Assembly: GCA_964607705.1 (NCBI GenBank)
Contig: CAZSLI010000002.1
Coordinates: forward strand, 2,791 to 66,790
Length of the DNA stretch: 64,000 bases
Direction of reading: 5' to 3'
Origin: an uncultured Eubacteriales bacterium
GTDB taxonomy: Bacteria; Actinomycetota; Coriobacteriia; Anaerosomatales; PHET01
In this document: one piece after another, positions 1 to 64,000 of the stretch
Layout: the number at the start of each line of letters is the position of its first letter
Numbering within the stretch: position 1 is the first letter of the stretch
Translations under genes and position numbers: made by a program
Notes under the pieces: model-generated
Told to the model about the DNA's origin: nothing
Seen by the model: the letters and a program-made list of their open reading frames with translations, nothing else
The model's database searches: none

Positions 1-310
1 GATCCTTCGACAGCGTGGCGACCTTGGTCCGGTTGGGAGCAGCCGAGCCGCTCTCGATGCCGAGCGCCTGCTTGATCAGCACTGCAGCCGGCGGGGTCTT
101 GGTGATGAAGTCGAAGCTGCGGTCTTCGTAGACCGTGATCTCGACCGGGATGATCGTGCCCTGCTTGTCTGCCGTGGCGGCGTTGAACGCCTGGCAGAAC
201 TGCATGATGTTCACCTGGTGCTGGCCCAATGCGGGACCGACCGGCGGGGCCGGGTTGGCCTGGCCGCCGGGAATCTGCAACTTGATGAAGCCTGCCACTT
301 TCTTGGCCAT
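1..310 (-). CDS. rplK: 50S ribosomal protein L11, first ~103 codons (gene runs off the left edge)
   Basis: Reverse translation from the ATG at 308-310 reads [46 protein letters not shown]..., the L11 N-terminal signature. It is absent from the ORF track because no stop lies in the window. It follows nusG as in the conserved secE-nusG-rplK cluster. Confidence 0.9.
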
Positions 311-446
311 GACTATCGTCCTTCTCAATGTAGCGGGCGAACGCGCCCGCATCGCTTCCTGTTATCAGTACGGCTTGCCGGAGAAGCGTCCGCATCGAGG
401 AGGGAGTAGCTCCATCGGGCGGCCAGCGTGCCGTTGGTACCCAGAC

Positions 447-977
447 TTAGACGCGCGTTACCTGACCGAACTCAAGCTCGACCGGGGTCTCTCTGCCGAA
501 GATCGTGACCATGACCTTGAGAGTCGAGCGGTCGAGGTTGACCTCGGCGATGGTGCCGTCGAACTCGGCGAAGGGACCGGACGTCACCTTGACGTTCATG
601 CCCTCAACGAAGTCGGTGGTGGTCTTCTGCTTCGCGCCGGCCTCGGTGCGCTTCATGATCCGGTTGAACTCATCACGAGACAGCGGGACCGGCTTTCCCT
701 GGCTGCCGACGAAGCCGGTTACACCGGGCGTGTTGCGCACGACGTACCACGACTCATCGTCGAGTTCCATCTGCACCAGGATGTAGCCCGGGAAGACCTT
801 CTTCTCGGAGGTGACCCGGCGGCCGCCCTCCTTGAGGTCCGTGACGGTCTCCGTGGGGATCTTCACGTCGTAGATCTTGTTCTGCATGCCCATGGACTCG
901 ATGCGGTGCAGCAGGTTAGTGCGGACCTTGTTCTCGTAGCCCGAGTAGGTGTGGATGACGTACCACTTCTTAGCCAT
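447..977 (-). CDS. nusG: transcription termination/antitermination factor NusG
   Basis: 176-aa ORF. N-terminal WYVIHTYSGYENKV (NGN domain) and C-terminal KOW region (VKVTSGPFAEFDGTIAEV). Located between secE and rplK. Confidence 0.97.
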   Translation of the reverse strand: MAKKWYVIHTYSGYENKVRTNLLHRIESMGMQNKIYDVKIPTETVTDLKEGGRRVTSEKKVFPGYILVQMELDDESWYVVRNTPGVTGFVGSQGKPVPLSRDEFNRIMKRTEAGAKQKTTTDFVEGMNVKVTSGPFAEFDGTIAEVNLDRSTLKVMVTIFGRETPVELEFGQVTRV

Positions 978-980
978 CGG

Positions 981-1268
981 TTAGCCGATCCCGTTGACGA
1001 GGCGCAGGACGTACACCACGACGGTGTCGATGGCGAAGATGAGTGCCGAGAAGAAGATCAGCGTCACGATGACCACGACGCTCGAGTTGATGATCTCGGG
1101 GCGGGTCGGCCACACGACGCGCTTCATCTCCCCCCGCACGTCCCTGAAGTACTGCATCAGGCGCGCGAAGAAGTTCGGCTTGTCGCTCTTGGTCGGCTTG
1201 GCCGCCTTGGGCGTCTTTGCCGCCTTGGTCTTGCCATCGGCGGTGATTGCCTTAGCCATTGTCGTCAT
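981..1268 (-). CDS. secE: preprotein translocase subunit SecE
   Basis: The inner ATG (1266-1268) of track ORF 981..1403 gives a 95-aa protein. It has a Lys/Ala-rich N-terminus, then FFARLMQYFRDVRGEMKRVVWPTRPE and one TM helix, typical of SecE. The upstream part of the track ORF overlaps tRNA-Trp. A start at 1259 is also possible. Confidence 0.85.
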   Translation of the reverse strand: MTTMAKAITADGKTKAAKTPKAAKPTKSDKPNFFARLMQYFRDVRGEMKRVVWPTRPEIINSSVVVIVTLIFFSALIFAIDTVVVYVLRLVNGIG

Positions 1269-1342
1269 CCGTCCGTTCCGGCAGCTCACGGTTGAGCCGC
1301 CCTCAACAAACGTCGCGGCGGTGAGCCGCGACGGGAGAGTAC

Positions 1343-1419
1343 TGGCAGGCCAGGAGGGACTCGAACCCCCAACATCCGGTTTTGGAGACCGGCGCTCTAC
1401 CAATTGGAGCTACTGGCCT
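1343..1419 (-). tRNA. tRNA-Trp (anticodon CCA), CCA end encoded
   Basis: Minus-strand cloverleaf folded by hand: AGGCCAG-TA-GCTC..GAGC-G-CCGGT-CTCCAAA-ACCGG-ATGTT-GGGGG-TTCGAGT-CCCTC-CTGGCCT-G-CCA. 77 nt. Classic position upstream of secE. Confidence 0.9.
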
Positions 1420-1444
1420 GCATCCCCCACGCGGGGTTCGGAGA

Positions 1445-1594
1445 CTAGCGGGTCTCCTTGTGAACCGTGTGGGTCTTGCACCACTTGCAGTACTTCTTGA
1501 ACTCGATGCGCTCAGGGTTGTTCTGCTTGTTCTTGTTGGTGGTGTAGTTACGGCGTTTGCACTCGGTGCACGCCAGCGTCACCAGCGTTCGCAT
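1445..1594 (-). CDS. rpmG: 50S ribosomal protein L33
   Basis: 49-codon ORF, below the track cutoff. It reads [49 protein letters not shown] with the L33 CxxC...CxxC zinc knuckle. An AAGGAGGA Shine-Dalgarno (ribosome-binding site, RBS) sequence lies just upstream. Confidence 0.9.
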
Positions 1595-1646
1595 GGATCC
1601 TCCTTGGGGCCGCGCGGGACCGCTCGGGGCGCGGGCGCGGTAGGGT

Positions 1647-1676
1647 ACATTAGCACCCTGTTTTCAGCACTGTCAA
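1647..1676 (-). promoter_or_regulatory. candidate sigma-70 promoter for rpmG-secE-nusG
   Basis: The minus strand reads TTGACA (1671-1676), an 18-nt spacer ending in TGC, then TAATGT (1647-1652). This lies about 50 nt upstream of the rpmG start. Confidence 0.45.
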
Positions 1677-1709
1677 ACGAGCGTACCGCCCATATCTAGG
1701 CGGCGAAAC

Positions 1710-1733
1710 GGGGCTCGGCACACGCCGAGCCCC
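1710..1733 (-). terminator. GC-rich hairpin downstream of tuf
   Basis: GGGGCTCGGC-acac-GCCGAGCCCC, a perfect 10-bp stem 28 nt after the tuf stop. On the minus strand it is followed only by GTTTCG, a weak U tract. Confidence 0.5.
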
Positions 1734-1760
1734 GCGCAATTCGCTTCGTATCAGAGGTCC

Positions 1761-2948
<1,188 letters not shown>

Positions 2949-3088
2949 GAGTCTCCTCCTTCAAGGACCTCTTGCGACGGAGCCGGCCCCTTCAGGGCGC
3001 CGGCCGCGGTCCGTCTTCTCTCGTGCGTTCCATGTGCTTCGCGCGTGCATGCGTTATTCGAAACGCCGCTCGCGCGGCGTGTAGAACC

Positions 3089-3165
3089 TGGTAGCGGTGG
3101 CTGGACTCGAACCAGCGACGCCGCGGGTATGAACCGCGTGCTCTGACCAGCTGAGCTACACCGCC
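3089..3165 (-). tRNA. tRNA-Met, elongator type (anticodon CAT), CCA encoded
   Basis: Minus strand: GGCGGTG-TA-GCTC..GAGC-A-CGCGG-TTCATAC-CCGCG-..-GCTGG-TTCGAGT-CCAGC-CACCGCT-A-CCA. It lacks the three G-C pairs of initiator anticodon stems. A tRNA-Ile2 (lysidine) identity cannot be excluded by eye. Confidence 0.85.
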
Positions 3166-3197
3166 ATTGGTGTTCGTCCCGCCGCAGTGCGGTTCGG

Positions 3198-3273
<76 letters not shown>

Positions 3274-3309
3274 GTGACCTGGCCGAACGTGCTGCTGAAC
3301 GAGGTCTCG

Positions 3310-3394
3310 TGGTGGGGGCGCATGGATTCGAACCATGGTAGGCGTAGCCAACGGGTTTACAGCCCGTCCCCTTTAGCCACTCGGGCACACCCCC
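3310..3394 (-). tRNA. tRNA-Tyr (anticodon GTA), long variable arm, CCA encoded
   Basis: Minus strand: GGGGGTG..GACGGGCTGTAAACCCGTT.. with a long extra arm, TTCGAATCC T-loop and CGCCCCC-A-CCA end. 85 nt. The Tyr-Thr-Met-tuf order resembles known tRNA-tuf operons. Confidence 0.9.
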
Positions 3395-3466
3395 GCACGA
3401 AAAAAAAGGACCTCTGTACGCTTTTCAAGTTGCGCGCCGAGAAATGCCTCGGCTAAGGCGAAAGGG

Positions 3467-3496
3467 ATAGTACTCCAACGCTTCTTCAAGTGTCAA
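3467..3496 (-). promoter_or_regulatory. candidate sigma-70 promoter for the tRNA-Tyr/Thr/Met-tuf transcription unit
   Basis: The minus strand reads TTGACA (3491-3496), an 18-nt spacer, then TACTAT (3467-3472). This lies about 70 nt upstream of tRNA-Tyr. Its architecture matches the rpmG promoter candidate. Confidence 0.5.
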
Positions 3497-3567
3497 CGAC
3501 TACCACGGTGCCGGGCGTACCCACGATTCCGAGCCGCGACCGTCGAACTTCCGCATCGCCCCGAGTA

Positions 3568-4185
3568 TCAGGGAACGAGCGAGCGAAAGATAGGTCCCAC
3601 GTTGCGTGTACCCGCGATGGTCCGTTCGATGTCGGCTCGAGGCACAAGCCGGTACCACGCCGATGCACCACCCACGAGAACAGGGCGAGGCGTGTACCGT
3701 TCGAAGTTCGCCTCGAACCAGGCACGCGTAGGCGCCATCGGCAGGATCATGAGGTCGTCGCGGTCCACCAGCAACTCAGAGAAGAGGACCTCGTCCGGCT
3801 CGTTGACGAGTGCCTCGATCTCCTCGTCGGACTGAGCGATGGCAACGTAGTAGTAGTAGAGGTCGTCCGCGTCGGACTGGAACATCCAACCGGGCTCCCT
3901 CGTGGCGGCGTTCGCGACGGCCTCGAAGGCGTAGCTGCCTTCATCGTTGCGGTAGAAGGCGAGTGACCGGTCGGCCACCTTGGCGGCGTCGGACCCATAG
4001 TACGGATCCGGCTTCACCTTGATACGCCTGCGCGACGACTCCCAGGCATAGGTGATCTCAACGCCGCGGCCCATGCTCGCCCGCCCTTCCGAGCGCGCCA
4101 CGTCCTGACGTCCACCCTGCGTGAGCCAGCGGGCGATGATCCTCTCGGCGACGTTCTGATAGGCCTGCGGTCCGCGTATCGACAT
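3568..4185 (-). CDS. hypothetical protein (205 aa)
   Basis: Track ORF with a protein-like composition (mixed charged and aromatic residues, YYYY run, GC-rich third positions). I recognise no family. Confidence 0.6.
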   Translation of the reverse strand: MSIRGPQAYQNVAERIIARWLTQGGRQDVARSEGRASMGRGVEITYAWESSRRRIKVKPDPYYGSDAAKVADRSLAFYRNDEGSYAFEAVANAATREPGWMFQSDADDLYYYYVAIAQSDEEIEALVNEPDEVLFSELLVDRDDLMILPMAPTRAWFEANFERYTPRPVLVGGASAWYRLVPRADIERTIAGTRNVGPIFRSLVP

Positions 4186-4188
4186 CCC

Positions 4189-4602
4189 CTACCGCCCGAG
4201 CCGTTCGTCGGCCACGCGGAGACGGCGGCTCAGCACCTCGAGCAGCTTGATGGCGATGGACGGATGCTTCTCGAGCAACGCTTTGAAGTCCCAGCTCGAG
4301 AGCATGAGGCACTGGGTCAACTCAAGCGCCCGAATGGTCGCCGACCGTGGCGCTTGGTCGAGCAGGGACATCTCGCCGAAGAAGTCGCCCGGGCCAAAGG
4401 CGCCCAAGGACGTGCCGTCACGGAGGATCTCCACGCGACCGGCGAGCACGAGGTAGAAGGCCTGGCCGGGAGTGCCTTGGGTCACGATGATCTGGCCGGG
4501 CAGGAACTGGCTCTCCTGAGCGACCTGGGCGATCGCCGCAATCTCCTCGGCGGTGCAGTTCGCGAAGATAGGCACGCGGGACAGGAATGATTCGTGTGCC
4601 AC
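4189..4602 (-). CDS. stand-alone cyclic-nucleotide-binding domain protein
   Basis: 137 aa. Contains GDFFGEMSLLDQAPRSATIRA, the cNMP-binding phosphate-binding cassette. No DNA-binding domain follows it. Confidence 0.85.
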   Translation of the reverse strand: MAHESFLSRVPIFANCTAEEIAAIAQVAQESQFLPGQIIVTQGTPGQAFYLVLAGRVEILRDGTSLGAFGPGDFFGEMSLLDQAPRSATIRALELTQCLMLSSWDFKALLEKHPSIAIKLLEVLSRRLRVADERLGR

Positions 4603-4717
4603 GGCTCTCCCCCTTCATAGGCGTCCACTTTGGCAAGCCCATCAAGTGTAGCGCAGACGCAGACGTGCCGATGCTTCAAAATGAGCAGCATTCCGTATCT
4701 CTCGAGGAGGAGTCACC

Positions 4718-6268
4718 TTGGCAGCGGTCACCCGCCGCAAGAACCAGTCGATGCTCGAATGGCTACGCGCGGCATTCGTCGCGCTGGCCACCTACGCCGG
4801 CTTGCTGGGGCTCCATTTCGGGCCCAGCTGGGGTGCGGCAGCCCTGGCGCTGGGCGCCGGCGTGCTGACGCTGGCGGCCGTCGATCTCGGCGTGCTGGTG
4901 GCGCTGGTGGCGCTGGCACTGCCCATGACGGCGGTGGCTCCGGTCGCAGGCATCACGTTCCTGGTGCTGGGAGTCATCGGCATCCGCTACCTCGGCACCG
5001 ACGGCGGCCAGGTCTTCTTCGTGATCGCTGCCGCGCTGGCGGGAGCGTTCTTCGGGCCGGTGTGGGCCTGCGTGGCGCTGGCCGGCTACATCATGGGCGG
5101 AGGAGAAGGGGCGCTTGCCGCTGCCATCGCCTGCCTGAGCGTCGAGGCCCTCGGCATCGCGCTCGGCAAGCCGGCCATAGGGGTCACCTACACGGGGGGC
5201 GCAAAGGCGCTGTTGGACCTGGCGCAGATGCCCGCCAACCTCTTCTCGGCAGCGTGGGTCAAGGAGGCGTTCGGCGGGCTTGGGACAGACTCGGTGAACG
5301 GCACCATCGCGGTCTTCACCGCCGTGAACAACGTTCCCGTGTTGATCCTTCAGCCCGCACTCTGGGCTGCGGCGGCCGGCCTGACAGGCATGCTGGCTGA
5401 CGCCGCGCGACGGCGCCGTAACCGGCTCCTGGCACTCGCCGCTGTGGCCGGCGGCGCGCTGGTGCCCGCTCTCGGCGCAGCGCTGCTACTCCCGCCGCTC
5501 GGCGCTTCAGCGGCGTGGAGCAAGCTCGCCTTCGCTGCCGTGTCCTCGGCAGCTGCTGCGGTGGTCTTCGCTTGGGTGTGGGACCGGGTGTTCCCCCGCG
5601 AAGTGCCGGCAGCCGAGGTCGCGGCTCGTCCCGCCACCATGGCGGCCGAGGACGCCGACGTCGATGAGCTGCTGCGCCTGATCTCCACTGCCGAGGAGAA
5701 GTTGACCAACGAGCACACGACCAACAAGACGGTCATGATCACCGACATGAAGTCCTTCTCGCGCATGACCGAGGAGGACGGGAGCATGCTCACCGCCAAG
5801 GCGATCCAGAAGCACCGGGACCTGCTCATGCCCATCATCAGCCAGTACGGAGGCAGCGGGAAGTCCACCGGCGGCGACGGGCTCATCGCGGCGTTCGATG
5901 CGCCTGCTTCCGCGCTCAGGGCCGCGGCCGCCATGCAGGTGGCACTCGCCGAGCACAACCGAGCGCATCCCGATGAACGCGAGATGTTCGTGCGGATCGG
6001 CGTCGCGGACGGCGAGGTCGTGCTGGACAAGAGCGGCCGTCCGTTCATCGGCGCCGCCCTCAATCTGGCGGCTCGGGTGATGAACCTCGCCGATGGCGGC
6101 CAGTCATTCACGACGGCCGCCCTCGTGGACAAAGCAGGCTCCGCCGTGCGCGTCCACTCCCACGGGACGTTCGAACTCAAGAACATCGCGGCCCCGGTGG
6201 AGATCTTCGAGATCCTCGCTACGAATGAGCAGGAACCCAAGGATCCGCGCGAGCGCTTGGCGTCGTAG
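4718..6268 (+). CDS. polytopic membrane protein with C-terminal class III adenylate/guanylate cyclase domain
   Basis: 516 aa. About 330 aa of Ala/Gly/Leu-rich TM segments are followed by VMITDMKSFSRMTE...GGDGLIAAF...RIGVADGEVV...GAALNLAARV, a CYTH-less class III cyclase core. TTG start 5 nt after GAGGAGGAG. Confidence 0.85.
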   Translation: MAAVTRRKNQSMLEWLRAAFVALATYAGLLGLHFGPSWGAAALALGAGVLTLAAVDLGVLVALVALALPMTAVAPVAGITFLVLGVIGIRYLGTDGGQVFFVIAAALAGAFFGPVWACVALAGYIMGGGEGALAAAIACLSVEALGIALGKPAIGVTYTGGAKALLDLAQMPANLFSAAWVKEAFGGLGTDSVNGTIAVFTAVNNVPVLILQPALWAAAAGLTGMLADAARRRRNRLLALAAVAGGALVPALGAALLLPPLGASAAWSKLAFAAVSSAAAAVVFAWVWDRVFPREVPAAEVAARPATMAAEDADVDELLRLISTAEEKLTNEHTTNKTVMITDMKSFSRMTEEDGSMLTAKAIQKHRDLLMPIISQYGGSGKSTGGDGLIAAFDAPASALRAAAAMQVALAEHNRAHPDEREMFVRIGVADGEVVLDKSGRPFIGAALNLAARVMNLADGGQSFTTAALVDKAGSAVRVHSHGTFELKNIAAPVEIFEILATNEQEPKDPRERLAS

Positions 6269-6329
6269 AACACACGCCATGAGTCAACGAAACGAGGCCC
6301 CTCAAGAGAGGGACCTCGTTCTGTTTCCG

Positions 6330-6404
6330 TGGAGCTGGCGACAGGAGTCGAACCTGCAACCTACTGCTTACAAGGCAGTTGCTCTTCCATTGAGCTACGC
6401 CAGC
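6330..6404 (-). tRNA. tRNA-Thr (anticodon TGT), CCA encoded
   Basis: Minus strand: GCTGGCG-TA-GCTC..GAGC-A-ACTGC-CTTGTAA-GCAGT-AGGTT-GCAGG-TTCGACT-CCTGT-CGCCAGC-T-CCA. 75 nt. Confidence 0.9.
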
Positions 6405-6440
6405 GGCGGCGTACAGTGTAGTGCAGCCGCCGCCTGTGCT

Positions 6441-7091
6441 CTAGTGGGCACGACACCGCCGGATCTGCGTCTCCATCTTGCGCTTGATCCGCTGGAGCGC
6501 GTTGTCGACGGCCTTCGTGTGCCGGTCTAGCTGCTCGGCGATCTCCTGGTATGACTTACCCGCCGTGTAGAGACGGAGGACGTCAGCCTCGAAACCGGAC
6601 AGCGCGTCCACCACTCCGTTACGGATGAAGCTCGTCTCCCAAGCGCCGATCACTATCTCGGCGGGGTCACAGACTTCTTTGGCGGCCAGGATGTCCGACA
6701 ACACGCGCTCACCGTCTTCATCGCTCGACGTCGAGCGTGAAAGGGAGACGTAGCCGTTGAGTGGCGAGTGCTTGCGCCGCGTGGCCGACTTGACCGCCGT
6801 GATGATCTGGCGCGTGACACAGAGTTCGGCGAACGAGTGAAAGCTCGCCTGGCGAGTGGGATCGTAGTCCCGGATGGCCTTGAAGAGGCCGATCATCCCC
6901 TCTTGGATGATGTCATCGCGGTCAGCGCCGATGAGGAAGTACGTTCGCGCCTTGCACCGGATGAGGTTCCGGTAGCGCCTGACCAGTTCGCAACTCGCGG
7001 TCTGGTCGCCTTGCTGTGCAGCCCTCACGAGGGCCATGTCCCCGCCGCGCGTCCCAGGCACCCGATGCGCAACAGGCATCCGATCGTTCAC
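6441..7091 (-). CDS. sigH: RNA polymerase sigma factor, SigH (sigma-30) type
   Basis: 216 aa. YFLIGADRDDIIQEGMIGLFKAIRDYD, SFAELCVTRQIITAVKSATRRKH and SYQEIAEQLDRHTKAVDNALQRIKRK parallel Bacillus SigH as I recall it. The locus (after rlmB-yacP) matches Bacillus sigH. GTG start preceded by AAGGGGG. Confidence 0.85.
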   Translation of the reverse strand: MNDRMPVAHRVPGTRGGDMALVRAAQQGDQTASCELVRRYRNLIRCKARTYFLIGADRDDIIQEGMIGLFKAIRDYDPTRQASFHSFAELCVTRQIITAVKSATRRKHSPLNGYVSLSRSTSSDEDGERVLSDILAAKEVCDPAEIVIGAWETSFIRNGVVDALSGFEADVLRLYTAGKSYQEIAEQLDRHTKAVDNALQRIKRKMETQIRRCRAH

Positions 7092-7329
7092 TGGCGCACA
7101 CCCCCTTGTGTCGCACCACCCGAGTTTCGCCTGCCCTATTGGGAGACCGCCGCCGGCACGGCACTCGGGTATGCAGCGAACGTATCTCGACCGTAGACCC
7201 GCTTTCGAGTGCGGTCAAGGGTGGTCGGGATGACATTGAATCCCCCATTGGTATGACTCTTAGGCAGTCGGCATGAGATTCTTCGCCGTTCACCGAGTGT
7301 CAAAGCCCGAGAACGCGCGCGTCCACGGC

Positions 7330-7836
7330 CTAGTCGAGGCCTCGCGCCCACCTGCTGAGCCGGTCCCGGACCGTCGGATCCACCCGGTCCTCCAGCCGAG
7401 AGACCGCGCTGCCGGCGGGCGCGTGCTCACGCCACTCAGCGTCCCCCGCGCGAAGCTCCGCCGAGAACTCGGCCGAGGACCGCCGAGCGACCGTGCCGCC
7501 CATGACCGCCCACTGGGTCTGCGCGTCGCTCGTCACAACTTCGACGACATCGCCTTGCTCGCGATGAGTCCGCGCAAGCTGCTCGATGACCGTGTCAGCC
7601 TCGGTGCCGTACTTCGAGAAGACGATGCGGATACCGGCCGCGCGATGTGCCATGCCGTCCGAGTGCGGGTTTCGCCCACCATCGAACACGACAGTGGCGT
7701 TCCACTCACCTTGGGCATACGCGGCCACATCGGAGACGAGCGCAGCGCGCGCAGAGTCGAGGTCCTGCGCGGCGATCTGGCTGTATGGCGGGCTCGTGCG
7801 GATCACGTTGTAGCCGTCGACGATCAGAACCTTCAC
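7330..7836 (-). CDS. NYN-domain ribonuclease, YacP/Rae1 family
   Basis: VKVLIVDGYNVIR...ATVVFDGG... matches the YacP-like NYN domain. The GTG start at 7836 is preceded by GGAGGA and overlaps the rlmB stop as GTGA. The track ORF extends to 7869. Confidence 0.8.
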   Translation of the reverse strand: MKVLIVDGYNVIRTSPPYSQIAAQDLDSARAALVSDVAAYAQGEWNATVVFDGGRNPHSDGMAHRAAGIRIVFSKYGTEADTVIEQLARTHREQGDVVEVVTSDAQTQWAVMGGTVARRSSAEFSAELRAGDAEWREHAPAGSAVSRLEDRVDPTVRDRLSRWARGLD

Positions 7837-8573
7837 CTGGCGTCCTCCACCGATGAGCGGCGCAGCCACTCATAGGCAAGGGCCGTCGTCGCCTGCGCCA
7901 CGTTGAGCGAGCCGACCTTGCCAGCCTGGGGCAGACGCACCAGGAAGTCGCAGCGCTCCTGCGTCAACCGTGCGAGACCGGTCCCCTCGGCGCCCATGAC
8001 GAGGACCAGACGGCCCTCCAGCGGAGCCTGCCATACGGTCTGCGGGGCACGCTCGGAAGCGCCGGCGACCCAGAAGCCGGCCTTCTTGAGACGCTCCAGC
8101 GCTGTCGCTAGATTGGCCTCCTGGGCGACGGGCACATGCGCCAGGGCACCCGCGGCCGACTTCCACGCGGCAGGCGTGAGCGATGCGCTGCGTTTGGAAG
8201 GCACGAGCACACCCGTGGCCCCCACGACTTCGGCCGTCCGAATGACCGCGCCCATGTTACCGGGGTCGGTCACATGGTCGAGAGCAATGATCAGCGCGTT
8301 GGGCAGGCCCTCGGACTTGCAGATGAGGTCGTCGAGGGAGGCGTACTTGTACGGCCGCGCCTCGGCGATGACGCCCTGGTGCGCGCCGCGCTCGCTCATC
8401 TCGTCCAGACGCCGTCGCGCGATGCGCTGCACGGTGACGGACGCCTCCTGCGCCCGGCGCTCTATCTCCTCGATCGTGCGGTCCGGAGCAAGGCCCTCGG
8501 CGATGTGGATGCGCTTGAGCGGCATGTCCGCCCGAAGCGCCTCGATGACGGCGTGTCGCCCTTCGAGCTGCAC
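7833..8573 (-). CDS. rlmB: 23S rRNA (guanosine-2'-O)-methyltransferase, SpoU/TrmH family
   Basis: 246 aa. An N-terminal SpoU_sub_bind-like region is followed by LDHVTDPGNMGAVIRTAE...LVMGAEGTGL...IPQAGKVGSLNVAQA-type TrmH motifs. The start overlaps the cysS stop. Confidence 0.85.
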   Translation of the reverse strand: MQLEGRHAVIEALRADMPLKRIHIAEGLAPDRTIEEIERRAQEASVTVQRIARRRLDEMSERGAHQGVIAEARPYKYASLDDLICKSEGLPNALIIALDHVTDPGNMGAVIRTAEVVGATGVLVPSKRSASLTPAAWKSAAGALAHVPVAQEANLATALERLKKAGFWVAGASERAPQTVWQAPLEGRLVLVMGAEGTGLARLTQERCDFLVRLPQAGKVGSLNVAQATTALAYEWLRRSSVEDAR

Positions 8574-10057
8574 TAGGACACGTATGACACGCGTGCGCCC
8601 TGCGGCGTGTCCTCGATGGTGAATCCGAGCCGCCCAAGACCGTCGCGAACCGCGTCTGCCAGAGCCCAGTTCTTCTCGGTGCGCGCAGCTTCACGCGAAG
8701 CAAGCAGCGCGTGCACCGCCGCCTCCCTGTCGGAGCCAGCGTATCCGGCGAGGTCGAGCGCGAGCGCCAGTACTTCCTCGGGATACTCGGCCTGCGACTC
8801 CTCCGGAACATCGATCCCCAGAACGCCGAGAAGCTCGGCGACTGTCTGCTCGGCGAGGAGGATGGCTTCCTTGTCCTCGGCGCACAGGTCGACTTGGAAG
8901 TCGGCGAGGAACACGTTCGCCGCCTTGGCGAGCTCGAAGACGGCAGCGACTGCACCGGCCGTGTTGAAGTCGTCGTCCATCTCGGCTTCGAACTTCTTGC
9001 GGGCGGTGTCCACTTCGAAGCGCAGACCGCTGCACGCGTCGGCTGGCGCCCCCTTGCCGTGAGCCGCGAGCGTGTGAGCCCAGCGCAGGTTGCGCAGGAG
9101 GTTCGCAAGCCGGTCGTAGGCGTGGATCGTCTCATCGAGACGCGAATCGGAGAAGTCCAGCGGGCTGCGGTAGTGCGTCTGCAGCATGAGCAGCCGGATG
9201 ACCGGAGTCTCATAGCGCGCAAGCACGTCCTCGAGCAGCAGGAAGTTGCCAAGGGACTTGCTCATCTTCTCGGCGTTGATCTGCAGCATGCCGCCGTGCA
9301 GCCAGTACTTGACGAAGGGGACGCCGGTCGCCGCCTCAGACTGCGCGAGTTCGTTCTCGTGATGCGGGAAGACGAGGTCGGAACCGCCGCCGTGGATGTC
9401 GAACGGCAGGCCCAGCTCCTTCTCGGACATGGCCGAACACTCGATGTGCCAGCCAGGCCGGCCCTCGCCCCACGGGCTCGGCCAATGCGGCTCGCCTGGT
9501 TTGGCCGACTTCCACAGCGCGAAATCGAGCGGGTCCTTCTTGCGCTCGTCCACCTCGACACGCGCGCCGGAGCGCATCTCGTCGATGTCGCGTCCCGAGA
9601 GCTTGCCGTAGTCGGGGAAGCTGCGGACGGAGAAGTAGACGTCTCCGTCGACCTCGTAGGCATTGCCGCCACTGATCAGTCGCTCGATGAGGTCGATCAT
9701 CTCAGGGATCATCTCAGTCGCCATCGGGCGTACGTCGGGATCCTCGACGCCGAGCCGACGCATGCCTGATATGAACGCCTCGGTGTACTCCTTGGCGACC
9801 TCGGCGGCCGGGCGGCCCTCCTCGTTCGCGCGGTTGATGATCTTGTCGTCAACGTCGGTCACGTTCTGCACGAAGGTGACGTCGAAGCCCTTCCAGACGA
9901 GGTACCGACGGATGACGTCGAACGACAGGAACGTGCGCGCATTGCCGATGTGGATGTAGTTGTAGACCGTCGGGCCGCAAACGTAGAGGGAGACCTTTCC
10001 CTCCTCGCGCGGCACGAATTCCTCTTTGCTTCTTGTGAGCGTGTTATAGACGCGCAT
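8573..10057 (-). CDS. cysS: cysteine--tRNA ligase
   Basis: 494 aa. Class I motifs HIGNARTF (HIGH) and KMSKSLGN (KMSKS), and the CGPTVYN start region. Confidence 0.97.
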   Translation of the reverse strand: MRVYNTLTRSKEEFVPREEGKVSLYVCGPTVYNYIHIGNARTFLSFDVIRRYLVWKGFDVTFVQNVTDVDDKIINRANEEGRPAAEVAKEYTEAFISGMRRLGVEDPDVRPMATEMIPEMIDLIERLISGGNAYEVDGDVYFSVRSFPDYGKLSGRDIDEMRSGARVEVDERKKDPLDFALWKSAKPGEPHWPSPWGEGRPGWHIECSAMSEKELGLPFDIHGGGSDLVFPHHENELAQSEAATGVPFVKYWLHGGMLQINAEKMSKSLGNFLLLEDVLARYETPVIRLLMLQTHYRSPLDFSDSRLDETIHAYDRLANLLRNLRWAHTLAAHGKGAPADACSGLRFEVDTARKKFEAEMDDDFNTAGAVAAVFELAKAANVFLADFQVDLCAEDKEAILLAEQTVAELLGVLGIDVPEESQAEYPEEVLALALDLAGYAGSDREAAVHALLASREAARTEKNWALADAVRDGLGRLGFTIEDTPQGARVSYVS

Positions 10058-10103
10058 GCGTCCCTCTCCCTCGGCTTCCGTGCGGCGTCACCGTTTGGCA
10101 ACG

Positions 10104-10850
10104 CTAGATCTCCCAGTACCAGCCCTCTGCCTCGACGCGAATAGGCTCTCTTTGCGGTGAAGGAGCAGCGTCTACCGGACAGATCTCTCCGTCGATGCCG
10201 ATGTCCTCGGCAGGCGTCTTCTCGGGCGCCAAATTGCGCTCGACCCGGTCGAGCCGGCGCGTGAGGCAGCGGAACATCTCGACCACCGGGTCGGGCAAGT
10301 CCTCGTGGTGCAGGTCGATCGCCTCCACCCGCTCGCCGGCTCTCACCACGACCCGTCCGGGCACGCCCACGACCGTGCTGTTGGGCGGGACATCGTCGAT
10401 CACGACGGCGCCACCACCGACCTTGCTTCCGTGCCCTACCGTGATATTTCCAAGTACAGAAGCGCCCACACCTACGACGACACAGTCCTCGAGCGTCGGG
10501 TGGCGCTTTCCCGATTCCTTGCCGGTACCGCCGAGAGTGACACCCTGATACAGGGTCACGTCGTCCCCGATGATCGTCGTCTCACCGATCACGACACCCA
10601 TACCGTGATCGATGAAGAAACCCTCGCCGATGGTGGCACCGGGATGTATCTCGATTCCGGTGAACCAGCGGGCCGCTTGCGAGCCGAAGCGCGCGAGACC
10701 GTGCCGCCCATGTGACCACAGCCAGTGGTTGATTCGATGCGCCCAGGTCGCGTGGAGTCCCGGATAGTTGATCAGGACGCTGGCGGTCGATGTCGCAGCG
10801 GGATCGCGCTCTCGAACGGCGCGTATGTCGTCACGCATGCGGTTGAACAT
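10104..10850 (-). CDS. cysE: serine O-acetyltransferase
   Basis: An inner ATG gives [19 protein letters not shown]... followed by left-handed hexapeptide repeats ([28 protein letters not shown]). The long C-terminal tail ends in Ile, as in SATs that dock into CysK. Confidence 0.9.
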
Positions 10851-10925
10851 CCCCGCCTGCCCTTTCCGGTCACGTCGGATCGCGCCGTTAGGGCGCCGCA
10901 CCAGTCTAGCAGGACAGTTACCCGT

Positions 10926-11405
10926 TCACGCCCTGTCGAGAAGCACCACTGCGTAGGCAGCGACTCCCTCGGATCGGCCTTCGAAGCCCAAGCCCTCTGT
11001 GGTAGTCGCCTTGACCCCCACGCAGTCGACGTCGACTTGAAGCGCCCCTGCGAGACGCGCACGCATCTGTGCCCGATGGGGCGCGATCTTCGGCTGTTCG
11101 AGCACCAGCACGCAGTCAGCGTCGATCAAACGGTAGCCCCGGTCGCGCATGAGGGCACCCACCGAAGCGAGGAGATCTATCGAGTCGGCTCCGGCGTACG
11201 CAGGATCGGTGTCCGGGAACAGCTTGCCGATGTCCCCCTCACGAAGTGCCCCGACGATAGCATCCATGAGGGCGTGCGCAAGGACGTCGGCGTCGGAGTG
11301 ACCGAGCAGCCCTCGCTCGTGATCGATCCTCACGCCGCCGAGTATCAGCGGCCGGTCCGCGGCGAAGGCGTGCACGTCGTAACCCATGCCAACACGCATC
11401 GTCAC
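10926..11405 (-). CDS. ispF: 2-C-methyl-D-erythritol 2,4-cyclodiphosphate synthase
   Basis: 159 aa. Contains GMGYDVHAF...GHSDADVLAHAL...DIGKLFPDTDP, the IspF signature. Confidence 0.95.
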   Translation of the reverse strand: MTMRVGMGYDVHAFAADRPLILGGVRIDHERGLLGHSDADVLAHALMDAIVGALREGDIGKLFPDTDPAYAGADSIDLLASVGALMRDRGYRLIDADCVLVLEQPKIAPHRAQMRARLAGALQVDVDCVGVKATTTEGLGFEGRSEGVAAYAVVLLDRA

Positions 11406-12115
11406 TCGCCCTCTCTCCGACGACCCAACGCAGCCTGAACGAAAGCAAGGTCCTCGGGGACCGTCACCTTTATGTTGTCACGCGGTCCCTCGACGACTAT
11501 CACGGGGCGGCCGTCCCACTCGAGCAAGGACGCATCGTCTGTGCCGGTGAACCCCTCGGATGCAGCGCGCACATGCGCGGCAACCAGGTCCGCCCGCACG
11601 AACGTCTGGGGGGTCTGCACCGCCCAGTAGAGTGCGCGATCGGGCGTCTCCACGACCCGGCCCCCTTCGACGACCTTCAACGTGTCGAAGGAGGGATGCG
11701 CTACGATGGCGCCCGACGCGCCGGAATCAAGAAGCTTCACGATCGTTCGCCGGGCGAGATCGGGCGTCACGAGCGGACGCGCGCCGTCGTGCACCAGCAC
11801 GACCTCGACTTCAGGAGGGAGTTGCTGCAAGCCTGACATGACCGACTGCTGTCGCGTCGACCCCGACGGGGCCAGGACGACCGGCGTCGACAGGGCGAGC
11901 GGCTCGATCGCCTCGGCGAGGTACTCGGACTGCCTCTCTTCAGGACAGACGACGATGAGTAGCTTTACGTCAGGCACTGCGTCCATCGCCCGCAACGCCC
12001 AAGACAGCACCGGCCAGCCCGCGACGGTAGCGAGCTGCTTCCCACCCTCGCGTCCGTATCGCTCCCCGCTCCCGCCCGCGACCACGATCGCTGCAGCCAT
12101 CGCTGTCGCGCTCAC
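11402..12115 (-). CDS. ispD: 2-C-methyl-D-erythritol 4-phosphate cytidylyltransferase
   Basis: 237 aa. VVAGGSGERYG...KQL P-loop-like motif and VLVHDGARP. 4-nt overlap with ispF. Confidence 0.93.
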   Translation of the reverse strand: MSATAMAAAIVVAGGSGERYGREGGKQLATVAGWPVLSWALRAMDAVPDVKLLIVVCPEERQSEYLAEAIEPLALSTPVVLAPSGSTRQQSVMSGLQQLPPEVEVVLVHDGARPLVTPDLARRTIVKLLDSGASGAIVAHPSFDTLKVVEGGRVVETPDRALYWAVQTPQTFVRADLVAAHVRAASEGFTGTDDASLLEWDGRPVIVVEGPRDNIKVTVPEDLAFVQAALGRRREGE

Positions 12116-13212
12116 GCGTCCCCCTCATCGGCCCGCTCGCTTCCGGCGTCCTCGGCGTTCAGCAGGCCGGTCGCTGCCGGACGGCCGAAGATCATGCGGC
12201 CAGCCGATGTCTGAAGCACCGACGTCACCTCGACATCTGCTTCCTGGCCGATGGCGGGTTTGCCCTCAGCGACGACCACCATGGTGCCGTCCTCGAGGTA
12301 GCCGACGCCCTGACCCGCTTCCTTGCCGGCCTTGGCGATGCGGATACGCAACTGGTCGCCGGGGAGGAAGTTGGGACGCAGGGCCCCAGCCGCTTCGTTG
12401 AGGTTGAGGACTGTGATGCCCCGCACGCGGGCCACCTTGGTCAGGTTGTAGTCCACCGTGACGATGGACGCGTCCGAGTCGACCGCGAGACGCATAAGCT
12501 TGTCGTCCACGGTGGGAAGTTCGGGATAGTCGATCTCGACAACCCCGACCGCCTGGTCCTCCGGCAAGGTGGCCAGCAGGTCAAGGCCCCGACGACCGCG
12601 CGCACGTTTGGTGTCATCGGCGCTGTCGGACAGCGTGTGAAGCTCCGCCAGCACGAACCGGGGGACGCGCGGCATCCCGGGCATGAAGCCCGATCGGCGA
12701 AGCTCGGTGAAGCGGCCGTCGATTATGGCGCTCGTGTCGAGCACGACGAGACGGGCCTCTCTTGGCAGCATGTCGGTCGGCGCGAACTTCGGGAAGATCG
12801 CTACGAACTCGCGTCGGCGAGTCAGCGCGATGACCACACCGACGTAGCCGGAAACGACGACTATCGCAGCGGACAGAGTAATCGCGAGGGAGGCCGGCTC
12901 GAGCATGCGCAGTGGTTGCGATGCCAGGAACGCGACAAGGAGGCCGACGAGTAGTCCGATGGCCCCGAGGATCACGTCCACACCGGCGAGTTCCGAGATA
13001 CGAGCCTCTGCGCGGGACCACGCTAGTGACAACTCCCGGCCGACAATCCCGCCGAGAACGAAACCGATCGCGCCTCCAAGAATGACGAAAAGAAAGATGA
13101 CGTATGAGCGATCGAGTCCGAGTTGCGTCTGCCAGTCGACAGACTGAGTCACCACGTAGCCGCCCAGGAGCCCCGCCGCGACTAGCACGAAACGGGTGAT
13201 CGCCTGGATCAT
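12112..13212 (-). CDS. membrane-anchored PIN/TRAM-domain protein, YacL family
   Basis: 366 aa. Four N-terminal TM segments, a PIN domain (VLDTSAIIDGR) and a C-terminal TRAM-like beta region. Same position as Bacillus yacL, between disA and ispD. Confidence 0.85.
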   Translation of the reverse strand: MIQAITRFVLVAAGLLGGYVVTQSVDWQTQLGLDRSYVIFLFVILGGAIGFVLGGIVGRELSLAWSRAEARISELAGVDVILGAIGLLVGLLVAFLASQPLRMLEPASLAITLSAAIVVVSGYVGVVIALTRRREFVAIFPKFAPTDMLPREARLVVLDTSAIIDGRFTELRRSGFMPGMPRVPRFVLAELHTLSDSADDTKRARGRRGLDLLATLPEDQAVGVVEIDYPELPTVDDKLMRLAVDSDASIVTVDYNLTKVARVRGITVLNLNEAAGALRPNFLPGDQLRIRIAKAGKEAGQGVGYLEDGTMVVVAEGKPAIGQEADVEVTSVLQTSAGRMIFGRPAATGLLNAEDAGSERADEGDA

Positions 13213-13334
13213 ACGAATGGCGAAGACGGCACAGTTACCGCCGCGCCCTCACCTCCTTCGCCGCCGCCTCTGCAGCGGATCGGTTCCCCTACCAGCGATG
13301 ATACCACGTGGGGTACTCGCGAGCTGTGCGGGTG

Positions 13335-14369
13335 TCAGACGGAGACGTGTGCCTTGACGCGAGCGAGGCCCGCATGGATCGCCCGCGCGCGGCGCTCACC
13401 GATACCATCGACGGAGTCCAGGTCGGGGATGCTGGCTCTGGAAATCTCCACGAGGCTGCCGAATCTCTCGACGATCCTGGCCACGACGCTGGCCGGCAGC
13501 ATGGGGATCAAGGCGAGGGCTCGGTAGCCCCTGGCGCGGATGTGCTGCTCGGCGTGCTCGGCCGTCGCGAGGCTCAGCTCGTGCGCGATCGACTCAGGCT
13601 CGAACAGGCGGTCGGGCGGTAGTTCTGCGAGTCGCTCCCTGACTTGAGCGGCACGCCGCGCGCCGGGCTCATCGGCGTAGTCCCGGATGACAAGCGCGTA
13701 CTGCTCGGTGACAGCAGCGGTCAACTCGTCGGTCTGCATGCGGATGAGCCTACCCTCGGTGCCCAGCTCCCCGGTGTAGCGGTTGACCTCGCGCTGCACC
13801 CGGCGAAGCATCTCGAAGCGGCCGAGGACTTCCGTGACGTCACCGAGGGTCACAAGATCCTCGAACTCGAGCACCATGAGACGCTCGAGCATCTCGTCGA
13901 GCCGTTGGCGGTAGTTCTGAAGGGCCTGGAGCGCCTGGTTCGCCTTCGCCAGAAGCACCTCGATGTCCTCGAGTGTCAGACGGCGACCCTGCAAGTAGAG
14001 GTTGACCACGTTGCGGCGCTGGGAGATCGCAATGGCGAGCGCCTCCGTCTGCCGGCTCACCCGCTCGGCCGTACGGTGCCGCATGCCGGTCTCGCTTGTC
14101 GGCAAGTCTGCATCAGGGACGAGGTGAACGTTCGCTCTGAGGATACGGTCGCAGTCGCCATCGAGAACGATCGCGCCGTCCATCTTGGCGAGTTCGAACA
14201 GGCGCTGTGGGGTGAACGGCATGTCGATGACGAAGCCGCCGTTGCAGAGCGGCTCGAGCGTGGCGATGTCGCCGACGACGATGAGTGCCCCGCTCCTGGC
14301 TGAGATGAGCATATCGAGCGCCTCGCGCAAACGGGTGCCCGGCGCAACCTTGCGCAGTTCGGCCGTCAT
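13335..14369 (-). CDS. disA: DNA integrity scanning protein / diadenylate cyclase DisA
   Basis: The inner ATG (14367-14369) gives MTAELRKVAPGTRLREALDMLISARSGALIVVGD..., the DAC domain (DGAIVLD, GMRHRTAERVS), a linker and a C-terminal helix-hairpin-helix (IDGIGERRARAI). The upstream 120 codons of the track ORF are Arg/Pro-rich junk. Confidence 0.92.
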   Translation of the reverse strand: MTAELRKVAPGTRLREALDMLISARSGALIVVGDIATLEPLCNGGFVIDMPFTPQRLFELAKMDGAIVLDGDCDRILRANVHLVPDADLPTSETGMRHRTAERVSRQTEALAIAISQRRNVVNLYLQGRRLTLEDIEVLLAKANQALQALQNYRQRLDEMLERLMVLEFEDLVTLGDVTEVLGRFEMLRRVQREVNRYTGELGTEGRLIRMQTDELTAAVTEQYALVIRDYADEPGARRAAQVRERLAELPPDRLFEPESIAHELSLATAEHAEQHIRARGYRALALIPMLPASVVARIVERFGSLVEISRASIPDLDSVDGIGERRARAIHAGLARVKAHVSV

Positions 14370-14496
14370 GGCCTCGCTCACTCCTGGTCGGCCTTCAGCC
14401 ACGTGCCCCTCCTCGGTATGCGCTCTCGATGAGTCGCATTCTGCCAGAACCCGTGCGTCCGACGAAATCTCGCGCCCGCCGAGTATGCCCGGCGGC

Positions 14497-15849
14497 TCAG
14501 AGCCCCGCTTCGCGCAGGGCGTCCCCCACGGTCGCGACGCGCAGCAGCCGCGCGGCGCCGTCCTCGGACCGGCCTCCCGAGCCGGTGAGCACCGTCGTGA
14601 AGCCCAAGCGAGTGGCCTCATTGGCCCGAGCGGCCGCCTGAGGCACCGGGCGCACATGACCGGTGAGTCCGATCTCGCCGAAGGCCGCAAGCCCGACCGG
14701 CACCGGTCTGTCGGTGCGTGCCGACGCCAGGGCAAGGGCCAACGGCAGGTCCACTGCCGGCTCGCTCACGCGGACGCCGCCCGCAACCGAGACGAGCACG
14801 TCGAGGCCTCCGAACGACAGAGAGGCTCGGCGCTCGAGAACGGCGAGGACCTGCAGGAGACGGGCGGTGTCGATGCCAGTCGCCAATCGGCGCGGCGCGG
14901 GGAGATAGGTCGGAGTCACGAGGGCCTGCACCTCCACGAGCAGCGGTCGGGTGCCCTCCATCATCGCCATCACCGCCGACCCGGGAACGCTGTCGGTGCG
15001 CTCCGCGAGCAGCGCGGACGAAGGAGACTCCACCGCGATGAGCCCATCGACCGTCATCTCGAAGATGCCGAGCTCGCTCGATGAGCCGAAACGATTCTTG
15101 ACCGACCTGACGATGCGGAACGCGTGGTCCCGGTCGCCCTCGAAATAGAGCACGGCGTCGACCATGTGCTCGAGCACCCGTGGGCCGGCGATCGCGCCCT
15201 CCTTGGTGACATGCCCGACGATGAGGGTGGTCACTCCGAGGTCCTTGGCAATGCGCATGAGGCGGGCGGTGCAGGCACGGACCTGCCCGACGCTTCCGGG
15301 GGCGCCACCCAACTCGGGATCGAAGGCCGTCTGAATGGAGTCGAGCACCAGCACCCCCGGTCGACTCTCGCGCACAGCCGCCTCGACGGCAGTGACGTCG
15401 AGCTCCGGCAACAGCCGGACCTTCTCGGAGGCGGCACCCAACCGACGCGCCCGAAGGCCGATCTGCTGCGGAGACTCCTCGCCGCACACGTACAGCACGT
15501 CGGTTCCCTGCCGAGCGATGCGTTCGGCCGCTTGGAGGAGCAATGTCGACTTGCCTATGCCGGGTTCCCCACCTAAGAGCACGAGCGAGCCGGACACGAG
15601 GCCGCCGCCGAGCACACGGTCGAGCTCATCGATGCCGGTCGGTTGCCGCTTCGCCTCGTCCACTCCCACCTCGGAGAGGGGCACTGCGACTGCAGGCGCA
15701 CGAGCAGCCCGCGACCCGGAGGCCGCAGGCTGCTCGATCTCTTCTACGAATGTGCCGAACTCGCCGCACTCAGCGCAGCGCCCGATCCAGCGGGGCGAAC
15801 TGGCCCCACAGACCTGACACCGCCACGTGGTGCGCGGCTTTGCCGCCAC
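14497..15849 (-). CDS. radA: DNA repair protein RadA/Sms
   Basis: 450 aa. Zinc ribbon CQVCGASSPRWIGRCAECG, Walker A GGEPGIGKST, KNRFG motif and a Lon-protease-like C-terminus. Confidence 0.97.
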   Translation of the reverse strand: MAAKPRTTWRCQVCGASSPRWIGRCAECGEFGTFVEEIEQPAASGSRAARAPAVAVPLSEVGVDEAKRQPTGIDELDRVLGGGLVSGSLVLLGGEPGIGKSTLLLQAAERIARQGTDVLYVCGEESPQQIGLRARRLGAASEKVRLLPELDVTAVEAAVRESRPGVLVLDSIQTAFDPELGGAPGSVGQVRACTARLMRIAKDLGVTTLIVGHVTKEGAIAGPRVLEHMVDAVLYFEGDRDHAFRIVRSVKNRFGSSSELGIFEMTVDGLIAVESPSSALLAERTDSVPGSAVMAMMEGTRPLLVEVQALVTPTYLPAPRRLATGIDTARLLQVLAVLERRASLSFGGLDVLVSVAGGVRVSEPAVDLPLALALASARTDRPVPVGLAAFGEIGLTGHVRPVPQAAARANEATRLGFTTVLTGSGGRSEDGAARLLRVATVGDALREAGL

Positions 15850-15851
15850 CC

Positions 15852-18407
<2,556 letters not shown>

Positions 18408-18528
18408 GGAACGCTCCCCTTGGACCCGACGGCTGCGAAAGAGCCGGTTGATTACTACGGCGAGTATACCCGTCGCTTCGGACACCGAAGGCGGGTTGGC
18501 GCTGTAGAAAGCAAGGAAAGTGCCACCA

Positions 18529-18551
18529 ATCTGAGTGCGATGCGCTCAGAT
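18529..18551 (-). terminator. hairpin between lysS and clpC
   Basis: ATCTGAGTGC-gat-GCGCTCAGAT (one G-U pair) 16 nt after the lysS stop. The T run lies on the plus-strand side and an A run on the minus side, so its function on the minus strand is uncertain. Confidence 0.3.
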
Positions 18552-18566
18552 TTTCGGGCGGGTCGC

Positions 18567-20066
18567 CTAGGCCTCGGGCCGCATATGCGGGAAGAGCAGC
18601 ACGTCGCGGATGCTGGGCGAGTCAGTGAGCAGCATGACGAGGCGGTCGATGCCGATGCCGAGCCCACCGGCGGGCGGCATGCCGTACTCCTGTGCCCTGA
18701 GGTAGTCCTCGTCGACCCACATCGCCTCGTCGTCACCAGCATCCTTGGCGGCCGCCTGCGCCTCGAAGCGACCTCGCTGATCGATCGGATCGACCAACTC
18801 AGAGAATGCGTTGGCGAACTCACGCCCCGTGACGATGAGCTCGAACCTGTCGGTCAGCTCGGGGTCTTCATCGTTGCGCCGGGCAAGCGGAGACGTCTCA
18901 GCGGGGTGCATGGTGACGAAGGTCGGCTCGATCAGGGCGTGCTCGGCCAGCTTCTCGAACAGCTCGGTCAGCAGCTTCCCGGGACCCCACGAATCCTCGA
19001 TCGGCACCTCGTGCTTTGCGCACTCGGCCCGCAACTCGTCGAGCGGCGTGTGAACCGAGAGCTCGCGGCCGGCCTTCTCGGAGGTGAGCTCGGCCATGGT
19101 CGCGCGGCGCCATGGCGAGCGCAGCGACACCGGCGTCCCCTGGTATTGGAAGTCCAGCGTGCCGAGAACCTCCTCGGCGGCATTCGTGATGATGCCCTCG
19201 GTGAGCTCCATCATCGACTGCATGTTCCCGTACGCCTGATAGGCCTCGAGCATGGTGAACTCAGGGTTATGGCGAGGGCTCATCCCCTCGTTGCGGAACG
19301 AGCGGTTGATCTCGTACACGCGCTCGAAGCCGCCGACGAGGAGGCGCTTGAGATAGAGCTCGGGCGCGATCCGCAGATACAGGGGCATGTCGAGGGCGTT
19401 GTGATGCGTGATGAACGGCTTGGCCGTAGCCCCGCCCGGAATCGGCTGCAGCATGGGCGTCTCGACCTCGAAGTAGCCCTGCGACTCCATGTACCGCCGG
19501 ATTGCGGCGATGACCTTGAAACGAGTCTCGAAAACGGTACGGACCTCGGGGTTGGCGATCAGGTCGACGTAGCGCTGGCGGTAGCGGGTCTCGGTGTCCG
19601 AGAGCCCGTGATACTTCTCGGGAAGTGGGCGCAGCGACTTGGACAGCAAGGTGACCGAAGAAGGCTGCACTGAGAGCTCGCCTCGGCGAGAACGGAGCAC
19701 GACGCCCGTGGCGCCCACCCAGTCGCCGAGGTCGAGCGACTTCACCGCTTCGAATGCCTCATCGCCGAGCACGTTCACCCGACAGAAGAGCTGCATCTCG
19801 CCGGTCGCATCCCTGAGGACCAGGAACGCCATCTTGCCCTGGTCGCGCCTTGCGACCAGACGGCCAGCGATCGTCACGACGTCCTCGGTCTCGGCCCCCG
19901 GCTCAAGCGAACTGTACCGCTCCGCCAACGCCGCGGTGCGATCGGTGACGTCGAAACCGTTCACGTAGGGTTCGCGGCCCTCGGCACGCAGCGAATCGAG
20001 CTTCGCGCGGCGGACGAGTAGTGGGTCGTCCTCGGGGATCTCCGCGGAGCGCGGCTCGTCGGTCAT
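18567..20066 (-). CDS. lysS: lysine--tRNA ligase (class II)
   Basis: 499 aa. An OB-fold anticodon-binding N-terminus, then FRNEGMSPRHNPEFTMLE and GGLGIGIDRLVMLL class II motifs. Confidence 0.97.
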   Translation of the reverse strand: MTDEPRSAEIPEDDPLLVRRAKLDSLRAEGREPYVNGFDVTDRTAALAERYSSLEPGAETEDVVTIAGRLVARRDQGKMAFLVLRDATGEMQLFCRVNVLGDEAFEAVKSLDLGDWVGATGVVLRSRRGELSVQPSSVTLLSKSLRPLPEKYHGLSDTETRYRQRYVDLIANPEVRTVFETRFKVIAAIRRYMESQGYFEVETPMLQPIPGGATAKPFITHHNALDMPLYLRIAPELYLKRLLVGGFERVYEINRSFRNEGMSPRHNPEFTMLEAYQAYGNMQSMMELTEGIITNAAEEVLGTLDFQYQGTPVSLRSPWRRATMAELTSEKAGRELSVHTPLDELRAECAKHEVPIEDSWGPGKLLTELFEKLAEHALIEPTFVTMHPAETSPLARRNDEDPELTDRFELIVTGREFANAFSELVDPIDQRGRFEAQAAAKDAGDDEAMWVDEDYLRAQEYGMPPAGGLGIGIDRLVMLLTDSPSIRDVLLFPHMRPEA

Positions 20067-20072
20067 CGGTGG

Positions 20073-20549
20073 CTAGCGGGAGATCTTCAGGATCTCGTAG
20101 TCGATGACGCTGCCGCGAGGAGTGGTCACCTTGACGACCTCGCCCTTCTTATGGCCCATGATGGCCTGGCCGACCGGCGATTCGTTGCTGATGCGGTCGT
20201 GAGTAGGGTCCGCCTCGGCGGAGCCGACCACCTGATACTTGTGCACGTCGCCGGTCTCAACGTCCTTGATCTCAACGTGGCAGCCGAGTGCGACCTTGGT
20301 GGGTGCACTCTTAGGCGCATCGATGATCGTGGCATGCGCGAGGATCTGGCCGATCTCGATGATCCGGCTTTCGACCCAGGCCTGCTCGTTCTTGGCATCG
20401 TCGTACTCGGAGTTCTCGGAGATATCTCCGAACTCCTTGGCTTCCTTGATGCGCTCTCCGACCTCGCGGCGGCGAACCGTCTCAAGATGAAGGAGCTCCT
20501 GCTCGAGCTTCGCCTGCCCTTCGGGCGTCAGCGCGATCTCTTTGTGCAT
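20073..20549 (-). CDS. greA: transcription elongation factor GreA
   Basis: The inner ATG (20547-20549) gives MHKEIALTPEGQAKLEQEL...FGDISENSEYDDAKNEQ, the GreA coiled-coil acidic tip, plus the C-terminal FKBP-like domain. Confidence 0.95.
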   Translation of the reverse strand: MHKEIALTPEGQAKLEQELLHLETVRRREVGERIKEAKEFGDISENSEYDDAKNEQAWVESRIIEIGQILAHATIIDAPKSAPTKVALGCHVEIKDVETGDVHKYQVVGSAEADPTHDRISNESPVGQAIMGHKKGEVVKVTTPRGSVIDYEILKISR

Positions 20550-20650
20550 CCGACCTGCTCCCGTCAGTCGCCCCGTTCTCACGCCGAGGCTTGGCGGTAA
20601 CGGTACGGGCTGCCCGATGTCGAGGGCAGCCCGCCGAAAATGTCCACGAA

Positions 20651-20678
20651 AGTATAGCCGATGCTTCCCCGCTGGCAA
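20651..20678 (-). promoter_or_regulatory. candidate sigma-70 promoter for greA-lysS
   Basis: The minus strand reads TTGCCA (20673-20678), a 16-nt spacer, then TATACT (20651-20656). A 9-bp hairpin (GGGCTGCCC...GGGCAGCCC) lies in the leader before greA. Confidence 0.4.
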
Positions 20679-20743
20679 GCCGCAGTATCGAGCGGGCTTG
20701 CGAACCGGGAGGGTCGAGCCGAGACGCGGCTCGGAAGCCCTTG

Positions 20744-20983
20744 CTAGGACTTGGCCTCGGTCTTGGATTCGGCCTTGGCCTCGGCCTTCACTTCGGCGTC
20801 GCCGGTAACAGAACCGGCCTCTTCCTCATCGACGCCCTCGAGCTTGCCGTCGATGCCTTCACGCACGTTACGCATCGTCTTACCGAGCATCTTGCCGAGC
20901 TGAGGCAGCCGCTTGGGGCCGAACAGGATCAGCACGATGACCAGAACGATGGCAAGTTCCTGCCAGCCGATGCTACGAAACAT
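20744..20983 (-). CDS. tatA: twin-arginine translocase subunit TatA/E
   Basis: 79 aa. MFRSIGWQELAIVLVIVLILFGPKRLPQLGK is the TatA TM plus amphipathic-helix signature. Acidic/Lys-rich tail. Confidence 0.85.
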   Translation of the reverse strand: MFRSIGWQELAIVLVIVLILFGPKRLPQLGKMLGKTMRNVREGIDGKLEGVDEEEAGSVTGDAEVKAEAKAESKTEAKS

Positions 20984-21065
20984 ATTCGTACGACCTCCAT
21001 GTCGCTTTCATTACGGCCGATACCGGTCGGCCGGGCGGACGCCGTTGGGTAGCGTACCACCAGTG

Positions 21066-21773
21066 TCAGGCACTCGCCACGCCCTCTGCGCGCGACAAGT
21101 AGTACAGCGTATGAAGCAGCTCACGCACCGGATCGGTGTTGTGCAGCGTCACGTCGGATGGAACGGTCACGAAGGCCGGCGAGTAGTTGAGTATCACCCG
21201 GATGCCAGCCAGGCAGAGGCGGTCCGCCGCCTGCTGTGCGCCTTCGGGTGGAACCGCGACGACACCGAACCGGATCCCTTGTTCAGCAACGACTCGGCCC
21301 AACTCGGCGACGTCCCGGACGATGATGTCGCCGACCCTGCTCCCAATCTTCTTCGGATCATTGTCAAAGAGTCCCGCGACGATGAACCCGCGGGCCCTCA
21401 AGCCATCGTAGCTCGCAATAGCCGAGCCAAGATTGCCCGCACCAACGATCGCGATGCGATGGGCATGGTCCGAGCCGAGGATTCTTTGGATGCGATCGAC
21501 CAGTAAGCTGATGTCGTAGCCTACCCCGCGCTTGCCGAACTGCCCGAAGTAGGCAAGGTCCCGCCGTATCTGCGCGGCATTGACCTCGGTGAGCTCTGAA
21601 AGACGCGCCGAGGAAACGGTCTGGTCGCCCTCGCCCCTGAGGTGAAGCAAGGCGTTGAGATACTGCGGTAGTCTCTCGATGACGCCTTGCGGTATGCGCT
21701 GTTTAGTCGTGCCGTTGAGGCTCACTTCATCCTCGAATCGCTGCCGGACGATTCGTCGCGCATATCGTAACAA
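21066..21773 (-). CDS. rex: redox-sensing transcriptional repressor Rex
   Basis: 235 aa. IERLPQYLNALLHL...VSSARLSEL...AAQIRRDLAYFGQFGKRGVGY winged helix, then the Rossmann motif IAIVGAGNLGSAIA. Confidence 0.9.
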   Translation of the reverse strand: MLRYARRIVRQRFEDEVSLNGTTKQRIPQGVIERLPQYLNALLHLRGEGDQTVSSARLSELTEVNAAQIRRDLAYFGQFGKRGVGYDISLLVDRIQRILGSDHAHRIAIVGAGNLGSAIASYDGLRARGFIVAGLFDNDPKKIGSRVGDIIVRDVAELGRVVAEQGIRFGVVAVPPEGAQQAADRLCLAGIRVILNYSPAFVTVPSDVTLHNTDPVRELLHTLYYLSRAEGVASA

Positions 21774-21838
21774 CTGTTACAAAGTCGGACAACCCAGGAG
21801 CCGGGTTTTCTCGATTCCAGGCCGTGGCGAACTAAGGC

Positions 21839-22966
21839 TCAGCGATCCCGCGCCGCCTGAAGGACGTCGATGACGTCGGACCGCGTGACGATGCCGGTCA
21901 GACGGCCCTCCCCCACCACGAGGAGCGCCCCGGGGCGATCGCCCGCCAGGCGGGCGATCACGGCGTCGACAGGCGCATCCTGAGAGACGACAAGCCGCTG
22001 AAGGTCTCGGTCTGCCACATCGATGGTCTTCACGAACGGCCATTCCGTTCGAGCCACCGCCTTGACGTCCGGCAGCGTGACCAACCCGACGATACTGCCG
22101 TGGTGGATAACCGGGTACCTGCTGTGAGGCTTGCCGAGGAAATGCTCGTTGACCAGGTCCTCGAGCGGCTGTTCTCCATCAACGTACTCGGGGGACGGCG
22201 TCATGATGCTGCTCACCGTCAGTCCCTCGATGCTCGACTTCAGTAGCTGCTGGCGGTACGCCTGACCGGCGAGCGACGCGATGAACCAACCCACGAGCCC
22301 GAACCATATCAAGCCGACGTCACCGCTCAGAACCCTGACGATCGCCAAGACGACCATCGACCAGCCGATGACCTGTCCCACCCTGACCGCCCACTTGGTC
22401 GCACGAAGGAGGTCCCCTGTGATGCCCCAGAGGATCGAGCGCAATACGCGACCGCCGTCGAGCGGGAAGCCGGGTAGTAGATTGAATAGCGCGACTACGA
22501 AGTTGATACCGGCGAGGTACTGAAGCGGTGCCCATATCCACCACGGCGCACCACGGCTCACCGTGAGGGCAAAGCCCATGAAGGCCAGCAATGCGAGCAC
22601 CAGGCTCATGCCCGGCCCGGCCGCTGCCATCAGGAACTCGCGACCGGGCGTCTCAGGCTCTTGGTCGATCTCGGCCACGCCGCCGAATATGAACAGCGTG
22701 ATCTTGTCGACGTGCCCTCCTTCGGCACGGGCCACCAGTGAATGACAGAGTTCGTGGGCGAGTATCGATGCAAAGAACAGCAGCGCCGTGATGGAGCCGA
22801 CCAAGTAATGAAGCCACGGCCGGCTTCCCGACGCAGCAGGCAGCGACGGAAAATAGGTGCCACCAAGCGCGAACGAGACGAGGCCGAAGATCACGAGCCA
22901 CGTCAGGTTGACCTCTATCGGAATCCCGAAGAGCTTGCCGAGCCTGACGGATGGTATGTCGAACAT
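21839..22966 (-). CDS. site-2 (M50) metalloprotease with tandem CBS domains
   Basis: The inner ATG gives MFDIPSVRLGKLFGIPIEV... Contains HELCHSLVA (HExxH), NLLPGFPLDGGRV and two C-terminal CBS repeats. Confidence 0.85.
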   Translation of the reverse strand: MFDIPSVRLGKLFGIPIEVNLTWLVIFGLVSFALGGTYFPSLPAASGSRPWLHYLVGSITALLFFASILAHELCHSLVARAEGGHVDKITLFIFGGVAEIDQEPETPGREFLMAAAGPGMSLVLALLAFMGFALTVSRGAPWWIWAPLQYLAGINFVVALFNLLPGFPLDGGRVLRSILWGITGDLLRATKWAVRVGQVIGWSMVVLAIVRVLSGDVGLIWFGLVGWFIASLAGQAYRQQLLKSSIEGLTVSSIMTPSPEYVDGEQPLEDLVNEHFLGKPHSRYPVIHHGSIVGLVTLPDVKAVARTEWPFVKTIDVADRDLQRLVVSQDAPVDAVIARLAGDRPGALLVVGEGRLTGIVTRSDVIDVLQAARDR

Positions 22967-22992
22967 CGCGCGTGCAGCCCGCCCCTGAAGGC

Positions 22993-23790
22993 TTAGAAGG
23001 CCGCGCCCTCCAGAGCATGCGCGCAGACGCACTCCCGCTCCCGCGGCAGGGCGGGGATCATGTGGTACAGCATGTCCTTGACCTTGCTGTTGTTCTCGGC
23101 GAAGACCCTGACCACGTCATCGTTGGTGACGGGGGCCGCATCTTCGGTTCCCGCGTCATAGTCAGTGATGAGCGAGATATTGCAGTAGCAGATCTCCAGC
23201 TCGCGGGCCAGATAGCACTCGGGGTACTGGGTCATGTTGATGACTTCCCAACCCTGAGAAGCGAACCACTTCGACTCGGACCGGGTGGAGAATCGAGGGC
23301 CCTGGATCACGACGACCGTGCCCTGAGGGTGCGCCGTGATACCGAGTTCTCCCGCGGTCCGCACGGCAACGTCCCGCATGGTGGGACAATATGGATCTGC
23401 CGACGACACATGCGTGGTGATGGGGCCGTCGTAGAACGTGTCCTTGCGGCCCCAAGTGCGGTCGACGAACTGGTCGCATATGACGAAGTGCCCCGGCTCG
23501 ACATCCTTTTGGAGCGAGCCACATGCGTTCGGGCCGATGATTCGCTCAACACCCAGCTGCTTCATCGCCCAGAGGTTCGCGCGGTAGTTGATCATGTGCG
23601 GCGGGAGGGAGTGATCCTTGCCGTGCCGCGGTAGGAAGGCGACGGTGCGTCCGCCGATGTCACCCACCATCACCGGTGAGGACGGCGCGCCGAACGGCGT
23701 GTTCATCCGATGCTCCTGCGGGTTGTCGAGCAGCTCGTAGAAGCCGCTGCCACCGAACACGCCGATCTCGGCCGAAGGTACTGCGGGCAT
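22993..23790 (-). CDS. mtnP: S-methyl-5'-thioadenosine phosphorylase
   Basis: 265 aa. GVFGGSGFY...FLPRHGKDHSLPPHMINYRANLWAMKQLGV... is the typical MTAP/PNP family 2 pattern. Confidence 0.9.
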   Translation of the reverse strand: MPAVPSAEIGVFGGSGFYELLDNPQEHRMNTPFGAPSSPVMVGDIGGRTVAFLPRHGKDHSLPPHMINYRANLWAMKQLGVERIIGPNACGSLQKDVEPGHFVICDQFVDRTWGRKDTFYDGPITTHVSSADPYCPTMRDVAVRTAGELGITAHPQGTVVVIQGPRFSTRSESKWFASQGWEVINMTQYPECYLARELEICYCNISLITDYDAGTEDAAPVTNDDVVRVFAENNSKVKDMLYHMIPALPRERECVCAHALEGAAF

Positions 23791-23875
23791 GTGGTGCCTC
23801 CAGGGTCAGTAGAGAATCTCAACGATGCAGTGTGTACTGCGATTCTATTCCATACCCTCGCGCTGCGCCCCAGCG

Positions 23876-24874
23876 TCACGCCGACTGTCGGTAGTGCTGA
23901 TCGTCGTCGGTCGGAGTCGATGGCGCGTCGTCCTCGACCGCTCTCGGCGCGTAGAGCGGGCGCCGAAAGAGGTTCGACGCCTCGGTCCAACGCTCTTCGA
24001 GAAGCGAGGCACCGCGCAACAACTGCGAGAATCCAGCCGCCTTGGCATCCAGGTTGTCTACGTGGTGGAGGAGCAGCGCTTCGAAGGTGGAAGGCCGCTT
24101 TGGTGCGCCCCACTCGAGTTCCCCGTGGTGCGAGAGCACGGCATGCTCGAGCCGCATGAGCTTCTCCCGATCGATCCGGGCCTTGCCTGCCGCCTGATGA
24201 AGACGCATGGCGCCCGAGACCACGTGCCCGACGAGTCGGCCACTGTCGGTGTAGCCGATCCCGGCTCCGACAGAAAGCTCGTCCACTTTCCCGATATCGT
24301 GCAGGAGGCTCGCCGCGATCAGCAAGCCCCTGTCGACGCCGTCGTAGCGCTCGGCGAGGGAGTCACACGTGGATGCCACATCGACCGTATGCTCCAGCAG
24401 CCCACCCGAGTAGGAATGGTGATAGCTCTGGGATGCCGGGCAGGCACAGAAGCTCTTGAAGAACTCGTTGTCGCCGAATACGGCACGCAGGAGTCGGCGC
24501 AAGTCCGGGTCATCGACCGAACGCACGAGATCGTTGAACCGAGCCACCAGCTCTCCGACAGGACGCACGCTTTGGCCGATCAGGTCCGCAGGATCCCAGT
24601 TGTCGGCAGGCCGGAGTTCGGATACCGAGATGCGGCGTACACCCCGGAATGTCGTTACCGTCCCATTCACGTGAACCACTGTCCCGGTCGGAACCGATGC
24701 CGCCTCGGCCTTGGGGCGGAAGTGCACGGCGGGGATCATGCCGGTCCTGTCGGCAAGTTCAAGCGCCAGATAGGCGTCTCCCGTGCGGGCGGCCCTCATC
24801 TCGCGACTTCTCAGAAGGAACGTCGCGTCGACGGTCGATCCTTCAACGAGTTCTGAGATGAATCTGGCCTTCAT
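23876..24874 (-). CDS. OB-fold/HD-domain 3'-5' exoribonuclease, YhaM-like
   Basis: The ATG at 24872-24874 follows GGAGGG. An N-terminal OB fold (LADRTGMIPAV.F) is followed by an HD domain (LLEHTVDV...LLHDIGK...SHHGELEWG). Confidence 0.8.
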   Translation of the reverse strand: MKARFISELVEGSTVDATFLLRSREMRAARTGDAYLALELADRTGMIPAVHFRPKAEAASVPTGTVVHVNGTVTTFRGVRRISVSELRPADNWDPADLIGQSVRPVGELVARFNDLVRSVDDPDLRRLLRAVFGDNEFFKSFCACPASQSYHHSYSGGLLEHTVDVASTCDSLAERYDGVDRGLLIAASLLHDIGKVDELSVGAGIGYTDSGRLVGHVVSGAMRLHQAAGKARIDREKLMRLEHAVLSHHGELEWGAPKRPSTFEALLLHHVDNLDAKAAGFSQLLRGASLLEERWTEASNLFRRPLYAPRAVEDDAPSTPTDDDQHYRQSA

Positions 24875-24929
24875 GGTATGCCCTCCGCCTCGCCGGTGTT
24901 CGGGCACACCGTAGCTCGACCCTCTGACA

Positions 24930-25736
24930 TCAGGTGGCGGGGCGGACCCTCACATGGGTGCCGGGCTCGGCGCCGTAGCGGTCGGCGGCATCCCCCGTGT
25001 TGACTGCAAGCGTGAGCCATCCAGAAGAATCAACTAGCAGGACCGGGTCACCATCGTCTACGTCGGAGAATGTCGTGCGGAAGGGGACCACCACGGCGTT
25101 GTGCCCCAGGCTGACCTCCAACCTGTCGACTCGCAGGCCGAGACCGTCAACGTCCTCGGCGGGGATGTTGAAACGCAATGAACCGAAACGGTCAGCTTCG
25201 ATGACCTCACCCGTCACGTACCCGGCCGCGACTTGGTGACGGCCGAAGGGCGCAGGCGCCAGTGAATCAGCGTCGAGGGGCGTGCCTAGGGAGGACGGGT
25301 CCACCCCGCAGGCCAGCGCGGCAGCCGCAGGCGCTAGGACGTCTCGAGCGTGGAAGGTCGCCAAGGGTCCTCGAAAGTCGATCTTGGTGGGGTCGATGGC
25401 GTACGCCTCGCTGATGCCGCCAGCCCGCCAAGACGCCGGGATCAGCACCCCGTTGTCAGGACCGACCAGTCGGGTGCCTTGGGCAGTCACCAAACAAAGG
25501 TCCTGCCGACCACCCCCCACACCCGGATCGATCACGACAAGGTGTATGGCCTCAGGCAGCTGGTAGACGCCGGCGGCCGCTATGGCGGCACCCTTCCTGA
25601 TGTCGAAGGGAGGTATCTGGTGGCCGAGATCTACGACGTGCGCCTGTGGACACGCACGATGGATGACCGCATGGCAGACACCGACCCACGCGTCCTCGAG
25701 TCCGAAATCCGAGACGAAGCTGATGATCGACTGCAT
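24930..25736 (-). CDS. SAM hydroxide adenosyltransferase (DUF62) family protein
   Basis: 268 aa. ISFVSDFGLEDAWVGVCHAVI and LVVIDPGVGG motifs of the chlorinase/fluorinase-like SAM hydrolase family. Confidence 0.85.
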   Translation of the reverse strand: MQSIISFVSDFGLEDAWVGVCHAVIHRACPQAHVVDLGHQIPPFDIRKGAAIAAAGVYQLPEAIHLVVIDPGVGGGRQDLCLVTAQGTRLVGPDNGVLIPASWRAGGISEAYAIDPTKIDFRGPLATFHARDVLAPAAAALACGVDPSSLGTPLDADSLAPAPFGRHQVAAGYVTGEVIEADRFGSLRFNIPAEDVDGLGLRVDRLEVSLGHNAVVVPFRTTFSDVDDGDPVLLVDSSGWLTLAVNTGDAADRYGAEPGTHVRVRPAT

Positions 25737-25809
25737 GCCTACCCTCTCTACAGGGCCGCCGTGGGTTTTCGACTACTATGACTGTAGTACCCGAGACCCG
25801 GAGGGGCGA

Positions 25810-26253
25810 ATGCCGCGGATTGCCAGAGTCCTCGCCGCAGTGCTGCTGGGCTTCACTCTGATCGTGGTCGCTGCCTGCCGGGCATCAGGCCCCGAATATG
25901 TCAGCAATGGCAAGTCGTACTCGGCCACCTCGGTAATGAGGCTGCTCGATACGAAAGGACCCGAGGGGGCCGCGGTTGACGCGAACGAGGCCACCGATAG
26001 GCGTCACGACGCCCTCACAGCTCTCAGGGCGCAAGGCGGCGGGGCCGCCAAGGCGGCGACGCTGATAACGGCGTCGCTCCCGGCTGAGACGCGCGGAGTG
26101 CCCTACTACGCGGAGTGGGCCACATTCGACTCAACGCCCGCCCTGGTCGTGCTCGAGGTCACCGGCCGCAAGGGCGGCCCCTTGGCGGACCGGCGGGTCT
26201 GGGTGCTCGATAAGACGGGAGCCGTGCTCTTCTCGGGCATGGGGCGCAACTAG
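25810..26253 (+). CDS. putative lipoprotein (147 aa)
   Basis: The ATG at 25810 follows GGAGGGG. The N-terminus MPRIARVLAAVLLGFTLIVVAACRAS is a signal peptide with a lipobox-like VAAC. The upstream part of the track ORF overlaps the DUF62 gene antisense. Confidence 0.55.
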   Translation: MPRIARVLAAVLLGFTLIVVAACRASGPEYVSNGKSYSATSVMRLLDTKGPEGAAVDANEATDRRHDALTALRAQGGGAAKAATLITASLPAETRGVPYYAEWATFDSTPALVVLEVTGRKGGPLADRRVWVLDKTGAVLFSGMGRN

Positions 26254-26660
26254 GCGCAGAGCTGTCGCCTGTACTCCTCGCGCACGACCGGAGCCAACGA
26301 GGCGGTCCAGCCGCGCTCGATCTCGGCCCAGATGGCCTTCCCATCACGACCCGAATCACTGAGATCGGCTATCACTGAATCGATGACAAGCCTTGCGGCC
26401 CCTTCGGTGGTCCCATGGAGAGTCACGAGCCTGCGCCGCACCACCGCATCGAAGTAGCGGGCGGCGCGGCGCTCAACTTCTTGTGAGTACGTCCGCCCCG
26501 AGAAAGTGCGCGCCGTGACCTCGGCGGCATAGCCCACCAATGACTCGGGGGCTCCGTAGCGCTCGCCGGTCTCCTGGCGTTGAGCATCAAGTAGCGCGGT
26601 GAGCGATCGATATCGAGTGATGGTTCCCATGCGACCCTCCTGCGTGAAGTTCTCACGCAC
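26250..26660 (-). CDS. hypothetical protein (126-136 aa)
   Basis: Track ORF with reasonable composition. No recognisable motif. An alternative start at 26630 gives MGTITRY... Confidence 0.5.
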   Translation of the reverse strand: MRENFTQEGRMGTITRYRSLTALLDAQRQETGERYGAPESLVGYAAEVTARTFSGRTYSQEVERRAARYFDAVVRRRLVTLHGTTEGAARLVIDSVIADLSDSGRDGKAIWAEIERGWTASLAPVVREEYRRQLCA

Positions 26661-26683
26661 AAGGTAGCGCTGGGGTCTGACAT

Positions 26684-26923
26684 CTACTCCATAGGGAAGA
26701 TGACGGCCATGTTCTCGCGGTTCACCGCGACATAGGGTGGCCTGAAGAGCTCTGCGCCGGTCGACGCATCGAAGACTACCGCGTCAGTCACGGCAAGGAA
26801 GTCCTTCGCCTTGGAGTTCAGAGCGTCGGTCAGCCGGCTTCCCGCCAGCACGTGGATGTCGCCCTCGATGCGCCAACTTGCGACGACCATGATGCAGCGG
26901 ACTTTGTCCTTCGACGTGTACAC
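26684..26923 (-). CDS. small conserved-looking hypothetical protein (79 aa)
   Basis: Beta-rich sequence WRIEGDIHVLAGSRLTDALNSKAKDFLAVTDAVVFD... I cannot name the family reliably. Confidence 0.55.
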   Translation of the reverse strand: MYTSKDKVRCIMVVASWRIEGDIHVLAGSRLTDALNSKAKDFLAVTDAVVFDASTGAELFRPPYVAVNRENMAVIFPME

Positions 26924-26983
26924 GGCGCTCCCTTCGCAGGCGTCTCACTGCGAATCTAACTCATATGGCAGAGAACGGAAATG

Positions 26984-27712
26984 CTAGCCGCCGAACCGGG
27001 ACGCCGCCACGAGGAGGATTGTGCGCAACTGCGCAGCCAGCGCCACCTCTGCAAACGACAACGCGAGGGCGATGGCAGCCGGTGTCATGACTTCAACGAT
27101 GCGAGAGGCTCTTCGATCGAAGGCAGGGAACATCGCCACGATCACGAGATTGATACAGGTGAGAGTGAAGAGTACCGAGAGCGCGATCATGACGGGATAG
27201 CCGACGCCAAGATGCGGCAGCACGTACAGGATGACGACATACGACACCGGGATCGCTACTAGCCACGTAGCGAATTTCCGTGCAGGGTCAAGCACACGCT
27301 GTACCGTCGACCGCCGCCACAGTTCGTCGTTGAGCATCGCGACGATGAGAACCGCCGCCGAGAACCCCACTCCGAGACCCGTGATGAGCCTCAGCTCGTT
27401 GGTTGTCGTTCGGAATCCCCCGTACGAGCTCACGCCGTCCCATCCCATCAGGGCGACGAAGACGCCCATCACCGCCCAGACGTAGCCCCTGGGGAAGTCC
27501 CGCGGCCGCTCATTGCGGTGAAGCAGTGTGATGAGGCAGAAGCTCACTACGAAGCCGAGATAGATACCTGTGTCGCGCGCGCAGACAGGTGCCTGCACCC
27601 CGCCACCGAAGAACGAGCGCTCGGGAAGCTGATGACACAGGCCGTAGCCGAACCACTGAAGCACGGATTCAAGCACGCCGAGTCCTTTGGAACGAAGAAC
27701 GGCGGACCGCAT
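26984..27712 (-). CDS. DUF2085-family membrane protein
   Basis: 242 aa. CHQLPERSFF...PVCARDTGIYLG followed by five or six TM helices. Confidence 0.75.
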   Translation of the reverse strand: MRSAVLRSKGLGVLESVLQWFGYGLCHQLPERSFFGGGVQAPVCARDTGIYLGFVVSFCLITLLHRNERPRDFPRGYVWAVMGVFVALMGWDGVSSYGGFRTTTNELRLITGLGVGFSAAVLIVAMLNDELWRRSTVQRVLDPARKFATWLVAIPVSYVVILYVLPHLGVGYPVMIALSVLFTLTCINLVIVAMFPAFDRRASRIVEVMTPAAIALALSFAEVALAAQLRTILLVAASRFGG

Positions 27713-27736
27713 GCGCGGCCCGCCGCTTCAGCCAGA

Positions 27737-27813
<77 letters not shown>

Positions 27814-27899
27814 GCGAGGCGCTATGCTAACACGCCCCCTGTGGCACGCCAAGCCCATCAGCGCAGGTCGGGTCGAGAAAGTCCATTCGACAACAGAAA

Positions 27900-27926
27900 G
27901 GGGGCCCGCCGACTCGGCGGGCCCCC
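27900..27926 (-). terminator. rho-independent terminator after the 24-haem cytochrome gene
   Basis: GGGGGCCCGCC-gact-(C)GGCGGGCCCCC, a perfect 11-bp stem 25 nt after the stop. It is followed on the minus strand by TTTCTGTTG. Confidence 0.6.
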
Positions 27927-27950
27927 TCTTTCACTCTGTGTGCCCGAGCG

Positions 27951-30104
27951 CTAGTTCAGCAGACCGCGCTTAGCCAGGTTCACGTGGCAGTTGGCGCAGA
28001 ACGTCGGCTGGTGGCAGTCGAAGCACGGATCGGCGCCGTTCTTCTTGACGATGTTCGGGTGGTAGCGAACCCACGGCTTGGTCGTCGAGGCACCCTCGTG
28101 GTGGCACGAGTTGCAGAAGTTCGGCTGGTGGCAGTTCGCGCAGGTCTTCTTATTGACCTTCTTCTCCGCGAACAGCTGAGCGTGCTGTCCACCGTTGTCC
28201 TTCGTGGGCTTCTCGCCTTCGGCAGGACCGAACCCGCTCGGGTGCGGCATCTCGAGCTTATGGCAGCTCGTGCAGAACTTGGCGTTCGGCAGCGTCGCGG
28301 CGTCACCCTTATGGCAGTACGTGCAGATCTCGCCGTCCTTGGTGTAGAGCTGGACGTGCTGCGCGTCCGTCGGGCTGAAGTCGCGAACGAACTTCTTCCC
28401 CTTGTGCGACGCAGGCACGACCTTGCGAGCGTTGTGACACTTAACGCAGTCGTCCTTGGTGTGGCACTTCTCGACACACGCACCTGCACCGTTCTTGTTC
28501 ACCGAACCGCCGTGAACCTTGAGCCACGGAGTAGAGGTCGACGATCCGACGTGGTGGCAGTTGCTGCACACTTCCTTGAACTGGTGGCAGTTCTGGCACG
28601 GCTTCGGATTCTTCTTGCTGCTCACGTGGTTCGTCTTGAACTCGGCCGGGTGAGGCATCTCCTGCTTGTGGCATGCCTTGCAGAACGGCGCGTTGGGGCC
28701 GCCCGGGCCGTGGCAGACCTCGCAGGACTCGATGGAGGCAAGGGCGCCGGTCGAGTGGCCCGCGGTCGGCTTCGCAGGAGACGAGCCATAGACGGTGAGC
28801 GCCTGTGGCGGCTTGCCGCGCGTCCAGGTCGAGCTCTTGTGGGAGTCGGGGAAGACCTTCTTGCCCGAGTGGCAATCCACGCAGAACTTGGTGGTGTGGC
28901 ACTGCGTCGTGCACGCCTTCACGCCACCCGCCTTGACGGCCTGCGGGTGCTGCTTGGTGGTCCAGTCCTCGGCCGGCTTGTATTCCCAGCCGCCCGCCTT
29001 CTCGCCGTGGTGGCACTTGTTGCAGAACTGCGGATCGGCCTTCGTGTGGCACATCTCGCACTTCTTCGGCTGTGCCTTCGAGATGACGGGGTGACCGTTC
29101 GGATCCTTGGGATCCTTGGGCTCCTTGAACTCGGCCGGGTGAGGCATAGGCATACCGTGGCAGTCGTTGCAGAACTGCTCGGTATGGCAGGTCGCGCAGT
29201 AGAAGACGCTCTCGACGCTCGGGAGCTCCTCGCCGATGCTCACAGTCTGCGAGCCGGCGTTCTCCTCCTGCTCCTTGATGACCTCGTTGACGTCCTTGGG
29301 AGCTTCGGCGGCTTCTTCGCCCTCAGCCGAAACAGACTCGGACGCGGCCTTGTCGGCCTCGGCCTTGAACTCCTTGGCCATCTCGGCGTGGTTCTTCGGC
29401 AGGAAGCCGGGCTGCTTGTGGCTCGGCGGAACGAGATCGAAGCCGGCCGGGTGACATGCGGCGCAGGCGCCCGGGGCAGCGGCCTCCTTCTCGAGGCTGT
29501 GACAGCGGAAGCAAGCGGTCATCGACATGAAGTTCGCGTGCTTCTCGGACTTCTCGCCGCCCTGCTTCTCCGGGTTGCTCAGTGAGGGCTCCCAGTCGCC
29601 GCTCTCGTTGTGAGCGATGCGGTTGTGGCAGACCGGACACGCGGCATTGATCTCCGAGTGAGCCTCGTGGTCGATCTTGATTCCCGGATTGGTGCTCACC
29701 TGCCTCGTGCTGAGGTTGTGGCACTGAACGCACTGCCTGCTGACCATCGTGAGCGACACTTCGCTCTCGGCGTTCAGCGGCAGCTCGTAGTTGTCGGTGA
29801 CCGTCATATACAACTCGCCCAAGGCCTCAGCCTTGTGCAGGATGAAGATGACCGGGTTGGCACCCACAGGCATGTGGCACGCCATGCAGCTGATCTCTGA
29901 GTGAGATGACCGCTGATAGGCGGTGATCGTGTCGTCCTGCACCTTGTGGCACCCCTCGGCGCAGAACCAACGAGTCGAAGTCACCCCCAGCGCAACGATC
30001 ATGACGGCGGCCAGCACCAAGACTGCAACACCAGTCCAGATGATGTACCTCGGCCGCCGAGCCGGATCTTTGAATCCGGCCAGTGAGATCTTGGCCATAT
30101 GCAT
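27951..30104 (-). CDS. membrane-anchored 24-haem c-type cytochrome (NapC/NirT/NrfH-like N-terminus fused to a triplicated hexahaem module)
   Basis: 717 aa with one N-terminal TM helix. I count 21 CxxCH and 3 CxxxCH motifs. The first about 170 aa (..FCAEGCH..SCMACH..CVQCH..CPVCHNRIAH) look NapC/NrfH-like. The second ATG (30098) has better RBS spacing. Confidence 0.9.
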   Translation of the reverse strand: MHMAKISLAGFKDPARRPRYIIWTGVAVLVLAAVMIVALGVTSTRWFCAEGCHKVQDDTITAYQRSSHSEISCMACHMPVGANPVIFILHKAEALGELYMTVTDNYELPLNAESEVSLTMVSRQCVQCHNLSTRQVSTNPGIKIDHEAHSEINAACPVCHNRIAHNESGDWEPSLSNPEKQGGEKSEKHANFMSMTACFRCHSLEKEAAAPGACAACHPAGFDLVPPSHKQPGFLPKNHAEMAKEFKAEADKAASESVSAEGEEAAEAPKDVNEVIKEQEENAGSQTVSIGEELPSVESVFYCATCHTEQFCNDCHGMPMPHPAEFKEPKDPKDPNGHPVISKAQPKKCEMCHTKADPQFCNKCHHGEKAGGWEYKPAEDWTTKQHPQAVKAGGVKACTTQCHTTKFCVDCHSGKKVFPDSHKSSTWTRGKPPQALTVYGSSPAKPTAGHSTGALASIESCEVCHGPGGPNAPFCKACHKQEMPHPAEFKTNHVSSKKNPKPCQNCHQFKEVCSNCHHVGSSTSTPWLKVHGGSVNKNGAGACVEKCHTKDDCVKCHNARKVVPASHKGKKFVRDFSPTDAQHVQLYTKDGEICTYCHKGDAATLPNAKFCTSCHKLEMPHPSGFGPAEGEKPTKDNGGQHAQLFAEKKVNKKTCANCHQPNFCNSCHHEGASTTKPWVRYHPNIVKKNGADPCFDCHQPTFCANCHVNLAKRGLLN
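27954..29207 (-). repeat. three tandem coding repeats (hexahaem modules, about aa 300-455, 456-590, 591-717)
   Basis: Each copy has three paired motifs. Pair A is CxxCH..FCxxCH followed by (E)MPHP(A/S)(E/G)F. Pair B is CxxCH..(F/V)CxxCHH(G/E/V). Pair C is C(x3 or x2)CH..(F/D)CxxCH. The MPHPAEFK / MPHPAEFK / MPHPSGF landmarks recur at aa 320, 483 and 619. Confidence 0.8.
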
Positions 30105-30178
30105 CTTCTCCTTGCTCAGGTGTCCCGACCCGCGTGTGAAAACAGCGGTCCCCTCCCGCTATCCATCATGAGAACGAT

Positions 30179-30220
30179 ATAAGAATGCGGGGCTACCCAC
30201 AACAGAGGGGCATAAGAATG
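30179..30220. promoter_or_regulatory. AT-rich region with a 9-nt direct repeat upstream of the 24-haem cytochrome gene
   Basis: ATAAGAATG occurs at 30179-30187 and again at 30212-30220 (33-nt period). This is the most AT-rich stretch I saw in the window. A possible minus-strand promoter is TTGTGG-N16-TATATC. Confidence 0.3.
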
Positions 30221-30272
30221 GTTTAGGTATTTTCTCGCCTGGGCGGCCGTACGAAAGAGCCGAGTGGCGCCT

Positions 30273-30734
30273 CTACGCTCGGACAGCGAGAATCAACGAG
30301 ACCTCTACCGGGGCACCGAGCGGAAGTTCCGCCACGCCGACTGCCTCGCGGGCGTGCATCCCCGCATCACCAAAGGCGGCGACAAGCACCTCGCTCGCAC
30401 CATCGATAGCCTGCGGCTGCGCAGTGAAACCGGGTGACGAAGCAACGTAGCCCGTCAGTTTGATGGCATACACCACATCGTCGAGGTCGCAGACGGTGGC
30501 TGCGGCAGCCAAAGCATTGAGGCAACACTGCCGTGCGCACTCCCGTGCCTGTTCCAGAGTGACCCCATCGCCGACGTGCCCCGCCGCAAGGAGCGCTCCG
30601 GCCTGCATCGGCAACTGTCCGGCGGTGAATACCATCGATCCCGTACTCACTGCAGGGACGTAGGAACCTGCGGGCCTGGGTGGCTCGGGCAGCACCAAGC
30701 CGGCAGCGGCGAGCCTGTCCTTGACCGTCGCCAC
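30273..30734 (-). CDS. RidA/YjgF-family reactive-intermediate deaminase
   Basis: 153 aa. LPEPPRPAGSYVPAV...VFTAGQLP... and the C-terminal ..ELPLGAPVEV.. pattern of the YjgF/UK114 family. Confidence 0.88.
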   Translation of the reverse strand: MATVKDRLAAAGLVLPEPPRPAGSYVPAVSTGSMVFTAGQLPMQAGALLAAGHVGDGVTLEQARECARQCCLNALAAAATVCDLDDVVYAIKLTGYVASSPGFTAQPQAIDGASEVLVAAFGDAGMHAREAVGVAELPLGAPVEVSLILAVRA

Positions 30735-30736
30735 GA

Positions 30737-31894
30737 CTAGCGCACCAAGGTGTCGGCCAGGCGGTTGAGCTCCGTGATGACGGCCTGGATCTGCCGAGAC
30801 GACTCGGCCGACTGTGTGGAGACCTGCGCCATCTCGCGCATGGACACGACCACCTGGTCGGATGCCGTGCGCTGCTGCTGGGTGGCGATGGAGATCTGCT
30901 TTGCCGAGTCGGTCGTCTCTTCGACCTGCGAGACGATCCGGTCGAGGGCGTCGGCCGTCCGACGTGCGAGCGCCTTGCCCTCGTCCACCTTCTTCTGCGC
31001 CTTCTCGGTCGACATGACGAGGGAGCTCGCGCTCGACTGGATCTCTCGGACGACGCGACCGATCTCAGAGGTCGACTCGGTGACCGAGTCGGCGAGCTTG
31101 CGGATCTCCTCGGCGACGACGGCGAAACCCTTGCCCGCCTCACCGGCGCGCGCAGCCTCGATGGCCGCGTTCAGTGCGAGGATCTTGGTCTGCTCGGCGA
31201 TGTCGTCGATGATGACGAGCACTCGCCCGATCTCCTGGCTGCGCTCGCCGAGCTGGAGGATCCGGTCGGACGCGGCCTGCGTCGTCTCACGTATCTCGTC
31301 GATGCCGGTGGCAGTGTCTGCGACCGACTGCATGCCCTCCTCGGCGCTCGCGAGAGTGCGCTCGGCGATGGTGGCGACGGCCTGCGAGTTGTCGGCGATC
31401 TGCTTCGAGGTCTGGGCGAGCTCCTCGAGCGTGGCGGATGTCTCGGTGACTGCGGCTGCCTGCTGGGCGGCCCCCGATGCCTGCTGCTCGGTAGCCGCGA
31501 GCACTTCAGTCGTCAGGCTGCGCACGTCGTTGTTGACGGCCTTCGCCTGGTTGAGCATGCCGGTGACGTCGCCGAAGAGCCTGAGGACCTCATCCTGCAG
31601 GTCGTCGCAGTCTCCACGAGAGTCGACCGCGATCCCCATGCGCTCATGAGCTTGGGTGAGGACGCCGACGAACATGGACTCGCCCACCCGTGCAGCGACG
31701 ATAGCGCACGCCACTCCGAGACCCGCACCTGCAACAAGGCACAGCGCCCAGAAGACGATCCATGAGGTGGTGCTTTGCGCATCGACGAAGAAACTCGCCA
31801 CGAGGGGGAAGGCGATACCCACGATGACTCCGGCGCCGCCCATGTAAAGAACCAGCTTGCGCCGAGTCTTGCCCCTACCGCGTTGCTGCGCCAC
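30737..31894 (-). CDS. methyl-accepting chemotaxis protein with two TM helices and no sizeable sensor domain
   Basis: Conserved MA signalling hairpin ([35 protein letters not shown]). Two TM helices are separated by about 8 residues. I place the start at GTG 31894 after GAGGGG. The track ORF extends to 31984. Confidence 0.85.
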
Positions 31895-32070
31895 GTGCCC
31901 CTCATTTCCCCTGCCGACCGTCCAGCACATAGTAGCAGCGTGATGGCAGCACGGCAGCGACGGCGTTCCACTGCTTGGATTCATCGGTGCGCACCCGTTG
32001 CCAAACGATACCCCATGGGGTATATTCCGACAGCGAACGATGCGGCGGACACCAGGACGGCAGGAGGCCC

Positions 32071-32271
32071 ATGTCAGTCAAGATCGAGAACACGAGATGC
32101 GACCGCTCCCCCGGCTGCCCCGCTCGTCGGGCGTGCCCGCGAGGGGCTATCATTCCGATAGCCGGAGGGGCGTATCCTGGAGCCAACGGGTACACGGTTA
32201 TCGAAGACAAATGCACCGGGTGTGGCGTGTGCGCGCGCGTATGCGCGGGTGGCGCCGTCAATCTTCAATAG
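32071..32271 (+). CDS. small ferredoxin-like 4Fe-4S protein (66 aa)
   Basis: The inner ATG follows [17 protein letters not shown] (CxxCxxCxxxC) plus an atypical N-terminal [14 protein letters not shown] cysteine set. Confidence 0.7.
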
Positions 32272-32280
32272 GAGGAACCG

Positions 32281-32625
32281 ATGGCTCTCCCCGTGATAGT
32301 CGAGGTATACGACATCCCCCAGGCCACCGAGTGTTTCTCGGGAGGTTGAGGCCCTTCATGGTCTCCGGAGGAGATCACAGCGATCGTCCGCGCAGAGATC
32401 GAGCGCCGCTACGGCGACGATGCGCAGATCGCCTACCTCAATCTGGATGAGGAAACGGTACGCCACGAGCACGCCGAGATCGTCGCTCAGATAGAGACGC
32501 GCGGCCTGATCTATCCCGTCACCGTCGTCGACGGCGTGCCGCTCTACGATGGTGCGGTAAGTTACCCCGCCATCATGCGAGCGGTACAGAACAAGCTCGC
32601 CGAGATGGAATCCGCAGAAGCCTAG
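32281..32625 (+). CDS. candidate selenoprotein: ArsD/YuzD-like thioredoxin-fold protein with in-frame UGA (114 codons, U at codon 23)
   Basis: ATG 6 nt after AGGAGG. The frame stays GC3-rich on both sides of the TGA at 32347-32349. It reads MALPVIVEVYDIPQATECFSGG-U-GPSWSPEEITAIVRAEIERRYGDDAQIAYLNLDEE...GLIYPVTVVDGVPLYDGAVSYPAIMRAVQNKLAEMESAEA. No usable start codon follows the TGA. The ORF track misses this gene. Confidence 0.5.
32359..32377 (+). other. hairpin 10 nt downstream of the in-frame UGA (candidate bacterial SECIS, the selenocysteine insertion element)
   Basis: TGGTCTC-CGGAG-GAGATCA, a 7-bp stem (one G-U pair) with a G-rich 5-nt apical loop starting 19 nt after the U of UGA. The position and the loop G residues fit bacterial SECIS expectations. 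The stem is short. Confidence 0.35.
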
Positions 32626-32642
32626 TGCGCTAGACTCGTGTC

Positions 32643-33788
32643 ATGAACACAGTCAGCCTCGCGCGATGCGACACGTATCACCCCGATGAAGTGAATCGAG
32701 CACTTGACGCCGCCCTCTCCCCACTCGGGGGGATGGCGGCGTTCGTATCTCCCGGCCAAAGCGTACTCATCAAGGTCAACCTGCTGTCCCGAGCGCTTCC
32801 GGAGCGCGCCGTCATGACGCACCCGGATGTCGTGCGCGGGATCATCCGAGCGGTTCGGGCAGCCGGGGGCGTCCCTCGCGTGGGCGACAGCCCCGGTGGC
32901 CCCAACACTGCCGGACAGTGGCGACGCATCGTCCACGACAGCGGCATAGCCGAGGTCTGTGCCGACGAGGGATGCGAGCTCCTGCTGCTCGACGATGAAT
33001 GCACCCGTGTGACGAGCCCTTCGGGCGGCCTGTACGGTTCATTCACCATCGGGAAGGCGGTCGCGGACGCCGACGTCCTCATCACGGTTCCGAAGTTCAA
33101 GACGCACGGCTTCATGATGTTCACTGGCGCGGTCAAGAACCTCTTCGGCTGCATTCCGGGACTTGAGAAGGCCCAGTACCACCTCAAGGTGCCGGACCGG
33201 GACGACTTCGCGGACATGTTGGTCGACCTCATGCTTGCTTGCCGACCGGCTCTCGCCATCATGGACGCCGTGGTCGGCATGGAGGGAGAGGGGCCCGCTG
33301 GTGGGGTTCCTCGGCAGGTAGGCGCGTTGATCGCTTCGGCCGACTGTGTCGCGCTGGACGTGGTCGCCTCGGCCATGGCCGGCCTCGAGCCGCTCGAGGT
33401 GTACACCAACCGCGCAGCGGCCCGCCGAGGAATCGGACCGTCGTCAGTCGACGAAGTCGACGTGGTGGGCGCGGACTGGCGCTCGCTCGCTCCCGACGGT
33501 TTCGCACTTCCGGCGCGCGACCTCACGGCGCGCATGCCCGCATGGCTGGCGCCCCGGCTTCGCGGCTGGACGACCGCGCGGCCCGTCTTGGAGCGAGCGC
33601 AGGACTGTACGCGATGCGGTACGTGTGGAAAGGTGTGCCCGGTGGAGGCGATCGTCGTCGATGCCAAGGGGCCACACTTCGACCGCGAGAAATGCATCCG
33701 GTGCTACTGCTGCCAGGAGCTCTGTCCGCCGCAGGCTATCGGCCTCACGGTGCCACCGCTCGCGCGACTGCTCTCGAAGCGACGCTGA
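32643..33788 (+). CDS. DUF362-domain protein with C-terminal 2x[4Fe-4S] ferredoxin domain
   Basis: 381 aa. VLIKVNLLS...KFKTHGFMMFTGAVKNLFGCIPG..KAQYH (DUF362), then CTRCGTCGKVCP and CIRCYCCQELCP. Confidence 0.85.
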   Translation: MNTVSLARCDTYHPDEVNRALDAALSPLGGMAAFVSPGQSVLIKVNLLSRALPERAVMTHPDVVRGIIRAVRAAGGVPRVGDSPGGPNTAGQWRRIVHDSGIAEVCADEGCELLLLDDECTRVTSPSGGLYGSFTIGKAVADADVLITVPKFKTHGFMMFTGAVKNLFGCIPGLEKAQYHLKVPDRDDFADMLVDLMLACRPALAIMDAVVGMEGEGPAGGVPRQVGALIASADCVALDVVASAMAGLEPLEVYTNRAAARRGIGPSSVDEVDVVGADWRSLAPDGFALPARDLTARMPAWLAPRLRGWTTARPVLERAQDCTRCGTCGKVCPVEAIVVDAKGPHFDREKCIRCYCCQELCPPQAIGLTVPPLARLLSKRR

Positions 33789-33792
33789 CGGG

Positions 33793-34092
33793 TCAGCTGC
33801 GACCGAATCGGTCGACGAACATGCCCACCAGACCACGGTCCCAGAAGACGTCCCAGGCGTTCGCCCCTTCAGGAGCCAAAGTAGCGTCATAACGACGTCG
33901 CTTCTCGGGATCCTTCAGCACGGAGTGGGCCTCGTTGATGGCCTGCATGCGCTTGGTTGCCGACGCGTGCTCCGCGGCGGGGCGCCGGTCCGGGTGGTAC
34001 TTGAGCGACAGCGCCTTGTACGCCCGCTCGATGACTTCCGGCTCGGCCCGCCGAGAGACCTGGAGCGTCGCGTAGTGGTCTTGATCAGTCAT
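33793..34092 (-). CDS. small J-domain (DnaJ-like) protein (99 aa)
   Basis: The inner ATG gives MTDQDHYATLQVSRRAEPEVIERAYKALSLKYHPDR...INEAHSVLKDPEKRRRYD with the HPD motif. Its start codon overlaps the PBP1A stop codon by 1 nt. Confidence 0.8.
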   Translation of the reverse strand: MTDQDHYATLQVSRRAEPEVIERAYKALSLKYHPDRRPAAEHASATKRMQAINEAHSVLKDPEKRRRYDATLAPEGANAWDVFWDRGLVGMFVDRFGRS

Positions 34093-36077
34093 CAGTGCAG
34101 CGTACACGTCTCTTGAGGCACCAGTTCCGTGGCGAGGTAGAGGTCGATCGTTCTCGGACACTTCTGGTTGGCGAGCAGCATCGAGTCGCGGCAGATCCGT
34201 ACCATCACCACGCTGGTCGACGCGTCGCCGGCCGGAGTCACCGGCGCGGAGCGGACTTTCGTCGCCTGCTTCATGTACGCCGACCATATCTCTGCGGGGA
34301 TGCTGCCGCCGGTCACCTTGTCGCCGTGCACGTTGGTCATCGCGATCTGCGCCTGCGGATAGCCGACCCACACCGCCGTCGCCATGTCGCCTGACCACCC
34401 GACGAACCACGCATCTCGATACGACTGGGTCGTTCCGGTCTTGCCGGCCGCCCACTTGCCGAACTTGGCCTTCGTGGCGGTGCCCTGCTCGACAACTTCG
34501 TGCAGCATGAGCGACGCCTGGACGGCGACGGCACGATCGAGTGCCCGCGTGGGCTTGGTCTTCGGCTCGTACACCGGTTTGCCCGCGTCGTCGGTGACAC
34601 GAAGGATCCCGGTGGGCACGGCGTGGACGCCCTCGTTGGCCAGCGTGCCGTAGGCCGACGCCATCTCGAGAGGCGACACTCCCCTCTTCAGGCCACCGAG
34701 CGCGATCGCGGGGTCCGGGTCGAGCGGGGTGGTGATTCCCATGCGCCGCGCCGTCTTCACGACGTTCTTAGCTCCCACCTGCATGATCAGGCGTGCGTAG
34801 ACGGCATTGACCGACCAGTTCGTGGCAGCCTGAAGCGTTATGCGCGGTTTCGTCTTGCGGTTCTCGTAGTTGTCGACCTGCCAGACGCCGTCCTTCACGG
34901 GCACGCTGTACGGCGTAGCTTCGAACACCTGTTGAGGACCGACGCCCTTCTCAAGGGCCGTCACAAGCACGAACGGCTTGAACGCGGATCCCGGCTGCCT
35001 TCTGCCCTGAGCCGCGAGGTTGAACTGGTTCTTCGCGAAGTCGCGTCCGCCCACCATGGCGAGTACCCGGCCATCGCTCGGCCGTACGGTGACGATCGCC
35101 ACCTCAGGATCCGCCTCCGCTGAGAGCCGTGCGGCCGACTTCTCGGCGGCCTCTTGGATCGCGGGATCGAGCGTGGTGTACACCCGAAGCCCGCCGCCGA
35201 AGACGGCCTTGGAGCCGAGACGATCGATCAGGTCGCGTTTGACGTACTCGACAAAATAGGGCGCCGTCTGACGAACGTCTTCCCGGGGGTTGATGCCTAT
35301 CGGCGCCTCCTTAGCCTGACGCGCCTGGCGAGGAGTTATGTAGCCCTGCTCCGCCATCTTATCGAGCACCACGTCGCGTCGCCGCTTGGAGTCCTCGGGG
35401 TGGTAGATCGGGTCGAAGCGCGACGGCGACTGAATGGTGCCCGCGAGCAATGCGGCCTCGGGCAAGGTGAGCGACGATACCGGGCGGCCGAAGTAGTGTC
35501 TGGAAGCGCTCTCGGCACCATAAGCGCCGCTGCCGAAGTAGACGGTGTTCAGGTAGGTCCCGAGTACGTGATCCTTGTCGATCTTCTGCTCGAGCTGATT
35601 GGCGAGAAGCGCCTCTTTGAGCTTTCGTGTCAGCGTGCGCTCACCCTTGGTGAACAGGATCTTCACCAGTTGCTGGGTGATGGTGCTCCCGCCCTGCTCC
35701 ACTTGCTGAGTCTCAGCATTGACCTTGAGCGCCCTCAGGATCGCCTCGCTGTCCACTCCCTTGTGCTCGTAGAAGCGCTGGTCCTCGATAGCGACGACTG
35801 CATTGCGCAGGTGCATGGGAATGCTGTCGAACGGCACGACGGTGCGGTCCTGCTCGCCGTGCCACTCCGCCAGTACCGAGCCGTCGGCTGCGTAGACGAC
35901 CGAGGTCCTCGGCGTCTCGAGGCCCACCTTGGTGGCATCGAGATCCGGGAGGGTGCGCGCAAGCGAGGACAGGTAGAGCGCGAAGCCGAGCGTCGTGATG
36001 AGGACGAGGACCAGCCCAGTCGCGCACCAGCCGAGTATGAGGCTCAGACGACGGCTCCGGGACATTGCGACTGCCAT
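34092..36077 (-). CDS. bifunctional class A penicillin-binding protein (transglycosylase/transpeptidase)
   Basis: 661 aa. N-terminal TM helix, GT51 motifs (AIEDQRFYEHKGVD, GGSTITQQL), and transpeptidase SAFK, SVN and KTGTT motifs. Confidence 0.93.
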   Translation of the reverse strand: MAVAMSRSRRLSLILGWCATGLVLVLITTLGFALYLSSLARTLPDLDATKVGLETPRTSVVYAADGSVLAEWHGEQDRTVVPFDSIPMHLRNAVVAIEDQRFYEHKGVDSEAILRALKVNAETQQVEQGGSTITQQLVKILFTKGERTLTRKLKEALLANQLEQKIDKDHVLGTYLNTVYFGSGAYGAESASRHYFGRPVSSLTLPEAALLAGTIQSPSRFDPIYHPEDSKRRRDVVLDKMAEQGYITPRQARQAKEAPIGINPREDVRQTAPYFVEYVKRDLIDRLGSKAVFGGGLRVYTTLDPAIQEAAEKSAARLSAEADPEVAIVTVRPSDGRVLAMVGGRDFAKNQFNLAAQGRRQPGSAFKPFVLVTALEKGVGPQQVFEATPYSVPVKDGVWQVDNYENRKTKPRITLQAATNWSVNAVYARLIMQVGAKNVVKTARRMGITTPLDPDPAIALGGLKRGVSPLEMASAYGTLANEGVHAVPTGILRVTDDAGKPVYEPKTKPTRALDRAVAVQASLMLHEVVEQGTATKAKFGKWAAGKTGTTQSYRDAWFVGWSGDMATAVWVGYPQAQIAMTNVHGDKVTGGSIPAEIWSAYMKQATKVRSAPVTPAGDASTSVVMVRICRDSMLLANQKCPRTIDLYLATELVPQETCTLH

Positions 36078-36205
36078 TCACGTAGTGGTGCGCGAGGTCA
36101 TGCATCGAACCGCTCGACCAGCGCTGCCCGGTGATCCGGACGGCCCGGAAATCGTAGCACGCAAAGAAGATGCCTAGATGGTTAGTCGAGCCAGCAGAGT
36201 GTCCG

Positions 36206-37114
36206 TCAGTTGGGCGCCGGCTCGTGGACGACGCGCGCAGCCAGCTCCGAAGCAACGACGCCCGCCAGCACAAGACCCGCGCCCACCAGCTGGAGCGGGC
36301 TAAGCCTCTCACCGAGGACGACGGCCGCAAGCGCGATCGTGAAGAGCGGCTCGAACGTCGAGACGACCGCCGCCTGAGAGGGACCGAGCCCCTGGATGCC
36401 GCCAAGGTACAAGAGCACCGCCGCGAACGTGGGTACCAAGACGATCGCGATCAGAAGCGTCCAGGTCCAGGCGGTCCAGTCGGCAGTCGACAACGATGCC
36501 ACTCCCGCCGTCGCGATGGTTCCCACTGCCGGCAACAGTACCGCGATGCCGAACGTGTAGGTCATCATCGTCAGCCTGCCGCGCCCCGGTAGCCAGCGGT
36601 GCGAGAGCAGGTTGAAGAGCGTGTATCCGACGGCGGCTCCGAGCCCCAATGCGATGCCCTGCCACTCGGCATGGATCTCACCACTGCCCACCCCAACGAC
36701 GAGGGCACAGCCGATGAAGGTGATGAGCACCGCGAGTCCCTGTTGCCAGGTGGCGCGCTCTCCGAGGAACAGCCATCCGGAGACCGTGACCAGTGCGGGA
36801 TAGGCGTACAGCAGAACAGCCACGATCGAGGCGTCCGCGTACGTGAGCGCGTAGAAGAAGCAGACCGAGGCCGCCCCGTACCCGGTGAGAGCGAGCAAGG
36901 CGTACCGTCCGATGTCGGCACGCGGCACGAAGAGCGCGCGGCGATCCCGCACCGTGGCAACGACGCCCAGCAGCACGGCGGCGATCGCGAAGCGCCACGT
37001 CAGCAGTGGCAGCGGCTCGGCGCCCGCGCGGTACGCGAGCGGCGTGAGCACTGCCAGCGTGCCGAAGCAGGCTGCAGAGACGATGACCGCGAACAGAGAC
37101 CAGCGACGATCCAC
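36206..37114 (-). CDS. EamA/DMT-family transporter
   Basis: Ten predicted TM helices in two EamA repeats. The GTG start at 37114 lies 6 nt after AAGGAGGAG. The track ORF extends to 37162. Confidence 0.8.
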   Translation of the reverse strand: MDRRWSLFAVIVSAACFGTLAVLTPLAYRAGAEPLPLLTWRFAIAAVLLGVVATVRDRRALFVPRADIGRYALLALTGYGAASVCFFYALTYADASIVAVLLYAYPALVTVSGWLFLGERATWQQGLAVLITFIGCALVVGVGSGEIHAEWQGIALGLGAAVGYTLFNLLSHRWLPGRGRLTMMTYTFGIAVLLPAVGTIATAGVASLSTADWTAWTWTLLIAIVLVPTFAAVLLYLGGIQGLGPSQAAVVSTFEPLFTIALAAVVLGERLSPLQLVGAGLVLAGVVASELAARVVHEPAPN

Positions 37115-37212
37115 TCGCAACTCCTCCTTGGAATGGCGCCTACCGTCGCATCCAGCCCGCACGCCGTCAACCGTGCTAGACTGCCGCTCGCGTCGAGAGG
37201 CAGGGAGCCGCA

Positions 37213-37599
37213 GTGGGACGAGTCAACACGCGCATAGTGAGATGGTTCATGGTCGCGGTCTGGGCCACGGCGATCTTCCTCATGTCGGCCACGCCGGGCT
37301 CCTCATTGCCGGGCGGCTTCAGCATCCAAGGCCACCTGTTCGAGTACACGGTGTTCGGGCTGCTGCTCTACCGGGCGCTACGACTCAACTGCGGCCGAGG
37401 AGTCGCCCTCGCCATCGCCATCGCGATCGCATCGGCGTACGGCGTCACTGACGAGTTCCACCAGTCGTTCGTGCCGCTGCGCACGCCGGACCCCGCCGAC
37501 TGGATGCTGGACACGCTCGGCGCGACATTCGGCGCCTCGATCGCACTCGCCGCCGAGGTACTCGGCGAACGTCTTCGCGCCAAGAAGGCCGATCAGTAG
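37213..37599 (+). CDS. VanZ-like membrane protein
   Basis: 128 aa, four TM helices. YGVTDEFHQSFVPLRTPDPADWMLDTLGA is the VanZ signature. Confidence 0.8.
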   Translation: MGRVNTRIVRWFMVAVWATAIFLMSATPGSSLPGGFSIQGHLFEYTVFGLLLYRALRLNCGRGVALAIAIAIASAYGVTDEFHQSFVPLRTPDPADWMLDTLGATFGASIALAAEVLGERLRAKKADQ

Positions 37600-38696
37600 A
37601 TCCCGGTCTGGGCGGCCGACTGGGGATCGATGCCCATCTGGCGCACCTTGATCTTGAAGTCGTGCGCGTTATGCGCCATGGCGATCGCGTCGTCGAGAGT
37701 CACCTGGCGGTTCTGGTACAGGCTCAGCAGCGACTGGTCGAACGTCTGCATGCCGTAGTACTGCCCCTCTTCCATGGCGTCCCGGATCATGTACGTCTTC
37801 TCGGCGTCCGTGATGTACTCGCGGATGGTGCCGGTCATGACGAGAACCTCGACCGCCGGGACGAGGCCGCCCTGCAACGACGGGACGAGCCTCAGGCAGA
37901 CGATCCCCTTAAGGGTCGCCGCGAGCATGAGCCGCACCTGCTTCTGCTGGTACGGGGGGAAGAAGTCGATGATGCGGCTGATGGTCTCCGTGGCGTCGAT
38001 AGTGTGCAGCGTGGAGAGGACCAGGTTGCCGATCTCGGCCGCTGTCAGGGCCGCCGAGACGGTCTCGTGGTCACGCATCTCACCGATGAGTACCACGTCC
38101 GGGTCTTGCCTGACGACGTGGCGAAGCGCGTCAGCGTAGCTCTCGGTGTCGATACCGATCTCGCGCTGGTTGACGATGCACTTCTTGTCCTGGTGGAGGA
38201 CCTCGATCGGGTCCTCGATAGTGACGATGTGCCCCTCGCGCGTACTGTTGATGTGATCGATCATCGCCGCGAGGGTAGTGGTCTTGCCCGAGCCGGCCGT
38301 TCCCGTGACGAGGATGAGGCCGCGAGGCTCATCGGCGAGCTGACGGATGACCGGCGGGAGGCCGAGGTCCTCGATGCTGGCGCGCTCGGTGGCCACGCGG
38401 CGAAGCGTCATGCCGACGCTGCCGCGCTGGTGGAACACGTTGACCCGGAAGCGACCGACGCCGGCGCACGAATAGGCGAAGTCGATCTCGCGGTGGTTCT
38501 CGAACGACTGGCTCTGCCGCTCGTCCATCATCCCGACCGCGAGGATCTTGGCCTGGTCGGCGGTCAGAGCGGGGTACTCGCTCAGGATCACGAGGCGCCC
38601 ATTCAGGCGGATCGCGGGCGGGCTACCGACCTTGACGTGCAAGTCGGAGCTTCCTCGCTCCGTCATCACCCTGAGCAGTCCGTCGATCTCAGCCAC
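37593..38696 (-). CDS. pilT: type IV pilus retraction ATPase PilT family
   Basis: 367 aa. Walker A GTAGSGKTTT, Asp box, Walker B VVLIGEMRD, His box and LVLSTLHTIDA. No other pilus gene is in the window. Confidence 0.92.
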   Translation of the reverse strand: MAEIDGLLRVMTERGSSDLHVKVGSPPAIRLNGRLVILSEYPALTADQAKILAVGMMDERQSQSFENHREIDFAYSCAGVGRFRVNVFHQRGSVGMTLRRVATERASIEDLGLPPVIRQLADEPRGLILVTGTAGSGKTTTLAAMIDHINSTREGHIVTIEDPIEVLHQDKKCIVNQREIGIDTESYADALRHVVRQDPDVVLIGEMRDHETVSAALTAAEIGNLVLSTLHTIDATETISRIIDFFPPYQQKQVRLMLAATLKGIVCLRLVPSLQGGLVPAVEVLVMTGTIREYITDAEKTYMIRDAMEEGQYYGMQTFDQSLLSLYQNRQVTLDDAIAMAHNAHDFKIKVRQMGIDPQSAAQTGIY

Positions 38697-38792
38697 TGCG
38701 GTTCATCTCCCCGAATGTCTTGCGAGCGAGAAGGGATCTTGGCCCCTCACACAAGTATCGTCGAGTGACCCGCCGTCCTGAAGTCCAAGCGG

Positions 38793-39899
38793 TTACGGGC
38801 GGCAGGCACCGACGTAGTTCGAGTGCAGAGGGTCGATGCGCACGCTGGCGCCGGTGTGGGGCGCGTGGATCATCATCCCGCCGCCAACATACATGCCGAC
38901 GTGGTGGATCGGTGAGCCGAAGAAGACGAGGTCGCCGGGCTGCAGGTTGCTTCTGCTCACGCGCTCGCCGTAGCCGATCTGCGCGCGCGAGCTGTGCGGC
39001 AGCGAGACCCCCACCTGGCGGTAGACGAACATGGTGAACCCGGAACAGTCGAACGAATTGGGACCGTCGGCCGCCCAGACGTACGGCGCACCGAGGTAGC
39101 GGCGCGCGATGTCGACGACGTCGCTGCGGGGCGCCCTCGTCGGCGCCGGGAAGTCGCGTTCGTCCGGCGCGGGTGACGAGACCAACTGCGCGGCCCTCGC
39201 GGCACGCGCCGCAGTCTCCTGCGCCTCGAGAGCCGCGATCTCCGCCTCGATACCGCTCAGTTTCCGCTTGCGCTCAGCGAGGTCGGATTGGATCTCTCGG
39301 TAGTTCCTCTTCATGACCGCCTGCTTGCGAGCCGCGGCCCGCTCCTTGGCGGTGTACTCTCGATGCGCCTTTGCCGCTTCGATGCGCAAACTCTTGAGAC
39401 GAGCGACGTTCTGGGCATCGGCGGCGCTCAGATCGCGGAGCACGTCCCACGTCGCCGCGAATTCATCGAAGGACTGGGCGCCGAGGAGCACTTCGACGAA
39501 GCCCATCTGACCCGACCGGTACATGCTGCTGGCACGTACGTTCAGGTGGCGCTGCACGACGTTCATGCGCGCCTTGACTTTCTTGAGCCGCGCGCCGGCC
39601 TGCCTCTTCTCTCGAAGCAACTTGCCGTGCTGCGCGCTCGCCTCGTTATAGCGCTCGGCCGCCACCTCGACTCGGTGGTCCAAGCGGTCTATTTGCGCTT
39701 TGACGGTCCGTGCCTGTTCGACCTTGCTGCTCGGCACGGCGCCGGCGGGGGTGGCAGAGAACGCGATCGTCGCCACGAGGGCGAACGTCGCGAATGCCTT
39801 GCTGCGGGTAGTCAGTTCGTTTCCTCCCTGGCGATTCCGGAGGCAGACACTCCGATGGATTCTATCACTGGCGGGACTTGTCAGTCGAACACGACGCAC
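38793..39899 (-). CDS. secreted NlpC/P60 peptidoglycan endopeptidase with N-terminal coiled coil (CwlO/RipA-like)
   Basis: Signal-like FATFALVATIAFSATPAGA, a long coiled coil, and C-terminal DCSGFTMFVYRQVG...GDLVFF...HVGMYVGGGMMIHAP. The start is uncertain: GTG at 39899, or a non-canonical start after AGGGAGGA near 39815. Confidence 0.88.
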   Translation of the reverse strand: MRRVRLTSPASDRIHRSVCLRNRQGGNELTTRSKAFATFALVATIAFSATPAGAVPSSKVEQARTVKAQIDRLDHRVEVAAERYNEASAQHGKLLREKRQAGARLKKVKARMNVVQRHLNVRASSMYRSGQMGFVEVLLGAQSFDEFAATWDVLRDLSAADAQNVARLKSLRIEAAKAHREYTAKERAAARKQAVMKRNYREIQSDLAERKRKLSGIEAEIAALEAQETAARAARAAQLVSSPAPDERDFPAPTRAPRSDVVDIARRYLGAPYVWAADGPNSFDCSGFTMFVYRQVGVSLPHSSRAQIGYGERVSRSNLQPGDLVFFGSPIHHVGMYVGGGMMIHAPHTGASVRIDPLHSNYVGACRP

Positions 39900-40774
39900 A
39901 GTGCATCGAGCAACGCCACCGCGACGCTCTGCTCGCCGCGCTCGCCTTCGACCTGCGGTTCTTCCAGTTCGATGATCACTTCAGGCGGCTTGGACCGCGA
40001 TGAGGTCACTGCCGTGAGAAGCCGGGACGCGAGCGACTCACGCGGCGCGATATGAACTACCGGCCTATCAAGAACAGCAGAAGCCGTGCCGCTTGAGCCG
40101 ATGCGCATGATGAGTCGGGCATCCTCGGCAGGAGGATGCTCCGGCTGTGCGAGCCGTACGCGCGATGTCTCGGTGGTCGCGATCGCAAGATTGGTCACCC
40201 GTCCGGCGACCTTGTCCCCTGCCGCATCGAGACCCGATACCTCGGCGGCGAGGCGTGACAGCACCTCCGCCGCACGCGCCGGACCGAGGGTCGCGGCCGA
40301 GTGTGCGCGCGCCTCCTTGCCCTCCCACACGTGCTTCAGCGACTCGATGACGCGGACGGTCTCCGGCCCGACGATACCGTCGGCCGGAAGTGCGGCATTG
40401 CGCTGCAACTCGCGCACCGCACGCTCGGTGTACGCGCCGAAGATGCCGTCGGGTTGACCGCACGCGAATCCCAAGATGTTGAGCGCCTGCTGAAGGACCC
40501 GGACGTCGCGTCCGTGGAAGTGGGGCACGCGCAGGTAGAGCATGCGGTCCCCGAGCATGAACGTGGCATCGACCAGGGCGGCCCAGGTCTGGTCCCCGAC
40601 CCATCCGTCCTCGGTGATGCGCAGGTCGGACTGGAACGCCCTCACGGCGTCTGCGGTCTCACCAAAGAAGAGGCCGTCGACACCCGCGCGTCCCAGATCG
40701 TAACCCAGCGTCCTCAGGCGGCGCTGTATGTCTTCGACGGCCGGCCCTCTATCGCCGAGCCGCACGGGTCTCAT
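39881..40774 (-). CDS. protein with two PG_binding_1 domains and an uncharacterised C-terminal domain, no signal peptide
   Basis: 297 aa. Contains LGDRGPAVEDIQRRLRTLGY...DGLFFGETADAVRAFQ and GRDVRVLQQALNILGF...DGIFGAYTERAVRELQ repeats. Confidence 0.75.
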   Translation of the reverse strand: MRPVRLGDRGPAVEDIQRRLRTLGYDLGRAGVDGLFFGETADAVRAFQSDLRITEDGWVGDQTWAALVDATFMLGDRMLYLRVPHFHGRDVRVLQQALNILGFACGQPDGIFGAYTERAVRELQRNAALPADGIVGPETVRVIESLKHVWEGKEARAHSAATLGPARAAEVLSRLAAEVSGLDAAGDKVAGRVTNLAIATTETSRVRLAQPEHPPAEDARLIMRIGSSGTASAVLDRPVVHIAPRESLASRLLTAVTSSRSKPPEVIIELEEPQVEGERGEQSVAVALLDALCVVFD

Positions 40775-40792
40775 CCGAGGAACCTCCAGGTA

Positions 40793-41143
40793 TCAGCGCT
40801 CAGTGCCGTAGCGCTGCCGAAACCGCTCCGCCCCCTGCTGCAGACGGTTACCCGCGCCACCGCTCGTGCGCATGAAGCGCTCGATCTCCATGGCGACGAC
40901 GGGGTTCGGCAGGTACTCGCACTCGAACGCGCCCGATTCGCCGCCGCAGTCTATCACGAAGCCGGAGGCTAAAGCGTCGAGGATGACGCGCAGCCGGGCG
41001 CCGGAAACGCCCGTGGCACGCATTATCCGTTCGGAGTCCAGACGCTCGCCTGGGTGTTCACGGAAGAATCCGACCACATCGCGGGTTGCGGAAAGGGTGT
41101 CACGGTCATCCGGCAGGGCTTGTAGTGCCCTGCGAAGACTCAT
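40793..41143 (-). CDS. hypothetical protein (116 aa), possibly winged-helix
   Basis: Track ORF with protein-like composition. Only a weak resemblance to a wHTH (ERIMRATGVSGARLRVILDALASGFVI). Confidence 0.5.
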   Translation of the reverse strand: MSLRRALQALPDDRDTLSATRDVVGFFREHPGERLDSERIMRATGVSGARLRVILDALASGFVIDCGGESGAFECEYLPNPVVAMEIERFMRTSGGAGNRLQQGAERFRQRYGTER

Positions 41144-41157
41144 GACCCCTCCTCTCC

Positions 41158-42651
41158 TCAGCCTCGGGCAGCCTCCACCCGGTTCTTTCCCGCTCGCTTC
41201 GCACGATACATCGCCGCGTCGGCCGCTTCCACTAGCTTGAGCGCGGTCCGAGCGTCGGGCGGGTAGGCGGCGACACCCATGGAGACCGTCCGGTTGACCT
41301 TCGCCCCGTCGGTGGGCGCGAAGTCGATGTTCTCGATGTCGGAACGGATGCGTTCGGCGACCGCCGAAGCACCGTCGCGGTCGGTCTCGGGAAGCACCAG
41401 CACGAACTCCTCGCCGCCGTAGCGCGCCGCGATGTCCATCTCTCTCAGGTTCCGCCGTATGACCGAGGAGACAGCCTTGAGCACGTCATCGCCTCGGGGA
41501 TGGCCGTAGGAGTCGTTGAACTCCTTGAAGTCGTCGATGTCGAGCATGATGAGAGCCATGGGGTGCCCGAAGCGCGCCGAGCGCTTGAACTCCTCCTCGA
41601 GCCGCTGCTGGAAGTGACCGTGGTTGTACAGCTCGGTGAGCCGGTCGGTCACAGAGAGCCTCTCGAGCTCGCCGTGCAGAAGGGCGTTCTGAAGCGACAG
41701 CGAGGCCTGATTGCCCAGCACGTGCAAGCGCTCCATCTCGGCGGCCGAAAGCTCACGATGCGTGGCCGACGCCATGACCATGACTCCGAACACGTTCTCG
41801 CCGGCCCTCAGCGGTACCGCCGCCTGGCTGACGATCTCCTTAGCATCTTGGAGCCAGGCCGCCGAGGACGACCCGGACTGCACGAGTGCCTCCTGGACGG
41901 CTCCTTCACGGAACGCGTAGCCGAGGACCGTCTCGGAAACCGGTACGACCAGCCGAAACGCGCTCTCGGCCCGCCCCTGTGACGCGCGCAGGTGCAGTGT
42001 CCAGTCTTCGCGGTTGAACAGGTAGACGCAGCTGATCTCCGCGCCGAGGATGCCGTTGCAGCCGTCGACGATGAGCGAGCAGACGTCGTCGACCGACGTG
42101 TAGCTGGTGAGCGCCTTGAAGAACTCGTGCGTGAAGAAGATCTCGGCGAGTCGGCTCTCGAGTTCTTCATTCGCCCGCTCGAGCGCCTCCTTGCTCGAAG
42201 AGAGACGGCGCTCGTGGCTGCGGATCTTGTCGTAGGCCACCTGCAGCTCGACGAAGAGCCTCTCCTGCTCCTCGCCGCGCTTCTTGGCGACCATGAGGTC
42301 CCACAGCAGTTCGGAACCCGCGCCGCCGATGAGCCCGACCTGTACCGGACGCTGCGCCTCGAGCTCCGCTCGGATACGCGCGTCGCCGCTCATGTCGACG
42401 ATGAGGTCGAGGTCGGGGACCTGGAAGACCTCGGTAAGTTCCGACGTGCAGAATATCCCGAGGTCAGCGGCCAGACGTGCCGCCGGGCCACCGACACTTG
42501 CGGCACACAAGGCACTCACGGCGACCGTCTCGGACTCGCTCATGAGCCTGAGGATCATCGCGGCGCGCTCTCCCCCTCCGACGATCGCCAGCGTCGTACG
42601 CCGGGCGGTCCTGTCGGAAAGCGATATGCCTATGCCGTCGGTCAATGTCAC
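41158..42651 (-). CDS. diguanylate cyclase: Rossmann-like N-domain, coiled coil, GAF, GGDEF
   Basis: GGEEF active site with an RxxD I-site five residues upstream (REMDIAARYGGEEF), a GAF region and N-terminal LAIVGGGERAAMILRLM. I place the start at GTG 42651. The TTG at 42690 would overlap cheD. Confidence 0.88.
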   Translation of the reverse strand: MTLTDGIGISLSDRTARRTTLAIVGGGERAAMILRLMSESETVAVSALCAASVGGPAARLAADLGIFCTSELTEVFQVPDLDLIVDMSGDARIRAELEAQRPVQVGLIGGAGSELLWDLMVAKKRGEEQERLFVELQVAYDKIRSHERRLSSSKEALERANEELESRLAEIFFTHEFFKALTSYTSVDDVCSLIVDGCNGILGAEISCVYLFNREDWTLHLRASQGRAESAFRLVVPVSETVLGYAFREGAVQEALVQSGSSSAAWLQDAKEIVSQAAVPLRAGENVFGVMVMASATHRELSAAEMERLHVLGNQASLSLQNALLHGELERLSVTDRLTELYNHGHFQQRLEEEFKRSARFGHPMALIMLDIDDFKEFNDSYGHPRGDDVLKAVSSVIRRNLREMDIAARYGGEEFVLVLPETDRDGASAVAERIRSDIENIDFAPTDGAKVNRTVSMGVAAYPPDARTALKLVEAADAAMYRAKRAGKNRVEAARG

Positions 42652-42670
42652 TATCCGGCCCCCATGGCCC

Positions 42671-43186
42671 CTAAAGCCTACGCACGCCAAACTGATAGCT
42701 CTTCACGAGCATCTCACCCGTCTGCAGAACCAATTCCACCGTGCGGGCGTGCGCCTCACCTGTATCTTCGGCTTCCAGCACCACTGACATGAGTGCGAGC
42801 TGCCGCTTGCACTCGGCGACGTTGCGCCCGCCGATCGCCGCGACGTTGGTGTCACCGCGGAACATCGCAGCCCCACCGGCGAGCTTTGCCCTCATGCGGC
42901 GCTTCAGGCAGCCCTCGGCGAGAAGCATCTCGACGAGCCGAGGGATGGCGTAGTCGGCGAACCGGCCGCCGGTCGCTCCCGAGCTTGCGCCGCCCGGTGT
43001 CGGGAGCATCACATGCGCCAGGCCACCGGCATGAGCGTAGGGGTCGTAGATGGCGACGCCGACGCACGAGCCGAGCGCGGGCGTGAACAGGCGCTTCGGC
43101 GCAGTCGCGACCACGAGTTCGCCGATGCCGACTTCTATGAGGTCGGGGTCGCTCTCGAAGTCGAGGATGTCGTGTCCGCCGGCCAT
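42671..43186 (-). CDS. cheD: chemoreceptor glutamine deamidase CheD
   Basis: 171 aa. ALGSCVGVAIYDP...GGLAHVMLP is the CheD signature. Confidence 0.9.
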   Translation of the reverse strand: MAGGHDILDFESDPDLIEVGIGELVVATAPKRLFTPALGSCVGVAIYDPYAHAGGLAHVMLPTPGGASSGATGGRFADYAIPRLVEMLLAEGCLKRRMRAKLAGGAAMFRGDTNVAAIGGRNVAECKRQLALMSVVLEAEDTGEAHARTVELVLQTGEMLVKSYQFGVRRL

Positions 43187-43189
43187 GGG

Positions 43190-43801
43190 CTACGAGACGC
43201 CGAGCCGACCCAGCAACACGGGTATCGAGTCGGTGGCTGGCACGAAGAACAGACCGGCCTCAACAGTCGCGCTCTCGTCGATGAATGCGGTCCGTACCAG
43301 GATCGCGTCCTCGGCAGCCGAACCCACCTCGGCGATCGCAGTCTCCATCACCGCTCCGGCCATGTCGAACGCCATCGCCGCGTTGGATGGCAGGACGTCG
43401 AGATCGGCCATCCGCGCGATCGCCGCAAGATAGGCCGAGATGAGGATCGACGCGGCGTGTCGAAGCAGGGCCTCTTCCTCGTGGCCGATGGAGACGGTCT
43501 GAGGGGTCTCGTGGCCGTGAAGGAGGTCGACCAGCGCGAGCGCGGCCTCCCTCCTGGCGACGAACAGCATCCCGCCCGACAGATCGCCGAGGAGACGCGA
43601 GTAGACGGCCAGCACGAGCAGCTCCGGTCCACCCAACGCCCTCGGCACGTCGGCCAAGTGTATGACCTCGATCTCGGGCACCTTGAGGTTCACGGGCCGG
43701 TCGACGAGCTGCGAGAGCGCGGTGGCTGCGTGTCCTGCGCCGATACCCCCGATCTCGCGGAGCGCATCCAGCTGCAACGGTGTGAGGCTGTCGAGCCGCA
43801 T
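43190..43801 (-). CDS. cheC: CheY-P phosphatase CheC
   Basis: 203 aa. LDALREIGGIGAGHAATALSQL start and a second pseudo-repeat (AFDMAGAVMETAIAEV). Located between cheA and cheD as in Bacillus-type systems. Confidence 0.85.
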   Translation of the reverse strand: MRLDSLTPLQLDALREIGGIGAGHAATALSQLVDRPVNLKVPEIEVIHLADVPRALGGPELLVLAVYSRLLGDLSGGMLFVARREAALALVDLLHGHETPQTVSIGHEEEALLRHAASILISAYLAAIARMADLDVLPSNAAMAFDMAGAVMETAIAEVGSAAEDAILVRTAFIDESATVEAGLFFVPATDSIPVLLGRLGVS

Positions 43802-43802
43802 G

Positions 43803-45782
43803 TCACCCCTCCTGGTACGTGAACAGCGACCGAGGATCGAGGATGAGGATCACACGGCCATCGCCGAGGATCGTCGCGCCCGAGAAGCCACGCGTATCCC
43901 TGAACAGGCGTGACAGCGGCTTGACCACGATCTCCGTCCTGCCTGCGAACGCGTCGACGTGCAACGCCTTGAGCTCCCCCGCCGACTGGACAAGCACGAC
44001 GTTGGAGCCGGGCTCTGGCATGCGATTGCTGTCGCCGCCGAAGAGGGCGACGTCGAGCCGGAACATGGGGACCACGACGCCGTCTCTGAGTATCAGGACG
44101 GGAGCTCCGTCCACGGTGTCGAGGTTGAGGTCCTCGGCGGCTATGACTTCTTCGACCGAGGAAAGCGGGAGCGCGAAGTCCTGCCCGCGCGATGTCACCA
44201 GCAAGGCGTGGACGATGGCGAGCGTGAGCGGCAGCCTGAGAATGAACGACGTACCCACGCCGATGGACGAGTGGATCTCGACGGTGCCGCCGAGATGCTC
44301 GATCTTGCCCTTCACGACGTCCATACCCACGCCGCGACCCGAGACCTTCGTAGCGGTCTCCGCTGTCGAGAAGCCCGGGACGCAGGTGATCATCAGGATG
44401 TCATCGTTGCCGTACTCGTGCCGGGCGGACTCTGCGACGATGCCGCGCTCCACCGCCTTGGCCCACACTCGTTCGGGATCGATGCCCTTGCCGTCATCGC
44501 TGACGGAGATTGCAACGTGATCCCGCTCGCGTGCGGCCGACAGCGTGATGCGCCCGACAGCCGCCTTGCCAGTTGCTGCACGAGCGCTAGGCGACTCCAC
44601 GCCATGATCGATGCTGTTGCGAAGCAGGTGCACAAGGGGGTCGCCGATCTCGTCCAGCACGGTTCGATCGAGCTCGATATCGAGTCCCTGCATGTCGAAA
44701 TCGATGTCCTTGCCGAGCTCGATGGCGAGGTCGCGAACCATGCGAGGGAACCGGTTGAAGATGTTGCCGACCGGCACCATCCTGGTCTGCATGACCTCGT
44801 ACTGGAGATCGGTCGAGATCCTCTGGAGGTCACCTATGGTCTCGGCGAGCGCCGGATCGACTCGAGCGTCGGAGAGCTCCTCGAGGCGCGAGCGGAGGAT
44901 CACGAGTTCCCCGACCAGGTCCACGAGAGTGTCGAGGTGTCCGATCGAGATGCGCACGGTCTGGGTCTCAGAGAGTTTCGGTACGCTCCTGATCTGGGCG
45001 CTCGCTCGCGGCGACAGTTGGGCCGGTGCAGCCGGAGTCGCGCTCTGCCGAGGTGCCACGCTCTTCTCGACGACGGTCACTTGCTCGACTTCCGAGACGT
45101 GCTCGGCAGCCTCCCCTATTGCCGCGGGTGAAGCGTTGCTTGCGAGGATGACCTTGAACTCGCGCTCAAACTCCTCATCTTCGATCTCGCGACCGGAGGG
45201 AACCGTATCGACGACCCGGCCGATGTGGCTCAGGCGCTTGATCACCATATACGCACGAACAGCCTTGAGCACGCACGACTCTTCGAGCCTGACCGTGATG
45301 TCGTACTGGGCCGCTTCATCCGGCGTTGGACCGCCAGCCTGGTCAACCGGCTCATCGGCAGACTCGCCCGGTGCGGCGGGCGGTGCAGCCGACTGAGCTG
45401 CCACGCCCGCCGTCGCCGCCTCAAGAGCCGCGATGACGTCCGAGGGATCCACCGCAGAGCGGCCGTTGGACTCGTCATCTATAAGTTCGCGCACGACGTC
45501 GCTCGCGGCGAGCATCAGATCGATGACCGGCTGGTCGGGCTTGAGATCGCCCTTGCGGACCCGGTCCATCAGTCCTTCCATCTTGTGAGTGAGATCCGCT
45601 GTCCGCTCGTATCCCATGGCAGCAGCCATGCCCTTGAGCGAGTGCGCGCCACGGAACACGATCTCGACCGGAGCCAGGTACGTCGGGTCGCGCTCAAGAT
45701 CGAGCAAACCGTCGGTTATCTGCTGGAGGAAGTCCGCGCTCTCGGCGAGGAATACATCCCTGTAGGCATCCATGTCGGACAT
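43803..45782 (-). CDS. cheA: chemotaxis histidine kinase CheA
   Basis: 659 aa. HPt (FRGAHSLKGMAAAMG), dimerisation domain, HATPase (HLLRNSIDHG, DDGKGID, GRGVGMDVV) and a C-terminal CheW-like domain. Confidence 0.97.
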   Translation of the reverse strand: MSDMDAYRDVFLAESADFLQQITDGLLDLERDPTYLAPVEIVFRGAHSLKGMAAAMGYERTADLTHKMEGLMDRVRKGDLKPDQPVIDLMLAASDVVRELIDDESNGRSAVDPSDVIAALEAATAGVAAQSAAPPAAPGESADEPVDQAGGPTPDEAAQYDITVRLEESCVLKAVRAYMVIKRLSHIGRVVDTVPSGREIEDEEFEREFKVILASNASPAAIGEAAEHVSEVEQVTVVEKSVAPRQSATPAAPAQLSPRASAQIRSVPKLSETQTVRISIGHLDTLVDLVGELVILRSRLEELSDARVDPALAETIGDLQRISTDLQYEVMQTRMVPVGNIFNRFPRMVRDLAIELGKDIDFDMQGLDIELDRTVLDEIGDPLVHLLRNSIDHGVESPSARAATGKAAVGRITLSAARERDHVAISVSDDGKGIDPERVWAKAVERGIVAESARHEYGNDDILMITCVPGFSTAETATKVSGRGVGMDVVKGKIEHLGGTVEIHSSIGVGTSFILRLPLTLAIVHALLVTSRGQDFALPLSSVEEVIAAEDLNLDTVDGAPVLILRDGVVVPMFRLDVALFGGDSNRMPEPGSNVVLVQSAGELKALHVDAFAGRTEIVVKPLSRLFRDTRGFSGATILGDGRVILILDPRSLFTYQEG

Positions 45783-46879
45783 CAGTTGTACTCACCGCCC
45801 GAGCGCGCGCGGACGGCCCGGCGGATCTCGGCCGCCACGAGGCCTATGGGTACCTGCCGGTTGGTCGCGCCCGACCGAACCGTCGCCCCCGGCATGCCCC
45901 ACACGATGCTGGTCGGTTCGTCCTGAACGACGATGTCGCCGCCTGCCTTCTTGATGCTCAATGCTCCATCCGCACCATCAGAGCCCATGCCGGTGAGCAC
46001 CACGCCAACGGAGTGACCGCCGAAGATCGATGCGACACTCTTCATGAGGTAGTCACCAGCCGGCTTGACGCCGTGGAGGGAGGGCCCATCGGTCATCCGT
46101 AACACCGGTTGGCCCTCGCTGCGCTCCACAACGAGATGGCTGCCATGGGGAGCGATGTACGCGTGACCCGGCTCAAGGTGCATGCCTTCCTCGGCGATGC
46201 TGACCTTGACCTCACTCACACTATCGAGCCTGCGAGCGAGTGAGTCGGCGAACCCCGCGGGAAGATGCTGGACCACGATGTAGGTCGCAGGCATCGAGGC
46301 CTGCAAGCCCGAGAAGACGCGTTCCAAAGCAGGAGGGCCGCCGGTCGACGATGCGATCGCCACACACGCGGAGATCCGCGTCGCTGTGATGGTGGGCGGC
46401 GCTACGGCGATGGCGGGCTCTGCTGTCTTGAACAGCTCGGCGGCATTGGCCTGGACGACGAGTGCCGCCCTCTCAGGGGTGATCCGGTATGCCGTCTTGA
46501 TCTTCTTGAGGAGGACCTCGGTCAGTTCGGTGATCGAGGTCGCAACCCCGGCACTGGGCTTGGCGAGGAAGTCCACCGCTCCCAAGGACAATGCCTTGTA
46601 GGTGGTCTCCGGGTCGTCGAGGGACGAGAGCATGACCACGCGCGCCGGCGAGTTCTTGCGGATATGCGGGAGCGCCTCGAGCCCATTGAGCTCAGGCATT
46701 TCGATGTCGAGCGTGATGACGTCGGGTTCGAGGTCCCGCGCCTTCTCGATGGCCTCGACGCCATCTCGCGCGCTGCCGATCACCTGGACGCGCGGGTCCA
46801 TCGCAAGTGCCCTCGTAAGCATTTGGCGGATGAGCGCGGAGTCGTCGACTACGAGGACCCGGATCGACGTGGGCGGCAT
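45782..46879 (-). CDS. cheB: chemotaxis response regulator protein-glutamate methylesterase CheB
   Basis: Receiver domain (IRVLVVDDS...DVITLDIEMP) plus esterase domain (ASSTGGPPAL, LTGMGSDG). Start at the inner ATG 46879. Confidence 0.93.
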   Translation of the reverse strand: MPPTSIRVLVVDDSALIRQMLTRALAMDPRVQVIGSARDGVEAIEKARDLEPDVITLDIEMPELNGLEALPHIRKNSPARVVMLSSLDDPETTYKALSLGAVDFLAKPSAGVATSITELTEVLLKKIKTAYRITPERAALVVQANAAELFKTAEPAIAVAPPTITATRISACVAIASSTGGPPALERVFSGLQASMPATYIVVQHLPAGFADSLARRLDSVSEVKVSIAEEGMHLEPGHAYIAPHGSHLVVERSEGQPVLRMTDGPSLHGVKPAGDYLMKSVASIFGGHSVGVVLTGMGSDGADGALSIKKAGGDIVVQDEPTSIVWGMPGATVRSGATNRQVPIGLVAAEIRRAVRARSGGEYN

Positions 46880-46890
46880 GATCTCGTTCC

Positions 46891-47262
46891 TCAGCCGACC
46901 GAAGCTTGCAGGCACTTCTTGACGGTCTCGAGCACCTTCGTCGGCTGGAAAGGCTTTACGAGAAAGTCGAGCGCGCCCGCCTCGAGCGCCTCAACGATCA
47001 TCTTCTGCTGTCCCATCGCGCTCACCATAAGCACGCGGGCTGCGGGGTCTACGCGCTTGATCTCTCGAAGCGCCTCGATTCCATCGAGCTCGGGCATCGT
47101 GATGTCCATAGTCACCAGGTCCGGCCGGACCTCACCGTACTTCTCGATAGCGTCTCGGCCATTGACGGCTTCATGGATCGCGTAGCCCTCCCGGGCGAGT
47201 ATGTCTCGGATCATCATCCTCATGAACGCTGCATCATCGACGACCAGAATGGTCTTAGACAT
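46891..47262 (-). CDS. cheY: chemotaxis response regulator CheY
   Basis: The inner ATG gives MSKTILVVDDAAFMRMMI...DLVTMDITMPELDG...VSAMGQ...K, a single receiver domain of 123 aa. Confidence 0.93.
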   Translation of the reverse strand: MSKTILVVDDAAFMRMMIRDILAREGYAIHEAVNGRDAIEKYGEVRPDLVTMDITMPELDGIEALREIKRVDPAARVLMVSAMGQQKMIVEALEAGALDFLVKPFQPTKVLETVKKCLQASVG

Positions 47263-47746
47263 CCGCGGGCACCTCTTCGTCGTCGGCTCCGGGGACCGCC
47301 GAGGCATACTCGGAACGGGGAACCGCCTCATCCAGGTTGAGCAGTATCACAAGCTTGCCGTCCCGCTCGACCACACCGGAGAAGGCGCGGGCGGTCTCAG
47401 GCGCCAAGACGCCGTCGGGGACAGGGTTGACGGACTCGGGTTCGAACTCGGTGACCTCGGTAGCGGAATCCACAGCGACACCCACCGCGCCAGCAGCGCC
47501 CTCTGCGACAACGATGCGCGAGAAGGTCCCCGGCTTGAATGGGATCCCCTTGAAGCGCATGTGGAGATCGACCACCGGAATGACGCGGCCACGGAGGTTG
47601 ATCACCCCCAGCACCGAATGCGGGGCCCGGGGGACCGGCGTCGCCTCCTCGAAGCGGATGATGCTGTTGACGGCGGCGACCGGCAGGCCGTATTCCTCAT
47701 CGGCCAGATGGAAGACCACGTAGCTGTTCGCCAGAGGTTTGCTCAT
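47255..47746 (-). CDS. cheW: chemotaxis coupling protein CheW
   Basis: 163 aa. FHLADEEYGLPVAAVNSIIRF...VLGVINLRGRVIPVVDL is the CheW pattern. Confidence 0.92.
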   Translation of the reverse strand: MSKPLANSYVVFHLADEEYGLPVAAVNSIIRFEEATPVPRAPHSVLGVINLRGRVIPVVDLHMRFKGIPFKPGTFSRIVVAEGAAGAVGVAVDSATEVTEFEPESVNPVPDGVLAPETARAFSGVVERDGKLVILLNLDEAVPRSEYASAVPGADDEEVPADV

Positions 47747-47754
47747 CGCGTGCT

Positions 47755-49071
47755 CTAGTCGACCCGGAACCGGTGAACGGTCTCGTCGAGACGCTGCGCC
47801 ATGTCGGCGAGATCCTGGGCCGACGCGGTGATCTCCTGCATACAGGCCGTCTGCTCTTCGGCAGCGGCGGCGGTCTCTTCGGCGGAAGCGGCGTTCTGCT
47901 CGACCACCGCAGCGATCTCGTGCATCGCCCGGTCGACATCCGTCGTGCGTCGCGCCTGCTCGCTCATCGACTTGGCGATCTCGTCGGCCAGCTGGCTCGT
48001 GCGGGAAACGGCGTCACTGATCGCGCGGAGCGCCTTGCCGCTGCGGCCGACGACCTCGCTGCCGACCTCGACCTCGCGCGTACCGATCTCCATGTATCGC
48101 ACGGCCTTGGCTGTCTCCGCCTGAACGTCTTGGATGAGCTCTCCGATCCGCTCGGCCGCCTGCCCAGAGCCCTCGGCCAACTTGCGGACCTCCTCGGCGA
48201 CGACCGAGAACCCGCGGCCCGACTCGCCGGCACGCGCGGCCTCGATCGCTGCGTTGAGCGACAGGAGGTTGGTCTGGTCGGCGATGTTGGTGATGACGTC
48301 GACGATGCCGCCGATCTGCTCGCTTCGCTTGCCGAGGACTTCGACCGAGGATGCGAGCGTCTCGATGGCCTGCTGGACCTCGGCGATCTTCACGATCGCC
48401 TGCTCGGTCGCCTCCTCGCCAGCGCGAGCGACCTGTGCGGCCTCGAGACTCGTGGTCGCCGCCTCGGTCGCCTTTGACGCGACCTGCTCGGTTGTGGAGG
48501 TCATCAGGGCGACAGCGCGGCTGGTATCGTCGACCTTGCGCGACTGCAGCTCGGCACCATGCGCTATCTGCTGCACCGACGAAGAGATCTCGATCGTCGA
48601 TGAGTTGATCTCCTCGGAAGACGCCGAGAGTTCGGATGCGGCCGCTGACACCGAATCGGCCGAGCGTCGCACCTGCGACGCGATGCCGGAGAGCGACTCG
48701 ATGAGCAGGTTGCATTCGCGAGCAAGCTCGCCGATCTCGTCATTGCGCTGGATCCGGGCGCGTACGCGCAGATCCCCCTCGCCGGCCTGGATCATCGTGC
48801 CGCCCAGGTCGCGAAGCGGACGGAGGATCCTGTCCTTGAACTGGATGCGCCACAGCCAGGTCCCGACGGGCGCCATGAGGAACATCGCGACCGCGCCCAC
48901 CGCCATGACCGGCGCCATCTCGGCCAACGAGAGGTCGAGGAAGTAGTAAGCGAAGATCGCCGTCAGAATCAGTCCGAACAAGACCGCCGGTCCGATCGCC
49001 ACCCAGGTGAGCAGCGTAAAGATGAAGGACAGCCCGCCTCTGACGGTGCTATCCCTGTGTTCCTGCGCCAT
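47755..49071 (-). CDS. methyl-accepting chemotaxis protein (2 TM, HAMP, MA domain)
   Basis: 438 aa. HAMP ([21 protein letters not shown]) and the conserved hairpin [35 protein letters not shown]. Very short extracytoplasmic loop. Confidence 0.92.
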
Positions 49072-49121
49072 CTGGCTCGTTCCCCTCCGCGGCCCTTCCG
49101 GGCAGCTGACGTCCCCCCGGC

Positions 49122-49970
49122 CTAGTAGCGGACCGGCTTGCGATAGATACGCTCTCTGCCATCTATCGGCTCAAAGCGCTCCGCGGCTTGAGGGCTCAAC
49201 TTCTCACTGCGCCCCAAGACGAGATAGCCTCCGCGCGCCAACGCTCCCCAAAACGTTTCGAGCGCTCGCGCCTGCTGCTCTCGATCGAAGTAGATGAACA
49301 CGTTGCGGCACATGATGAGATCGATCGATCGCTGTGGCGCCGGATCGAACAGGCTCGCTTCGCGGAACCGTACGATCTTGCGTACCGACGGGTCCATCTC
49401 GAACGCTTCGCGATTAACCGGCTGGGTGAATCGTACCTGATAACTGGCCGGGATGTGGCGCAGCCGCTGGTTGTCGAAGACGCCCAGCTCGGCCCTGCGC
49501 AGCGCCTCCCGGTCGAGGTCCGTCGCCAAGACTGACATCAGGTAGCGTGACTCGTCCTTCCCAACCGCGTCGAGCAGCATCATGGCGAGCGAATAGGGCT
49601 CTTCTCCGGTAGCACACGCCGCAGACCAAAGGCGGATCGTTCGACTTCGCCCCTCGGACTTCGACTCGAGCATGGGCCGCATGACATTACGCTTGATCGA
49701 GTCCCACACGACCTGGTCGCGGAAGAACTCGGTGACGTTGATCGTCAGCGTGTCCAAGAGGCGTTCGTACTCGTTCGGATCCGACTCTAGGACATCGGCG
49801 TACTGCCTGAACGAGTGCAGGTCGAGGGCGCGCAGCCGCGTGGTGATGCGCCGCTCCACGTACGCTCGACGATACAGCGACAAGTCGATGCCGCGTGCAT
49901 CGTTGACCTTGTCGATGAGTCGGTCGAGGCTGCCGCGATAGACTCCTGAGGAACCGCCCTCTTCCACGCG
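49122..49970 (-). CDS. cheR: chemotaxis protein methyltransferase CheR
   Basis: CheR N-domain ([16 protein letters not shown]) and SAM-MTase domain ([31 protein letters not shown]). I place the start at GTG 49970 after GGAGGGGGG. The track ORF extends to 50024. Confidence 0.88.
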
Positions 49971-50025
49971 CCCCCCTCCGACAGACACAACCGACCCCGC
50001 GTGTGAAGTGCTAGATATGCGCACC

Positions 50026-50031
50026 TATAAT
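50026..50031 (+). promoter_or_regulatory. perfect TATAAT box in the cheR / L,D-transpeptidase divergent region
   Basis: Plus-strand TATAAT at 50026-50031 within an AT-rich patch (CCTATAATAGTATGCC). No convincing -35. It could serve the ldt gene or, as ATTATA on the other strand, cheR. Confidence 0.3.
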
Positions 50032-50078
50032 AGTATGCCAGTCAGTTCGTGCATCTCGCCGAAGAAAGGCGCCGGCTG

Positions 50079-51140
50079 GTGAAGGCCCCGAGCATCACTC
50101 AGAAGGTGGTCGCCGTCATTGCCGCGGCCGTCCTGCTCCTGCTCTCAAGCGGCTTGGCCTGGGCCGCCGCCAACGACTACCGAGAACGCGCCTTCGTTCC
50201 CCAGGGAGTCTCCGTCAACGGGACAGATCTCGGCGGCATGACCGAGGCCGAGGCCCGGACCGCAATCGAGCAGGCCGTCGCCGCCCCGCTCATGCGGCCG
50301 TTGGACGTCACGGTGGACAGCAGCACGGTCTCGTTCGATCCGCAGGATGCTGTGCGAGTCGACGTGGAGTCGATGCTCGACCAGGCATACGGCGCGCGCC
50401 GAAAGGCCGCCTTCGTCGCACGCGTACGGCACGACGTGGCGCATGAGCCCCTGACGGCCGTAGTGCGCCCCCAGTACTCGGTCGATGCCACGGCCGTCCA
50501 CACCTGGCTCACGGAGGTCGCCTCCACCGTTGACCGCCGAGCGGTCAACGCCACCATCACGGTAAGCGACGGCGCCGTGAAGCTCCGGCCGTCTGGTACC
50601 GGCAGGAAGACCGCCATCGATGACGGAGTCGCCAAGATCGTCGCGGCCTTCTCCGACGAGAGCGCTCTGTCCTCCTCGGCAGAGCGCGCCGTCGTCGTAC
50701 CGGTGGCCGTTCTCAAGCCGAAGGTCACCGAGAAAGACCTCGGCAAGACCATCGTGGTCGACCTCTCCGAGCGCCGTATCCGCCTCTATGACGGAGCGAA
50801 GATCGAGAAGACGTACCCCTGTGCGATCGGCACTCCGGACCATCCCACCCCGAAGGGGCACTTCGAGATCGTCCTCAAGCGCTACCTGCCCACGTGGGTC
50901 AATCCGGCGCCCAACAGCTGGGGCAAGGACATGCCTCCCTCTATACCGCCGGGGCCGGGGAACCCGCTCGGCACCCGCGCCATCAACCTGAGCGCGTCAG
51001 GCATCCGGTTCCACGGAACGACGAATCTCGGGTCCATCGGAAGCGCCGCGAGCCACGGGTGCATGCGAATGGTTCGGGCTGACGTGGAGGACCTGTACGA
51101 GCGCGTCAAGATAGGCGACCAGGTCTACATCGTCCCCTAG
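50079..51140 (+). CDS. membrane-anchored L,D-transpeptidase (YkuD domain)
   Basis: N-terminal TM helix, a long linker domain and C-terminal YkuD (IRLYDGAKIEKTYPCAIG...HGTTN...SHGCMRM). I place the start at GTG 50079. The track ORF starts at 50049. Confidence 0.88.
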   Translation: MKAPSITQKVVAVIAAAVLLLLSSGLAWAAANDYRERAFVPQGVSVNGTDLGGMTEAEARTAIEQAVAAPLMRPLDVTVDSSTVSFDPQDAVRVDVESMLDQAYGARRKAAFVARVRHDVAHEPLTAVVRPQYSVDATAVHTWLTEVASTVDRRAVNATITVSDGAVKLRPSGTGRKTAIDDGVAKIVAAFSDESALSSSAERAVVVPVAVLKPKVTEKDLGKTIVVDLSERRIRLYDGAKIEKTYPCAIGTPDHPTPKGHFEIVLKRYLPTWVNPAPNSWGKDMPPSIPPGPGNPLGTRAINLSASGIRFHGTTNLGSIGSAASHGCMRMVRADVEDLYERVKIGDQVYIVP

Positions 51141-51194
51141 CAGGCGAGCTCGCTCGCCGAGGGCTGACTCCTCGGCCGCACTGAGCCGTCGCGG

Positions 51195-54100
51195 CTAGCG
51201 GACGTACACCGTGCGGAACGTCGAGTACGACGGCGCGTGAGCGGTGTCCGCGTGGTATGCCCGTATGATCCACTTGCCCGTGTAGGGCAGCGACACGTAG
51301 CCGTAGTAGCGGCTGTAGCTGCTGTAGTTCTTCACCTTCACGCTGATCGTCTTGCGCAACTTGGGCTTGCCGCTCTCATAGCGGTAGCACTGGAGCTTGA
51401 CTGCGTAGGTGCCCGAGGAGTGGCGCGGCTTCAGGTTGCCGTACGTGCTGAAGCGCACGTTGCGTCCGGTTCTTGACGGCGCGTACGGCGTCGAGAGATA
51501 GACCTTCGGAGTCACTGCGAACACCTGCGTCGCTGCCGCGGCCTCGAAATCGGCGTCCGCATCGGTCGTCAGGCGGTACGAGGTCTTCACGGTTGGCTTG
51601 ACCGTGAAAGACACCTTGCCGGCTGCATCGGTCTGGCGGCTGTCGACTCTCCGCCAGCTCCCGGACAGGTACTCAAGGAAGACGGTCTTGCCCGGCAACG
51701 CTCCACTCTCCACGGCGCTCCACGAACCGCTGATCGCCGCGCTGCCGCCGTACGCGATGACGCTCGCCGAAGAAGCGCCCGAGAGCTGCGTCGACTCCTT
51801 GGGGTCTACCGAGAGACGTGTGGCACGAGCGGACTCGTTCCCCGCACCGTCGTACGCCACGAACTCCACCTTCACGGGGCGATAGCCCGACCACGACACC
51901 TCGTCGGGCGTCCAACTGGTCTCCCAGCTGCCGTCCGGGTTCACGGTCACCGGGAGTCTGATGGGCTCAGGCTGCCAACCGGCGCCGCTCCAGTACATTG
52001 CGTCCCGGGTGATCGCTATGCTTGCCGCGTCGATTCCGGACCGTGAGTCTGATGCTGTCCCGGAGAGCGTGACGGTTGCCTCGCGCGTCAGCGGGAACGG
52101 CACGTTCGCTTGAGCGATAGTGGCGCTGGGCGCCGAGGTGTCGAGCACTATCGAGTCGGAGGCCGTGGCCCCCACGGTATGGCTTGCGTCAGACGAGAAC
52201 CGGAACGTCACCGTCCGCGTACCCTCGCCTGCGCCTAGTGACAGCGTAGCCGCCGAGGACCCGCCGTAAGGCATCCACTCGCTGGGCGCACCGCCGTCAA
52301 CCTGATAGCTCACCGAAGTCGCTCCGACCGCGGACACCGTCGCCGTCACCGTCTGCGAGCCGGTGTACCGATCTCCGCCGTTGAGAGCGATCTGCGCTGC
52401 GATCGGCACCGCCGAGACGACGCCGGGCGTGGTGACTGAGACGAGTCCGTAGCCGTCGGTCGCATGCGCCTCGAGGGTGACCATCTCGCCGGGGATGATC
52501 TGATCGGGCGTCAGCGTCCAATCGTAGTACCAGCTGGCCCCGCCCGTGACAGGGAGCCAGACCTCGGCCCCGTTGTTCCAGCCGCTCCCGTTCCAACAAC
52601 GACCGGAACTCCGCCTTATCAGCACCTCGACGCCTTGAACCGTGCCTCCCGTGTCTGCGGCTGTACCCGAGATACGTGTGGTGTTTGCCGACAGCCTGAA
52701 TCCCGCCGCAGGTGAACTGATCGCGACGCTGGGGACCGACGTGTGCAGGACGATGTCGTCACTGGCCGAGGCCTCTACGCTGGCCCCTCCGGTGGACGAG
52801 AAGCGGAACCAGACGCGCTTCACGCCGTCACCGGCAGGCAGCGTGATACCGGTCGCCGAGGCGTACGGCTCCCACGCCGAGAAGGCGCTGCCGTCGAAGC
52901 TCATCTGCATGTGGGTGGGCGTGCCGGTGGTCGCCACGGACGCGATGATGCCGCGCGTCGTGGTGTAGGCCGCACCGGCTTGCAGTGAGACGGCGGCGGC
53001 GATGCCGACGCTCGAGTCCCTCTGGGCACTCGTCCCTTGCAGCCCCACGCCATCGGTCGCCCTGGCCGTCACCGAGACGATGTAGCCCGCGAGCTGATCC
53101 GTCGGCGGGACCGCCCAGTCGTACGACCAGCCGATGCCGGTCATCGGTAGCCAGAAGTCACCGGGCGTCCAGGCGAGGCCATTCCAACTACGCCCGTCCG
53201 AGCGGCGGATGCGCAGCTCCGTGGACGATATGATGCCGTCGACATCTGACGACGTACCGGATACGTGGACGAGCGGTGTGTTGAGCGAGAAGCCGGAGGC
53301 GGGAGTGGCCAACGCCACTTCGGGAATGCTGGTATGCAGAAGGATCGAGTCCGAGGCCGTAGCCTCGACACTGGCCCCGCCGGTGGACGAGAGCTCGAAA
53401 ATGACCGTCTTGGTGCCGTCGCCCGACGGGAGTGACACGGCGGCACTCGGAGCGTAGTCCTGCCAGCCCGTGAAGGTTGCTCCGCTGTCCACGCTCCACC
53501 GCATCTTGTTGGGAGTGCCCGTGGTGGCGAGGGATGCGGTGACTCCGGTGCTCGTCGTGTACGCCGCCCCGCCATTCAACGAGACGGCCGCCGCCACCGA
53601 GACGCTCGATGAGACCGTCGCCGCCGAGCCGACGAGTCCAACCATGTCTGTCGCGCGCGCCGAGATGGAGATGATCTGACCGGCGGCGAGTTGTCCTGCT
53701 GAAGGAGCCCAGCGGTACGACCAGTTGCCCGTTCCGGTCGCCGGGATCCAGGATGTTGCACTGCTCCATCCCGAGCCGGTCCAGGTGTAGCCGTCCGACC
53801 GTGTGATGAGCACTTCGACCGAGGTCAGGCTGCCTCCAGCGTCTGCCGCCGTCCCCGTGATGGTCACCGGCACACTCGTGAGCGAGAACCCGTTCGCGGG
53901 CTGTGCGATCGCGACGGAAGGCACGCTCGTGTGCAGCAGGATGGAGTCGCTTGCCGTCGCATCAGTCGTACCGTCGCCTGCCGATGAGAACTCGAACGTG
54001 ACGGTCTTCACGCCATCACCCGCGGTCAAAGTGACCGCCTTGCTTGCCGAGTACGGCTCCCAAGCGTTGTAGCCCGTGCCGTTGTTCCAGCGCATGCGAT

Positions 54101-56081
54101 TCGGCGTGCCGGTCGTCGCGATCGACGCGACAACGGTAGTTCCGCTGGCATACGTGTCGCCCGTGTTGAGCGCCATCGAGGCCACGACGGGCACGCGTGA
54201 CGTCACGCCCGCACTCGAGCCGGTGAGCCCGGCCGCATCGACCGCGCGTGCGGTGAGCGTGACCGCCCGGCCGGAAGCACGAACCGACGCATCCGGAGTC
54301 CAAGCGAGCTGCCAAGTCGCATAACCATCGCTCGTCGTCACCGGCAGCCAGGTCTCCGTGGCAGTCCAAGCGGTGCCGTTCCACGTCAGGCCGTCAGCCC
54401 GCTGGACGCGAACCGACACACTTGACACAGCACCTACCGCGTCGAATGCCGTGCCGGCTACGGTGACCGGCCCGTTCAGCGAGAATGCCGTGCTGGGACT
54501 GGTGAGCGCGACCGACGGCGCCTGGGTGTCGAGCGTGATGCCGTCGGATGCGGTTGCGGCGATGGTGGCTCCGCCGTCCTTGGAGAACTGGAAGGTTACG
54601 AGCTTAGCGCCATCTCCCGGCGGGAGGACCACAGAGGCGGCGGTGGAGTACGTCGACCAGCCGGTCCATGACGCTCCCCCGTCGACCGACCAGCGCATGA
54701 CGCTCGCCCCGGGCGCCGAGATGCTCGCCTGGACGGTGCCTTGCGTGGTCGTGGCGGCACCGGCGGCGAGCGCCACCGAGGCGACCATCGGGACCTGCGA
54801 CGAGACGGTCCCGCTGACGGTCGTCAGGGGCGTACCGTCGGTGGCGCGCGAGGTGACGGACACGATCTGACCCGAAGCCAAGTCGGCGGCTGAGGGAGTC
54901 CATGAGTAGCTCCAGGTGCTCCAGTCGCCTGCCGCCCGGGGCTGCACGGCGAGCCAGGTATCGGCACTCGTCCATACACCAGGCGTGCCGGTGAAGCACT
55001 GGCCGTCAGCGCGGCGGATCCGCACTCCTACCGACCGTACTCCCGTGCCTATGTCCGACGCGGTGCCCGTGATGAGAACCGGGGATGACGAGAGCACGAA
55101 GTCCGCAGATGGAGAGGCCAAAGAGATGCCCGGCGGGTTCGAGGGGACACTGACTGTCACCTCGGACGAATGTCCGTAGGCGCCGTTGGCGTCCCACGTC
55201 TGCACTGAATAGCGGTACTGCCGGCCCTCGCCCCTGATCGGCTGGGACAGTGTCAGGTCGGCGGCGGCGCTTGAGACCGACGGCGTGATGTCGTTCCATG
55301 CGCTGCTTCCGCCGTCCGCCCACCATGCCTTATAGAGGATGGGACGGGTCTCGAGCGCTGTGGTCGTGGTTGACGAGTACGGCCGCTTCCATGACAGCTG
55401 CACCGCTGAAGTGCCCGCAACGGACGTGAACTCGCGCGGCGGCCCATACTTCCAGCCGAAGAACTCGACGTCATCGATCGTGGGACCCAGACCGTCAGCG
55501 TCCATGGGCTTGTTCTCGAAACGTATGCGCGCGTAGCCCGCGCGTCGCGAAAGGCCGTATGGCGAGCTGCCCAAGTCGTAGCTCACCTTGCGCCAGCTTG
55601 CCGACGTGCCAAGTCGCGCAGGAGCGGAGAACTGGCTGCCTGCGACGCCCCAGTTCGCATAGAAGTCGTCTGCGGCGCCCATGCTCGGATTGATGAAGTA
55701 GTAGCTCAGGTCGCCGGTGTAGTAGTCGGCCATCTGAGGAAGATCGAACCGGATCTCGCTGCTGGCGTAGTAGGAGTACCCGTAAGTCGGATAGGTGCTG
55801 GCTAGGAGTGTGTCGCTTCCGCTGCACCACAGGCCGGTGGACCCCCCGTACACGCTGTTCTTCTCGCTAGTGATGGGACCCCAGGTGACGGCTTCGCTGC
55901 CATCGGCCCATGGCTGGGAGAACATCGTGTACTTGGGAGTGGTTCCGGGCTCGAATCCCTCACGACCGAGCAGCGAGACGCCGGACGTCGCAGGCCCGGC
56001 GAATGCGGGCGCAGGGATACACAGCGCCGCCGCGAGAGCGACCACCAGTAACGTTCTGAGAGAACGTGCCGGACGCTGCAC
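51195..56081 (-). CDS. 1628-aa secreted repetitive cell-surface protein (lectin-like N-domain, FN3, five and a half tandem double-Ig units, two C-terminal Ig-like domains)
   Basis: Signal peptide MQRPARSLRTLLVVALAAALCIPAPAFA. FN3-like aa 216-312. Repeats are delimited by ASD(S/G/D)I.L(H/D)T..P(S/E)VA. Thr/Ser/Gly/Ala-rich with no Cys-rich or haem motifs. Confidence 0.85.
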   Translation of the reverse strand: MQRPARSLRTLLVVALAAALCIPAPAFAGPATSGVSLLGREGFEPGTTPKYTMFSQPWADGSEAVTWGPITSEKNSVYGGSTGLWCSGSDTLLASTYPTYGYSYYASSEIRFDLPQMADYYTGDLSYYFINPSMGAADDFYANWGVAGSQFSAPARLGTSASWRKVSYDLGSSPYGLSRRAGYARIRFENKPMDADGLGPTIDDVEFFGWKYGPPREFTSVAGTSAVQLSWKRPYSSTTTTALETRPILYKAWWADGGSSAWNDITPSVSSAAADLTLSQPIRGEGRQYRYSVQTWDANGAYGHSSEVTVSVPSNPPGISLASPSADFVLSSSPVLITGTASDIGTGVRSVGVRIRRADGQCFTGTPGVWTSADTWLAVQPRAAGDWSTWSYSWTPSAADLASGQIVSVTSRATDGTPLTTVSGTVSSQVPMVASVALAAGAATTTQGTVQASISAPGASVMRWSVDGGASWTGWSTYSTAASVVLPPGDGAKLVTFQFSKDGGATIAATASDGITLDTQAPSVALTSPSTAFSLNGPVTVAGTAFDAVGAVSSVSVRVQRADGLTWNGTAWTATETWLPVTTSDGYATWQLAWTPDASVRASGRAVTLTARAVDAAGLTGSSAGVTSRVPVVASMALNTGDTYASGTTVVASIATTGTPNRMRWNNGTGYNAWEPYSASKAVTLTAGDGVKTVTFEFSSAGDGTTDATASDSILLHTSVPSVAIAQPANGFSLTSVPVTITGTAADAGGSLTSVEVLITRSDGYTWTGSGWSSATSWIPATGTGNWSYRWAPSAGQLAAGQIISISARATDMVGLVGSAATVSSSVSVAAAVSLNGGAAYTTSTGVTASLATTGTPNKMRWSVDSGATFTGWQDYAPSAAVSLPSGDGTKTVIFELSSTGGASVEATASDSILLHTSIPEVALATPASGFSLNTPLVHVSGTSSDVDGIISSTELRIRRSDGRSWNGLAWTPGDFWLPMTGIGWSYDWAVPPTDQLAGYIVSVTARATDGVGLQGTSAQRDSSVGIAAAVSLQAGAAYTTTRGIIASVATTGTPTHMQMSFDGSAFSAWEPYASATGITLPAGDGVKRVWFRFSSTGGASVEASASDDIVLHTSVPSVAISSPAAGFRLSANTTRISGTAADTGGTVQGVEVLIRRSSGRCWNGSGWNNGAEVWLPVTGGASWYYDWTLTPDQIIPGEMVTLEAHATDGYGLVSVTTPGVVSAVPIAAQIALNGGDRYTGSQTVTATVSAVGATSVSYQVDGGAPSEWMPYGGSSAATLSLGAGEGTRTVTFRFSSDASHTVGATASDSIVLDTSAPSATIAQANVPFPLTREATVTLSGTASDSRSGIDAASIAITRDAMYWSGAGWQPEPIRLPVTVNPDGSWETSWTPDEVSWSGYRPVKVEFVAYDGAGNESARATRLSVDPKESTQLSGASSASVIAYGGSAAISGSWSAVESGALPGKTVFLEYLSGSWRRVDSRQTDAAGKVSFTVKPTVKTSYRLTTDADADFEAAAATQVFAVTPKVYLSTPYAPSRTGRNVRFSTYGNLKPRHSSGTYAVKLQCYRYESGKPKLRKTISVKVKNYSSYSRYYGYVSLPYTGKWIIRAYHADTAHAPSYSTFRTVYVR
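52134..55136 (-). repeat. five tandem ~199-codon (~0.6 kb) coding repeats, with a partial sixth copy reaching about 51807
   Basis: Unit boundaries are at aa 316, 521, 720, 919 and 1117, and the last full unit ends at aa 1316. Each unit has two parts. The first is an Ig-like domain with ..(I/V)(T/S)GTA.D..G.(V/L)..V.V.I.R.DG..W.G..W. The second is a ..(L/I)N(G/T)G..YT....V.......G.P..M.......(F/Y)..W..Y......L..GDG.K.V.F.FS domain. Confidence 0.8.
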
Positions 56082-56095
56082 TTACCCACTACCCC

Positions 56096-56896
56096 TTAGC
56101 GCGCTGCGGGCACCTTCGACGCGATGTCGACTCCTAGCGCCTTGACGCTTGCCGGCTTAGTACCGGGCCGAACGGTGACCACCACTTCGAACGCGTACCG
56201 GCCGCGCGCGAATGCCACCGCCGCTACCCCTGCACCATTCGTGCCGAAGTAGCCTGAATCCACTATTCCTACACGCACGGGCTGAGCATCGACCGAATAC
56301 GGCCGCTTGACCGCGTTCTTCACGTAGGCCTGCGCCTTCGCTTCGGATCCCATGTCGTGTGCATAGACAGCAGCACGCGTCACGGTCGCGCGCGCCGCTC
56401 GGTCCTTCAAAGACGGCTCGAACGTGACCAGGGCATCAGAGCCCTGTACGGTCACACGGCCCTTGCTCCACGTCCCGTAAGACGAAGGAAGCAGAGTCCC
56501 GAGGTCCTTGACCGCCTTGGCGTACGGTCCGGCCGGCGGTGCCGCTGGTTCTTCGGCTGGTTGACCGCCCGAGACAGGGGTCTCGGTCGCGGGGGGCGCC
56601 TGCGCCGTATCGATCACACGCTTCGCAGTAGCGTTGTTCGGGTCCGCCTTGAGCGCCTTGTTCGCGAGCGCAAGGGCCGTCGCCGTCTGGTTCTGTGAGA
56701 GCGCCGCATCCGCGCTCGACGCAAGCTTCTCGGCCTCGAGGGTACCCTGCGTCACCGGTGCCGGTTCCTGCTGCTTCTTCGGCGCCGACAACGCTGACAT
56801 GCCGAAGATGACGGCCGCCAGACCCACAACCGCAGCACCCGCGATCGCGAGTTGCTTCCAGGTGAACTTAGGGCTGGCGTTCGGGTCCTTGGCCAT
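56096..56896 (-). CDS. single-pass membrane-anchored protein of unknown function (266 aa)
   Basis: ATG after GAGGGAG. One TM helix (LAIAGAAVVGLAAVIFGMSAL), a Pro/Ala/Glu linker and an extracytoplasmic globular domain of about 130 aa. It lies 21 nt after the 14-haem gene and 14 nt before the giant gene. Confidence 0.6.
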   Translation of the reverse strand: MAKDPNASPKFTWKQLAIAGAAVVGLAAVIFGMSALSAPKKQQEPAPVTQGTLEAEKLASSADAALSQNQTATALALANKALKADPNNATAKRVIDTAQAPPATETPVSGGQPAEEPAAPPAGPYAKAVKDLGTLLPSSYGTWSKGRVTVQGSDALVTFEPSLKDRAARATVTRAAVYAHDMGSEAKAQAYVKNAVKRPYSVDAQPVRVGIVDSGYFGTNGAGVAAVAFARGRYAFEVVVTVRPGTKPASVKALGVDIASKVPAAR

Positions 56897-56917
56897 GGGA
56901 ATGACGCTCCCTCGATA

Positions 56918-59917
56918 TCAGAAGACGTACGGGTAGTCTGCAGAGCTCATGTGACAGCCGCTCACGCACGAGCCACCGATCGGCTGACCGGAGCCCACCG
57001 TCTCGGTCCATTTCACCTCATCGCGCAGCAGATGCTTCTGCCGCGGGTTCCCGTGGCTCTCGTGGCACGAGCCGCACGCCATCCCGAGAGAGGCGTGATA
57101 CGAGTGCAGTCGGCTGGGTGTATCGGCGGTGTTGTAGAAGCCACTCTGCTTCACGCCATGCACCTCGCCGAGACCACTGACGTAGACGGCCGGCTCGTGG
57201 CACGTGACGCAGAGGCCGCTCGTGGAGTCGGCAGCGATAGCCACCTGCGGCTTCTTCAACAGCGGGAAGTTGGTCGAACGGTGAGGTCCTGCCGGCGTGG
57301 AGGCAGACGACCGGCCATGGCACGACGAACAGGTGAGCGTGTCGCCCGGCTGCGCGCCGTTGACGAGGACCTCTCCGAGCGAGTTGTCCGCGCGGGCCTC
57401 GCCCTCGATGGGATGGAACGACGCACCCAGCGTGTTGATCTCGGAGGCGATGCTGCGGACGTCGGCCGAAGCCCAACGGGAGTGGCAACTGAAGCAGACC
57501 TCGTACTCGGCGGTCGCGGTCTCGCGCTTCGAGGCGAGGCTCACCGTGCGCGAATCGATGTTCGTGGCTATGACTCCCTGAGCGCCGATGAGCGCGCCTG
57601 GCATCGAACTGGTGTCCGCGGATGCCGACTTGGCGAGGTGCGAGTTGTGACAGTCGGAGCACTCGACGTGCCGCGTGTCCATCGCGGACTCGGTCGACTC
57701 GTGTGCCCCGGGCGCCTGGCCAACCGTGTGCCGCGAGGGCCCGATCGCGCCTAGGTCCACTGCCACGACATGGGCGTTGCGCCCCGCCGCCTCGACACCG
57801 CCGACCTTGAGGTCGAACGAGCCGGTGACGTCTTGGCCGTCCACATCGGTCTGCAGCACCCTGAGCGACGGCGGCACGGCGTCCGCGGCGTGAGTGAAGG
57901 ATCCGGCGAGCGCCACGGTGACATCGCTCCGGCCGTCGCCGTTCGCATCGCCGAGCGCCAACCCGGAAGGCCTGGCGGCCGCAGGGGTGGCCGTGTCGAC
58001 CATCGAGACGAGCGGCGAGTCGGCTGACGGCATGATGCGCACGCCGCCGTCACCCGCCTCGTCAGTGAAGGTGACCGCGATCTCTCGGCCTGCCGTGCCT
58101 ACGGCCGGCGTCGCGCCGGGGAAGATGTCGCCCACGGCCAGCGCGCTCGCCTGCGCACCGGCAGCGAGCGGGCCGCCACCGGAGAGGTACTCTGTTCCAT
58201 TCGCCCTGTAGAGGGCGACCACGTCGGTCAGCTCGCCCGCGTAGGCCACTGCGATCTCTTTGGTGCTCGCCACGTCATCGATATCGGCGACTGCGGCGGC
58301 GACCGGCTGGCTCAGCGCGGCAACGTCCACATCGATCCGTAAACCGCCCAAGCCGTCGTCTGAGAGCACGTAGAGCCGGTCAGGCGCCGTGGTCGTGACC
58401 ACGATCTCCTCGCCCGGGCCGTCGGTCAGGTCGCCCAGGGCTATCGCCGTCGGGGTGCCCGTCACCGTCGCCGAGGACTTCGGCAGCATGGTGTGCCCGA
58501 GGACATTGGCGGTGATCACCTTGCCGGCGGCCGTCGTGTAGACGGTCTCGGGTGCGTCCATCAGGTCGAAGTAGACGTCGCCCACAGCAAGCGCGGTCGC
58601 CCGCTCCCCGCCGGGAAGCGAGAAGACGGTCTCGCTCACTATCCGGGACGCGTCGCGCTGTAGCATCGCCAGCTTCGCCGAGGACGTGCTGGCCACGAGC
58701 GCCTCGCCGGTGCTATCCCCGTCCACGTCTCCGGCGGCGATCGGGCCGATGGCGCCCAGGCCGCTCATGTCAGGGATCCGCGGGCCGCTGGGTATCGCCG
58801 CGGCTGTGGACTCGCGCGCGTAGAGCGCCACGCGGCCGTAGGCGGCGACCGATGCCTCGAAAGAGGCGAGCACCTCGAGACCGGGAGTCGTGGGACTGTA
58901 CTTCAGCGAGGCGAAGTCCGTCTTGGCCGGACCAGCCGCTTGGTGGCAACGGTCGCAAAGTGCGCGGCCCGAGGCGTCGAGGAGGTTGGGCAGCGGATTC
59001 CCTGTGCCATCCGAAGTACCCATCGCGTTGTGGCACGCCTGGCACTCGCCCACCGTGCGCGTGGCTCCGACACTCGCCCACTCCCCGCCCACCGGAACCG
59101 TGGATGCCGAGGAGGCGTGCGCGGAAGACGCGTACGCCGAGGAACCCGGCCAGACGCCGACACCGACACGGTGACAGCCTGCACACAGTGTCCGGTCGTC
59201 ACCCTTGACGGCAGCAGTCGCGGGCGCGGAAGGCGTGACCAGTGATGAGCGTATGTTCGCCTCGTAGGGTGAGCCATGCGGCTCGTGACATGCCGAGCAC
59301 ACGATCTTGGATGCCGTCGGCGCCTCGATGGCGGCATGAGGCGTCTTCGCCCAGATCGCCGCACCGGGGAAGCGGCTCGCGGAGCGCACCCAGTGGCATG
59401 ACGTGCAGAACTGGTCGCCCTGGTAGACGAGACTGCCGGTGACGGTTACCGAGCGGAGCAGGTCGGGGTACGGGGTCCCCGTCACAACGCGCGCCGAGCC
59501 GTGAGCGTCGTGGCAGGTACCGCATTGCTTGGACGCAGGGCCGAATGCCGATGGGCTCGGCGCGAGCAGATGCGCAGAGCTGGCCTCGAAGGACGACTGC
59601 ACGTCCGTGCCGGATCCCAGGGCGTCGACGCCGTGGCAGGTGTAGCACAACTCGACGTCTGCTTCGCCAGGGACCGCGAGCAAGGCACTCGACGTCGTGC
59701 CGGCTGAGTTCGTCCAGGTGCCCCTGCTCGGGGCGGAATGGGTCCTGTGGCACATCGCACAGACGTCGGTGTCGGCGGCGGCTGCAACGTGCGGCGGGAG
59801 AGTCGCTGTGGCCGAGGCAGGGGCTGCGGCAGCAGCATCGGGGTACGCGCATGCCAAGGCAACCGTCAGTGCGACGGCCGCCACGGCAAGTAGCCCGATG
59901 GTGTTGCGCAACCTCAC
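56918..59917 (-). CDS. 999-aa secreted multihaem cytochrome (8 + 6 haem motifs) interrupted by an FG-GAP/VCBS-like beta-propeller
   Basis: Signal peptide. 13 CxxCH motifs plus a C-terminal CVSGCH. The central part (aa ~345-735, nt 57713-58885) carries six or seven repeats of the type (A/G)(L/V)A(V/L)GD(V/L/A)(D/N/T)(G/D).....E(I/A)(V/A)V. Confidence 0.88.
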   Translation of the reverse strand: MRLRNTIGLLAVAAVALTVALACAYPDAAAAAPASATATLPPHVAAAADTDVCAMCHRTHSAPSRGTWTNSAGTTSSALLAVPGEADVELCYTCHGVDALGSGTDVQSSFEASSAHLLAPSPSAFGPASKQCGTCHDAHGSARVVTGTPYPDLLRSVTVTGSLVYQGDQFCTSCHWVRSASRFPGAAIWAKTPHAAIEAPTASKIVCSACHEPHGSPYEANIRSSLVTPSAPATAAVKGDDRTLCAGCHRVGVGVWPGSSAYASSAHASSASTVPVGGEWASVGATRTVGECQACHNAMGTSDGTGNPLPNLLDASGRALCDRCHQAAGPAKTDFASLKYSPTTPGLEVLASFEASVAAYGRVALYARESTAAAIPSGPRIPDMSGLGAIGPIAAGDVDGDSTGEALVASTSSAKLAMLQRDASRIVSETVFSLPGGERATALAVGDVYFDLMDAPETVYTTAAGKVITANVLGHTMLPKSSATVTGTPTAIALGDLTDGPGEEIVVTTTAPDRLYVLSDDGLGGLRIDVDVAALSQPVAAAVADIDDVASTKEIAVAYAGELTDVVALYRANGTEYLSGGGPLAAGAQASALAVGDIFPGATPAVGTAGREIAVTFTDEAGDGGVRIMPSADSPLVSMVDTATPAAARPSGLALGDANGDGRSDVTVALAGSFTHAADAVPPSLRVLQTDVDGQDVTGSFDLKVGGVEAAGRNAHVVAVDLGAIGPSRHTVGQAPGAHESTESAMDTRHVECSDCHNSHLAKSASADTSSMPGALIGAQGVIATNIDSRTVSLASKRETATAEYEVCFSCHSRWASADVRSIASEINTLGASFHPIEGEARADNSLGEVLVNGAQPGDTLTCSSCHGRSSASTPAGPHRSTNFPLLKKPQVAIAADSTSGLCVTCHEPAVYVSGLGEVHGVKQSGFYNTADTPSRLHSYHASLGMACGSCHESHGNPRQKHLLRDEVKWTETVGSGQPIGGSCVSGCHMSSADYPYVF

Positions 59918-61314
59918 TCTGCGGCGACCCCTTTCTCAGCGGCGAGCGCAGCAGACACGACGGCGGGGTCGGGCCTCTCGGCCCCTTCCCTTGCGGCGAC
60001 GTCTATCGCGACCGACAGAGCAGCGGCGGCGACGTCGAGCCGAGTGCCAGCGGGCACGGCGGCGAGAAGCTCATGGGTCCACACGGGGGGCTCAGCGTCT
60101 ACCGACGCCGAAGCGATCCACTCCTCGACGATATCGCGGTCGAAGACGGCGTCGCGCGCGGAAACGGTCTCAAGCTCGTCGTAGCGCCATGAGACCCGCC
60201 GCGCCGCAGCGAAGGCCTCAGCGACCTCCGGAGCGATGTCCGGCCGAAGGATGAGCATGAGACCGCCGAAGTCCTTCAGTGCCCAACGCAGAGAGGTCAG
60301 AGTGTTGACGATCTTGAGTCGCAGATCCGCGGGCACCGTCGGCCAGATCTCGAAACGGTCGAACATGACGGCGACCGCACGTATGCGCGGCGAAGCGAAC
60401 TTCACGAGCGCCACGAGTGTCTTGCTCGGCGCCTTCGAGACCTTGAGCTCCTCGGCCATCGACGATCGGCCCTGGGCCTGATAGGCCCTGACACCTCGTG
60501 CGACGACGGGTGAGAGATTCTTCTTGAGATAGGCGACAAGGTAGTCGCCGAGCAGCGACTCCACGTCCACAGGCTGAGCGTCGTCCGCAGCCGGGAGCGC
60601 AGTCTCGTCCACGTCGCCGAGCGGCGTGACGAAAGCGGCGGCCATCGGGTCGTCCGGGGAGTCCTCGGAGGCCTTCAGCGACTCCTCGCCCTCGGCCGGA
60701 TCGGTCTCCAGGCGATCGATACGCGCGGTGGACACGCGCATGAGCGCCTCGAGGTCCTCGGCTCCCTCGCGTGACGCAAGCGGCTCGCCGAAGATGCGCC
60801 GGGCGTAACCAGCAGGGTCCTCGGCCACGTCGGTTGCGACCGACGCGACGTCGAAGCCGGCCTCTGTGAGCGCCACCCACTCGGGCAGTGCCTCATCGGG
60901 AGTCGCAAGAGCGGCCTGGAGCCACGTGCCGATGGTCAGGTCCGGCTGACGCGCAGCCACCCACTCGGCTGCGGAATGCAGGACCGCCCGGACGCGCCCG
61001 ATGCGCATCATGTCCAGTGGCACGTAGAGCTGCATGATGCCGGGGACCGCCTCATCGGTGGCGAGCGCCCGCAGCGCAGGGGCAAGCGCCTGCACCGCGT
61101 AGATGGCGGGCAGGTCGCCCTTTTCCACGACGGTCGGACGGTGATCGGGGTCGGACGCGAGCACGTTCACGGCCGAAAGTAGCCGGTACGACGCGGCGAC
61201 GACCGACAGGCGCATACCATCGGAGTCGGTGGTGTCTTCTTGAGGGAGAGACAGCGGGTTGCCGAGCAGCCCAAGCGTGTCGAATGCGGGCGTCACAGCC
61301 TCGCGAGGTTCCAT
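59914..61314 (-). CDS. unknown 466-aa protein without signal peptide, translationally coupled to the 14-haem cytochrome gene
   Basis: The ATG at 61314 lies 8 nt after AAGGAG. The track ORF starts 3 codons earlier at a GTG. The stop TGA overlaps the GTG start of the next gene (GTGA). The protein is acidic and Ala/Leu-rich with no Walker A motif. Confidence 0.6.
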   Translation of the reverse strand: MEPREAVTPAFDTLGLLGNPLSLPQEDTTDSDGMRLSVVAASYRLLSAVNVLASDPDHRPTVVEKGDLPAIYAVQALAPALRALATDEAVPGIMQLYVPLDMMRIGRVRAVLHSAAEWVAARQPDLTIGTWLQAALATPDEALPEWVALTEAGFDVASVATDVAEDPAGYARRIFGEPLASREGAEDLEALMRVSTARIDRLETDPAEGEESLKASEDSPDDPMAAAFVTPLGDVDETALPAADDAQPVDVESLLGDYLVAYLKKNLSPVVARGVRAYQAQGRSSMAEELKVSKAPSKTLVALVKFASPRIRAVAVMFDRFEIWPTVPADLRLKIVNTLTSLRWALKDFGGLMLILRPDIAPEVAEAFAAARRVSWRYDELETVSARDAVFDRDIVEEWIASASVDAEPPVWTHELLAAVPAGTRLDVAAAALSVAIDVAAREGAERPDPAVVSAALAAEKGVAAE

Positions 61315-61460
61315 GCAGTGCACTCCTTACCGGTGGGGCGCGCGAGACCTGCCGGGGTCCCTTGGAGGACGCGTCCTCTGTCCAGCTCGAATTATAGCGG
61401 GATATGGGGTTTTGCACCTGCTGTTTGAGAACTCCGTGCCATCTGGAACGGGTTCACGAA

Positions 61461-61494
61461 GAAGGCCCCGACCGGTTTCCCGATCGGGGCCTTC
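61461..61494 (-). terminator. hairpin after the OmcS-like cytochrome gene
   Basis: GAAGGCCCCGA-(12 nt)-TCGGGGCCTTC, an 11-bp stem 34 nt after the stop at 61528. Weak U tract (TTCGTG) on the minus strand. Confidence 0.5.
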
Positions 61495-61527
61495 GCTCAC
61501 GCCATCAGGCGTTTTGCCACAGACGAA

Positions 61528-62817
61528 CTACTTGTTGTGGCAGCGCTCGCACACGCCGCGGTTGTCCGCGCGGAGCAGGGCGCTCGAAACGTTCGGGTTC
61601 ACGCCGGCCGGAGCAACCGTCGTAGGCTCGACCGTCCACGTGACGGAGGCCGTCGGGTTGTTCTTGAGGCGAGCGTTGGCCCATCCGGTCATCACGGCAG
61701 ACGAGCCGTGTGCACGGTGGCAGGTCAGGCAGCCCATGTAGTCGGTGAGCAGCCAGTTGCCGCTGCCGGTCGCACCCTTGGTCTGCACGGTCTTCTCCAG
61801 CGGAAGCACGGTGCTGGTGACGGCGTTGGTGCCAAAACCGTTGATGGTGTTGGCGCTAGCCGGCGTGATGTCGACCGGGTGGCGGTGACGGCCACGGTTG
61901 CCGATGACCTCGGTCGCGCCCGAGACGGACAGCTGACCGCTGCCGTCGCGAGTGAGCGTACCGTTGGACTCGTAGGCACCGTAGTTGTAGTTCGAGCTGG
62001 TCTCGTTGTAAGCCTCGTGGCACGCGGAGCACCAGGTCGACATGGAGCGGAAGCCCTCGCCCTGAGAGTAAGTGGCGTTGCCGCCGAACAGATACTCAGG
62101 CGTGGTGTAGTTCGGTCGATACGAAGCCATCTGCGCCGCACCCGGCTGATGCTTCAGCCAGCCGCCGACCGCGGTGGTCCCCACGGCAGAGACAGGGTAG
62201 CCCTGCTCAGACGAGAAGACGAACGGCTGCGGAACGTCGGCCGCCGTGTAACCGCCGACCGTGTGGTTGTTCACACGATCCTTGAGAAGGCGGTAGTTGG
62301 ACGAGCCGTGAACGTCGTGGCAGCTGGTGCAGGTGAGATCCGTACCCACGGGTGCCGACGAGCCGGCGCCCCACATCGGGTCGGTGACAGCACCCTTGCC
62401 CATGTCGTGCATGGACGACATGCCCGAGAACGCGCCGCCGTTGAGCGTGGCGTCCAGGGTCGAGTTCGTCTGGTAGAGGATGCCTCCACCGAGCGCGACA
62501 TTCTTCGCGCCGGAAGGACCGCCGTCGAAGATGCCTTCCTCGACGTTGGTCGACGCACCAGGAGCCATGGCACCGTGGCACGCGAGGCAGAACTCCTCCA
62601 TCGTGCTGGCCGACGAGACGAGCAAGGCGCTGTTCTGGCCGCCTGCGCCGTCAGTCCACGTCAGATCCGAGAAGGAAGTGTGAGCGCGGTGACAGCCAGC
62701 GCACGCATCAGTATCGAGCGCGTAGCCGCCGTGCGGGCCGAAGTTTGCAAAGGCGGTGCCGGTCATGGCCAACAGGGCCACGGCTGCGATCGCCAGGATG
62801 ATAAATGCTCTCTTCAC
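61528..62817 (-). CDS. secreted hexahaem c-type cytochrome, OmcS-like
   Basis: 429 aa. Signal peptide ...GTAFA/NFGPHGG. Six CxxCH motifs at Cys39, 77, 163, 263, 363 and 423. Their contexts resemble Geobacter OmcS (see findings). GTG start 8 nt after AAGGGGG, 20 nt downstream of the hydrogenase gene. Confidence 0.85.
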   Translation of the reverse strand: MKRAFIILAIAAVALLAMTGTAFANFGPHGGYALDTDACAGCHRAHTSFSDLTWTDGAGGQNSALLVSSASTMEEFCLACHGAMAPGASTNVEEGIFDGGPSGAKNVALGGGILYQTNSTLDATLNGGAFSGMSSMHDMGKGAVTDPMWGAGSSAPVGTDLTCTSCHDVHGSSNYRLLKDRVNNHTVGGYTAADVPQPFVFSSEQGYPVSAVGTTAVGGWLKHQPGAAQMASYRPNYTTPEYLFGGNATYSQGEGFRSMSTWCSACHEAYNETSSNYNYGAYESNGTLTRDGSGQLSVSGATEVIGNRGRHRHPVDITPASANTINGFGTNAVTSTVLPLEKTVQTKGATGSGNWLLTDYMGCLTCHRAHGSSAVMTGWANARLKNNPTASVTWTVEPTTVAPAGVNPNVSSALLRADNRGVCERCHNK

Positions 62818-62837
62818 TCAGTTCACCCCCTTATCGG

Positions 62838-64000
62838 TTAGTGGACCGCGCAAGCGATGCACGGGTCGAAGGACTGGGCAACGCGGAGAGCCTCGACGCC
62901 ACCACCGGTGGCCTGGACGTTGCCAGCCACGTTGGTGAACGATGCCCCAGCCGCATTGTACGGGATGCCGATCATGGCCTTCTCGATCGGGCCCTCGGTG
63001 CCGCCGGGCACGTCCTTGGGACCCGCGTTCCAGGTCGTCGGGACGATGCACTGGTAGCGGACGATCTTGCCCTTGTCCGTGGCACACATGTGCATGAGGG
63101 CTCCACGAGGAGCTTCCGTCGCACCGAAGCCGAAGCGGTAGCCCGGAGGCATCGTCTTGTGGCTGTAGGTGGCGGTGAACGTACAGTTGTTCAGCTGCTG
63201 GATCCAGCCGATGCCGGTACCCGTGGCGTTGACGGCCTTCCAGGTGAGCGGCGCGCCGCCGACGGCACCCTTGGTGAAGTCGCCCACGATCTTGGTGACC
63301 GTGACGAGCGACTCGAGCGCACGACCGCGCAGGCGGTCCATGGTGGACAGGCCACCCTTGAGGCCGACGATCCAGTCACGGACGACACCCATGATGACGG
63401 CGTTGGCGTTCGTGTAGACCGAAAGCAGCGTGGCATTGTCCGCACCAGCAGTGTTGGACTTGGTGTAGTGCGTGGCGCCGACCCAGACCTCTGCGAGGCC
63501 CTCGCGCAGCAGGGCGACCGCGAGGTCTGCCTCCACCATCGCCGGATCGAGACCGGTGTTGCCGGCCGCGGTCTTGACGTAGCGCATGTAGAGCGGGCTG
63601 AGGCCAGGCTGGCTGGCGAGCGTGGTGACACCGTCGACCGGATACAGGCCGCCGACGACCATGCGCGCGAACGGTCCGACTTCCATCGGGTAGTAGGTCC
63701 CGCTGACGTTCCAGCGAGGAGCCTTCAGCCATGAGTAGCCGACCGCGCGATTCGGGACCGTACGGGCCTCGGTCGCAGGATTGGTCACCGTGGTCGCGAC
63801 GACACTGGAGACGGAGCCGTCGGCGAGAACCTGGCCGCTCGTCACGGAGCCCGCGTAGTGCGAAGCGCCGATGAACTCGCGGAGGTTGTCGAGGACGTTC
63901 TGGCTCGTGATCGTGCCGCTGACACCGGTCTTGAGGCGGTAGCCACGGGCGAGGCCGAGCGTACCGTCCTTCTGCGGGAAGCCACCCCATGCGAGGAAGT
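62838..64000 (-). CDS. [NiFe] hydrogenase large subunit, group-1-like, C-terminal ~385 codons (gene continues beyond the right edge)
   Basis: Contains YSWLKAPRW, EVGPFARMVVG, STMDRLRGRALE, EAPRGALMH, VPTTWNAGPKD and the terminal FDPCIACAVH-stop. The frame is open to the window end according to the ORF track. In the sequence as printed, an extra C at 63900/63901 shifts the frame. Confidence 0.92.
   Translation of the reverse strand, partial: FLAWGGFPQKDGTLGLARGYRLKTGVSGTITSQNVLDNLREFIGASHYAGSVTSGQVLADGSVSSVVATTVTNPATEARTVPNRAVGYSWLKAPRWNVSGTYYPMEVGPFARMVVGGLYPVDGVTTLASQPGLSPLYMRYVKTAAGNTGLDPAMVEADLAVALLREGLAEVWVGATHYTKSNTAGADNATLLSVYTNANAVIMGVVRDWIVGLKGGLSTMDRLRGRALESLVTVTKIVGDFTKGAVGGAPLTWKAVNATGTGIGWIQQLNNCTFTATYSHKTMPPGYRFGFGATEAPRGALMHMCATDKGKIVRYQCIVPTTWNAGPKDVPGGTEGPIEKAMIGIPYNAAGASFTNVAGNVQATGGGVEALRVAQSFDPCIACAVH

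Follow-up and report, generated by a model that had tools for sequence, protein, structure and literature searches.

A gene for a 24-haem c-type cytochrome (27951..30104, minus strand), found in the 64,000-nucleotide stretch of DNA analysed here (hereafter, the window), raises the question of whether a single protein chain could carry electrons between the quinone pool and the cell wall of a monoderm bacterium. To our knowledge, electron transfer across the thick wall of monoderm Actinobacteria is poorly understood, the sole worked model being that of Thermincola (Firmicutes), in which several separate cytochromes take part. Our preferred reading, to which we assign a probability of roughly two in three (0.68), is that the protein is a monotopic (N-in) 24-haem conduit linking the quinone pool and the cell wall, possibly in both directions.

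Gene, start site and haem motifs

Direct counting in the 717-aa translation gave the 21 CxxCH and 3 CxxxCH motifs reported in the earlier note, the latter being CAEGCH at aa 48, CTTQCH at aa 398 and CVEKCH at aa 543. The spacing from a GGAG ribosome-binding site is 3 nt for the ATG at 30104 and 9 nt for that at 30098, every homologue starts MAK..., and a database protein of 715 aa (P0001) is 100% identical to the cytochrome; the true start is therefore probably 30098, which gives a product of 715 aa and ~78 kDa as apoprotein, or ~92.5 kDa with 24 haems (computed mass). A sigma-70 promoter scan upstream of the gene returned no match, such a scan being uninformative for a 65% GC actinobacterium. 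The repeated modules are compact, at 22–27 aa per haem.

All 48 cysteines fall inside the 24 motifs, and the histidines number 49 (direct count). Across an alignment of 120 homologues, 24 of the 24 haem sites are kept, with haem 1 taking the Cx3CH form in every sequence (120/120). The fifth site of each module instead swaps between Cx2CH and Cx3CH among homologues within the same alignment column, and variant sites also appear as Cx5, Cx6 or Cx10 forms at fixed columns. This pattern indicates that the variant sites are under selection, and their conservation or interchange with CxxCH argues that the CxxxCH sites bind haem. The invariant histidines outside the motifs number exactly 23 (120/120 homologues), that is, n−1 for 24 haems. 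With both cysteines and the histidine of each motif strictly conserved and 23 candidate distal histidines at hand, we infer that haem is covalently bound at all 24 sites.

Anchor, head and hexahaem modules

The N-terminal region contains one hydrophobic stretch, a signal-anchor transmembrane (TM) helix at aa ~21–43 (29976..30044, minus strand), in agreement with the single TM helix proposed previously; Kyte-Doolittle hydropathy exceeds 2.5 over 19-residue windows, and the AF2 model places a helix at residues 15–38. Because Lys/Arg residues precede the helix, we predict that the N-terminus lies inside (N-in) and that the haem domains are exposed outside, the first haem motif starting 5 residues past the helix. 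A six-haem head follows (aa 44–240; 29385..29975, minus strand), supported by Pfam PF03264 and by alignment with NrfH. Its haems 1–4 are NapC/NirT/NrfH-like (four collinear sites at aa 48, 73, 125 and 156, the first of them Cx3CH instead of the canonical CxxCH); two more haems come next, with H229 and H239 as trailing histidines. The earlier note had likened this region to NapC/NirT/NrfH and had set a refutation test beforehand; in that test, Cytochrom_NNT (PF03264) scored 50.9 bits against a cutoff of 24.1, with aa 25–166 covering profile positions 16–170 of 174, and the CPVCHNRIAH signature was found at aa 156 with two further head motifs beyond it, as described. We place the cytochrome in a clade of its own within the NapC/NirT (Cytochrom_NNT) superfamily, found mainly in Coriobacteriia of the Anaerosomatales/OPB41 type. 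Narrower assignments were rejected: the NrfH equivalog model (TIGR03153) scored 49.9 bits against a cutoff of 134.2, with the Met of CXXCHXM missing, and the NapC/NirT subfamily model (TIGR02161) scored 18.6 bits against 310.6.

NrfH (2j7a_C) was the sole PDB sequence match to the cytochrome (phmmer, E = 1.9e-5). In that alignment, the quinol-site residues K82 and D89 of NrfH pair with K91 and E97, both of which are invariant in the 120 homologues (the acidic residue being Glu, not Asp), and K91 and E97 may thus form a putative quinol site near haem 1. M49 of NrfH, the CXXCHXM Met ligand of haem 1, aligns with the invariant V55, so that the Met ligand is absent here; the invariant Cx3CH at the haem of the putative quinol site is an unexplored variation on NapC/NirT chemistry.

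Between the head and the modules lies an acidic, low-complexity spacer (aa 241–295; 29220..29384, minus strand), recognized by its composition (16 D/E versus 5 K/R), which bears out the acidic linker noted earlier. Among homologues, the spacer from H239 to C303 measures 43–115 aa with a median net charge of −8, and AF2 gives it a pLDDT below 50 at aa ~257–287. The rest of the protein comprises three hexahaem modules, all on the minus strand: module 1 (aa 296–455; 28740..29219; fifth motif CTTQCH) and module 2 (aa 456–588; 28341..28739; fifth motif CVEKCH), both supported by motifs, BLASTP and hhalign, and module 3 (aa 589–717; 27954..28340; fifth motif CFDCH), supported by motifs and BLASTP. 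Their proposed origin by triplication was upheld by pairwise identities of 36–42%, BLASTP E values of 4e-15 to 2e-22 with composition correction (1e-22 to 1e-31 without it) and hhalign probabilities of 99.7–99.9%. The recurring landmarks are likewise in place (MPHPAEFK at aa 320 and 483, MPHPSGF at aa 619), and direct inspection reproduced the reported pattern of fifth motifs (Cx3CH in the first two modules, CFDCH in the third). Module boundaries are marked by invariant 10-residue junctions (for example, from module 1 to module 2). A trailing P.SH...H pair follows the head and every internal module, but in none of the 12-, 18- and 24-haem versions of the protein does it follow the final one; module 3, which has no trailing His pair, stops 10 residues past its last haem motif.

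The Pfam family suggested for the repeats, Paired_CXXCH_1 (PF09699), fell short for the whole protein (16.7 bits against a cutoff of 20.6), with 15 of 30 isolated modules matching at E ≤ 0.1 (best 7.6e-6). Cytochrome_C7 matched aa 144–218 of the head (39.5 bits) and, weakly, half of the modules. Profile alignments (hhalign) of the head with modules 1 and 2 reached 77–90% probability over 113–126 collinear columns, and with module 3 reached 44% over 18 columns, while unrelated multihaem segments of the window gave 0.4–14% over short stretches. That the head could be a fourth, diverged copy of the module is suggestive only, the controls being single sequences and haem motifs biasing such alignments.

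The earlier note had the protein reaching tens of nanometres. An OmcS-like hexahaem unit measures ~5 nm (PMC7911101), and by this analogy 18–24 haems would span at most ~15–20 nm, and that only if fully extended, which does not bear out the original figure. The full-length AF2 model has a pTM of 0.40, with pLDDT of 50–65 for the head and ~80–89 for module 1; a rod-like shape is not established by a model of this pTM and with so poor a head. Foldseek searches of the PDB with haem-less models, which limits their sensitivity, returned only NrfH for the full-length model (E = 3.7) and one meaningless match for the single-module model (E = 8.8). A module profile searched against PDB sequences gave marginal matches only (NrfA, E = 0.007), with MtrC and c554 not matched at a useful level. 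The module showed no likeness to hexahaem filament subunits of the OmcS/CwcA type, OmcS being absent from the profile matches at E ≤ 10 and from the Foldseek results of the haem-less models.

These comparisons bear on a different reading of the protein, as a quinol dehydrogenase that serves a soluble extracytoplasmic reductase of nitrite or sulfur compounds, as NrfH serves NrfA, with the 18 extra haems acting as an electron store or docking platform and not as a wire through the wall. NrfH is indeed the closest solved relative, the module profile faintly resembles NrfA, the pTM of 0.40 would allow compact packing, and the biocathode strain EMTCatB1, which has an orthologue of the cytochrome, is reported to encode nitrite-reduction enzymes. 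However, no gene for a reductase borders the cytochrome here or at the three homologous loci with gene tables (L001–L003), and none for an nrfA-type nitrite reductase flanks it in the window or, at those three loci, within ~8 kb (or as far as the contig reaches); over 83 loci, the identified flanks are a methyl-accepting chemotaxis protein (MCP) or RidA gene upstream and tRNA-Pro or DUF2085 downstream. The missed NrfH equivalog cutoff and the absent CXXCHXM Met also speak against it, and the occurrence of one to three modules per head, joined at fixed 10-residue junctions, is better explained by length tuning. We regard a reductase-serving role as decidedly unlikely.

Distribution, expression and locus

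At least 179 GTDB species, nearly all of them Coriobacteriia/Anaerosomatales, encode a member of the cytochrome family; their habitats include groundwater, sediments and mud volcanoes, and in uncultured subsurface Coriobacteriia the cytochrome is a conserved core gene with vertical inheritance. In relatives, this head is joined to one or two modules, for 12 or 18 haems. None of the homologue matches listed was named for Anaerosoma tenue or Parvivirga hydrogeniphila. In culture, Anaerosomatales can respire Fe(III) with H2 as donor, and their genomes encode 17–18 multihaem cytochromes; isolates that reduce Fe(III) and isolates that do not have similar sets (PMC9686372), so that Fe(III) reduction cannot be predicted from the presence of cytochrome genes alone.

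Expression data come from one organism, the biocathode strain EMTCatB1, which was taking up electrons and not reducing minerals. Its orthologue (1d0898, assigned by gene-for-gene synteny over ten neighbouring locus tags) scores 56 bits on PF03264. Transcripts of 1d0898 reached 2347 TPM on the current-consuming cathode (CC), compared with 137 under the BrES condition and 130 at open circuit (OC), a ~17-fold rise on the poised cathode, and 1d0898 is among the top 10% of transcripts (PMC7943316); there were two replicates per condition, with a wide spread for this gene (CC1 1347, CC2 3347).

This induction is a reason to consider that the protein is dedicated to electron uptake, collecting electrons at the wall, whether from a cathode, from Fe(II) or from a partner cell, and passing them to menaquinone by the reverse of the CymA/NapC reaction, with the reduced quinone then feeding membrane oxidoreductases. 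Its induction while the biocathode was delivering current fits such a role, and the authors of the EMTCatB1 study proposed that 1d0898 takes electrons from the electrode (PMC7943316). Yet the gene is core to at least 179 species, cultured relatives reduce Fe(III), sulfur or thiosulfate, the spread between the two replicates is wide, and the sequence sets no direction of electron flow. Exclusive uptake, together with the onward supply of oxidoreductases from reduced quinone, is in our judgement unlikely.

The gene sits in a locus of fixed order: MCP, (RidA), cytochrome, tRNA-Pro, DUF2085. Directly 3′ of the cytochrome is a tRNA-Pro(CGG) gene (27737..27813, minus strand; ARAGORN), present in 22 of 22 homologous loci, and beyond it a DUF2085 membrane protein (26984..27712, minus strand; Pfam PF09858, 86 bits), a conserved downstream neighbour that lies on the same strand as the cytochrome in 69 of the 70 assessable loci. 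A small DUF6812 protein (26684..26923, minus strand; Pfam PF20660) occurs in 38 of 68 loci. Upstream, a RidA/YjgF-family gene (30273..30734, minus strand; assigned by Pfam) separates the cytochrome from the MCP in 43 of 76 loci. The MCP itself (30737..31984, minus strand; Pfam MCPsignal) has two TM segments that form a hairpin and lacks a periplasmic sensor domain; it lies upstream on the same strand in 64 of 76 loci, and the upstream homologues in two of these loci (L001 and L027) were confirmed as MCPs.

In EMTCatB1, the DUF2085 orthologue is 1d0899 and the DUF6812 counterpart is 1d0900 (identified by position and tblastn), the latter being induced with the cytochrome (1249, 151 and 318 TPM for CC, BrES and OC, respectively). 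On the cathode, the DUF2085 and DUF6812 neighbours, like the MCP, rise with the cytochrome.

The MCP raises a further explanation, in which the cytochrome is a redox antenna for taxis that reports the redox state of the extracellular space or of the quinone pool to the adjacent sensor-less MCP, so guiding cells to electron acceptors or donors, and does not carry the main respiratory current. The same-strand position of the MCP and the ~3-fold rise of its EMTCatB1 counterpart (1d0897) alongside the cytochrome are consistent with this idea, but adjacency is weak evidence because synteny extends over all of the 20-kb region and takes in genes without any plausible connection (SAM_HAT, PNP and PBP), and a terminator-like hairpin and a 168-nt gap part the upstream genes from the cytochrome. 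A transcript in the top 10% also suits a bulk electron carrier more than a sensor, and 24 haems would be excessive for sensing; we consider an antenna role very improbable.

With regard to other cytochromes, the earlier note made the protein a candidate entry point for the cytochrome cluster at 51–64 kb. The gene is 21 kb from that cluster, in a separate, strongly syntenic block, and neither here nor at the three loci with gene tables (L001–L003) is it grouped with other cytochrome genes. The 51–64 kb cluster lies directly downstream of a gene for a [NiFe] hydrogenase large subunit, and this hydrogenase could supply the cluster independently of the 24-haem cytochrome.

Proposed electron path and comparison with known systems

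Under the preferred reading of a quinone-to-wall conduit, the six-haem head would sit at the external surface of the cytoplasmic membrane and exchange electrons with menaquinol/menaquinone at haem 1, which would be flanked by the invariant K91 and E97 and, with its Cx3CH motif, probably lacks a distal histidine. A continuous haem chain would carry electrons from the head into the three tandem six-haem modules, stitched together by histidines that the preceding unit may donate, although the 43–115-aa spacer could break this chain if our assignment of shared histidines is wrong. The 18-haem arm would project into or through the cell wall, where cytochromes of the wall or surface, or acceptors outside the cell, might receive its electrons. 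NapC/CymA-type proteins work reversibly, and because heads of this type are reversible, the cytochrome could also bring electrons in along the reverse route.

A bolder form of the conduit reading would make the protein self-sufficient, a single-polypeptide path from quinone site to outer wall face, with its reach set by module number (12, 18 or 24 haems, and up to ~32 in distant relatives) and its chain completed by cross-module histidines, working bidirectionally in both mineral reduction and cathodic uptake, and forming with the MCP, DUF2085 and DUF6812 a hitherto unrecognised electron-exchange and taxis unit core to the Anaerosomatales. Taken as a whole, this form seems to us rather unlikely, and we advance it tentatively.

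If the conduit reading holds, the family would unite, within a single chain, the entry point from the quinone pool and a wire of 18 haems. As the gene also belongs to the core set of a cosmopolitan lineage of the subsurface (OPB41/Anaerosomatales), with one orthologue linked to biocathode current uptake, it offers a concrete single-gene target for the study of extracellular electron transfer (EET) in Coriobacteriia. The natural series of 12, 18 and 24 haems on one head asks how the length of a haem wire is tuned, and a scaffold so dense in haem (~22 aa each) is of interest to bioelectronic design.

Among known systems, the cytochrome resembles NrfH, NapC and CymA in its single N-terminal TM anchor, a first haem motif that starts within a few residues of the helix, four collinear haem motifs, the CxxCHxxxxH signature at haem 4, and Lys and an acidic residue at the positions of NrfH K82 and D89. 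Those proteins have 4 haems in ~160–200 aa, whereas ours has 24 in 715 aa, a one-residue insertion in the motif of haem 1 (Cx3CH), V55 in place of Met, Glu for D89, and no adjacent gene for a partner reductase. The Geobacter protein GSU1996, a dodecahaem modular ‘nanowire’ cytochrome of repeated domains, is similar in that its long chain of haems arises by tandem duplication of a small multihaem unit; it differs in that its unit is a trihaem c7 domain rather than a hexahaem one, in that ours is membrane-anchored with a quinol-dehydrogenase-like head, and in phylum.

More distant NapC-headed proteins from metagenomes reach 28–32 haem motifs (P0125, P0130, P0132, P0170, P0235 and P0256) and share an NNT-like head with a TM helix followed by 3–5 full copies of the same module, but their head matches score 17–62 bits compared with 266–292 for close relatives, Cx3CH sites are missing from five of the six (P0235 has one), and they belong to other or unplaced taxa (for example, Armatimonadota). 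Databases label these proteins merely ‘NapC/NirT family’ or ‘cytochrome c3 family’.

The EET chain of Thermincola consists of ImdcA (a membrane decahaem cytochrome), PdcA, CwcA (a peptidoglycan hexahaem cytochrome, OmcS-like) and OcwA (PMC7911101). The proposed task is common to both monoderm systems, namely, to move quinone-pool electrons across a thick wall, as is the use of a six-haem building block to cross that wall, and the OmcS-based model of CwcA, in which a histidine of the neighbouring unit is proposed as a haem ligand, parallels the inter-module His pair proposed here. In Thermincola, however, the components are separate or polymerising proteins, whereas here the head and three hexahaem units are fused, and these modules are far smaller than OmcS/CwcA units; in the bolder form of the conduit reading, the cytochrome would be the covalent equivalent of the wires that OmcS-type subunits build by polymerising.

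Haem motifs and tandem modules

The 24-haem cytochrome is encoded on the minus strand at 27951–30104, in a reading frame that translates to 717 aa and whose GC3 of 0.87 is typical for real genes of the 65% GC window. A direct count bore out the earlier note's tally of 21 CxxCH and 3 CxxxCH motifs (the variants being CAEGCH at aa 48, CTTQCH at aa 398 and CVEKCH at aa 543), and its sequence landmarks were found where it had placed them. All 48 of the 48 cysteines fall inside the 24 motifs, a pattern that chance scatter of motifs would not explain. The true translation start is probably 30098, because a GGAG ribosome-binding site lies 3 nt ahead of the first ATG and 9 nt ahead of the second, all homologues begin with MAK... 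and the identical database protein has 715 aa. The predicted single transmembrane helix corresponds to the one strongly hydrophobic stretch (aa ~21–43), preceded by a basic N-terminus, and the linker described as acidic (aa 241–295) contains 16 acidic versus 5 basic residues.

The remainder consists, as had been proposed, of three tandem six-haem units (module 1, aa 296–455; module 2, aa 456–588; module 3, aa 589–717), which share 36–42% pairwise identity and match one another with BLASTP E values of 4e-15 to 2e-22 with composition correction (1e-22 to 1e-31 without) and profile–profile probabilities of 99.7–99.9%. In each module, the six motifs are arranged as three close pairs at a density of 22–27 residues per haem, with MPHP after motif 2, CxxCHH as motif 4 and a conserved W...H ahead of motif 5. 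An AF2 model built on 58 sequences had a mean pLDDT of 73 (modules mostly about 70–90, head 50–65, spacer <50) and a pTM of 0.40, at which relative domain placement is unreliable. Because neither the full-length model, apart from a weak NrfH match, nor a single-module model resembled a solved structure, and the module profile had no convincing match among PDB sequences, the module is no recognisable copy of OmcS, MtrC, NrfB or c554 units, with the caveat that haem-free models lower the sensitivity of such structural comparisons.

The head and proposed haem ligands

The earlier note had described the head as NapC/NirT/NrfH-like, and a Pfam search agreed (Cytochrom_NNT, aa 25–166; 50.9 bits, cutoff 24.1). 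The quinol dehydrogenase NrfH (2j7a_C) was the sole PDB sequence match (E = 1.9e-5) and also the sole, weak Foldseek match of the full-length model. In the 2j7a_C alignment, NrfH K82 and D89, the residues at the quinol/HQNO site beside haem 1, correspond to K91 and E97, which all 120 family members share. The CxxCHxxxxH signature of the NapC/NirT/NrfH family is also present (CPVCHNRIAH), whereas an invariant valine stands in place of the NrfH methionine ligand (CXXCHXM); haem 1 is Cx3CH, through a one-residue insertion, in every family member. Scores against the NCBIfam equivalogs ruled out both NrfH (49.9 versus a cutoff of 134.2) and NapC (18.6 versus 310.6). The cytochrome belongs to the NapC/NirT superfamily, yet in a distinct, uncharacterised clade and architecture. 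Two extra head haems (aa 198 and 214) end in CxxCH...VPPSHK, as modules 1 and 2 do, and the head aligns collinearly with those modules at hhalign probabilities of 77–90% (44% over 18 columns only for module 3; 0.4–14% for unrelated multihaem control segments), suggesting, but only suggesting, that the head may itself be a diverged copy of the hexahaem module.

Across 120 full-length homologues (48–74% identity), all 24 haem sites are kept. The fifth site is Cx3CH in 89 and CxxCH in 31 of the 120 sequences for module 1, Cx3CH in 100 and CxxCH in 20 for module 2, and CxxCH in 92, Cx3CH in 12 and Cx5/6/10CH in 16 for module 3. Judged from the alignment, fixed Cys and His residues with a drifting spacer length at one column are the pattern expected for real haem-attachment sites, and haem binding at Cx3CH and Cx4CH sites is known from cytochromes c3. 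The invariant non-motif histidines (120/120 sequences) number exactly 23, one fewer than the haems, which would fit 23 bis-His haems and one haem lacking a distal histidine. A P.SH...H pair follows the head and each internal module but not the final one, in the 12-, 18- and 24-haem versions alike; module 3 retains four spare internal histidines, aligned with the first four of modules 1 and 2. On the most economical reading, each trailing pair would ligate the haems at the start of the module that follows, giving six distal histidines per module and five for the six-haem head. Homology with NrfH and CymA makes haem 1, at the putative quinol site, the most likely odd one. The same reading implies that H229 and H239, ahead of the acidic spacer, would bind haems beyond it; the spacer (43–115 aa, net charge down to −35, low modelled pLDDT) would then loop out at the surface instead of acting as a tether, leaving the haem chain unbroken.

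Distribution, locus and cathode-induced orthologue

When one genome per GTDB species was scanned by pattern, at least 179 relatives emerged; of the 80 best, nearly all were MAGs of uncultured Coriobacteriia, Anaerosomatales or 'Actinomycetota', recovered from groundwater, sediments and bioreactors. Exhaustive search with the module profile recovered 2,074 representative clusters at E ≤ 1e-3 (649 at E ≤ 1e-10), with proteins of 118 to 1832 aa and up to 17 matched stretches. Among the best 150 module-profile matches, the head of the 24-haem cytochrome is found joined to one module (12 haems, as in a 397-aa paralogue at locus L082), two (18 haems; P0129, P0134 and P0137) or three (24 haems), more distant NNT-headed proteins have three to five full modules (28–32 motifs), and headless module proteins reach 67 motifs. 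Since these smaller and larger versions exist, the 24-haem cytochrome is, by sequence architecture, one step of a modular series and no singular oddity. The headless giants P0168 (1832 aa, 67 motifs) and P0124 (1313 aa, 45 motifs) carry the same hexahaem module. The L082 MAG also encodes a 24-haem copy (L008); its 12-haem paralogue, with the same head and linker, lies directly downstream of a 484-aa protein rich in CxxCH (L082 4509–7194) and does sit within a cytochrome cluster.

The 24-haem gene is surrounded not by a cytochrome cluster but by a strongly syntenic block: PBP, DnaJ, DUF362-ferredoxin, MCP, (RidA), cytochrome, tRNA-Pro(CGG), DUF2085, DUF6812, a small protein, SAM_HAT, HD, PNP, M50 protease, Rex, TatA, GreA and LysS. 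DUF2085 lies directly downstream in 69 of 70 assessable loci, the tRNA intervenes in 22 of 22 loci checked, and upstream an MCP gene on the same strand (64/76) and an intervening RidA (43/76) are common. This conserved order identifies the gene as an old one, passed down vertically within the lineage; since synteny extends over the entire region, gene adjacency is by itself a poor guide to function. The upstream gap of 168 nt with a terminator-like hairpin and the downstream tRNA suggest that the cytochrome would be transcribed on its own. The junction with the tRNA (27737–27813, minus strand) is unusually stable across proteins only 41–72% identical. Beyond it (26250–27712, minus) lie the DUF2085 membrane protein, DUF6812 and a 136-aa protein without a Pfam match. 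The MCP (30737–31984, minus) has a two-TM hairpin with an outside loop of ~7 residues, and it lacks a periplasmic ligand-binding domain. Some 18 kb away from the cytochrome, at 47755–50024 (minus), are CheR and a second MCP, which carries HAMP. The DUF362 protein (32643–33788, plus) has a C-terminal 2x[4Fe-4S] ferredoxin domain, and in many loci its gene is kept a few kb upstream, in the orientation opposite to the cytochrome gene, with small ferredoxin-like genes beside it in two (L001 and L002).

An orthologue with 53% identity occurs in Coriobacteriaceae sp. EMTCatB1, dominant on a thermophilic electromethanogenic biocathode (PMC7943316). It is 1d0898, listed as a multihaem cytochrome, since the locus tags of the expression table match the synteny gene for gene: 1d0896 (dnaJ), 1d0897 (MCP), 1d0899 (predicted membrane protein, DUF2085), 1d0900 and 1d0901 (hypothetical), 1d0902 (conserved protein, SAM_HAT position), 1d0903 (HD hydrolase), 1d0904 (pnp), 1d0905 (spoIVFB, M50 protease) and 1d0908 (greA). 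One of five cytochrome genes singled out among the most abundant 10% of transcripts, 1d0898 had a mean TPM of 2347 in closed circuit (replicates 1347 and 3347), 137 with the methanogenesis inhibitor BrES (108 and 167) and 130 in open circuit (136 and 123) (PMC7943316). Alongside it, 1d0900 and 1d0901, counterparts among the genes after the tRNA, were up 3- to 8-fold on the poised cathode, but the next gene, 1d0902, was not (PMC7943316). The first cultured Anaerosomatales use H2 or formate with Fe(III), sulfur or thiosulfate and encode 17–18 multihaem cytochromes (PMC9686372), the main text of that study not singling out this one; our literature search found no published description of the 24-haem architecture.

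Electron transfer and known analogues

The evidence best supports a quinone-pool interface of the NapC/NirT type with a fused modular arm of 18 haems, which would carry electrons between the membrane of a monoderm cell and its wall or surface. The direction of flow is not decidable from sequence, and the sole expression data set concerns inward flow. The earlier note had proposed the cytochrome as the inner-membrane entry point for a separate cluster at 51–64 kb, which looks like an operon (51195–64000, minus strand): a [NiFe] hydrogenase large subunit running off the window end (C-terminus DPCIACAVH), a secreted six-haem cytochrome with a signal peptide (61528–62817), a 469-aa protein without a Pfam match, a 14-haem cytochrome with Paired_CXXCH and FG-GAP repeats (56918–59917), a small TM-anchored protein (266 aa) and a Big_7 protein (1628 aa). 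As no NapC/NirT-type protein is encoded within this region, its link to quinones could plausibly come from elsewhere. Direct supply of these cytochromes by the hydrogenase is a further possibility; the position of its gene, immediately ahead of those for secreted multihaem cytochromes, suggests a path from H2 to cytochromes on which quinones may be bypassed.

Overall, the earlier anatomy was largely right, and to it we add evidence on site conservation, a count of candidate ligands, the modular series, a stable locus and the identification of an orthologue induced on a cathode; the proposed reach of "tens of nanometres" was overstated. By the yardstick of Thermincola, where the wall-embedded hexahaem CwcA, modelled on OmcS, spans about 5 nm per hexahaem with a histidine common to neighbouring units (PMC7911101), a fully extended arm of three modules would reach roughly 15 nm, or ~20 nm counting the head. 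This lies at the lower end of the 20–80 nm cell-wall thickness (PMC7911101), so partners would probably still be needed to cross the wall. The Thermincola chain, in which the membrane decahaem ImdcA, the periplasmic decahaem PdcA and CwcA act in series (PMC7911101), is the nearest worked analogue, with the difference that its parts are separate proteins whereas the corresponding parts are covalently joined in the 24-haem cytochrome.

Follow-up and report, generated by a model that had tools for sequence, protein, structure and literature searches.

Within the window, i.e. the whole 64,000-nt stretch of DNA that was analysed, positions 32281–32625 of the forward strand hold a candidate selenoprotein gene that, by translation, comprises 114 codons including one Sec codon. 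Direct reading of the sequence placed an ATG at 32281 and, 5′ of it and separated by a 5-nt spacer, the Shine-Dalgarno sequence AGGAGG (32270–32275, plus strand), which overlaps the TAG stop codon of a ferredoxin-like gene upstream. In agreement with an earlier sequence-only reading of this DNA, the frame is interrupted by one in-frame TGA only (32347–32349) and ends with a TAG at 32623–32625, and third-position GC is high on both sides of the TGA (GC3 of 0.73 before and 0.76 after). The same reading had noted a start-free run of about 70 codons 3′ of the TGA; the first in-frame start is a GTG after 62 codons. The sequence spanning the Sec codon (U23) reads ...ECFSGG-U-GPSWSPEEITAIVR, and the partner Cys of the resulting C-x4-U motif is Cys18 (TGT, 32332–32334, plus strand).

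The gene has close neighbours on either side. The upstream ferredoxin-like gene (32072–32271, plus strand; 66 aa; matched by Pfam Fer4 and related families) encodes seven Cys residues in the pattern C-x5-C-x5-CP ... C-x2-C-x2-C-x3-C. Upstream of it lies a sigma-70-like promoter candidate (TTGCCA-17-TATATT; 31998–32026, plus strand) with 10 of 12 consensus matches; one such element was found versus 0.3 expected, and an operon start at this site is possible on this weak evidence. Downstream, 17 nt 3′ of the selenoprotein gene, follows a gene combining DUF362 with a 2x[4Fe-4S] ferredoxin domain (32643–33788, plus strand; Pfam DUF362, 5.6e-60, plus Fer4 families), which is probably co-transcribed with the selenoprotein gene.

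The TGA at 32347–32349 proved to be present, and never replaced by another codon, in 82/82 orthologues from Coriobacteriia/Anaerosomatales, i.e. 80 GTDB species representatives, locus L081 and the window itself, amounting to at least 80 species-level genomes. It recurred within the same C-x4-U-G-P motif in 47 divergent homologues from genomes of 38–68% GC, which comprise loci L083, L084, L086 and L087 as well as 43 metagenome loci collected by a DNA-pattern scan that fixed part of the hairpin described below; some of the divergent members carry C-x3-U instead of C-x4-U. The occurrence of the same TGA in 129 independent assemblies excludes sequencing error and gene decay. Across the 82 orthologues, the 22-residue stretch preceding the TGA shows protein-level conservation alongside synonymous codon changes (seen at V-14, D-12, P-10, C-5 and G-2), and so does the 3′ side. 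Cys18 is a Cys in 81 of the 82 orthologues and nearly invariant in the whole-family alignment, in which the U/Cys column is the sole invariant one. Cys-containing homologues, which the sequence-only reading had proposed to look for, do exist: seven distant proteins (P0121, P0128, P0137, P0141, P0143, P0150 and P0151) have Cys at the U column, with true TGC/TGT codons seen at the DNA level in P0121, P0137 and P0143 (loci L082, L085 and L088). When the collected DNA was scanned by tblastn for Sec/Cys pairs that would reveal a second selenoprotein gene, antisense and off-frame ORFs of the high-GC DNA gave an overwhelming number of artefacts, and the family of ORF 32281–32625 was the only clean pair recovered.

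Nine nucleotides after the TGA begins a putative bacterial SECIS hairpin (32359–32377, plus strand; UGGUCUCC-GGA-GGAGAUCA). Its presence, already inferred from the sequence as 7 bp with a G-rich loop, was borne out, with folding into either 8 bp and a 3-nt loop or 7 bp and a 5-nt CGGAG loop, an energy of −9.3 kcal/mol and a UGA-to-loop distance of 17 nt. In the core stem, 32360–32365 pair with 32371–32376, enclosing the loop CGGAG (32366–32370) with an invariant GG at 32367–32368. The published bSECIS model specifies a loop of 3–9 nt, a stem of 4–16 bp, a G in the first two loop positions, a UGA-to-loop distance of 16–37 nt and an MFE of at most −7.5 kcal/mol (PMC13188914 Fig. 2), and the hairpin satisfies these constraints; a comparison with curated Rfam families gave no match.

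Conservation of the hairpin extends to the nucleotide level. Codon entropy at codons +4 to +9, which build the hairpin, is zero or near zero in 82 genomes, the frozen codons being TCT, CCG, GAG, GAG and ATC—even though TCT accounts for 5.8% of Ser codons—compared with three to four codons for each of the neighbouring, equally invariant amino acids. Conservation of the S-x-E-E-I-T peptide motif is largely due to its codons building the SECIS hairpin. The stem is paired in 95% of cases versus 36–61% in slid controls, with two compensatory pairs. The core stem does not vary within the main clade, so covariation comes from the divergent members only, which were found via the hairpin-fixing pattern. 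Among 37 divergent sequences, the pairs 14-30 and 15-29 are formed in 37/37 with three pair types each, and wherever position 14 is an A, position 30 is a U (Fisher p = 1.9e-7); these statistics take no account of phylogeny and derive from a set selected partly by the hairpin itself. Loop position G21, although left free by the search pattern, is present in 37/37. Of the three Cys forms, one has lost the hairpin and two retain weakened relics, so that the Cys forms do not provide a clean control for loss of the element. An extension of the lower stem was likewise rejected as part of the element, being paired in 21–42 of 82 sequences at most positions.

The combined pattern of TGA and hairpin is far beyond chance. 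The core claim of the sequence-only reading, namely that the TGA at 32347–32349 supplies the selenocysteine of a C-x4-U-GPS motif in a thioredoxin-fold protein, passed all comparative tests that were run. The selenoprotein reading of ORF 32281–32625 is thus strongly supported by comparative sequence evidence, from which we infer Sec insertion itself. A general reassignment of the code does not apply, since TGA terminates 22 of the 57 predicted genes in the window; the two minus-strand TGA codons previously taken for true stops (7833–7835 and 59914–59916) are indeed such, each lying in a GTGA stop/start overlap.

Every public copy of this gene is mis-annotated, either as a truncated 'DUF1462 family protein' devoid of the active site or with Trp at the Sec position: gene callers returned C-terminal fragments of 72–86 aa only, or placed a 'W' at the Sec codon. 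The family features neither in NCBIfam nor among the 119 selenoprotein families catalogued in 2026 (PMC13188914). In the literature we found no description of a Sec-containing DUF1462/YuzD member, and the paper describing Anaerosomatales mentions neither selenoproteins nor glycine reductase. The locus would thereby represent a widespread family new to the bacterial selenoproteome, with members in several unrelated lineages besides at least 80 species of Coriobacteriia, and the pattern of UGA plus hairpin is usable as a search key for re-annotation.

As to the protein itself, DUF1462 (PF07315) was the only Pfam family above its curated threshold (31.6 bits vs a cut-off of 25), with a match spanning residues 25–102, i.e. 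the portion after Sec. The same family was matched by 29 of 37 family members at E ≤ 0.01, and the database fragments carry PF07315. An AF2 model of a Cys form (58% identical) reached a pLDDT of 90.3 and a pTM of 0.82 and showed the thioredoxin-fold order of elements (beta-alpha-beta-alpha-beta-beta-alpha), the active-site loop being its least confident region (pLDDT about 71). In this model, Pro79 (codon 32515–32517, plus strand), which is nearly invariant in the family alignment, precedes strand beta-3, i.e. the cis-proline position of the thioredoxin fold, and may accordingly adopt the cis conformation. Foldseek returned 1XG8 as the top match (E = 3.1e-5, TM 0.58/0.64), followed by classical thioredoxins, which populate the list, and by ArsD, and 1XG8 was also the best hit of a PDB profile search (E = 7.5e-8), which further gave weak matches to the archaeal thioredoxins 1NHO and 1FO5. 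The product, as modelled, is hence a thioredoxin-fold protein that formally belongs to DUF1462/YuzD and bears an ArsD-type loop, showing that the ArsD-type C-x4-C loop would exist in a Sec version, too.

Comparison with known relatives sets the protein apart. 1XG8 (S. aureus SA0798; DUF1462/YuzD, named 'disulfide oxidoreductase YuzD' by JGI) shares its fold, its size and the Pro before beta-3, but has a C-x2-C centre whose second Cys aligns with Sec, compared with C-x4-U followed by G-P here. This difference between C-x4-U (C-x3-U in some members) and the C-x2-C of SA0798 defines a distinct DUF1462/YuzD subfamily. To our knowledge, DUF1462 has no established function. In the C-G-P-C motif of thioredoxin, the nucleophilic Cys sits at the place corresponding to Sec. 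The fold is the same as that around the W-C-G-P-C of thioredoxin, and Sec is here located at the N-terminus of helix 1 and followed by G-P; however, position +3 is S, A or T rather than Cys, and the partner Cys lies at −5. Previously known Sec-containing thioredoxin-like families include Trx UxxC and Thioredoxin_3 'Sec.1/Sec.2' (PMC13188914 Table 1). Neither Pfam Thioredoxin nor Thioredoxin_3 matched our protein at E ≤ 1, nor did any NCBIfam selenoprotein model.

The genomic surroundings of the family point to redox partners. A CxxCxxCxxxC ferredoxin-like ORF directly precedes the selenoprotein gene in about 79 of the 82 orthologous loci (a few of these ORFs being partial), its stop codon lying some 10 nt 5′ of the ATG of the latter. 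Ferredoxin genes are also found upstream of the Cys forms at L082 and L085 and of the divergent Sec forms at L089, L106 and L113. The DUF362 gene, in turn, lies directly downstream in 32 of the 72 orthologous loci with enough flanking sequence, and after the Cys form at L082; at 32 of 72 loci, we rejected it as an obligate partner and consider it an optional one. At seven divergent loci, a bona fide TrxB (TIGR01292, 362 bits vs a cut-off of 343) is encoded directly downstream on the same strand, and 11 of the 43 divergent loci have TrxB no more than 4.5 kb away; in the clade of the window itself, TrxB is not among the neighbours. Thioredoxin_3, CoA-disulfide-reductase-like and OsmC genes are further neighbours at divergent loci.

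Taken together, fold, motif and neighbourhood make a redox function most likely, and we regard SECIS-directed Sec incorporation into a thioredoxin-fold selenol/thiol oxidoreductase as the best and, on balance, a probable reading. We propose that the ribosome reads the UGA at 32347–32349 as selenocysteine because the hairpin at 32359–32377 acts as a SECIS element for SelB/Sec-tRNA, yielding a 114-residue selenoprotein. Sec would immediately precede the N-terminus of helix 1 as part of the U-G-P motif, with its partner Cys five residues upstream, and a reversible selenenylsulfide/selenol-thiol couple would be the most likely chemistry, befitting a small reductase of disulfides or other chalcogenides. 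In Anaerosomatales-like Coriobacteriia, electrons would most likely be supplied by the upstream seven-Cys ferredoxin of the same operon, and in several other lineages the downstream thioredoxin reductase may act as the donor. For the orphan DUF1462/YuzD family this amounts to a first functional lead, namely a Sec/Cys redox centre that is partnered by TrxB and ferredoxin.

Other explanations differ in how far they depart from this oxidoreductase reading. The TGA might not encode Sec at all, but be a true stop (in a split or dead gene, or ending a 22-residue leader ahead of a C-terminal protein with its own start), a sequencing error or a site of read-through by a standard tRNA. Public annotation of the C-terminal part as a separate protein would fit this view, as would the search for Sec machinery: neither Aragorn nor Rfam detected a tRNA-Sec in the 64-kb window, Pfam detected no SelA, SelB or SelD among the 20 window proteins of suitable size, and 1.15 Mb of flanks of related loci gave no tRNA-Sec (Aragorn) and no SelD (tblastn with an approximate E. 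coli SelD query). However, the annotated fragments begin at non-homologous internal codons and lack strand beta-1 together with the active site, and Cys homologues and a covarying SECIS are specific predictions of Sec decoding; along with the TGA shared by all assemblies, the protein-level conservation ahead of it and the start-free stretch behind it, this renders such explanations very improbable. Alternatively, a genuine selenoprotein may work like ArsD, its loop binding As(III), Sb(III), Hg(II) or the like and passing it to a partner, i.e. as a chaperone rather than a redox enzyme. ArsD (3KTB, 3MWH, 3KGK) likewise has a thioredoxin fold without a classical CxxC (structural match at TM 0.5–0.6; 3KTB and 3KGK are in the Foldseek list), and a profile alignment to 3KTB reproduced the earlier placement of U on ArsD Cys18 and of the preceding Cys on Cys13, C18-x4-U23-G-P-S aligning residue for residue with C13-x4-C18-G-(P/T). 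Pfam ArsD matches are found in 15 of 37 members at E ≤ 0.01, all below threshold, and one distant Cys form (P0143, L088) sits in an arsR-arsD-arsA operon. Yet the earlier label 'ArsD-like' is valid as a resemblance only. The protein missed the ArsD thresholds of both Pfam (PF06953, 20.4 vs 27 bits) and NCBIfam (NF033727, 18.9 vs 90), and of the three-Cys As(III) site only Cys13 and Cys18 have counterparts, namely C18 and U23, the equivalent of Cys12 at position −6 being A, D, S or E; it also differs from ArsD in having no C-terminal Cys-rich tail and in carrying Sec in place of Cys. Neither arsA nor arsD was detected in the window or in the surroundings of the roughly 125 Sec-form genes, where TrxB, thioredoxin-like, CoADR-like, OsmC and ferredoxin genes recur instead, and L088, the sole ars context, already encodes a separate bona fide ArsD. 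A chaperone role is therefore rather unlikely in our view.

A further alternative retains both the selenoprotein and its ferredoxin partner, but has the former act on the Fe-S cluster of the latter, by supplying a missing fourth ligand or through Fe-S or persulfide/perselenide transfer, instead of serving as a general reductant. The first motif of the main-clade ferredoxin indeed has three Cys (C-x5-C-x5-CP) versus four in the second, the pairing of the two genes is near-obligate, DUF362-Fer4 genes often follow, and in one subfamily (11 loci) a ThiI-type PP-loop sulfurtransferase-like gene lies directly upstream. These observations are purely circumstantial, however; divergent lineages have a standard eight-Cys ferredoxin (L106) or none, and the presence of TrxB nearby argues for ordinary dithiol/selenol-thiol chemistry, so that we deem a dedicated cluster role unlikely.

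Returning to the oxidoreductase reading, a more far-reaching version of it would have the selenoprotein and its near-obligate seven-Cys ferredoxin make up a hitherto unknown selenol/thiol reductase of two components that is driven by ferredoxin, an analogue of ferredoxin:thioredoxin reductase (FTR) assembled from unrelated parts, whose C-x4-U centre may communicate directly with the incomplete ferredoxin cluster site or complete it. We offer this as a speculation that is rather unlikely; if true, it would provide strict anaerobes such as Anaerosomatales with NAD(P)H-independent reduction of disulfides and possibly metalloids. The likeness to FTR, a functional analogy only, lies in an Fe-S protein being encoded with a thioredoxin-fold dithiol-type protein, and suggests that a two-electron chalcogenide couple could draw on one-electron carriers. 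In contrast to FTR, the Fe-S partner here is a small bacterial-type ferredoxin and not the FTR catalytic subunit, and searches against Pfam and NCBIfam showed no homology to FTR; the FTR-thioredoxin complex 2PUK is among the Foldseek matches through its thioredoxin chain.

The candidate gene (32281-32625, + strand) opens with an ATG at 32281, 5 nt behind a Shine-Dalgarno sequence (AGGAGG, 32270-32275, +) that overlaps the TAG with which the upstream gene ends, and runs to a TAG at 32623-32625 with a TGA at 32347-32349 as its sole in-frame interruption. This layout had been proposed in a sequence-only reading of the DNA and was recovered here, as was the high third-position GC on both sides of the TGA (GC3 of 0.73 before and 0.76 after). 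The run free of start codons behind the TGA is indeed long, albeit shorter than the ~70 codons claimed, the first in-frame start being a GTG 62 codons on. Translated through the TGA, the product reads MALPVIVEVYDIPQATECFSGG-U-GPSWSPEEITAIV...YPVTVVDGVPLYDGAVSYPAIMRAV... TGA is an ordinary stop in the source genome: the 57 predicted genes of the window end in TAG (28), TGA (22) or TAA (7), and the two TGA stops previously cited against a genome-wide reassignment (7833-7835 and 59914-59916) are both GTGA stop/start overlaps.

Searched against 5.8 billion proteins, the U-to-C version of the window protein returned 271 relatives, nearly all of them 72-86 aa long, spanning only the C-terminal two thirds and starting at assorted internal positions past the TGA site. 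The only full-length match, P0001, has W at the TGA position, yet TGA in its DNA. Orthologue DNA, restricted to one genome per species, yielded 80 loci. Their MAGs carry the label Coriobacteriia, Anaerosomatales or Actinomycetota in all but a few cases, whose records are titled otherwise. Counting the P0001 locus (L081) and the window as well, all 82 sequences carry TGA, with no case of TAA, TAG or a sense codon, within the motif C-x-[S/G]-G-G-U-G-P-[S/T/A]-W-S-P-E-E-I-T-A; the reference nearest to the window genome, L001, shares 78% protein identity. Residues ahead of the TGA are kept while their codons vary (four codons each at V-14, P-10 and G-2, TGC or TGT at C-5), which argues that both sides of the TGA are under protein-coding selection in one frame. 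The Gly codon immediately before the UGA (32344-32346 in the window) is GGT in 63 and GGA in 17 of the 82 orthologues (80/82); in the source genome GGC is otherwise the most frequent Gly codon by a wide margin, and the preference may be a context effect bearing on how Sec is decoded or on termination. Two loci from nanopore/long-read 'MFD' MAGs (L077 and L079) carry frameshifts ~150-200 nt past the TGA, with the N-terminal part, TGA and hairpin intact, and indel errors of assembly are a more probable cause than pseudogene formation.

Nine nucleotides after the UGA lies a hairpin, UGGUCUCC-GGA-GGAGAUCA (32359-32377, +; -9.3 kcal/mol). The bacterial SECIS model describes a loop of 3-9 nt with a G in its first two positions, a stem of 4-16 bp, a UGA-to-loop distance of 16-37 nt and an MFE <= -7.5 kcal/mol (PMC13188914), and the hairpin, already suspected from its distance to the UGA, falls within all four requirements. 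Its codons are frozen among the 82 orthologues (TCT, both GAG and ATC in 82/82), with CCG in 78/82 and the four variants confined to the loop base. In contrast, G+1, P+2, T+10 and A+11, outside the hairpin and equally invariant, use four codons each (entropy ~1.7 bits). Among the Ser codons of the window, TCT accounts for only 5.8%. Covariation comes from divergent members. In a 10-sequence alignment, the helix was 95% paired, as against 36-61% with slid partners, two pairs showed compensatory changes, and 0/500 shuffles reached the covariation score. Rfam contained no family matching the element. A lower-stem extension was rejected, as it is not conserved.

Metagenomes were scanned with a pattern comprising the TGA and part of the hairpin and designed to leave out the main clade. 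Of 44 loci recovered, 43 encode family members, from several subfamilies and at 38-68% GC. In 37 distinct divergent sequences, the six core pairs are paired every time, pairs 14-30 and 15-29 both occur as G-C, A-U and G-U, and loop base 21, which the search pattern did not constrain, is G in all 37; since the pattern fixed positions 16-18, 22, 25-28 and 31-32, their invariance in this set is uninformative. Position 14 is A only where position 30 is U (Fisher p = 1.9e-7, phylogeny uncorrected), so that a 5′ Trp-to-Gln/Lys codon change accompanies a synonymous 3′ AUC-to-AUU switch, a coupling that holds even at genome GC of 60-66%.

With P0001 as query, an exhaustive HMMER search through 1.84 billion cluster representatives matched just 32 clusters. 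Cys homologues at the TGA position, for which the earlier reading had suggested looking, turned up as seven full-length members, e.g. P0121 (CCSSGCCGPAWSSEEIT) and P0137 (C-x4-CGP), and true Cys codons were verified in the DNA of P0121, P0137 and P0143. Four other members read 'GGWGP', and the DNA has TGA in 4/4 (genome GC 41-61%). When 37 diverse members are aligned, only the Sec/Cys column is invariant; nearly so are the upstream Cys, the G-P after Sec/Cys, one Glu and the Pro that precedes strand beta-3. Constraint on the hairpin is relaxed in the Cys forms, the hairpin being gone at locus L085 and reduced to weakened relics at L082 and L088 (-4.8 and -5.1 kcal/mol). The W-S-x-E-E-I-T motif after Sec is encoded by the hairpin itself, and S-x-E-E-I-T is relaxed or absent in several Cys forms (family alignment A4), which suggests that its conservation is largely dictated by RNA structure. 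The relic hairpin that L088 retains at the SECIS position is AUCUCU-AUGGA-GGAGAU.

Pfam DUF1462/YuzD matches residues 25-102 of the window protein (31.6 bits vs a cut-off of 25) and 29/37 members, ArsD 15/37. AlphaFold2 was run on P0121, a natural Cys form that shares 58% identity with the window protein, and gave a confident thioredoxin fold (pLDDT 90.3, pTM 0.82) with a less confident active-site loop (pLDDT ~71). Foldseek against the PDB ranked 1XG8 first (SA0798, the DUF1462 structure), followed by thioredoxins and ArsD (3KTB, 3KGK), all at TM 0.5-0.64. In profile-to-PDB alignments, the second Cys of the SA0798 CxxC aligns with the window Sec. Sec is followed by G-P and precedes helix 1, and so probably sits where thioredoxin C-G-P-C has its nucleophilic Cys.

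The window gene is likely the middle of a three-gene operon. Upstream lie a promoter-like site (31998-32026, +) and the gene of a 66-aa, 7-Cys ferredoxin (32072-32271, +), and 17 nt downstream a DUF362 + 2x[4Fe-4S] protein is encoded (32643-33788, +). A ferredoxin-like ORF directly precedes the gene in ~79/82 loci (a few partial) and also lies 5′ of the Cys forms L082 and L085; a standard 8-Cys ferredoxin type precedes the divergent Sec forms L089, L106 and L113. DUF362 is downstream in only 32/72 loci. In divergent lineages, a thioredoxin-disulfide reductase (TIGR01292, 362 bits vs a cut-off of 343) follows directly in 7 loci and lies within 4.5 kb on the same strand in 11/43; other recurrent same-strand neighbours are Thioredoxin_3, a CoA-disulfide-reductase-like flavoprotein, OsmC, CoA_binding_2, DUF302 and an FmdB-type zinc ribbon. 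The minus-strand flanks, syntenic across the clade (multihaem cytochrome, YjgF and MCP on one side; DnaJ-like, PBP1A and EamA on the other), look functionally unrelated to the selenoprotein gene. The MCP gene next to the operon, in divergent orientation (30737-31984, -), is syntenic in 61 related genomes. In one subfamily (W-S-L-E-E-I-T), a ThiI-type gene lies directly upstream on the same strand in 11 loci (L090, L097, L099, L103, L110, L114, L119, L123, L124, L126 and L132); its product combines a ThiI/MnmA-type PP-loop (SGGLDS) with an NFACT-R_2 RNA-binding domain, which may point to a connection with tRNA thiolation or with the transfer of sulfur or selenium in this lineage. The FmdB-type gene (Zn_ribbon_8), directly upstream in L083, L089, L101 and L112, carries Cys; FmdB counts among the selenoprotein families of some organisms (PMC13188914 Table 1).

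That the TGA is not decoded as Sec at all is an unlikely alternative. Against it stand the TGA in 82/82 orthologues, the Cys homologues and the covarying SECIS, and the window gene is, on this comparative sequence evidence, very probably a genuine selenoprotein in which the TGA is read as Sec within a thioredoxin fold. The earlier reading had called the protein ArsD-like, with U placed on ArsD Cys18 and the preceding Cys on Cys13, and a role as an ArsD-like metalloid chaperone is a less likely alternative to the reductase proposed below. The placement stood, C18 and U23 of the window protein aligning with Cys13 and Cys18 in the profile-to-PDB comparison; an ArsD identity did not, the protein scoring below the cut-offs of Pfam (20.4 vs 27) and NCBIfam, where ArsD alone was hit (18.9 bits vs 90) and no selenoprotein model matched. 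No arsA or arsD lies near any Sec-form locus; arsR-arsD-arsA precedes one distant Cys form (L088).

With the interchange of Sec and Cys at the single invariant residue, a partner Cys conserved five residues upstream, and ferredoxin or TrxB partnerships, the selenoprotein may cycle between selenol/thiol and selenenylsulfide states and act as a small reductase, itself reduced by the co-encoded ferredoxin in the window clade and by TrxB in other lineages, a mechanism in which we place moderate confidence. The ferredoxin and DUF362 neighbours could also speak for a less likely Fe-S-linked role, the TrxB neighbours for the reductase. The L088 Cys form (L088:80-3129) has a tandem CGPGGCGPEGCGPG loop and ends an operon that already holds a bona fide ArsD.

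Within the searchable literature and databases, the family is uncatalogued. In the table of 119 prokaryotic selenoprotein families given by a 2026 review (PMC13188914), neither DUF1462, YuzD nor ArsD is listed and C-x4-U-GP does not occur among the motifs. NCBIfam release 20 has no model matching any family member, and full-text searching found no paper tying DUF1462, YuzD or ArsD families to selenocysteine. It adds to a well-known kind, thioredoxin-fold selenoproteins whose SECIS lies in the coding region, and does not constitute a new type of system. NCBI versions of members end up truncated, starting after the TGA, and GenBank names these fragments 'DUF1462 family protein'. For some members, JGI and ENA gene calls read through the TGA, so public collections hold full-length proteins with a wrong residue; W is recorded at the Sec position in P0001/L081, P0127/L083, P0132/L084, P0134/L086 and P0138/L087.

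Elsewhere in the window, two high-GC3 ORFs had no Pfam match at E <= 1e-8 (12112-13212, -, 366 aa; 59914-61323, -, 469 aa), the latter adjoined by ORFs of 999 aa (56918-59917) and 1628 aa (51195-56081). A chemotaxis cluster (CheA, CheB, MCP, CheR and a GGDEF/GAF protein) occupies 41158-50024 (-). Cultured Anaerosomatales have multihaem cytochromes, NiFe hydrogenase and 66-68% GC according to their description paper, which makes no mention of selenoproteins, and these traits fit the window content. At the right window edge (61528-63845, -), a NiFe hydrogenase large subunit, represented by its C-terminal part, lies beside a multihaem cytochrome (Paired_CXXCH_1); the Pfam NiFeSe_Hases model matches the hydrogenase up to the model end, which indicates a Cys-type C-terminus. 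With a 717-aa protein full of CxxCH motifs (27951-30104, -), the hydrogenase and multihaem cytochrome match the hydrogen- and iron-respiring lifestyle described for the order.

Follow-up and report, generated by a model that had tools for sequence, protein, structure and literature searches.

How electrons pass the thick wall of Gram-positive bacteria, and by what means cells secrete cytochrome filaments, anchor them and connect them to enzymes, are open questions. To our knowledge, the companion genes of such filaments are only beginning to be defined, and in Geobacter alone. A locus in the stretch of DNA analysed here (the window, 64,000 nucleotides in all) bears on both questions; of interest is what four close-packed genes, here called A, B, C and D, contribute beside a gene for an OmcS-like cytochrome. 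The first-pass annotation had taken the four together for a candidate electron conduit of the cell envelope or a cytochrome assembly system.

Gene Layout of the Locus

The features considered below were as follows.

62838-64000, minus strand: 3' part of a [NiFe]-hydrogenase large-subunit gene (Pfam NiFeSe_Hases), which continues beyond the window end
61528-62817, minus strand: cytochrome assigned by profile to the OmcS family, 429 aa, six haems (6 CxxCH), signal peptide
61461-61494, minus strand: GC-rich hairpin, putative terminator or attenuator, directly after the OmcS-like gene
61315-61396, minus strand: promoter-like -10 box TATAAT (61391-61396) and conserved leader of ~75 nt, Shine-Dalgarno sequence GGTAAGGAG
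59914-61314, minus strand: A, 466 aa, predicted cytoplasmic; AAA+-like alpha/beta core in the model, with a long helical and acidic insert and without a P-loop
56918-59917, minus strand: B, 999 aa, exported 14-haem cytochrome with an FG-GAP beta-propeller, an optional member of the cassette
about 58943-59761, minus strand: N-terminal 8-haem region of B
about 57698-58900, minus strand: FG-GAP beta-propeller of B, above the Pfam cut-off
about 56951-57661, minus strand: C-terminal 6-haem region of B
56096-56896, minus strand: C, 266 aa, N-in single-pass membrane protein
51195-56081, minus strand: D, 1628 aa, secreted, with Ig repeats and without haem motifs

The first-pass description of four same-strand genes packed without spacers was borne out. 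All four open reading frames were confirmed, the GTG start of B overlaps the stop of A as GTGA, and 21 nt separate the stop of B from C and 14 nt the stop of C from D. The start of A is an ATG after an AAGGAG Shine-Dalgarno sequence, and the mechanical reading frame reaches a GTG at 61323; the upstream gap, formerly put at 205 nt, was computed as 213 nt to the ATG or 204 nt to the GTG. The strong hairpin behind the OmcS-like gene was confirmed (folding energy -35.1 kcal/mol, z = -6.1, none of 200 shuffles as stable), while the "convergent hairpins" claimed at 51143-51176 folded no better than shuffles (z = -0.84). A hairpin of -29 to -44 kcal/mol, differing in sequence, occupied the same place in the window and in 12 of 13 related loci. 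The -10 box ahead of A was TATAAT or TATACT, with T-A-T-A-x-T invariant in 9 loci, and the motif GGGAATCCGGCCGAT was conserved in the leader; the leader had no match in Rfam, and a search for covarying structure found none. A-(B)-C-D probably forms a separately promoted unit at the distal end of a conserved cell-envelope locus, which centres on the OmcS-family cytochrome and occurs in uncultured, apparently monoderm Actinomycetota (Anaerosomatales-like Coriobacteriia and also Aquicultorales).

Distribution of the Cassette in Related Lineages

We found that A-C-D is a conserved cassette directly following the OmcS-like gene. This arrangement was present in all 16 relatives with upstream sequence, and in 14 loci an exported [NiFe] hydrogenase in turn preceded the OmcS-like gene. 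Although protein identities are only 27-70%, 13-16 independent contigs retained the order NiFe-L, OmcS-like, A, [B], C, D, and in L020 it persisted despite a different downstream flank (UvrC, RapZ, WhiA). The overlap between A and B was kept in 5/5 other B-bearing loci. Because both the overlap and the order are kept, the packing of A-D is not due to chance, and the four genes are, as had been proposed, co-oriented, translationally coupled and held beside the hydrogenase/OmcS-like unit in relatives. In the Coriobacteriia (Anaerosomatales-like), the hydrogenase ahead of the OmcS-like gene is a [NiFe] enzyme of periplasmic type with Tat export. Synteny within the Coriobacteriia also extended to the flanking genes for chemotaxis and an L,D-transpeptidase, and part of the conservation is therefore common descent. 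All members of the cassette come from metagenomes or MAGs, and the relatives appear to be monoderm (sortase, CWB2 proteins).

The quartet itself did not prove to be the conserved unit. Among 15 relatives with a readable A-to-C junction, B was present in 5, absent from 9 and displaced in 1, and its occurrence was scattered over the tree of A. Thus, A-D is not an obligatory four-layer conduit, and what is conserved is a cassette without a redox protein of its own. Nor is the A-D unit self-contained: the upstream half of the locus in relatives, before the hydrogenase, encodes a polytopic membrane protein, a TPR protein, an NHL propeller anchored in the membrane and a lipoprotein of ~280 aa paralogous to C (hhalign 98.8%, E 6e-17).

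Similar gene sets were found farther away. In Ca. Aquicultorales (L026), which belongs to a second class, a C-like protein, a multihaem cytochrome with the OmcS-family N-terminal motif, an A-like, a C-like and a D-like protein stand in this order, with hhalign probabilities of 97.8%, 96.3%, 84%, 98.4% and 98.6%. In a lineage of 45.6% GC (L023/L024), a membrane protein was followed by a C-like protein, an A-like protein (86.5%, E 4.5e-6) and a second C-like protein (99.3%); the position of D was then taken by a cytochrome of 1621 aa and 15 haems that also has Big_7, BNR and CBM96 domains. C-like proteins recur within two kinds of oxidoreductase-cytochrome loci. The remote homologues of A reach hhalign probabilities of 84-87% only.

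Properties of the Encoded Proteins

The hexahaem protein upstream of A is, by sequence, an OmcS-family homologue. Its family profile (A4) matched OmcS (6EF8) at E 1.2e-11, with profile positions 38-419 aligned to OmcS residues 8-406, and 6 CxxCH motifs in 429 aa accompany this nearly full-length similarity; a single-sequence phmmer search with the protein returned nothing. In its motif CAGCHRAH (CxxCHxxH) the invariant H46 aligned with His16 of OmcS in CEGCHTMH, a residue that in OmcS ligates a haem of the next subunit.

By tblastn, the hydrogenase large subunit aligned without a break and in one frame with HydL of L016 and L017 (49-51% identity), and the small subunit carries a Tat signal in relatives. 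The nearest NCBIfam models were periplasmic NiFe(Se) types, every score being far below the family cut-off, and the subunits were unusually long (HydS about 450 aa, HydL 644-826 aa). In Desulfovibrio, periplasmic [NiFe] or [NiFeSe] hydrogenases pair with cytochrome c3. The present locus likewise sets a Tat-exported hydrogenase beside a soluble or secreted multihaem c-type cytochrome, rather than cytochrome b, as its likely acceptor, but it differs in the OmcS homologue as acceptor, the monoderm host, the long subunits and the scores below cut-off.

B has a cleavable signal peptide and 14 haem sites (13 CxxCH and 1 CxxxCH), all invariant in 22 homologues. Pfam reported Paired_CXXCH_1, MtrC-II/IV and FG-GAP_3, and the propeller matched ITFG2 and integrin alpha. 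Homology with the N-terminal part of OmcS-like proteins covers its first ~120 aa, in which haems 1-3 lie (hhalign 99.7%, E 6e-26). Besides OmcS and OmcE, no sequence relatives of B or of the hexahaem cytochrome were detected among solved structures.

A had neither signal peptide nor transmembrane segment, and searches of Pfam, NCBIfam and PADLOC with it gave no match. The family is closed, with 147 representatives. From its AlphaFold model (pLDDT 84.5, pTM 0.81), A looks like an AAA+ protein lacking the canonical P-loop: the Foldseek matches were weak and mostly AAA+ (ORC1/Cdc6, TnsC, BrxC, Rpt; E 0.3-3, TM 0.15-0.26), profile searches of PDB and Pfam returned nothing, so that AAA+ has no sequence-level support, and the Walker A motif GxxxxGK[ST] was absent from 20/20 aligned members, the consensus following strand 1 being VVEKxxxIPxYY.

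C consists of a transmembrane helix (aa 13-36), one TPR unit (aa 50-99), a Pro/Ala linker and an extracytoplasmic PsbP/Mog1-like alpha/beta domain (aa 123-266). The TPR profile matched TPR proteins in the PDB with E values down to 5e-21. In the model (pLDDT 87), Foldseek related the last domain to BT_1490 (probability 0.96, E 0.012), TiME, CyanoP and RseB, which suggests a PsbP-type sandwich, an assignment weaker than that of the TPR.

D, which has a cleavable signal peptide, comprises an N-terminal domain (aa 29-215), an FN3-like domain (216-310), repeats (310-1414) and two C-terminal beta domains. The repeats are 5.5 tandem units of ~200 aa, in each of which a Big_7 domain is paired with an Ig-like one. 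What marks the family is its conserved N-terminal domain, which is found again in Aquicultorales (hhalign 98.6%, E 6e-16); among relatives the length varies from 517 to 1963 aa and the type of C-terminal domain differs. Pfam detected no LPXTG, CWB2 or SLH element, and the C-terminus (...FRTVYVR) has no hydrophobic tail. Haem or other redox motifs were absent from A, C and D. The first-pass descriptions of the single proteins thus held: B as a large exported multihaem protein, C as a membrane anchor with one N-terminal helix, D as a long secreted Ig-repeat protein and the upstream cytochrome as OmcS-like.

Comparison with Known Systems

The omcS gene of Geobacter sulfurreducens sits with the osc companion cluster, according to Shen et al. 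(2025), as reviewed in PMC13194489. In both loci an OmcS-family hexahaem gene stands amid accessory genes of its own that encode no haem proteins, one of them for a beta-propeller; both contain further, larger multihaem cytochromes, and each has a strong hairpin downstream of its major cytochrome gene. Here the propeller, a possible counterpart of OscD, is the NHL protein that relatives encode upstream along with a TPR protein, in a part of the locus that lies beyond the window. The locus differs in its coupling to an exported [NiFe] hydrogenase and in that A, C and D have no annotated family match. An outer-membrane channel (OscEFG) is not expected because the host is monoderm, and the genes up to ~10 kb from the OmcS-like gene, in the window as well as in L005 and L016-L020, included neither a prolyl-isomerase (OscH-type) nor a porin-like family. 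A porin-cytochrome conduit of the MtrCAB or PccF/OmbB-OmaB-OmcB type did not fit either, with no porin-like gene and B far under the DmsE/MtrA cut-off (TIGR03508, 51 bits against 192).

Close parallels were twin clusters in the cultured Fe(III) reducer Parvivirga hydrogeniphila Es71-Z0120 (MCL4079376-90) and in Coriobacteriaceae bacterium EMTCatB1. They share with the locus an OmcS-like cytochrome (41-43% identity), a polytopic protein, a C-like lipoprotein (36%), an NHL propeller, and a large wall-associated protein followed by a 13-14-haem cytochrome of the B family with an FG-GAP propeller (38%). In Parvivirga, however, the catalytic module is a molybdopterin oxidoreductase with an FeS protein instead of a hydrogenase, and the surface protein, of 1223 aa and BNR/Ig type, binds the wall through three CWB2 domains. 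The ~23 kb examined contained neither A nor D, nor a C with a transmembrane anchor, and the matches of the A family included no named Parvivirga protein; therefore, A and D are not universally needed. In the view of its authors, this cluster is what probably determines Fe(III) reduction (PMC9686372). OcwA of Thermincola potens and OmhA and SmhA-C of Carboxydothermus ferrireducens are secreted or wall-associated multihaem cytochromes, for which a porin-free route through the thick wall has been proposed (PMC7829351). The locus resembles these systems in having such cytochromes, but no companions of the A-C-D type are described there.

Possible Roles of the Cassette

Judging from gene order and protein sequences, there is in our view an even chance that A-C-D is a previously undescribed accessory cassette which scaffolds an OmcS-like cytochrome at the surface of bacteria that lack an outer membrane, and that B is an optional member adding one more haem wire. 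Outside the membrane, the OmcS-like cytochrome would receive its electrons from the exported hydrogenase. C and its lipoprotein paralogue may be membrane-tethered TPR and PsbP-like adaptors keeping extracytoplasmic partners at the membrane surface. D would be a rod lacking haem motifs, with a conserved head and a variable stalk, which might scaffold, space or anchor the cytochrome across or above the wall. Where B is present, it could serve as an extra 14-haem wire whose OmcS-like three-haem module docks onto, or exchanges electrons with, the OmcS-like protein, and its propeller may contact proteins or substrates. A could be an AAA+-like, non-catalytic partner in assembly or regulation, possibly of the polytopic membrane protein. 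With these roles, the cassette would match in function the genes that accompany cytochrome filaments elsewhere, and would be neither an electron conduit in itself nor a haem-attachment system. Several points count against this reading: oxidation of H2 and reduction of the acceptor on one side of the membrane conserve no energy by themselves; A is cytoplasmic, its link to the envelope proteins being one of gene order; D carries no recognised signal for sortase or wall binding; and Parvivirga lacks A and D in the ~23 kb examined.

A bolder form of the same reading appears unlikely to us: A, C, D and the upstream polytopic protein, C-like lipoprotein, TPR protein and NHL propeller would be an unrecognised machinery that assembles and anchors OmcS-family filaments in bacteria without an outer membrane, B being a minor subunit at the base or tip, joined via its OmcS-like three-haem module. 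If so, the locus would wire an extracellular hydrogenase, or in Parvivirga the molybdoenzyme, straight to a nanowire.

The first-pass model, in which A-D form a layered conduit from the membrane surface through the wall, fed by the OmcS-like protein, with B as the wire, C as the anchor and D as the outer scaffold, is likewise improbable. The export and invariant haem sites of B, the A/B coupling kept in every B-bearing locus, the haems 1-3 common to B and the OmcS-like family, and the B paralogue beside a wall-bound protein in the Fe(III)-reduction cluster of Parvivirga all agree with it. However, most relatives lack B or have it displaced, its distribution over the tree of A is patchy, haem motifs do not occur in D, and A, being cytoplasmic, cannot form a layer of an extracytoplasmic conduit. 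What stands of the conduit idea is the link between cassette and cytochrome, conserved across lineages; the obligatory four layers do not.

That A-C-D is a generic adhesin or S-layer-like module with partners of its own, lying beside the cytochromes by inherited synteny and having no tie to electron transfer, seems quite unlikely. The Ig-like and FN3 domains and variable stalk of D are typical of adhesins, redox motifs are lacking in A, C and D, and the flanks are syntenic within the Coriobacteriia, but the cassette stays by a multihaem cytochrome in L020, where the flank is another, in Aquicultorales and in the 46% GC lineage, in the last of which the position of D is itself occupied by a 15-haem cytochrome; moreover, C-like proteins recur in both kinds of oxidoreductase-cytochrome loci. 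Were the cassette only an adhesin module, the finding would shrink to a conserved neighbourhood of obscure meaning. "Cytochrome assembly" in the sense of a maturation system (haem export and covalent attachment), or of a thiol-redox system dedicated to the multihaem proteins nearby, is very improbable. All that favours it is the location by haem-rich genes and a faint TPR_CcmH_CycH-type match of a separate upstream TPR protein in relatives. Against it, A-D had no Pfam or NCBIfam match to CcmA-I, ResB/CcsA, CcdA or thioredoxin-like families; they lack conserved Cys pairs, and their membrane segments show no His/Trp motifs for handling haem. C crosses the membrane only once, and Parvivirga encodes CcmE and CcmF elsewhere in its genome.

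Implications

The locus offers an OmcS homologue in a monoderm actinomycetotal host directly after an exported hydrogenase, a 14-haem protein with an OmcS-type N-terminal module, and a small closed set of uncharacterised families (A, C with its paralogue, and the head of D) whose only conserved neighbours are multihaem cytochromes. The cultured relatives Parvivirga and Anaerosoma carry part of the kit. Together, these proteins supply concrete candidates, open to test, both for factors that anchor or assemble a cytochrome polymer and for a "minor subunit" within it.

Results

Organization of the Locus

The first-pass annotation had described four tightly packed genes at 51195-61314, and we found all four open reading frames there on the minus strand. 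They and their products are called A to D, A being first in transcription order. The genes of an OmcS-like cytochrome with six haems and of the large subunit (HydL) of an exported [NiFe] hydrogenase lie just upstream.

Features of the locus in the window
59914-61314, minus strand: A, 466 aa; ATG start with AAGGAG just before it
56918-59917, minus strand: B, 999 aa; GTG start overlapping the TGA stop of A as GTGA
56096-56896, minus strand: C, 266 aa; begins 21 nt past B
51195-56081, minus strand: D, 1628 aa; begins 14 nt past C
61528-62817, upstream of A: six-haem cytochrome, 429 aa
62838-64000, minus strand: 3' part of the [NiFe]-hydrogenase large subunit, continuing beyond the window end
61315-61396, minus strand: -10-like box and leader of A; same position in related contigs L003-L007, L009, L016, and L018

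On the 3' side of D, a convergent L,D-transpeptidase gene is followed by a chemotaxis operon, which is complete (CheR, MCP, CheB, CheA, and others; 41158-50024, minus strand) and accompanied by a GGDEF/GAF protein. These chemotaxis and GGDEF/GAF genes adjoin the locus in most Coriobacteriia relatives, not in contig L020. Elsewhere in the window (27951-30104, minus strand), a 717-aa multihaem cytochrome joins an N-terminal module of the NapC/NirT type to MtrC-like haem domains and may serve this organism as a membrane quinol dehydrogenase. The exact window proteins were found solely in two Logan metagenome assemblies, DRR182650 and DRR182651.

Conservation across Related Loci

Relatives of A from GTDB genomes, JGI metagenomes, and a contig index were aligned to the window with tblastn and blastp. 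The gene of the six-haem cytochrome was directly upstream of A in all 16 contigs with upstream sequence, and the hydrogenase large subunit preceded it in all 14 that reach that far. C lay downstream of A in 15 of 15 contigs with downstream sequence, and D followed C in each of the 13 that extend far enough. The distribution of B was different: it stood between A and C in 5 of 15 (L003, L006, L007, L016, and L018, all with the A/B start-stop overlap) and was missing in 9 (L004, L005, L008, L010, L012, L013, L017, L019, and L020). In L011, it was found about 5 kb downstream of D, with a Big_7 segment before it; this contig belongs to a Microflora Danica long-read MAG, and its genes are broken by apparent frameshifts. 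Thus, of the quartet that had been expected to co-occur, A, C, and D are kept together and form the conserved unit, while B is found between A and C in one-third of the contigs. A gain of B restricted to one clade was rejected as a simple explanation, since the two kinds of locus, with B and without it, are intermixed on a rough NJ tree of A.

L020 keeps the genes of a TPR protein, an NHL protein, HydS (the hydrogenase small subunit), HydL, the cytochrome, A, C, and D, but its downstream flank is unrelated (UvrC, RapZ, and WhiA). Because the core order is kept despite this different flank, the linkage is not merely inherited flank synteny. In the relatives, four more genes lie further upstream, beyond the window, and precede that of the hydrogenase small subunit, which carries a Tat signal. 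Their products are a ~480-aa polytopic membrane protein, a ~280-aa lipoprotein, a TPR protein, and a membrane-anchored NHL propeller. By hhalign, this lipoprotein and C are paralogous (98.8%, E 6e-17). The polytopic protein has nine or more transmembrane helices and no family match, and is always paired with the C-like lipoprotein; the region of the two lies upstream of the hydrogenase at L017:1-2049, L016:1-1791, and L021:2542-4838.

The Cassette in Other Lineages

A profile of A was built from 20 homologues and scored against 1.84 billion representative proteins. The family proved closed, with 147 representatives (~90 full length), and the profile search found no bridge to a larger family; a scan of metagenomes with the same profile gave three short contigs only. 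Two remote A-like proteins came from the low-scoring end of the search of representatives. A Ca. Aquicultorales MAG (L026) encodes, in this order, a C-like protein (97.8% hhalign probability), a multihaem cytochrome, an A-like protein (84%, E 7e-6), a second C-like protein (98.4%), and a protein bearing the D head (98.6%, E 6e-16); the cytochrome has 319 aa and an OmcS-family N-terminal motif (96.3%). In L023/L024, from a lineage of 45.6% GC and with a sortase nearby, a small membrane protein is followed by a C-like protein, an A-like protein (86.5%, E 4.5e-6), another C-like protein (99.3%, E 1e-20), and a 1621-aa protein. The last of these (L023:5313-10178) occupies the D position, carries 15 CxxCH motifs alongside CBM96, BNR, and Big_7 domains, and is by this composition a surface-adhesin-like multihaem cytochrome. 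A 161-aa protein before the L023 cassette has a C-terminal motif similar to that of the polytopic protein.

A partial version of the gene set occurs in two related Coriobacteriia strains, Parvivirga hydrogeniphila, a cultured Fe(III) reducer, and EMTCatB1. It comprises an OmcS-like cytochrome (41-43% identity), the polytopic protein, a C-like lipoprotein (36%), an NHL propeller, a wall protein of 1223 aa bearing three CWB2 domains, and a paralogue of B (38% identity), and it adjoins a molybdopterin oxidoreductase; neither A nor D was found within the ~23 kb examined. The authors of PMC9686372 picked out the Parvivirga cluster (MCL4079376-90) as probably responsible for Fe(III) reduction.

The OmcS-Like Cytochrome and the Hydrogenase

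A profile of the six-haem family (11 members) matched Geobacter OmcS (6EF8) over nearly the full length of both (E 1.2e-11), and OmcE was the second match (E 0.008). The haem motifs and the C-terminal CxxCHxK line up, and CAGCHRAH aligns with CEGCHTMH of OmcS, placing H46 on the histidine that, in the published OmcS structure, ligates a haem of the next subunit. Judged by this alignment, the upstream cytochrome is an OmcS homologue.

For the hydrogenase, the nearest NCBIfam models were periplasmic NiFe(Se) types, which classically reduce c-type cytochromes, with all scores far below cut-off. Its subunits are also unusually long and variable (HydS ~450 aa and HydL 644-826 aa in L016-L020 and L005). 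Together, these properties suggest that the enzyme may represent an unclassified Group 1 lineage, one in which an OmcS-like acceptor may replace cytochrome b. A frameshift in HydL was considered and rejected; the match runs as a single continuous frame.

Properties of Proteins A to D

A has no hydrophobic segment, no family in Pfam, NCBIfam, or PADLOC, and no match in the PDB by sequence or profile search. Its AlphaFold model (pLDDT 84.5, pTM 0.81) has a five-stranded alpha/beta core, broken by a helical, acidic insert of ~210 residues and followed by a helical C-terminal domain. The best Foldseek matches were mostly AAA+ proteins (ORC1/Cdc6, TnsC, BrxC, and proteasomal Rpt) and were weak (E 0.3-3), and a GK[ST] P-loop was found in none of 20 members. 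Tentatively, the model points to an AAA+-like protein that would have lost canonical nucleotide binding. A defence system was rejected.

B has a signal peptide, 13 CxxCH motifs, and one CxxxCH motif; all 14 haem motifs are invariant among 22 homologues, as are about 15 other histidines. Its middle 400 residues form an FG-GAP propeller of the integrin/ITFG2 type, and sequence and profile searches of the PDB returned propeller matches only. Over its first ~120 residues, which hold haems 1-3, B shows homology to the N-terminal ~170 residues of the six-haem cytochromes (hhalign 99.7%, E 6e-26). The B family comprises ~90 clusters, and all members with a named organism are from Coriobacteriia/Anaerosomatales or other Actinomycetota. 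A 1336-aa protein with Big_7 also belongs to the family.

C has one N-terminal transmembrane helix. In its model (pLDDT 87), the chain continues from this helix into a single TPR unit and its capping helix, then a Pro/Ala linker, and ends in an alpha/beta domain. The TPR was upheld by profile search (E 5e-21); beyond it, no Pfam, NCBIfam, or PADLOC family was found. By Foldseek, the C-terminal domain resembles PsbP/Mog1-like extracytoplasmic domains (BT_1490, mycobacterial TiME, CyanoP, and RseB; best match, probability 0.96 and E 0.012). D consists of a signal peptide, a head domain of ~190 aa, an FN3-like domain, 5.5 tandem units of ~200 aa (each pairing a Big_7 Ig domain with another Ig-like domain), and two more beta domains. 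The head has no relatives in Pfam, NCBIfam, or PADLOC; sequence and profile searches of the PDB with the N-terminal region returned FN3 only, and D has neither a haem motif nor a recognised wall anchor. Across relatives, its length ranges from 517 to 1963 aa; the head is kept, and repeat number and the type of C-terminal domain vary.

Transcription Signals

Of the hairpins proposed on both sides of A to D, the upstream one (61461-61494, minus strand) is very stable (-35.1 kcal/mol, z -6.1), and those downstream of D fold no more stably than shuffled sequence (z -0.84). In the window and in 12 of 13 relatives, a GC-rich hairpin (stem of 13-16 bp, -29 to -44 kcal/mol) occurs 18-45 nt past the stop codon of the OmcS-like cytochrome. 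Its position is conserved and its sequence is not, as expected of a selected terminator or attenuator. Further on, an invariant -10-like box (TATAAT or TATACT) lies ~76-90 nt upstream of A, and nine loci have in common a leader of ~75 nt (GGGAATCCGGCCGAT...) and the Shine-Dalgarno sequence GGTAAGGAG before A. A sigma-70/terminator pattern scan, whose criteria demand a T-tract and a -35 box, missed both hairpin and -10 box. No Rfam family was detected in 49000-64000 and no covarying structure in the leader, which may therefore be a protein-binding operator. We infer that A to D are transcribed from their own promoter, and the hairpin would set a high ratio of cytochrome transcript to companion transcripts; the same arrangement is seen at the major-subunit genes of other filaments.

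Discussion

A, C, and D form a conserved cassette of uncharacterised families, whose constant neighbour is an OmcS-type cytochrome. The same locus holds a paralogue of C, other accessory genes, and an exported hydrogenase, together with B, a 14-haem cytochrome that is optional and whose N-terminal module is OmcS-like. In the arrangement that we propose, C and its lipoprotein paralogue would be membrane-tethered adaptors, D a scaffold or spacer without haem, B an additional wire docking via its OmcS-like module, and A a non-catalytic cytoplasmic partner. With B dispensable and A in the cytoplasm, the case for the four-layer conduit put forward in the first-pass annotation is weaker. The repeats of D might also suggest that A, C, and D are purely an adhesin module, and this is unlikely, because the cassette goes with cytochromes across lineages and the D position in L023 holds a cytochrome-bearing protein. 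A system for haem attachment to cytochromes was rejected on sequence grounds and is excluded as far as such data can tell.

Among known systems, the nearest in kind is the Geobacter omcS/osc cluster, in which, according to PMC13194489 (citing Shen et al. 2025), the OmcS gene has dedicated companions including a beta-propeller. Compared with that cluster, the present locus lacks the PPIase and channel components (none within ~10 kb of the OmcS-like gene in the window, L005, or L016-L020), belongs to apparently monoderm hosts, is coupled to a hydrogenase, and includes three families without annotated relatives. It does not belong with the Mtr/Pcc porin-cytochrome systems or with the sets of OcwA or OmhA type (PMC7829351). 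In the literature searched, there was no description of this locus and no paper tying OmcS to Coriobacteriia or Aquicultoria. With functional roles that we infer from its genes, the locus offers testable candidates for how wall-bearing bacteria may deploy OmcS-type cytochromes.
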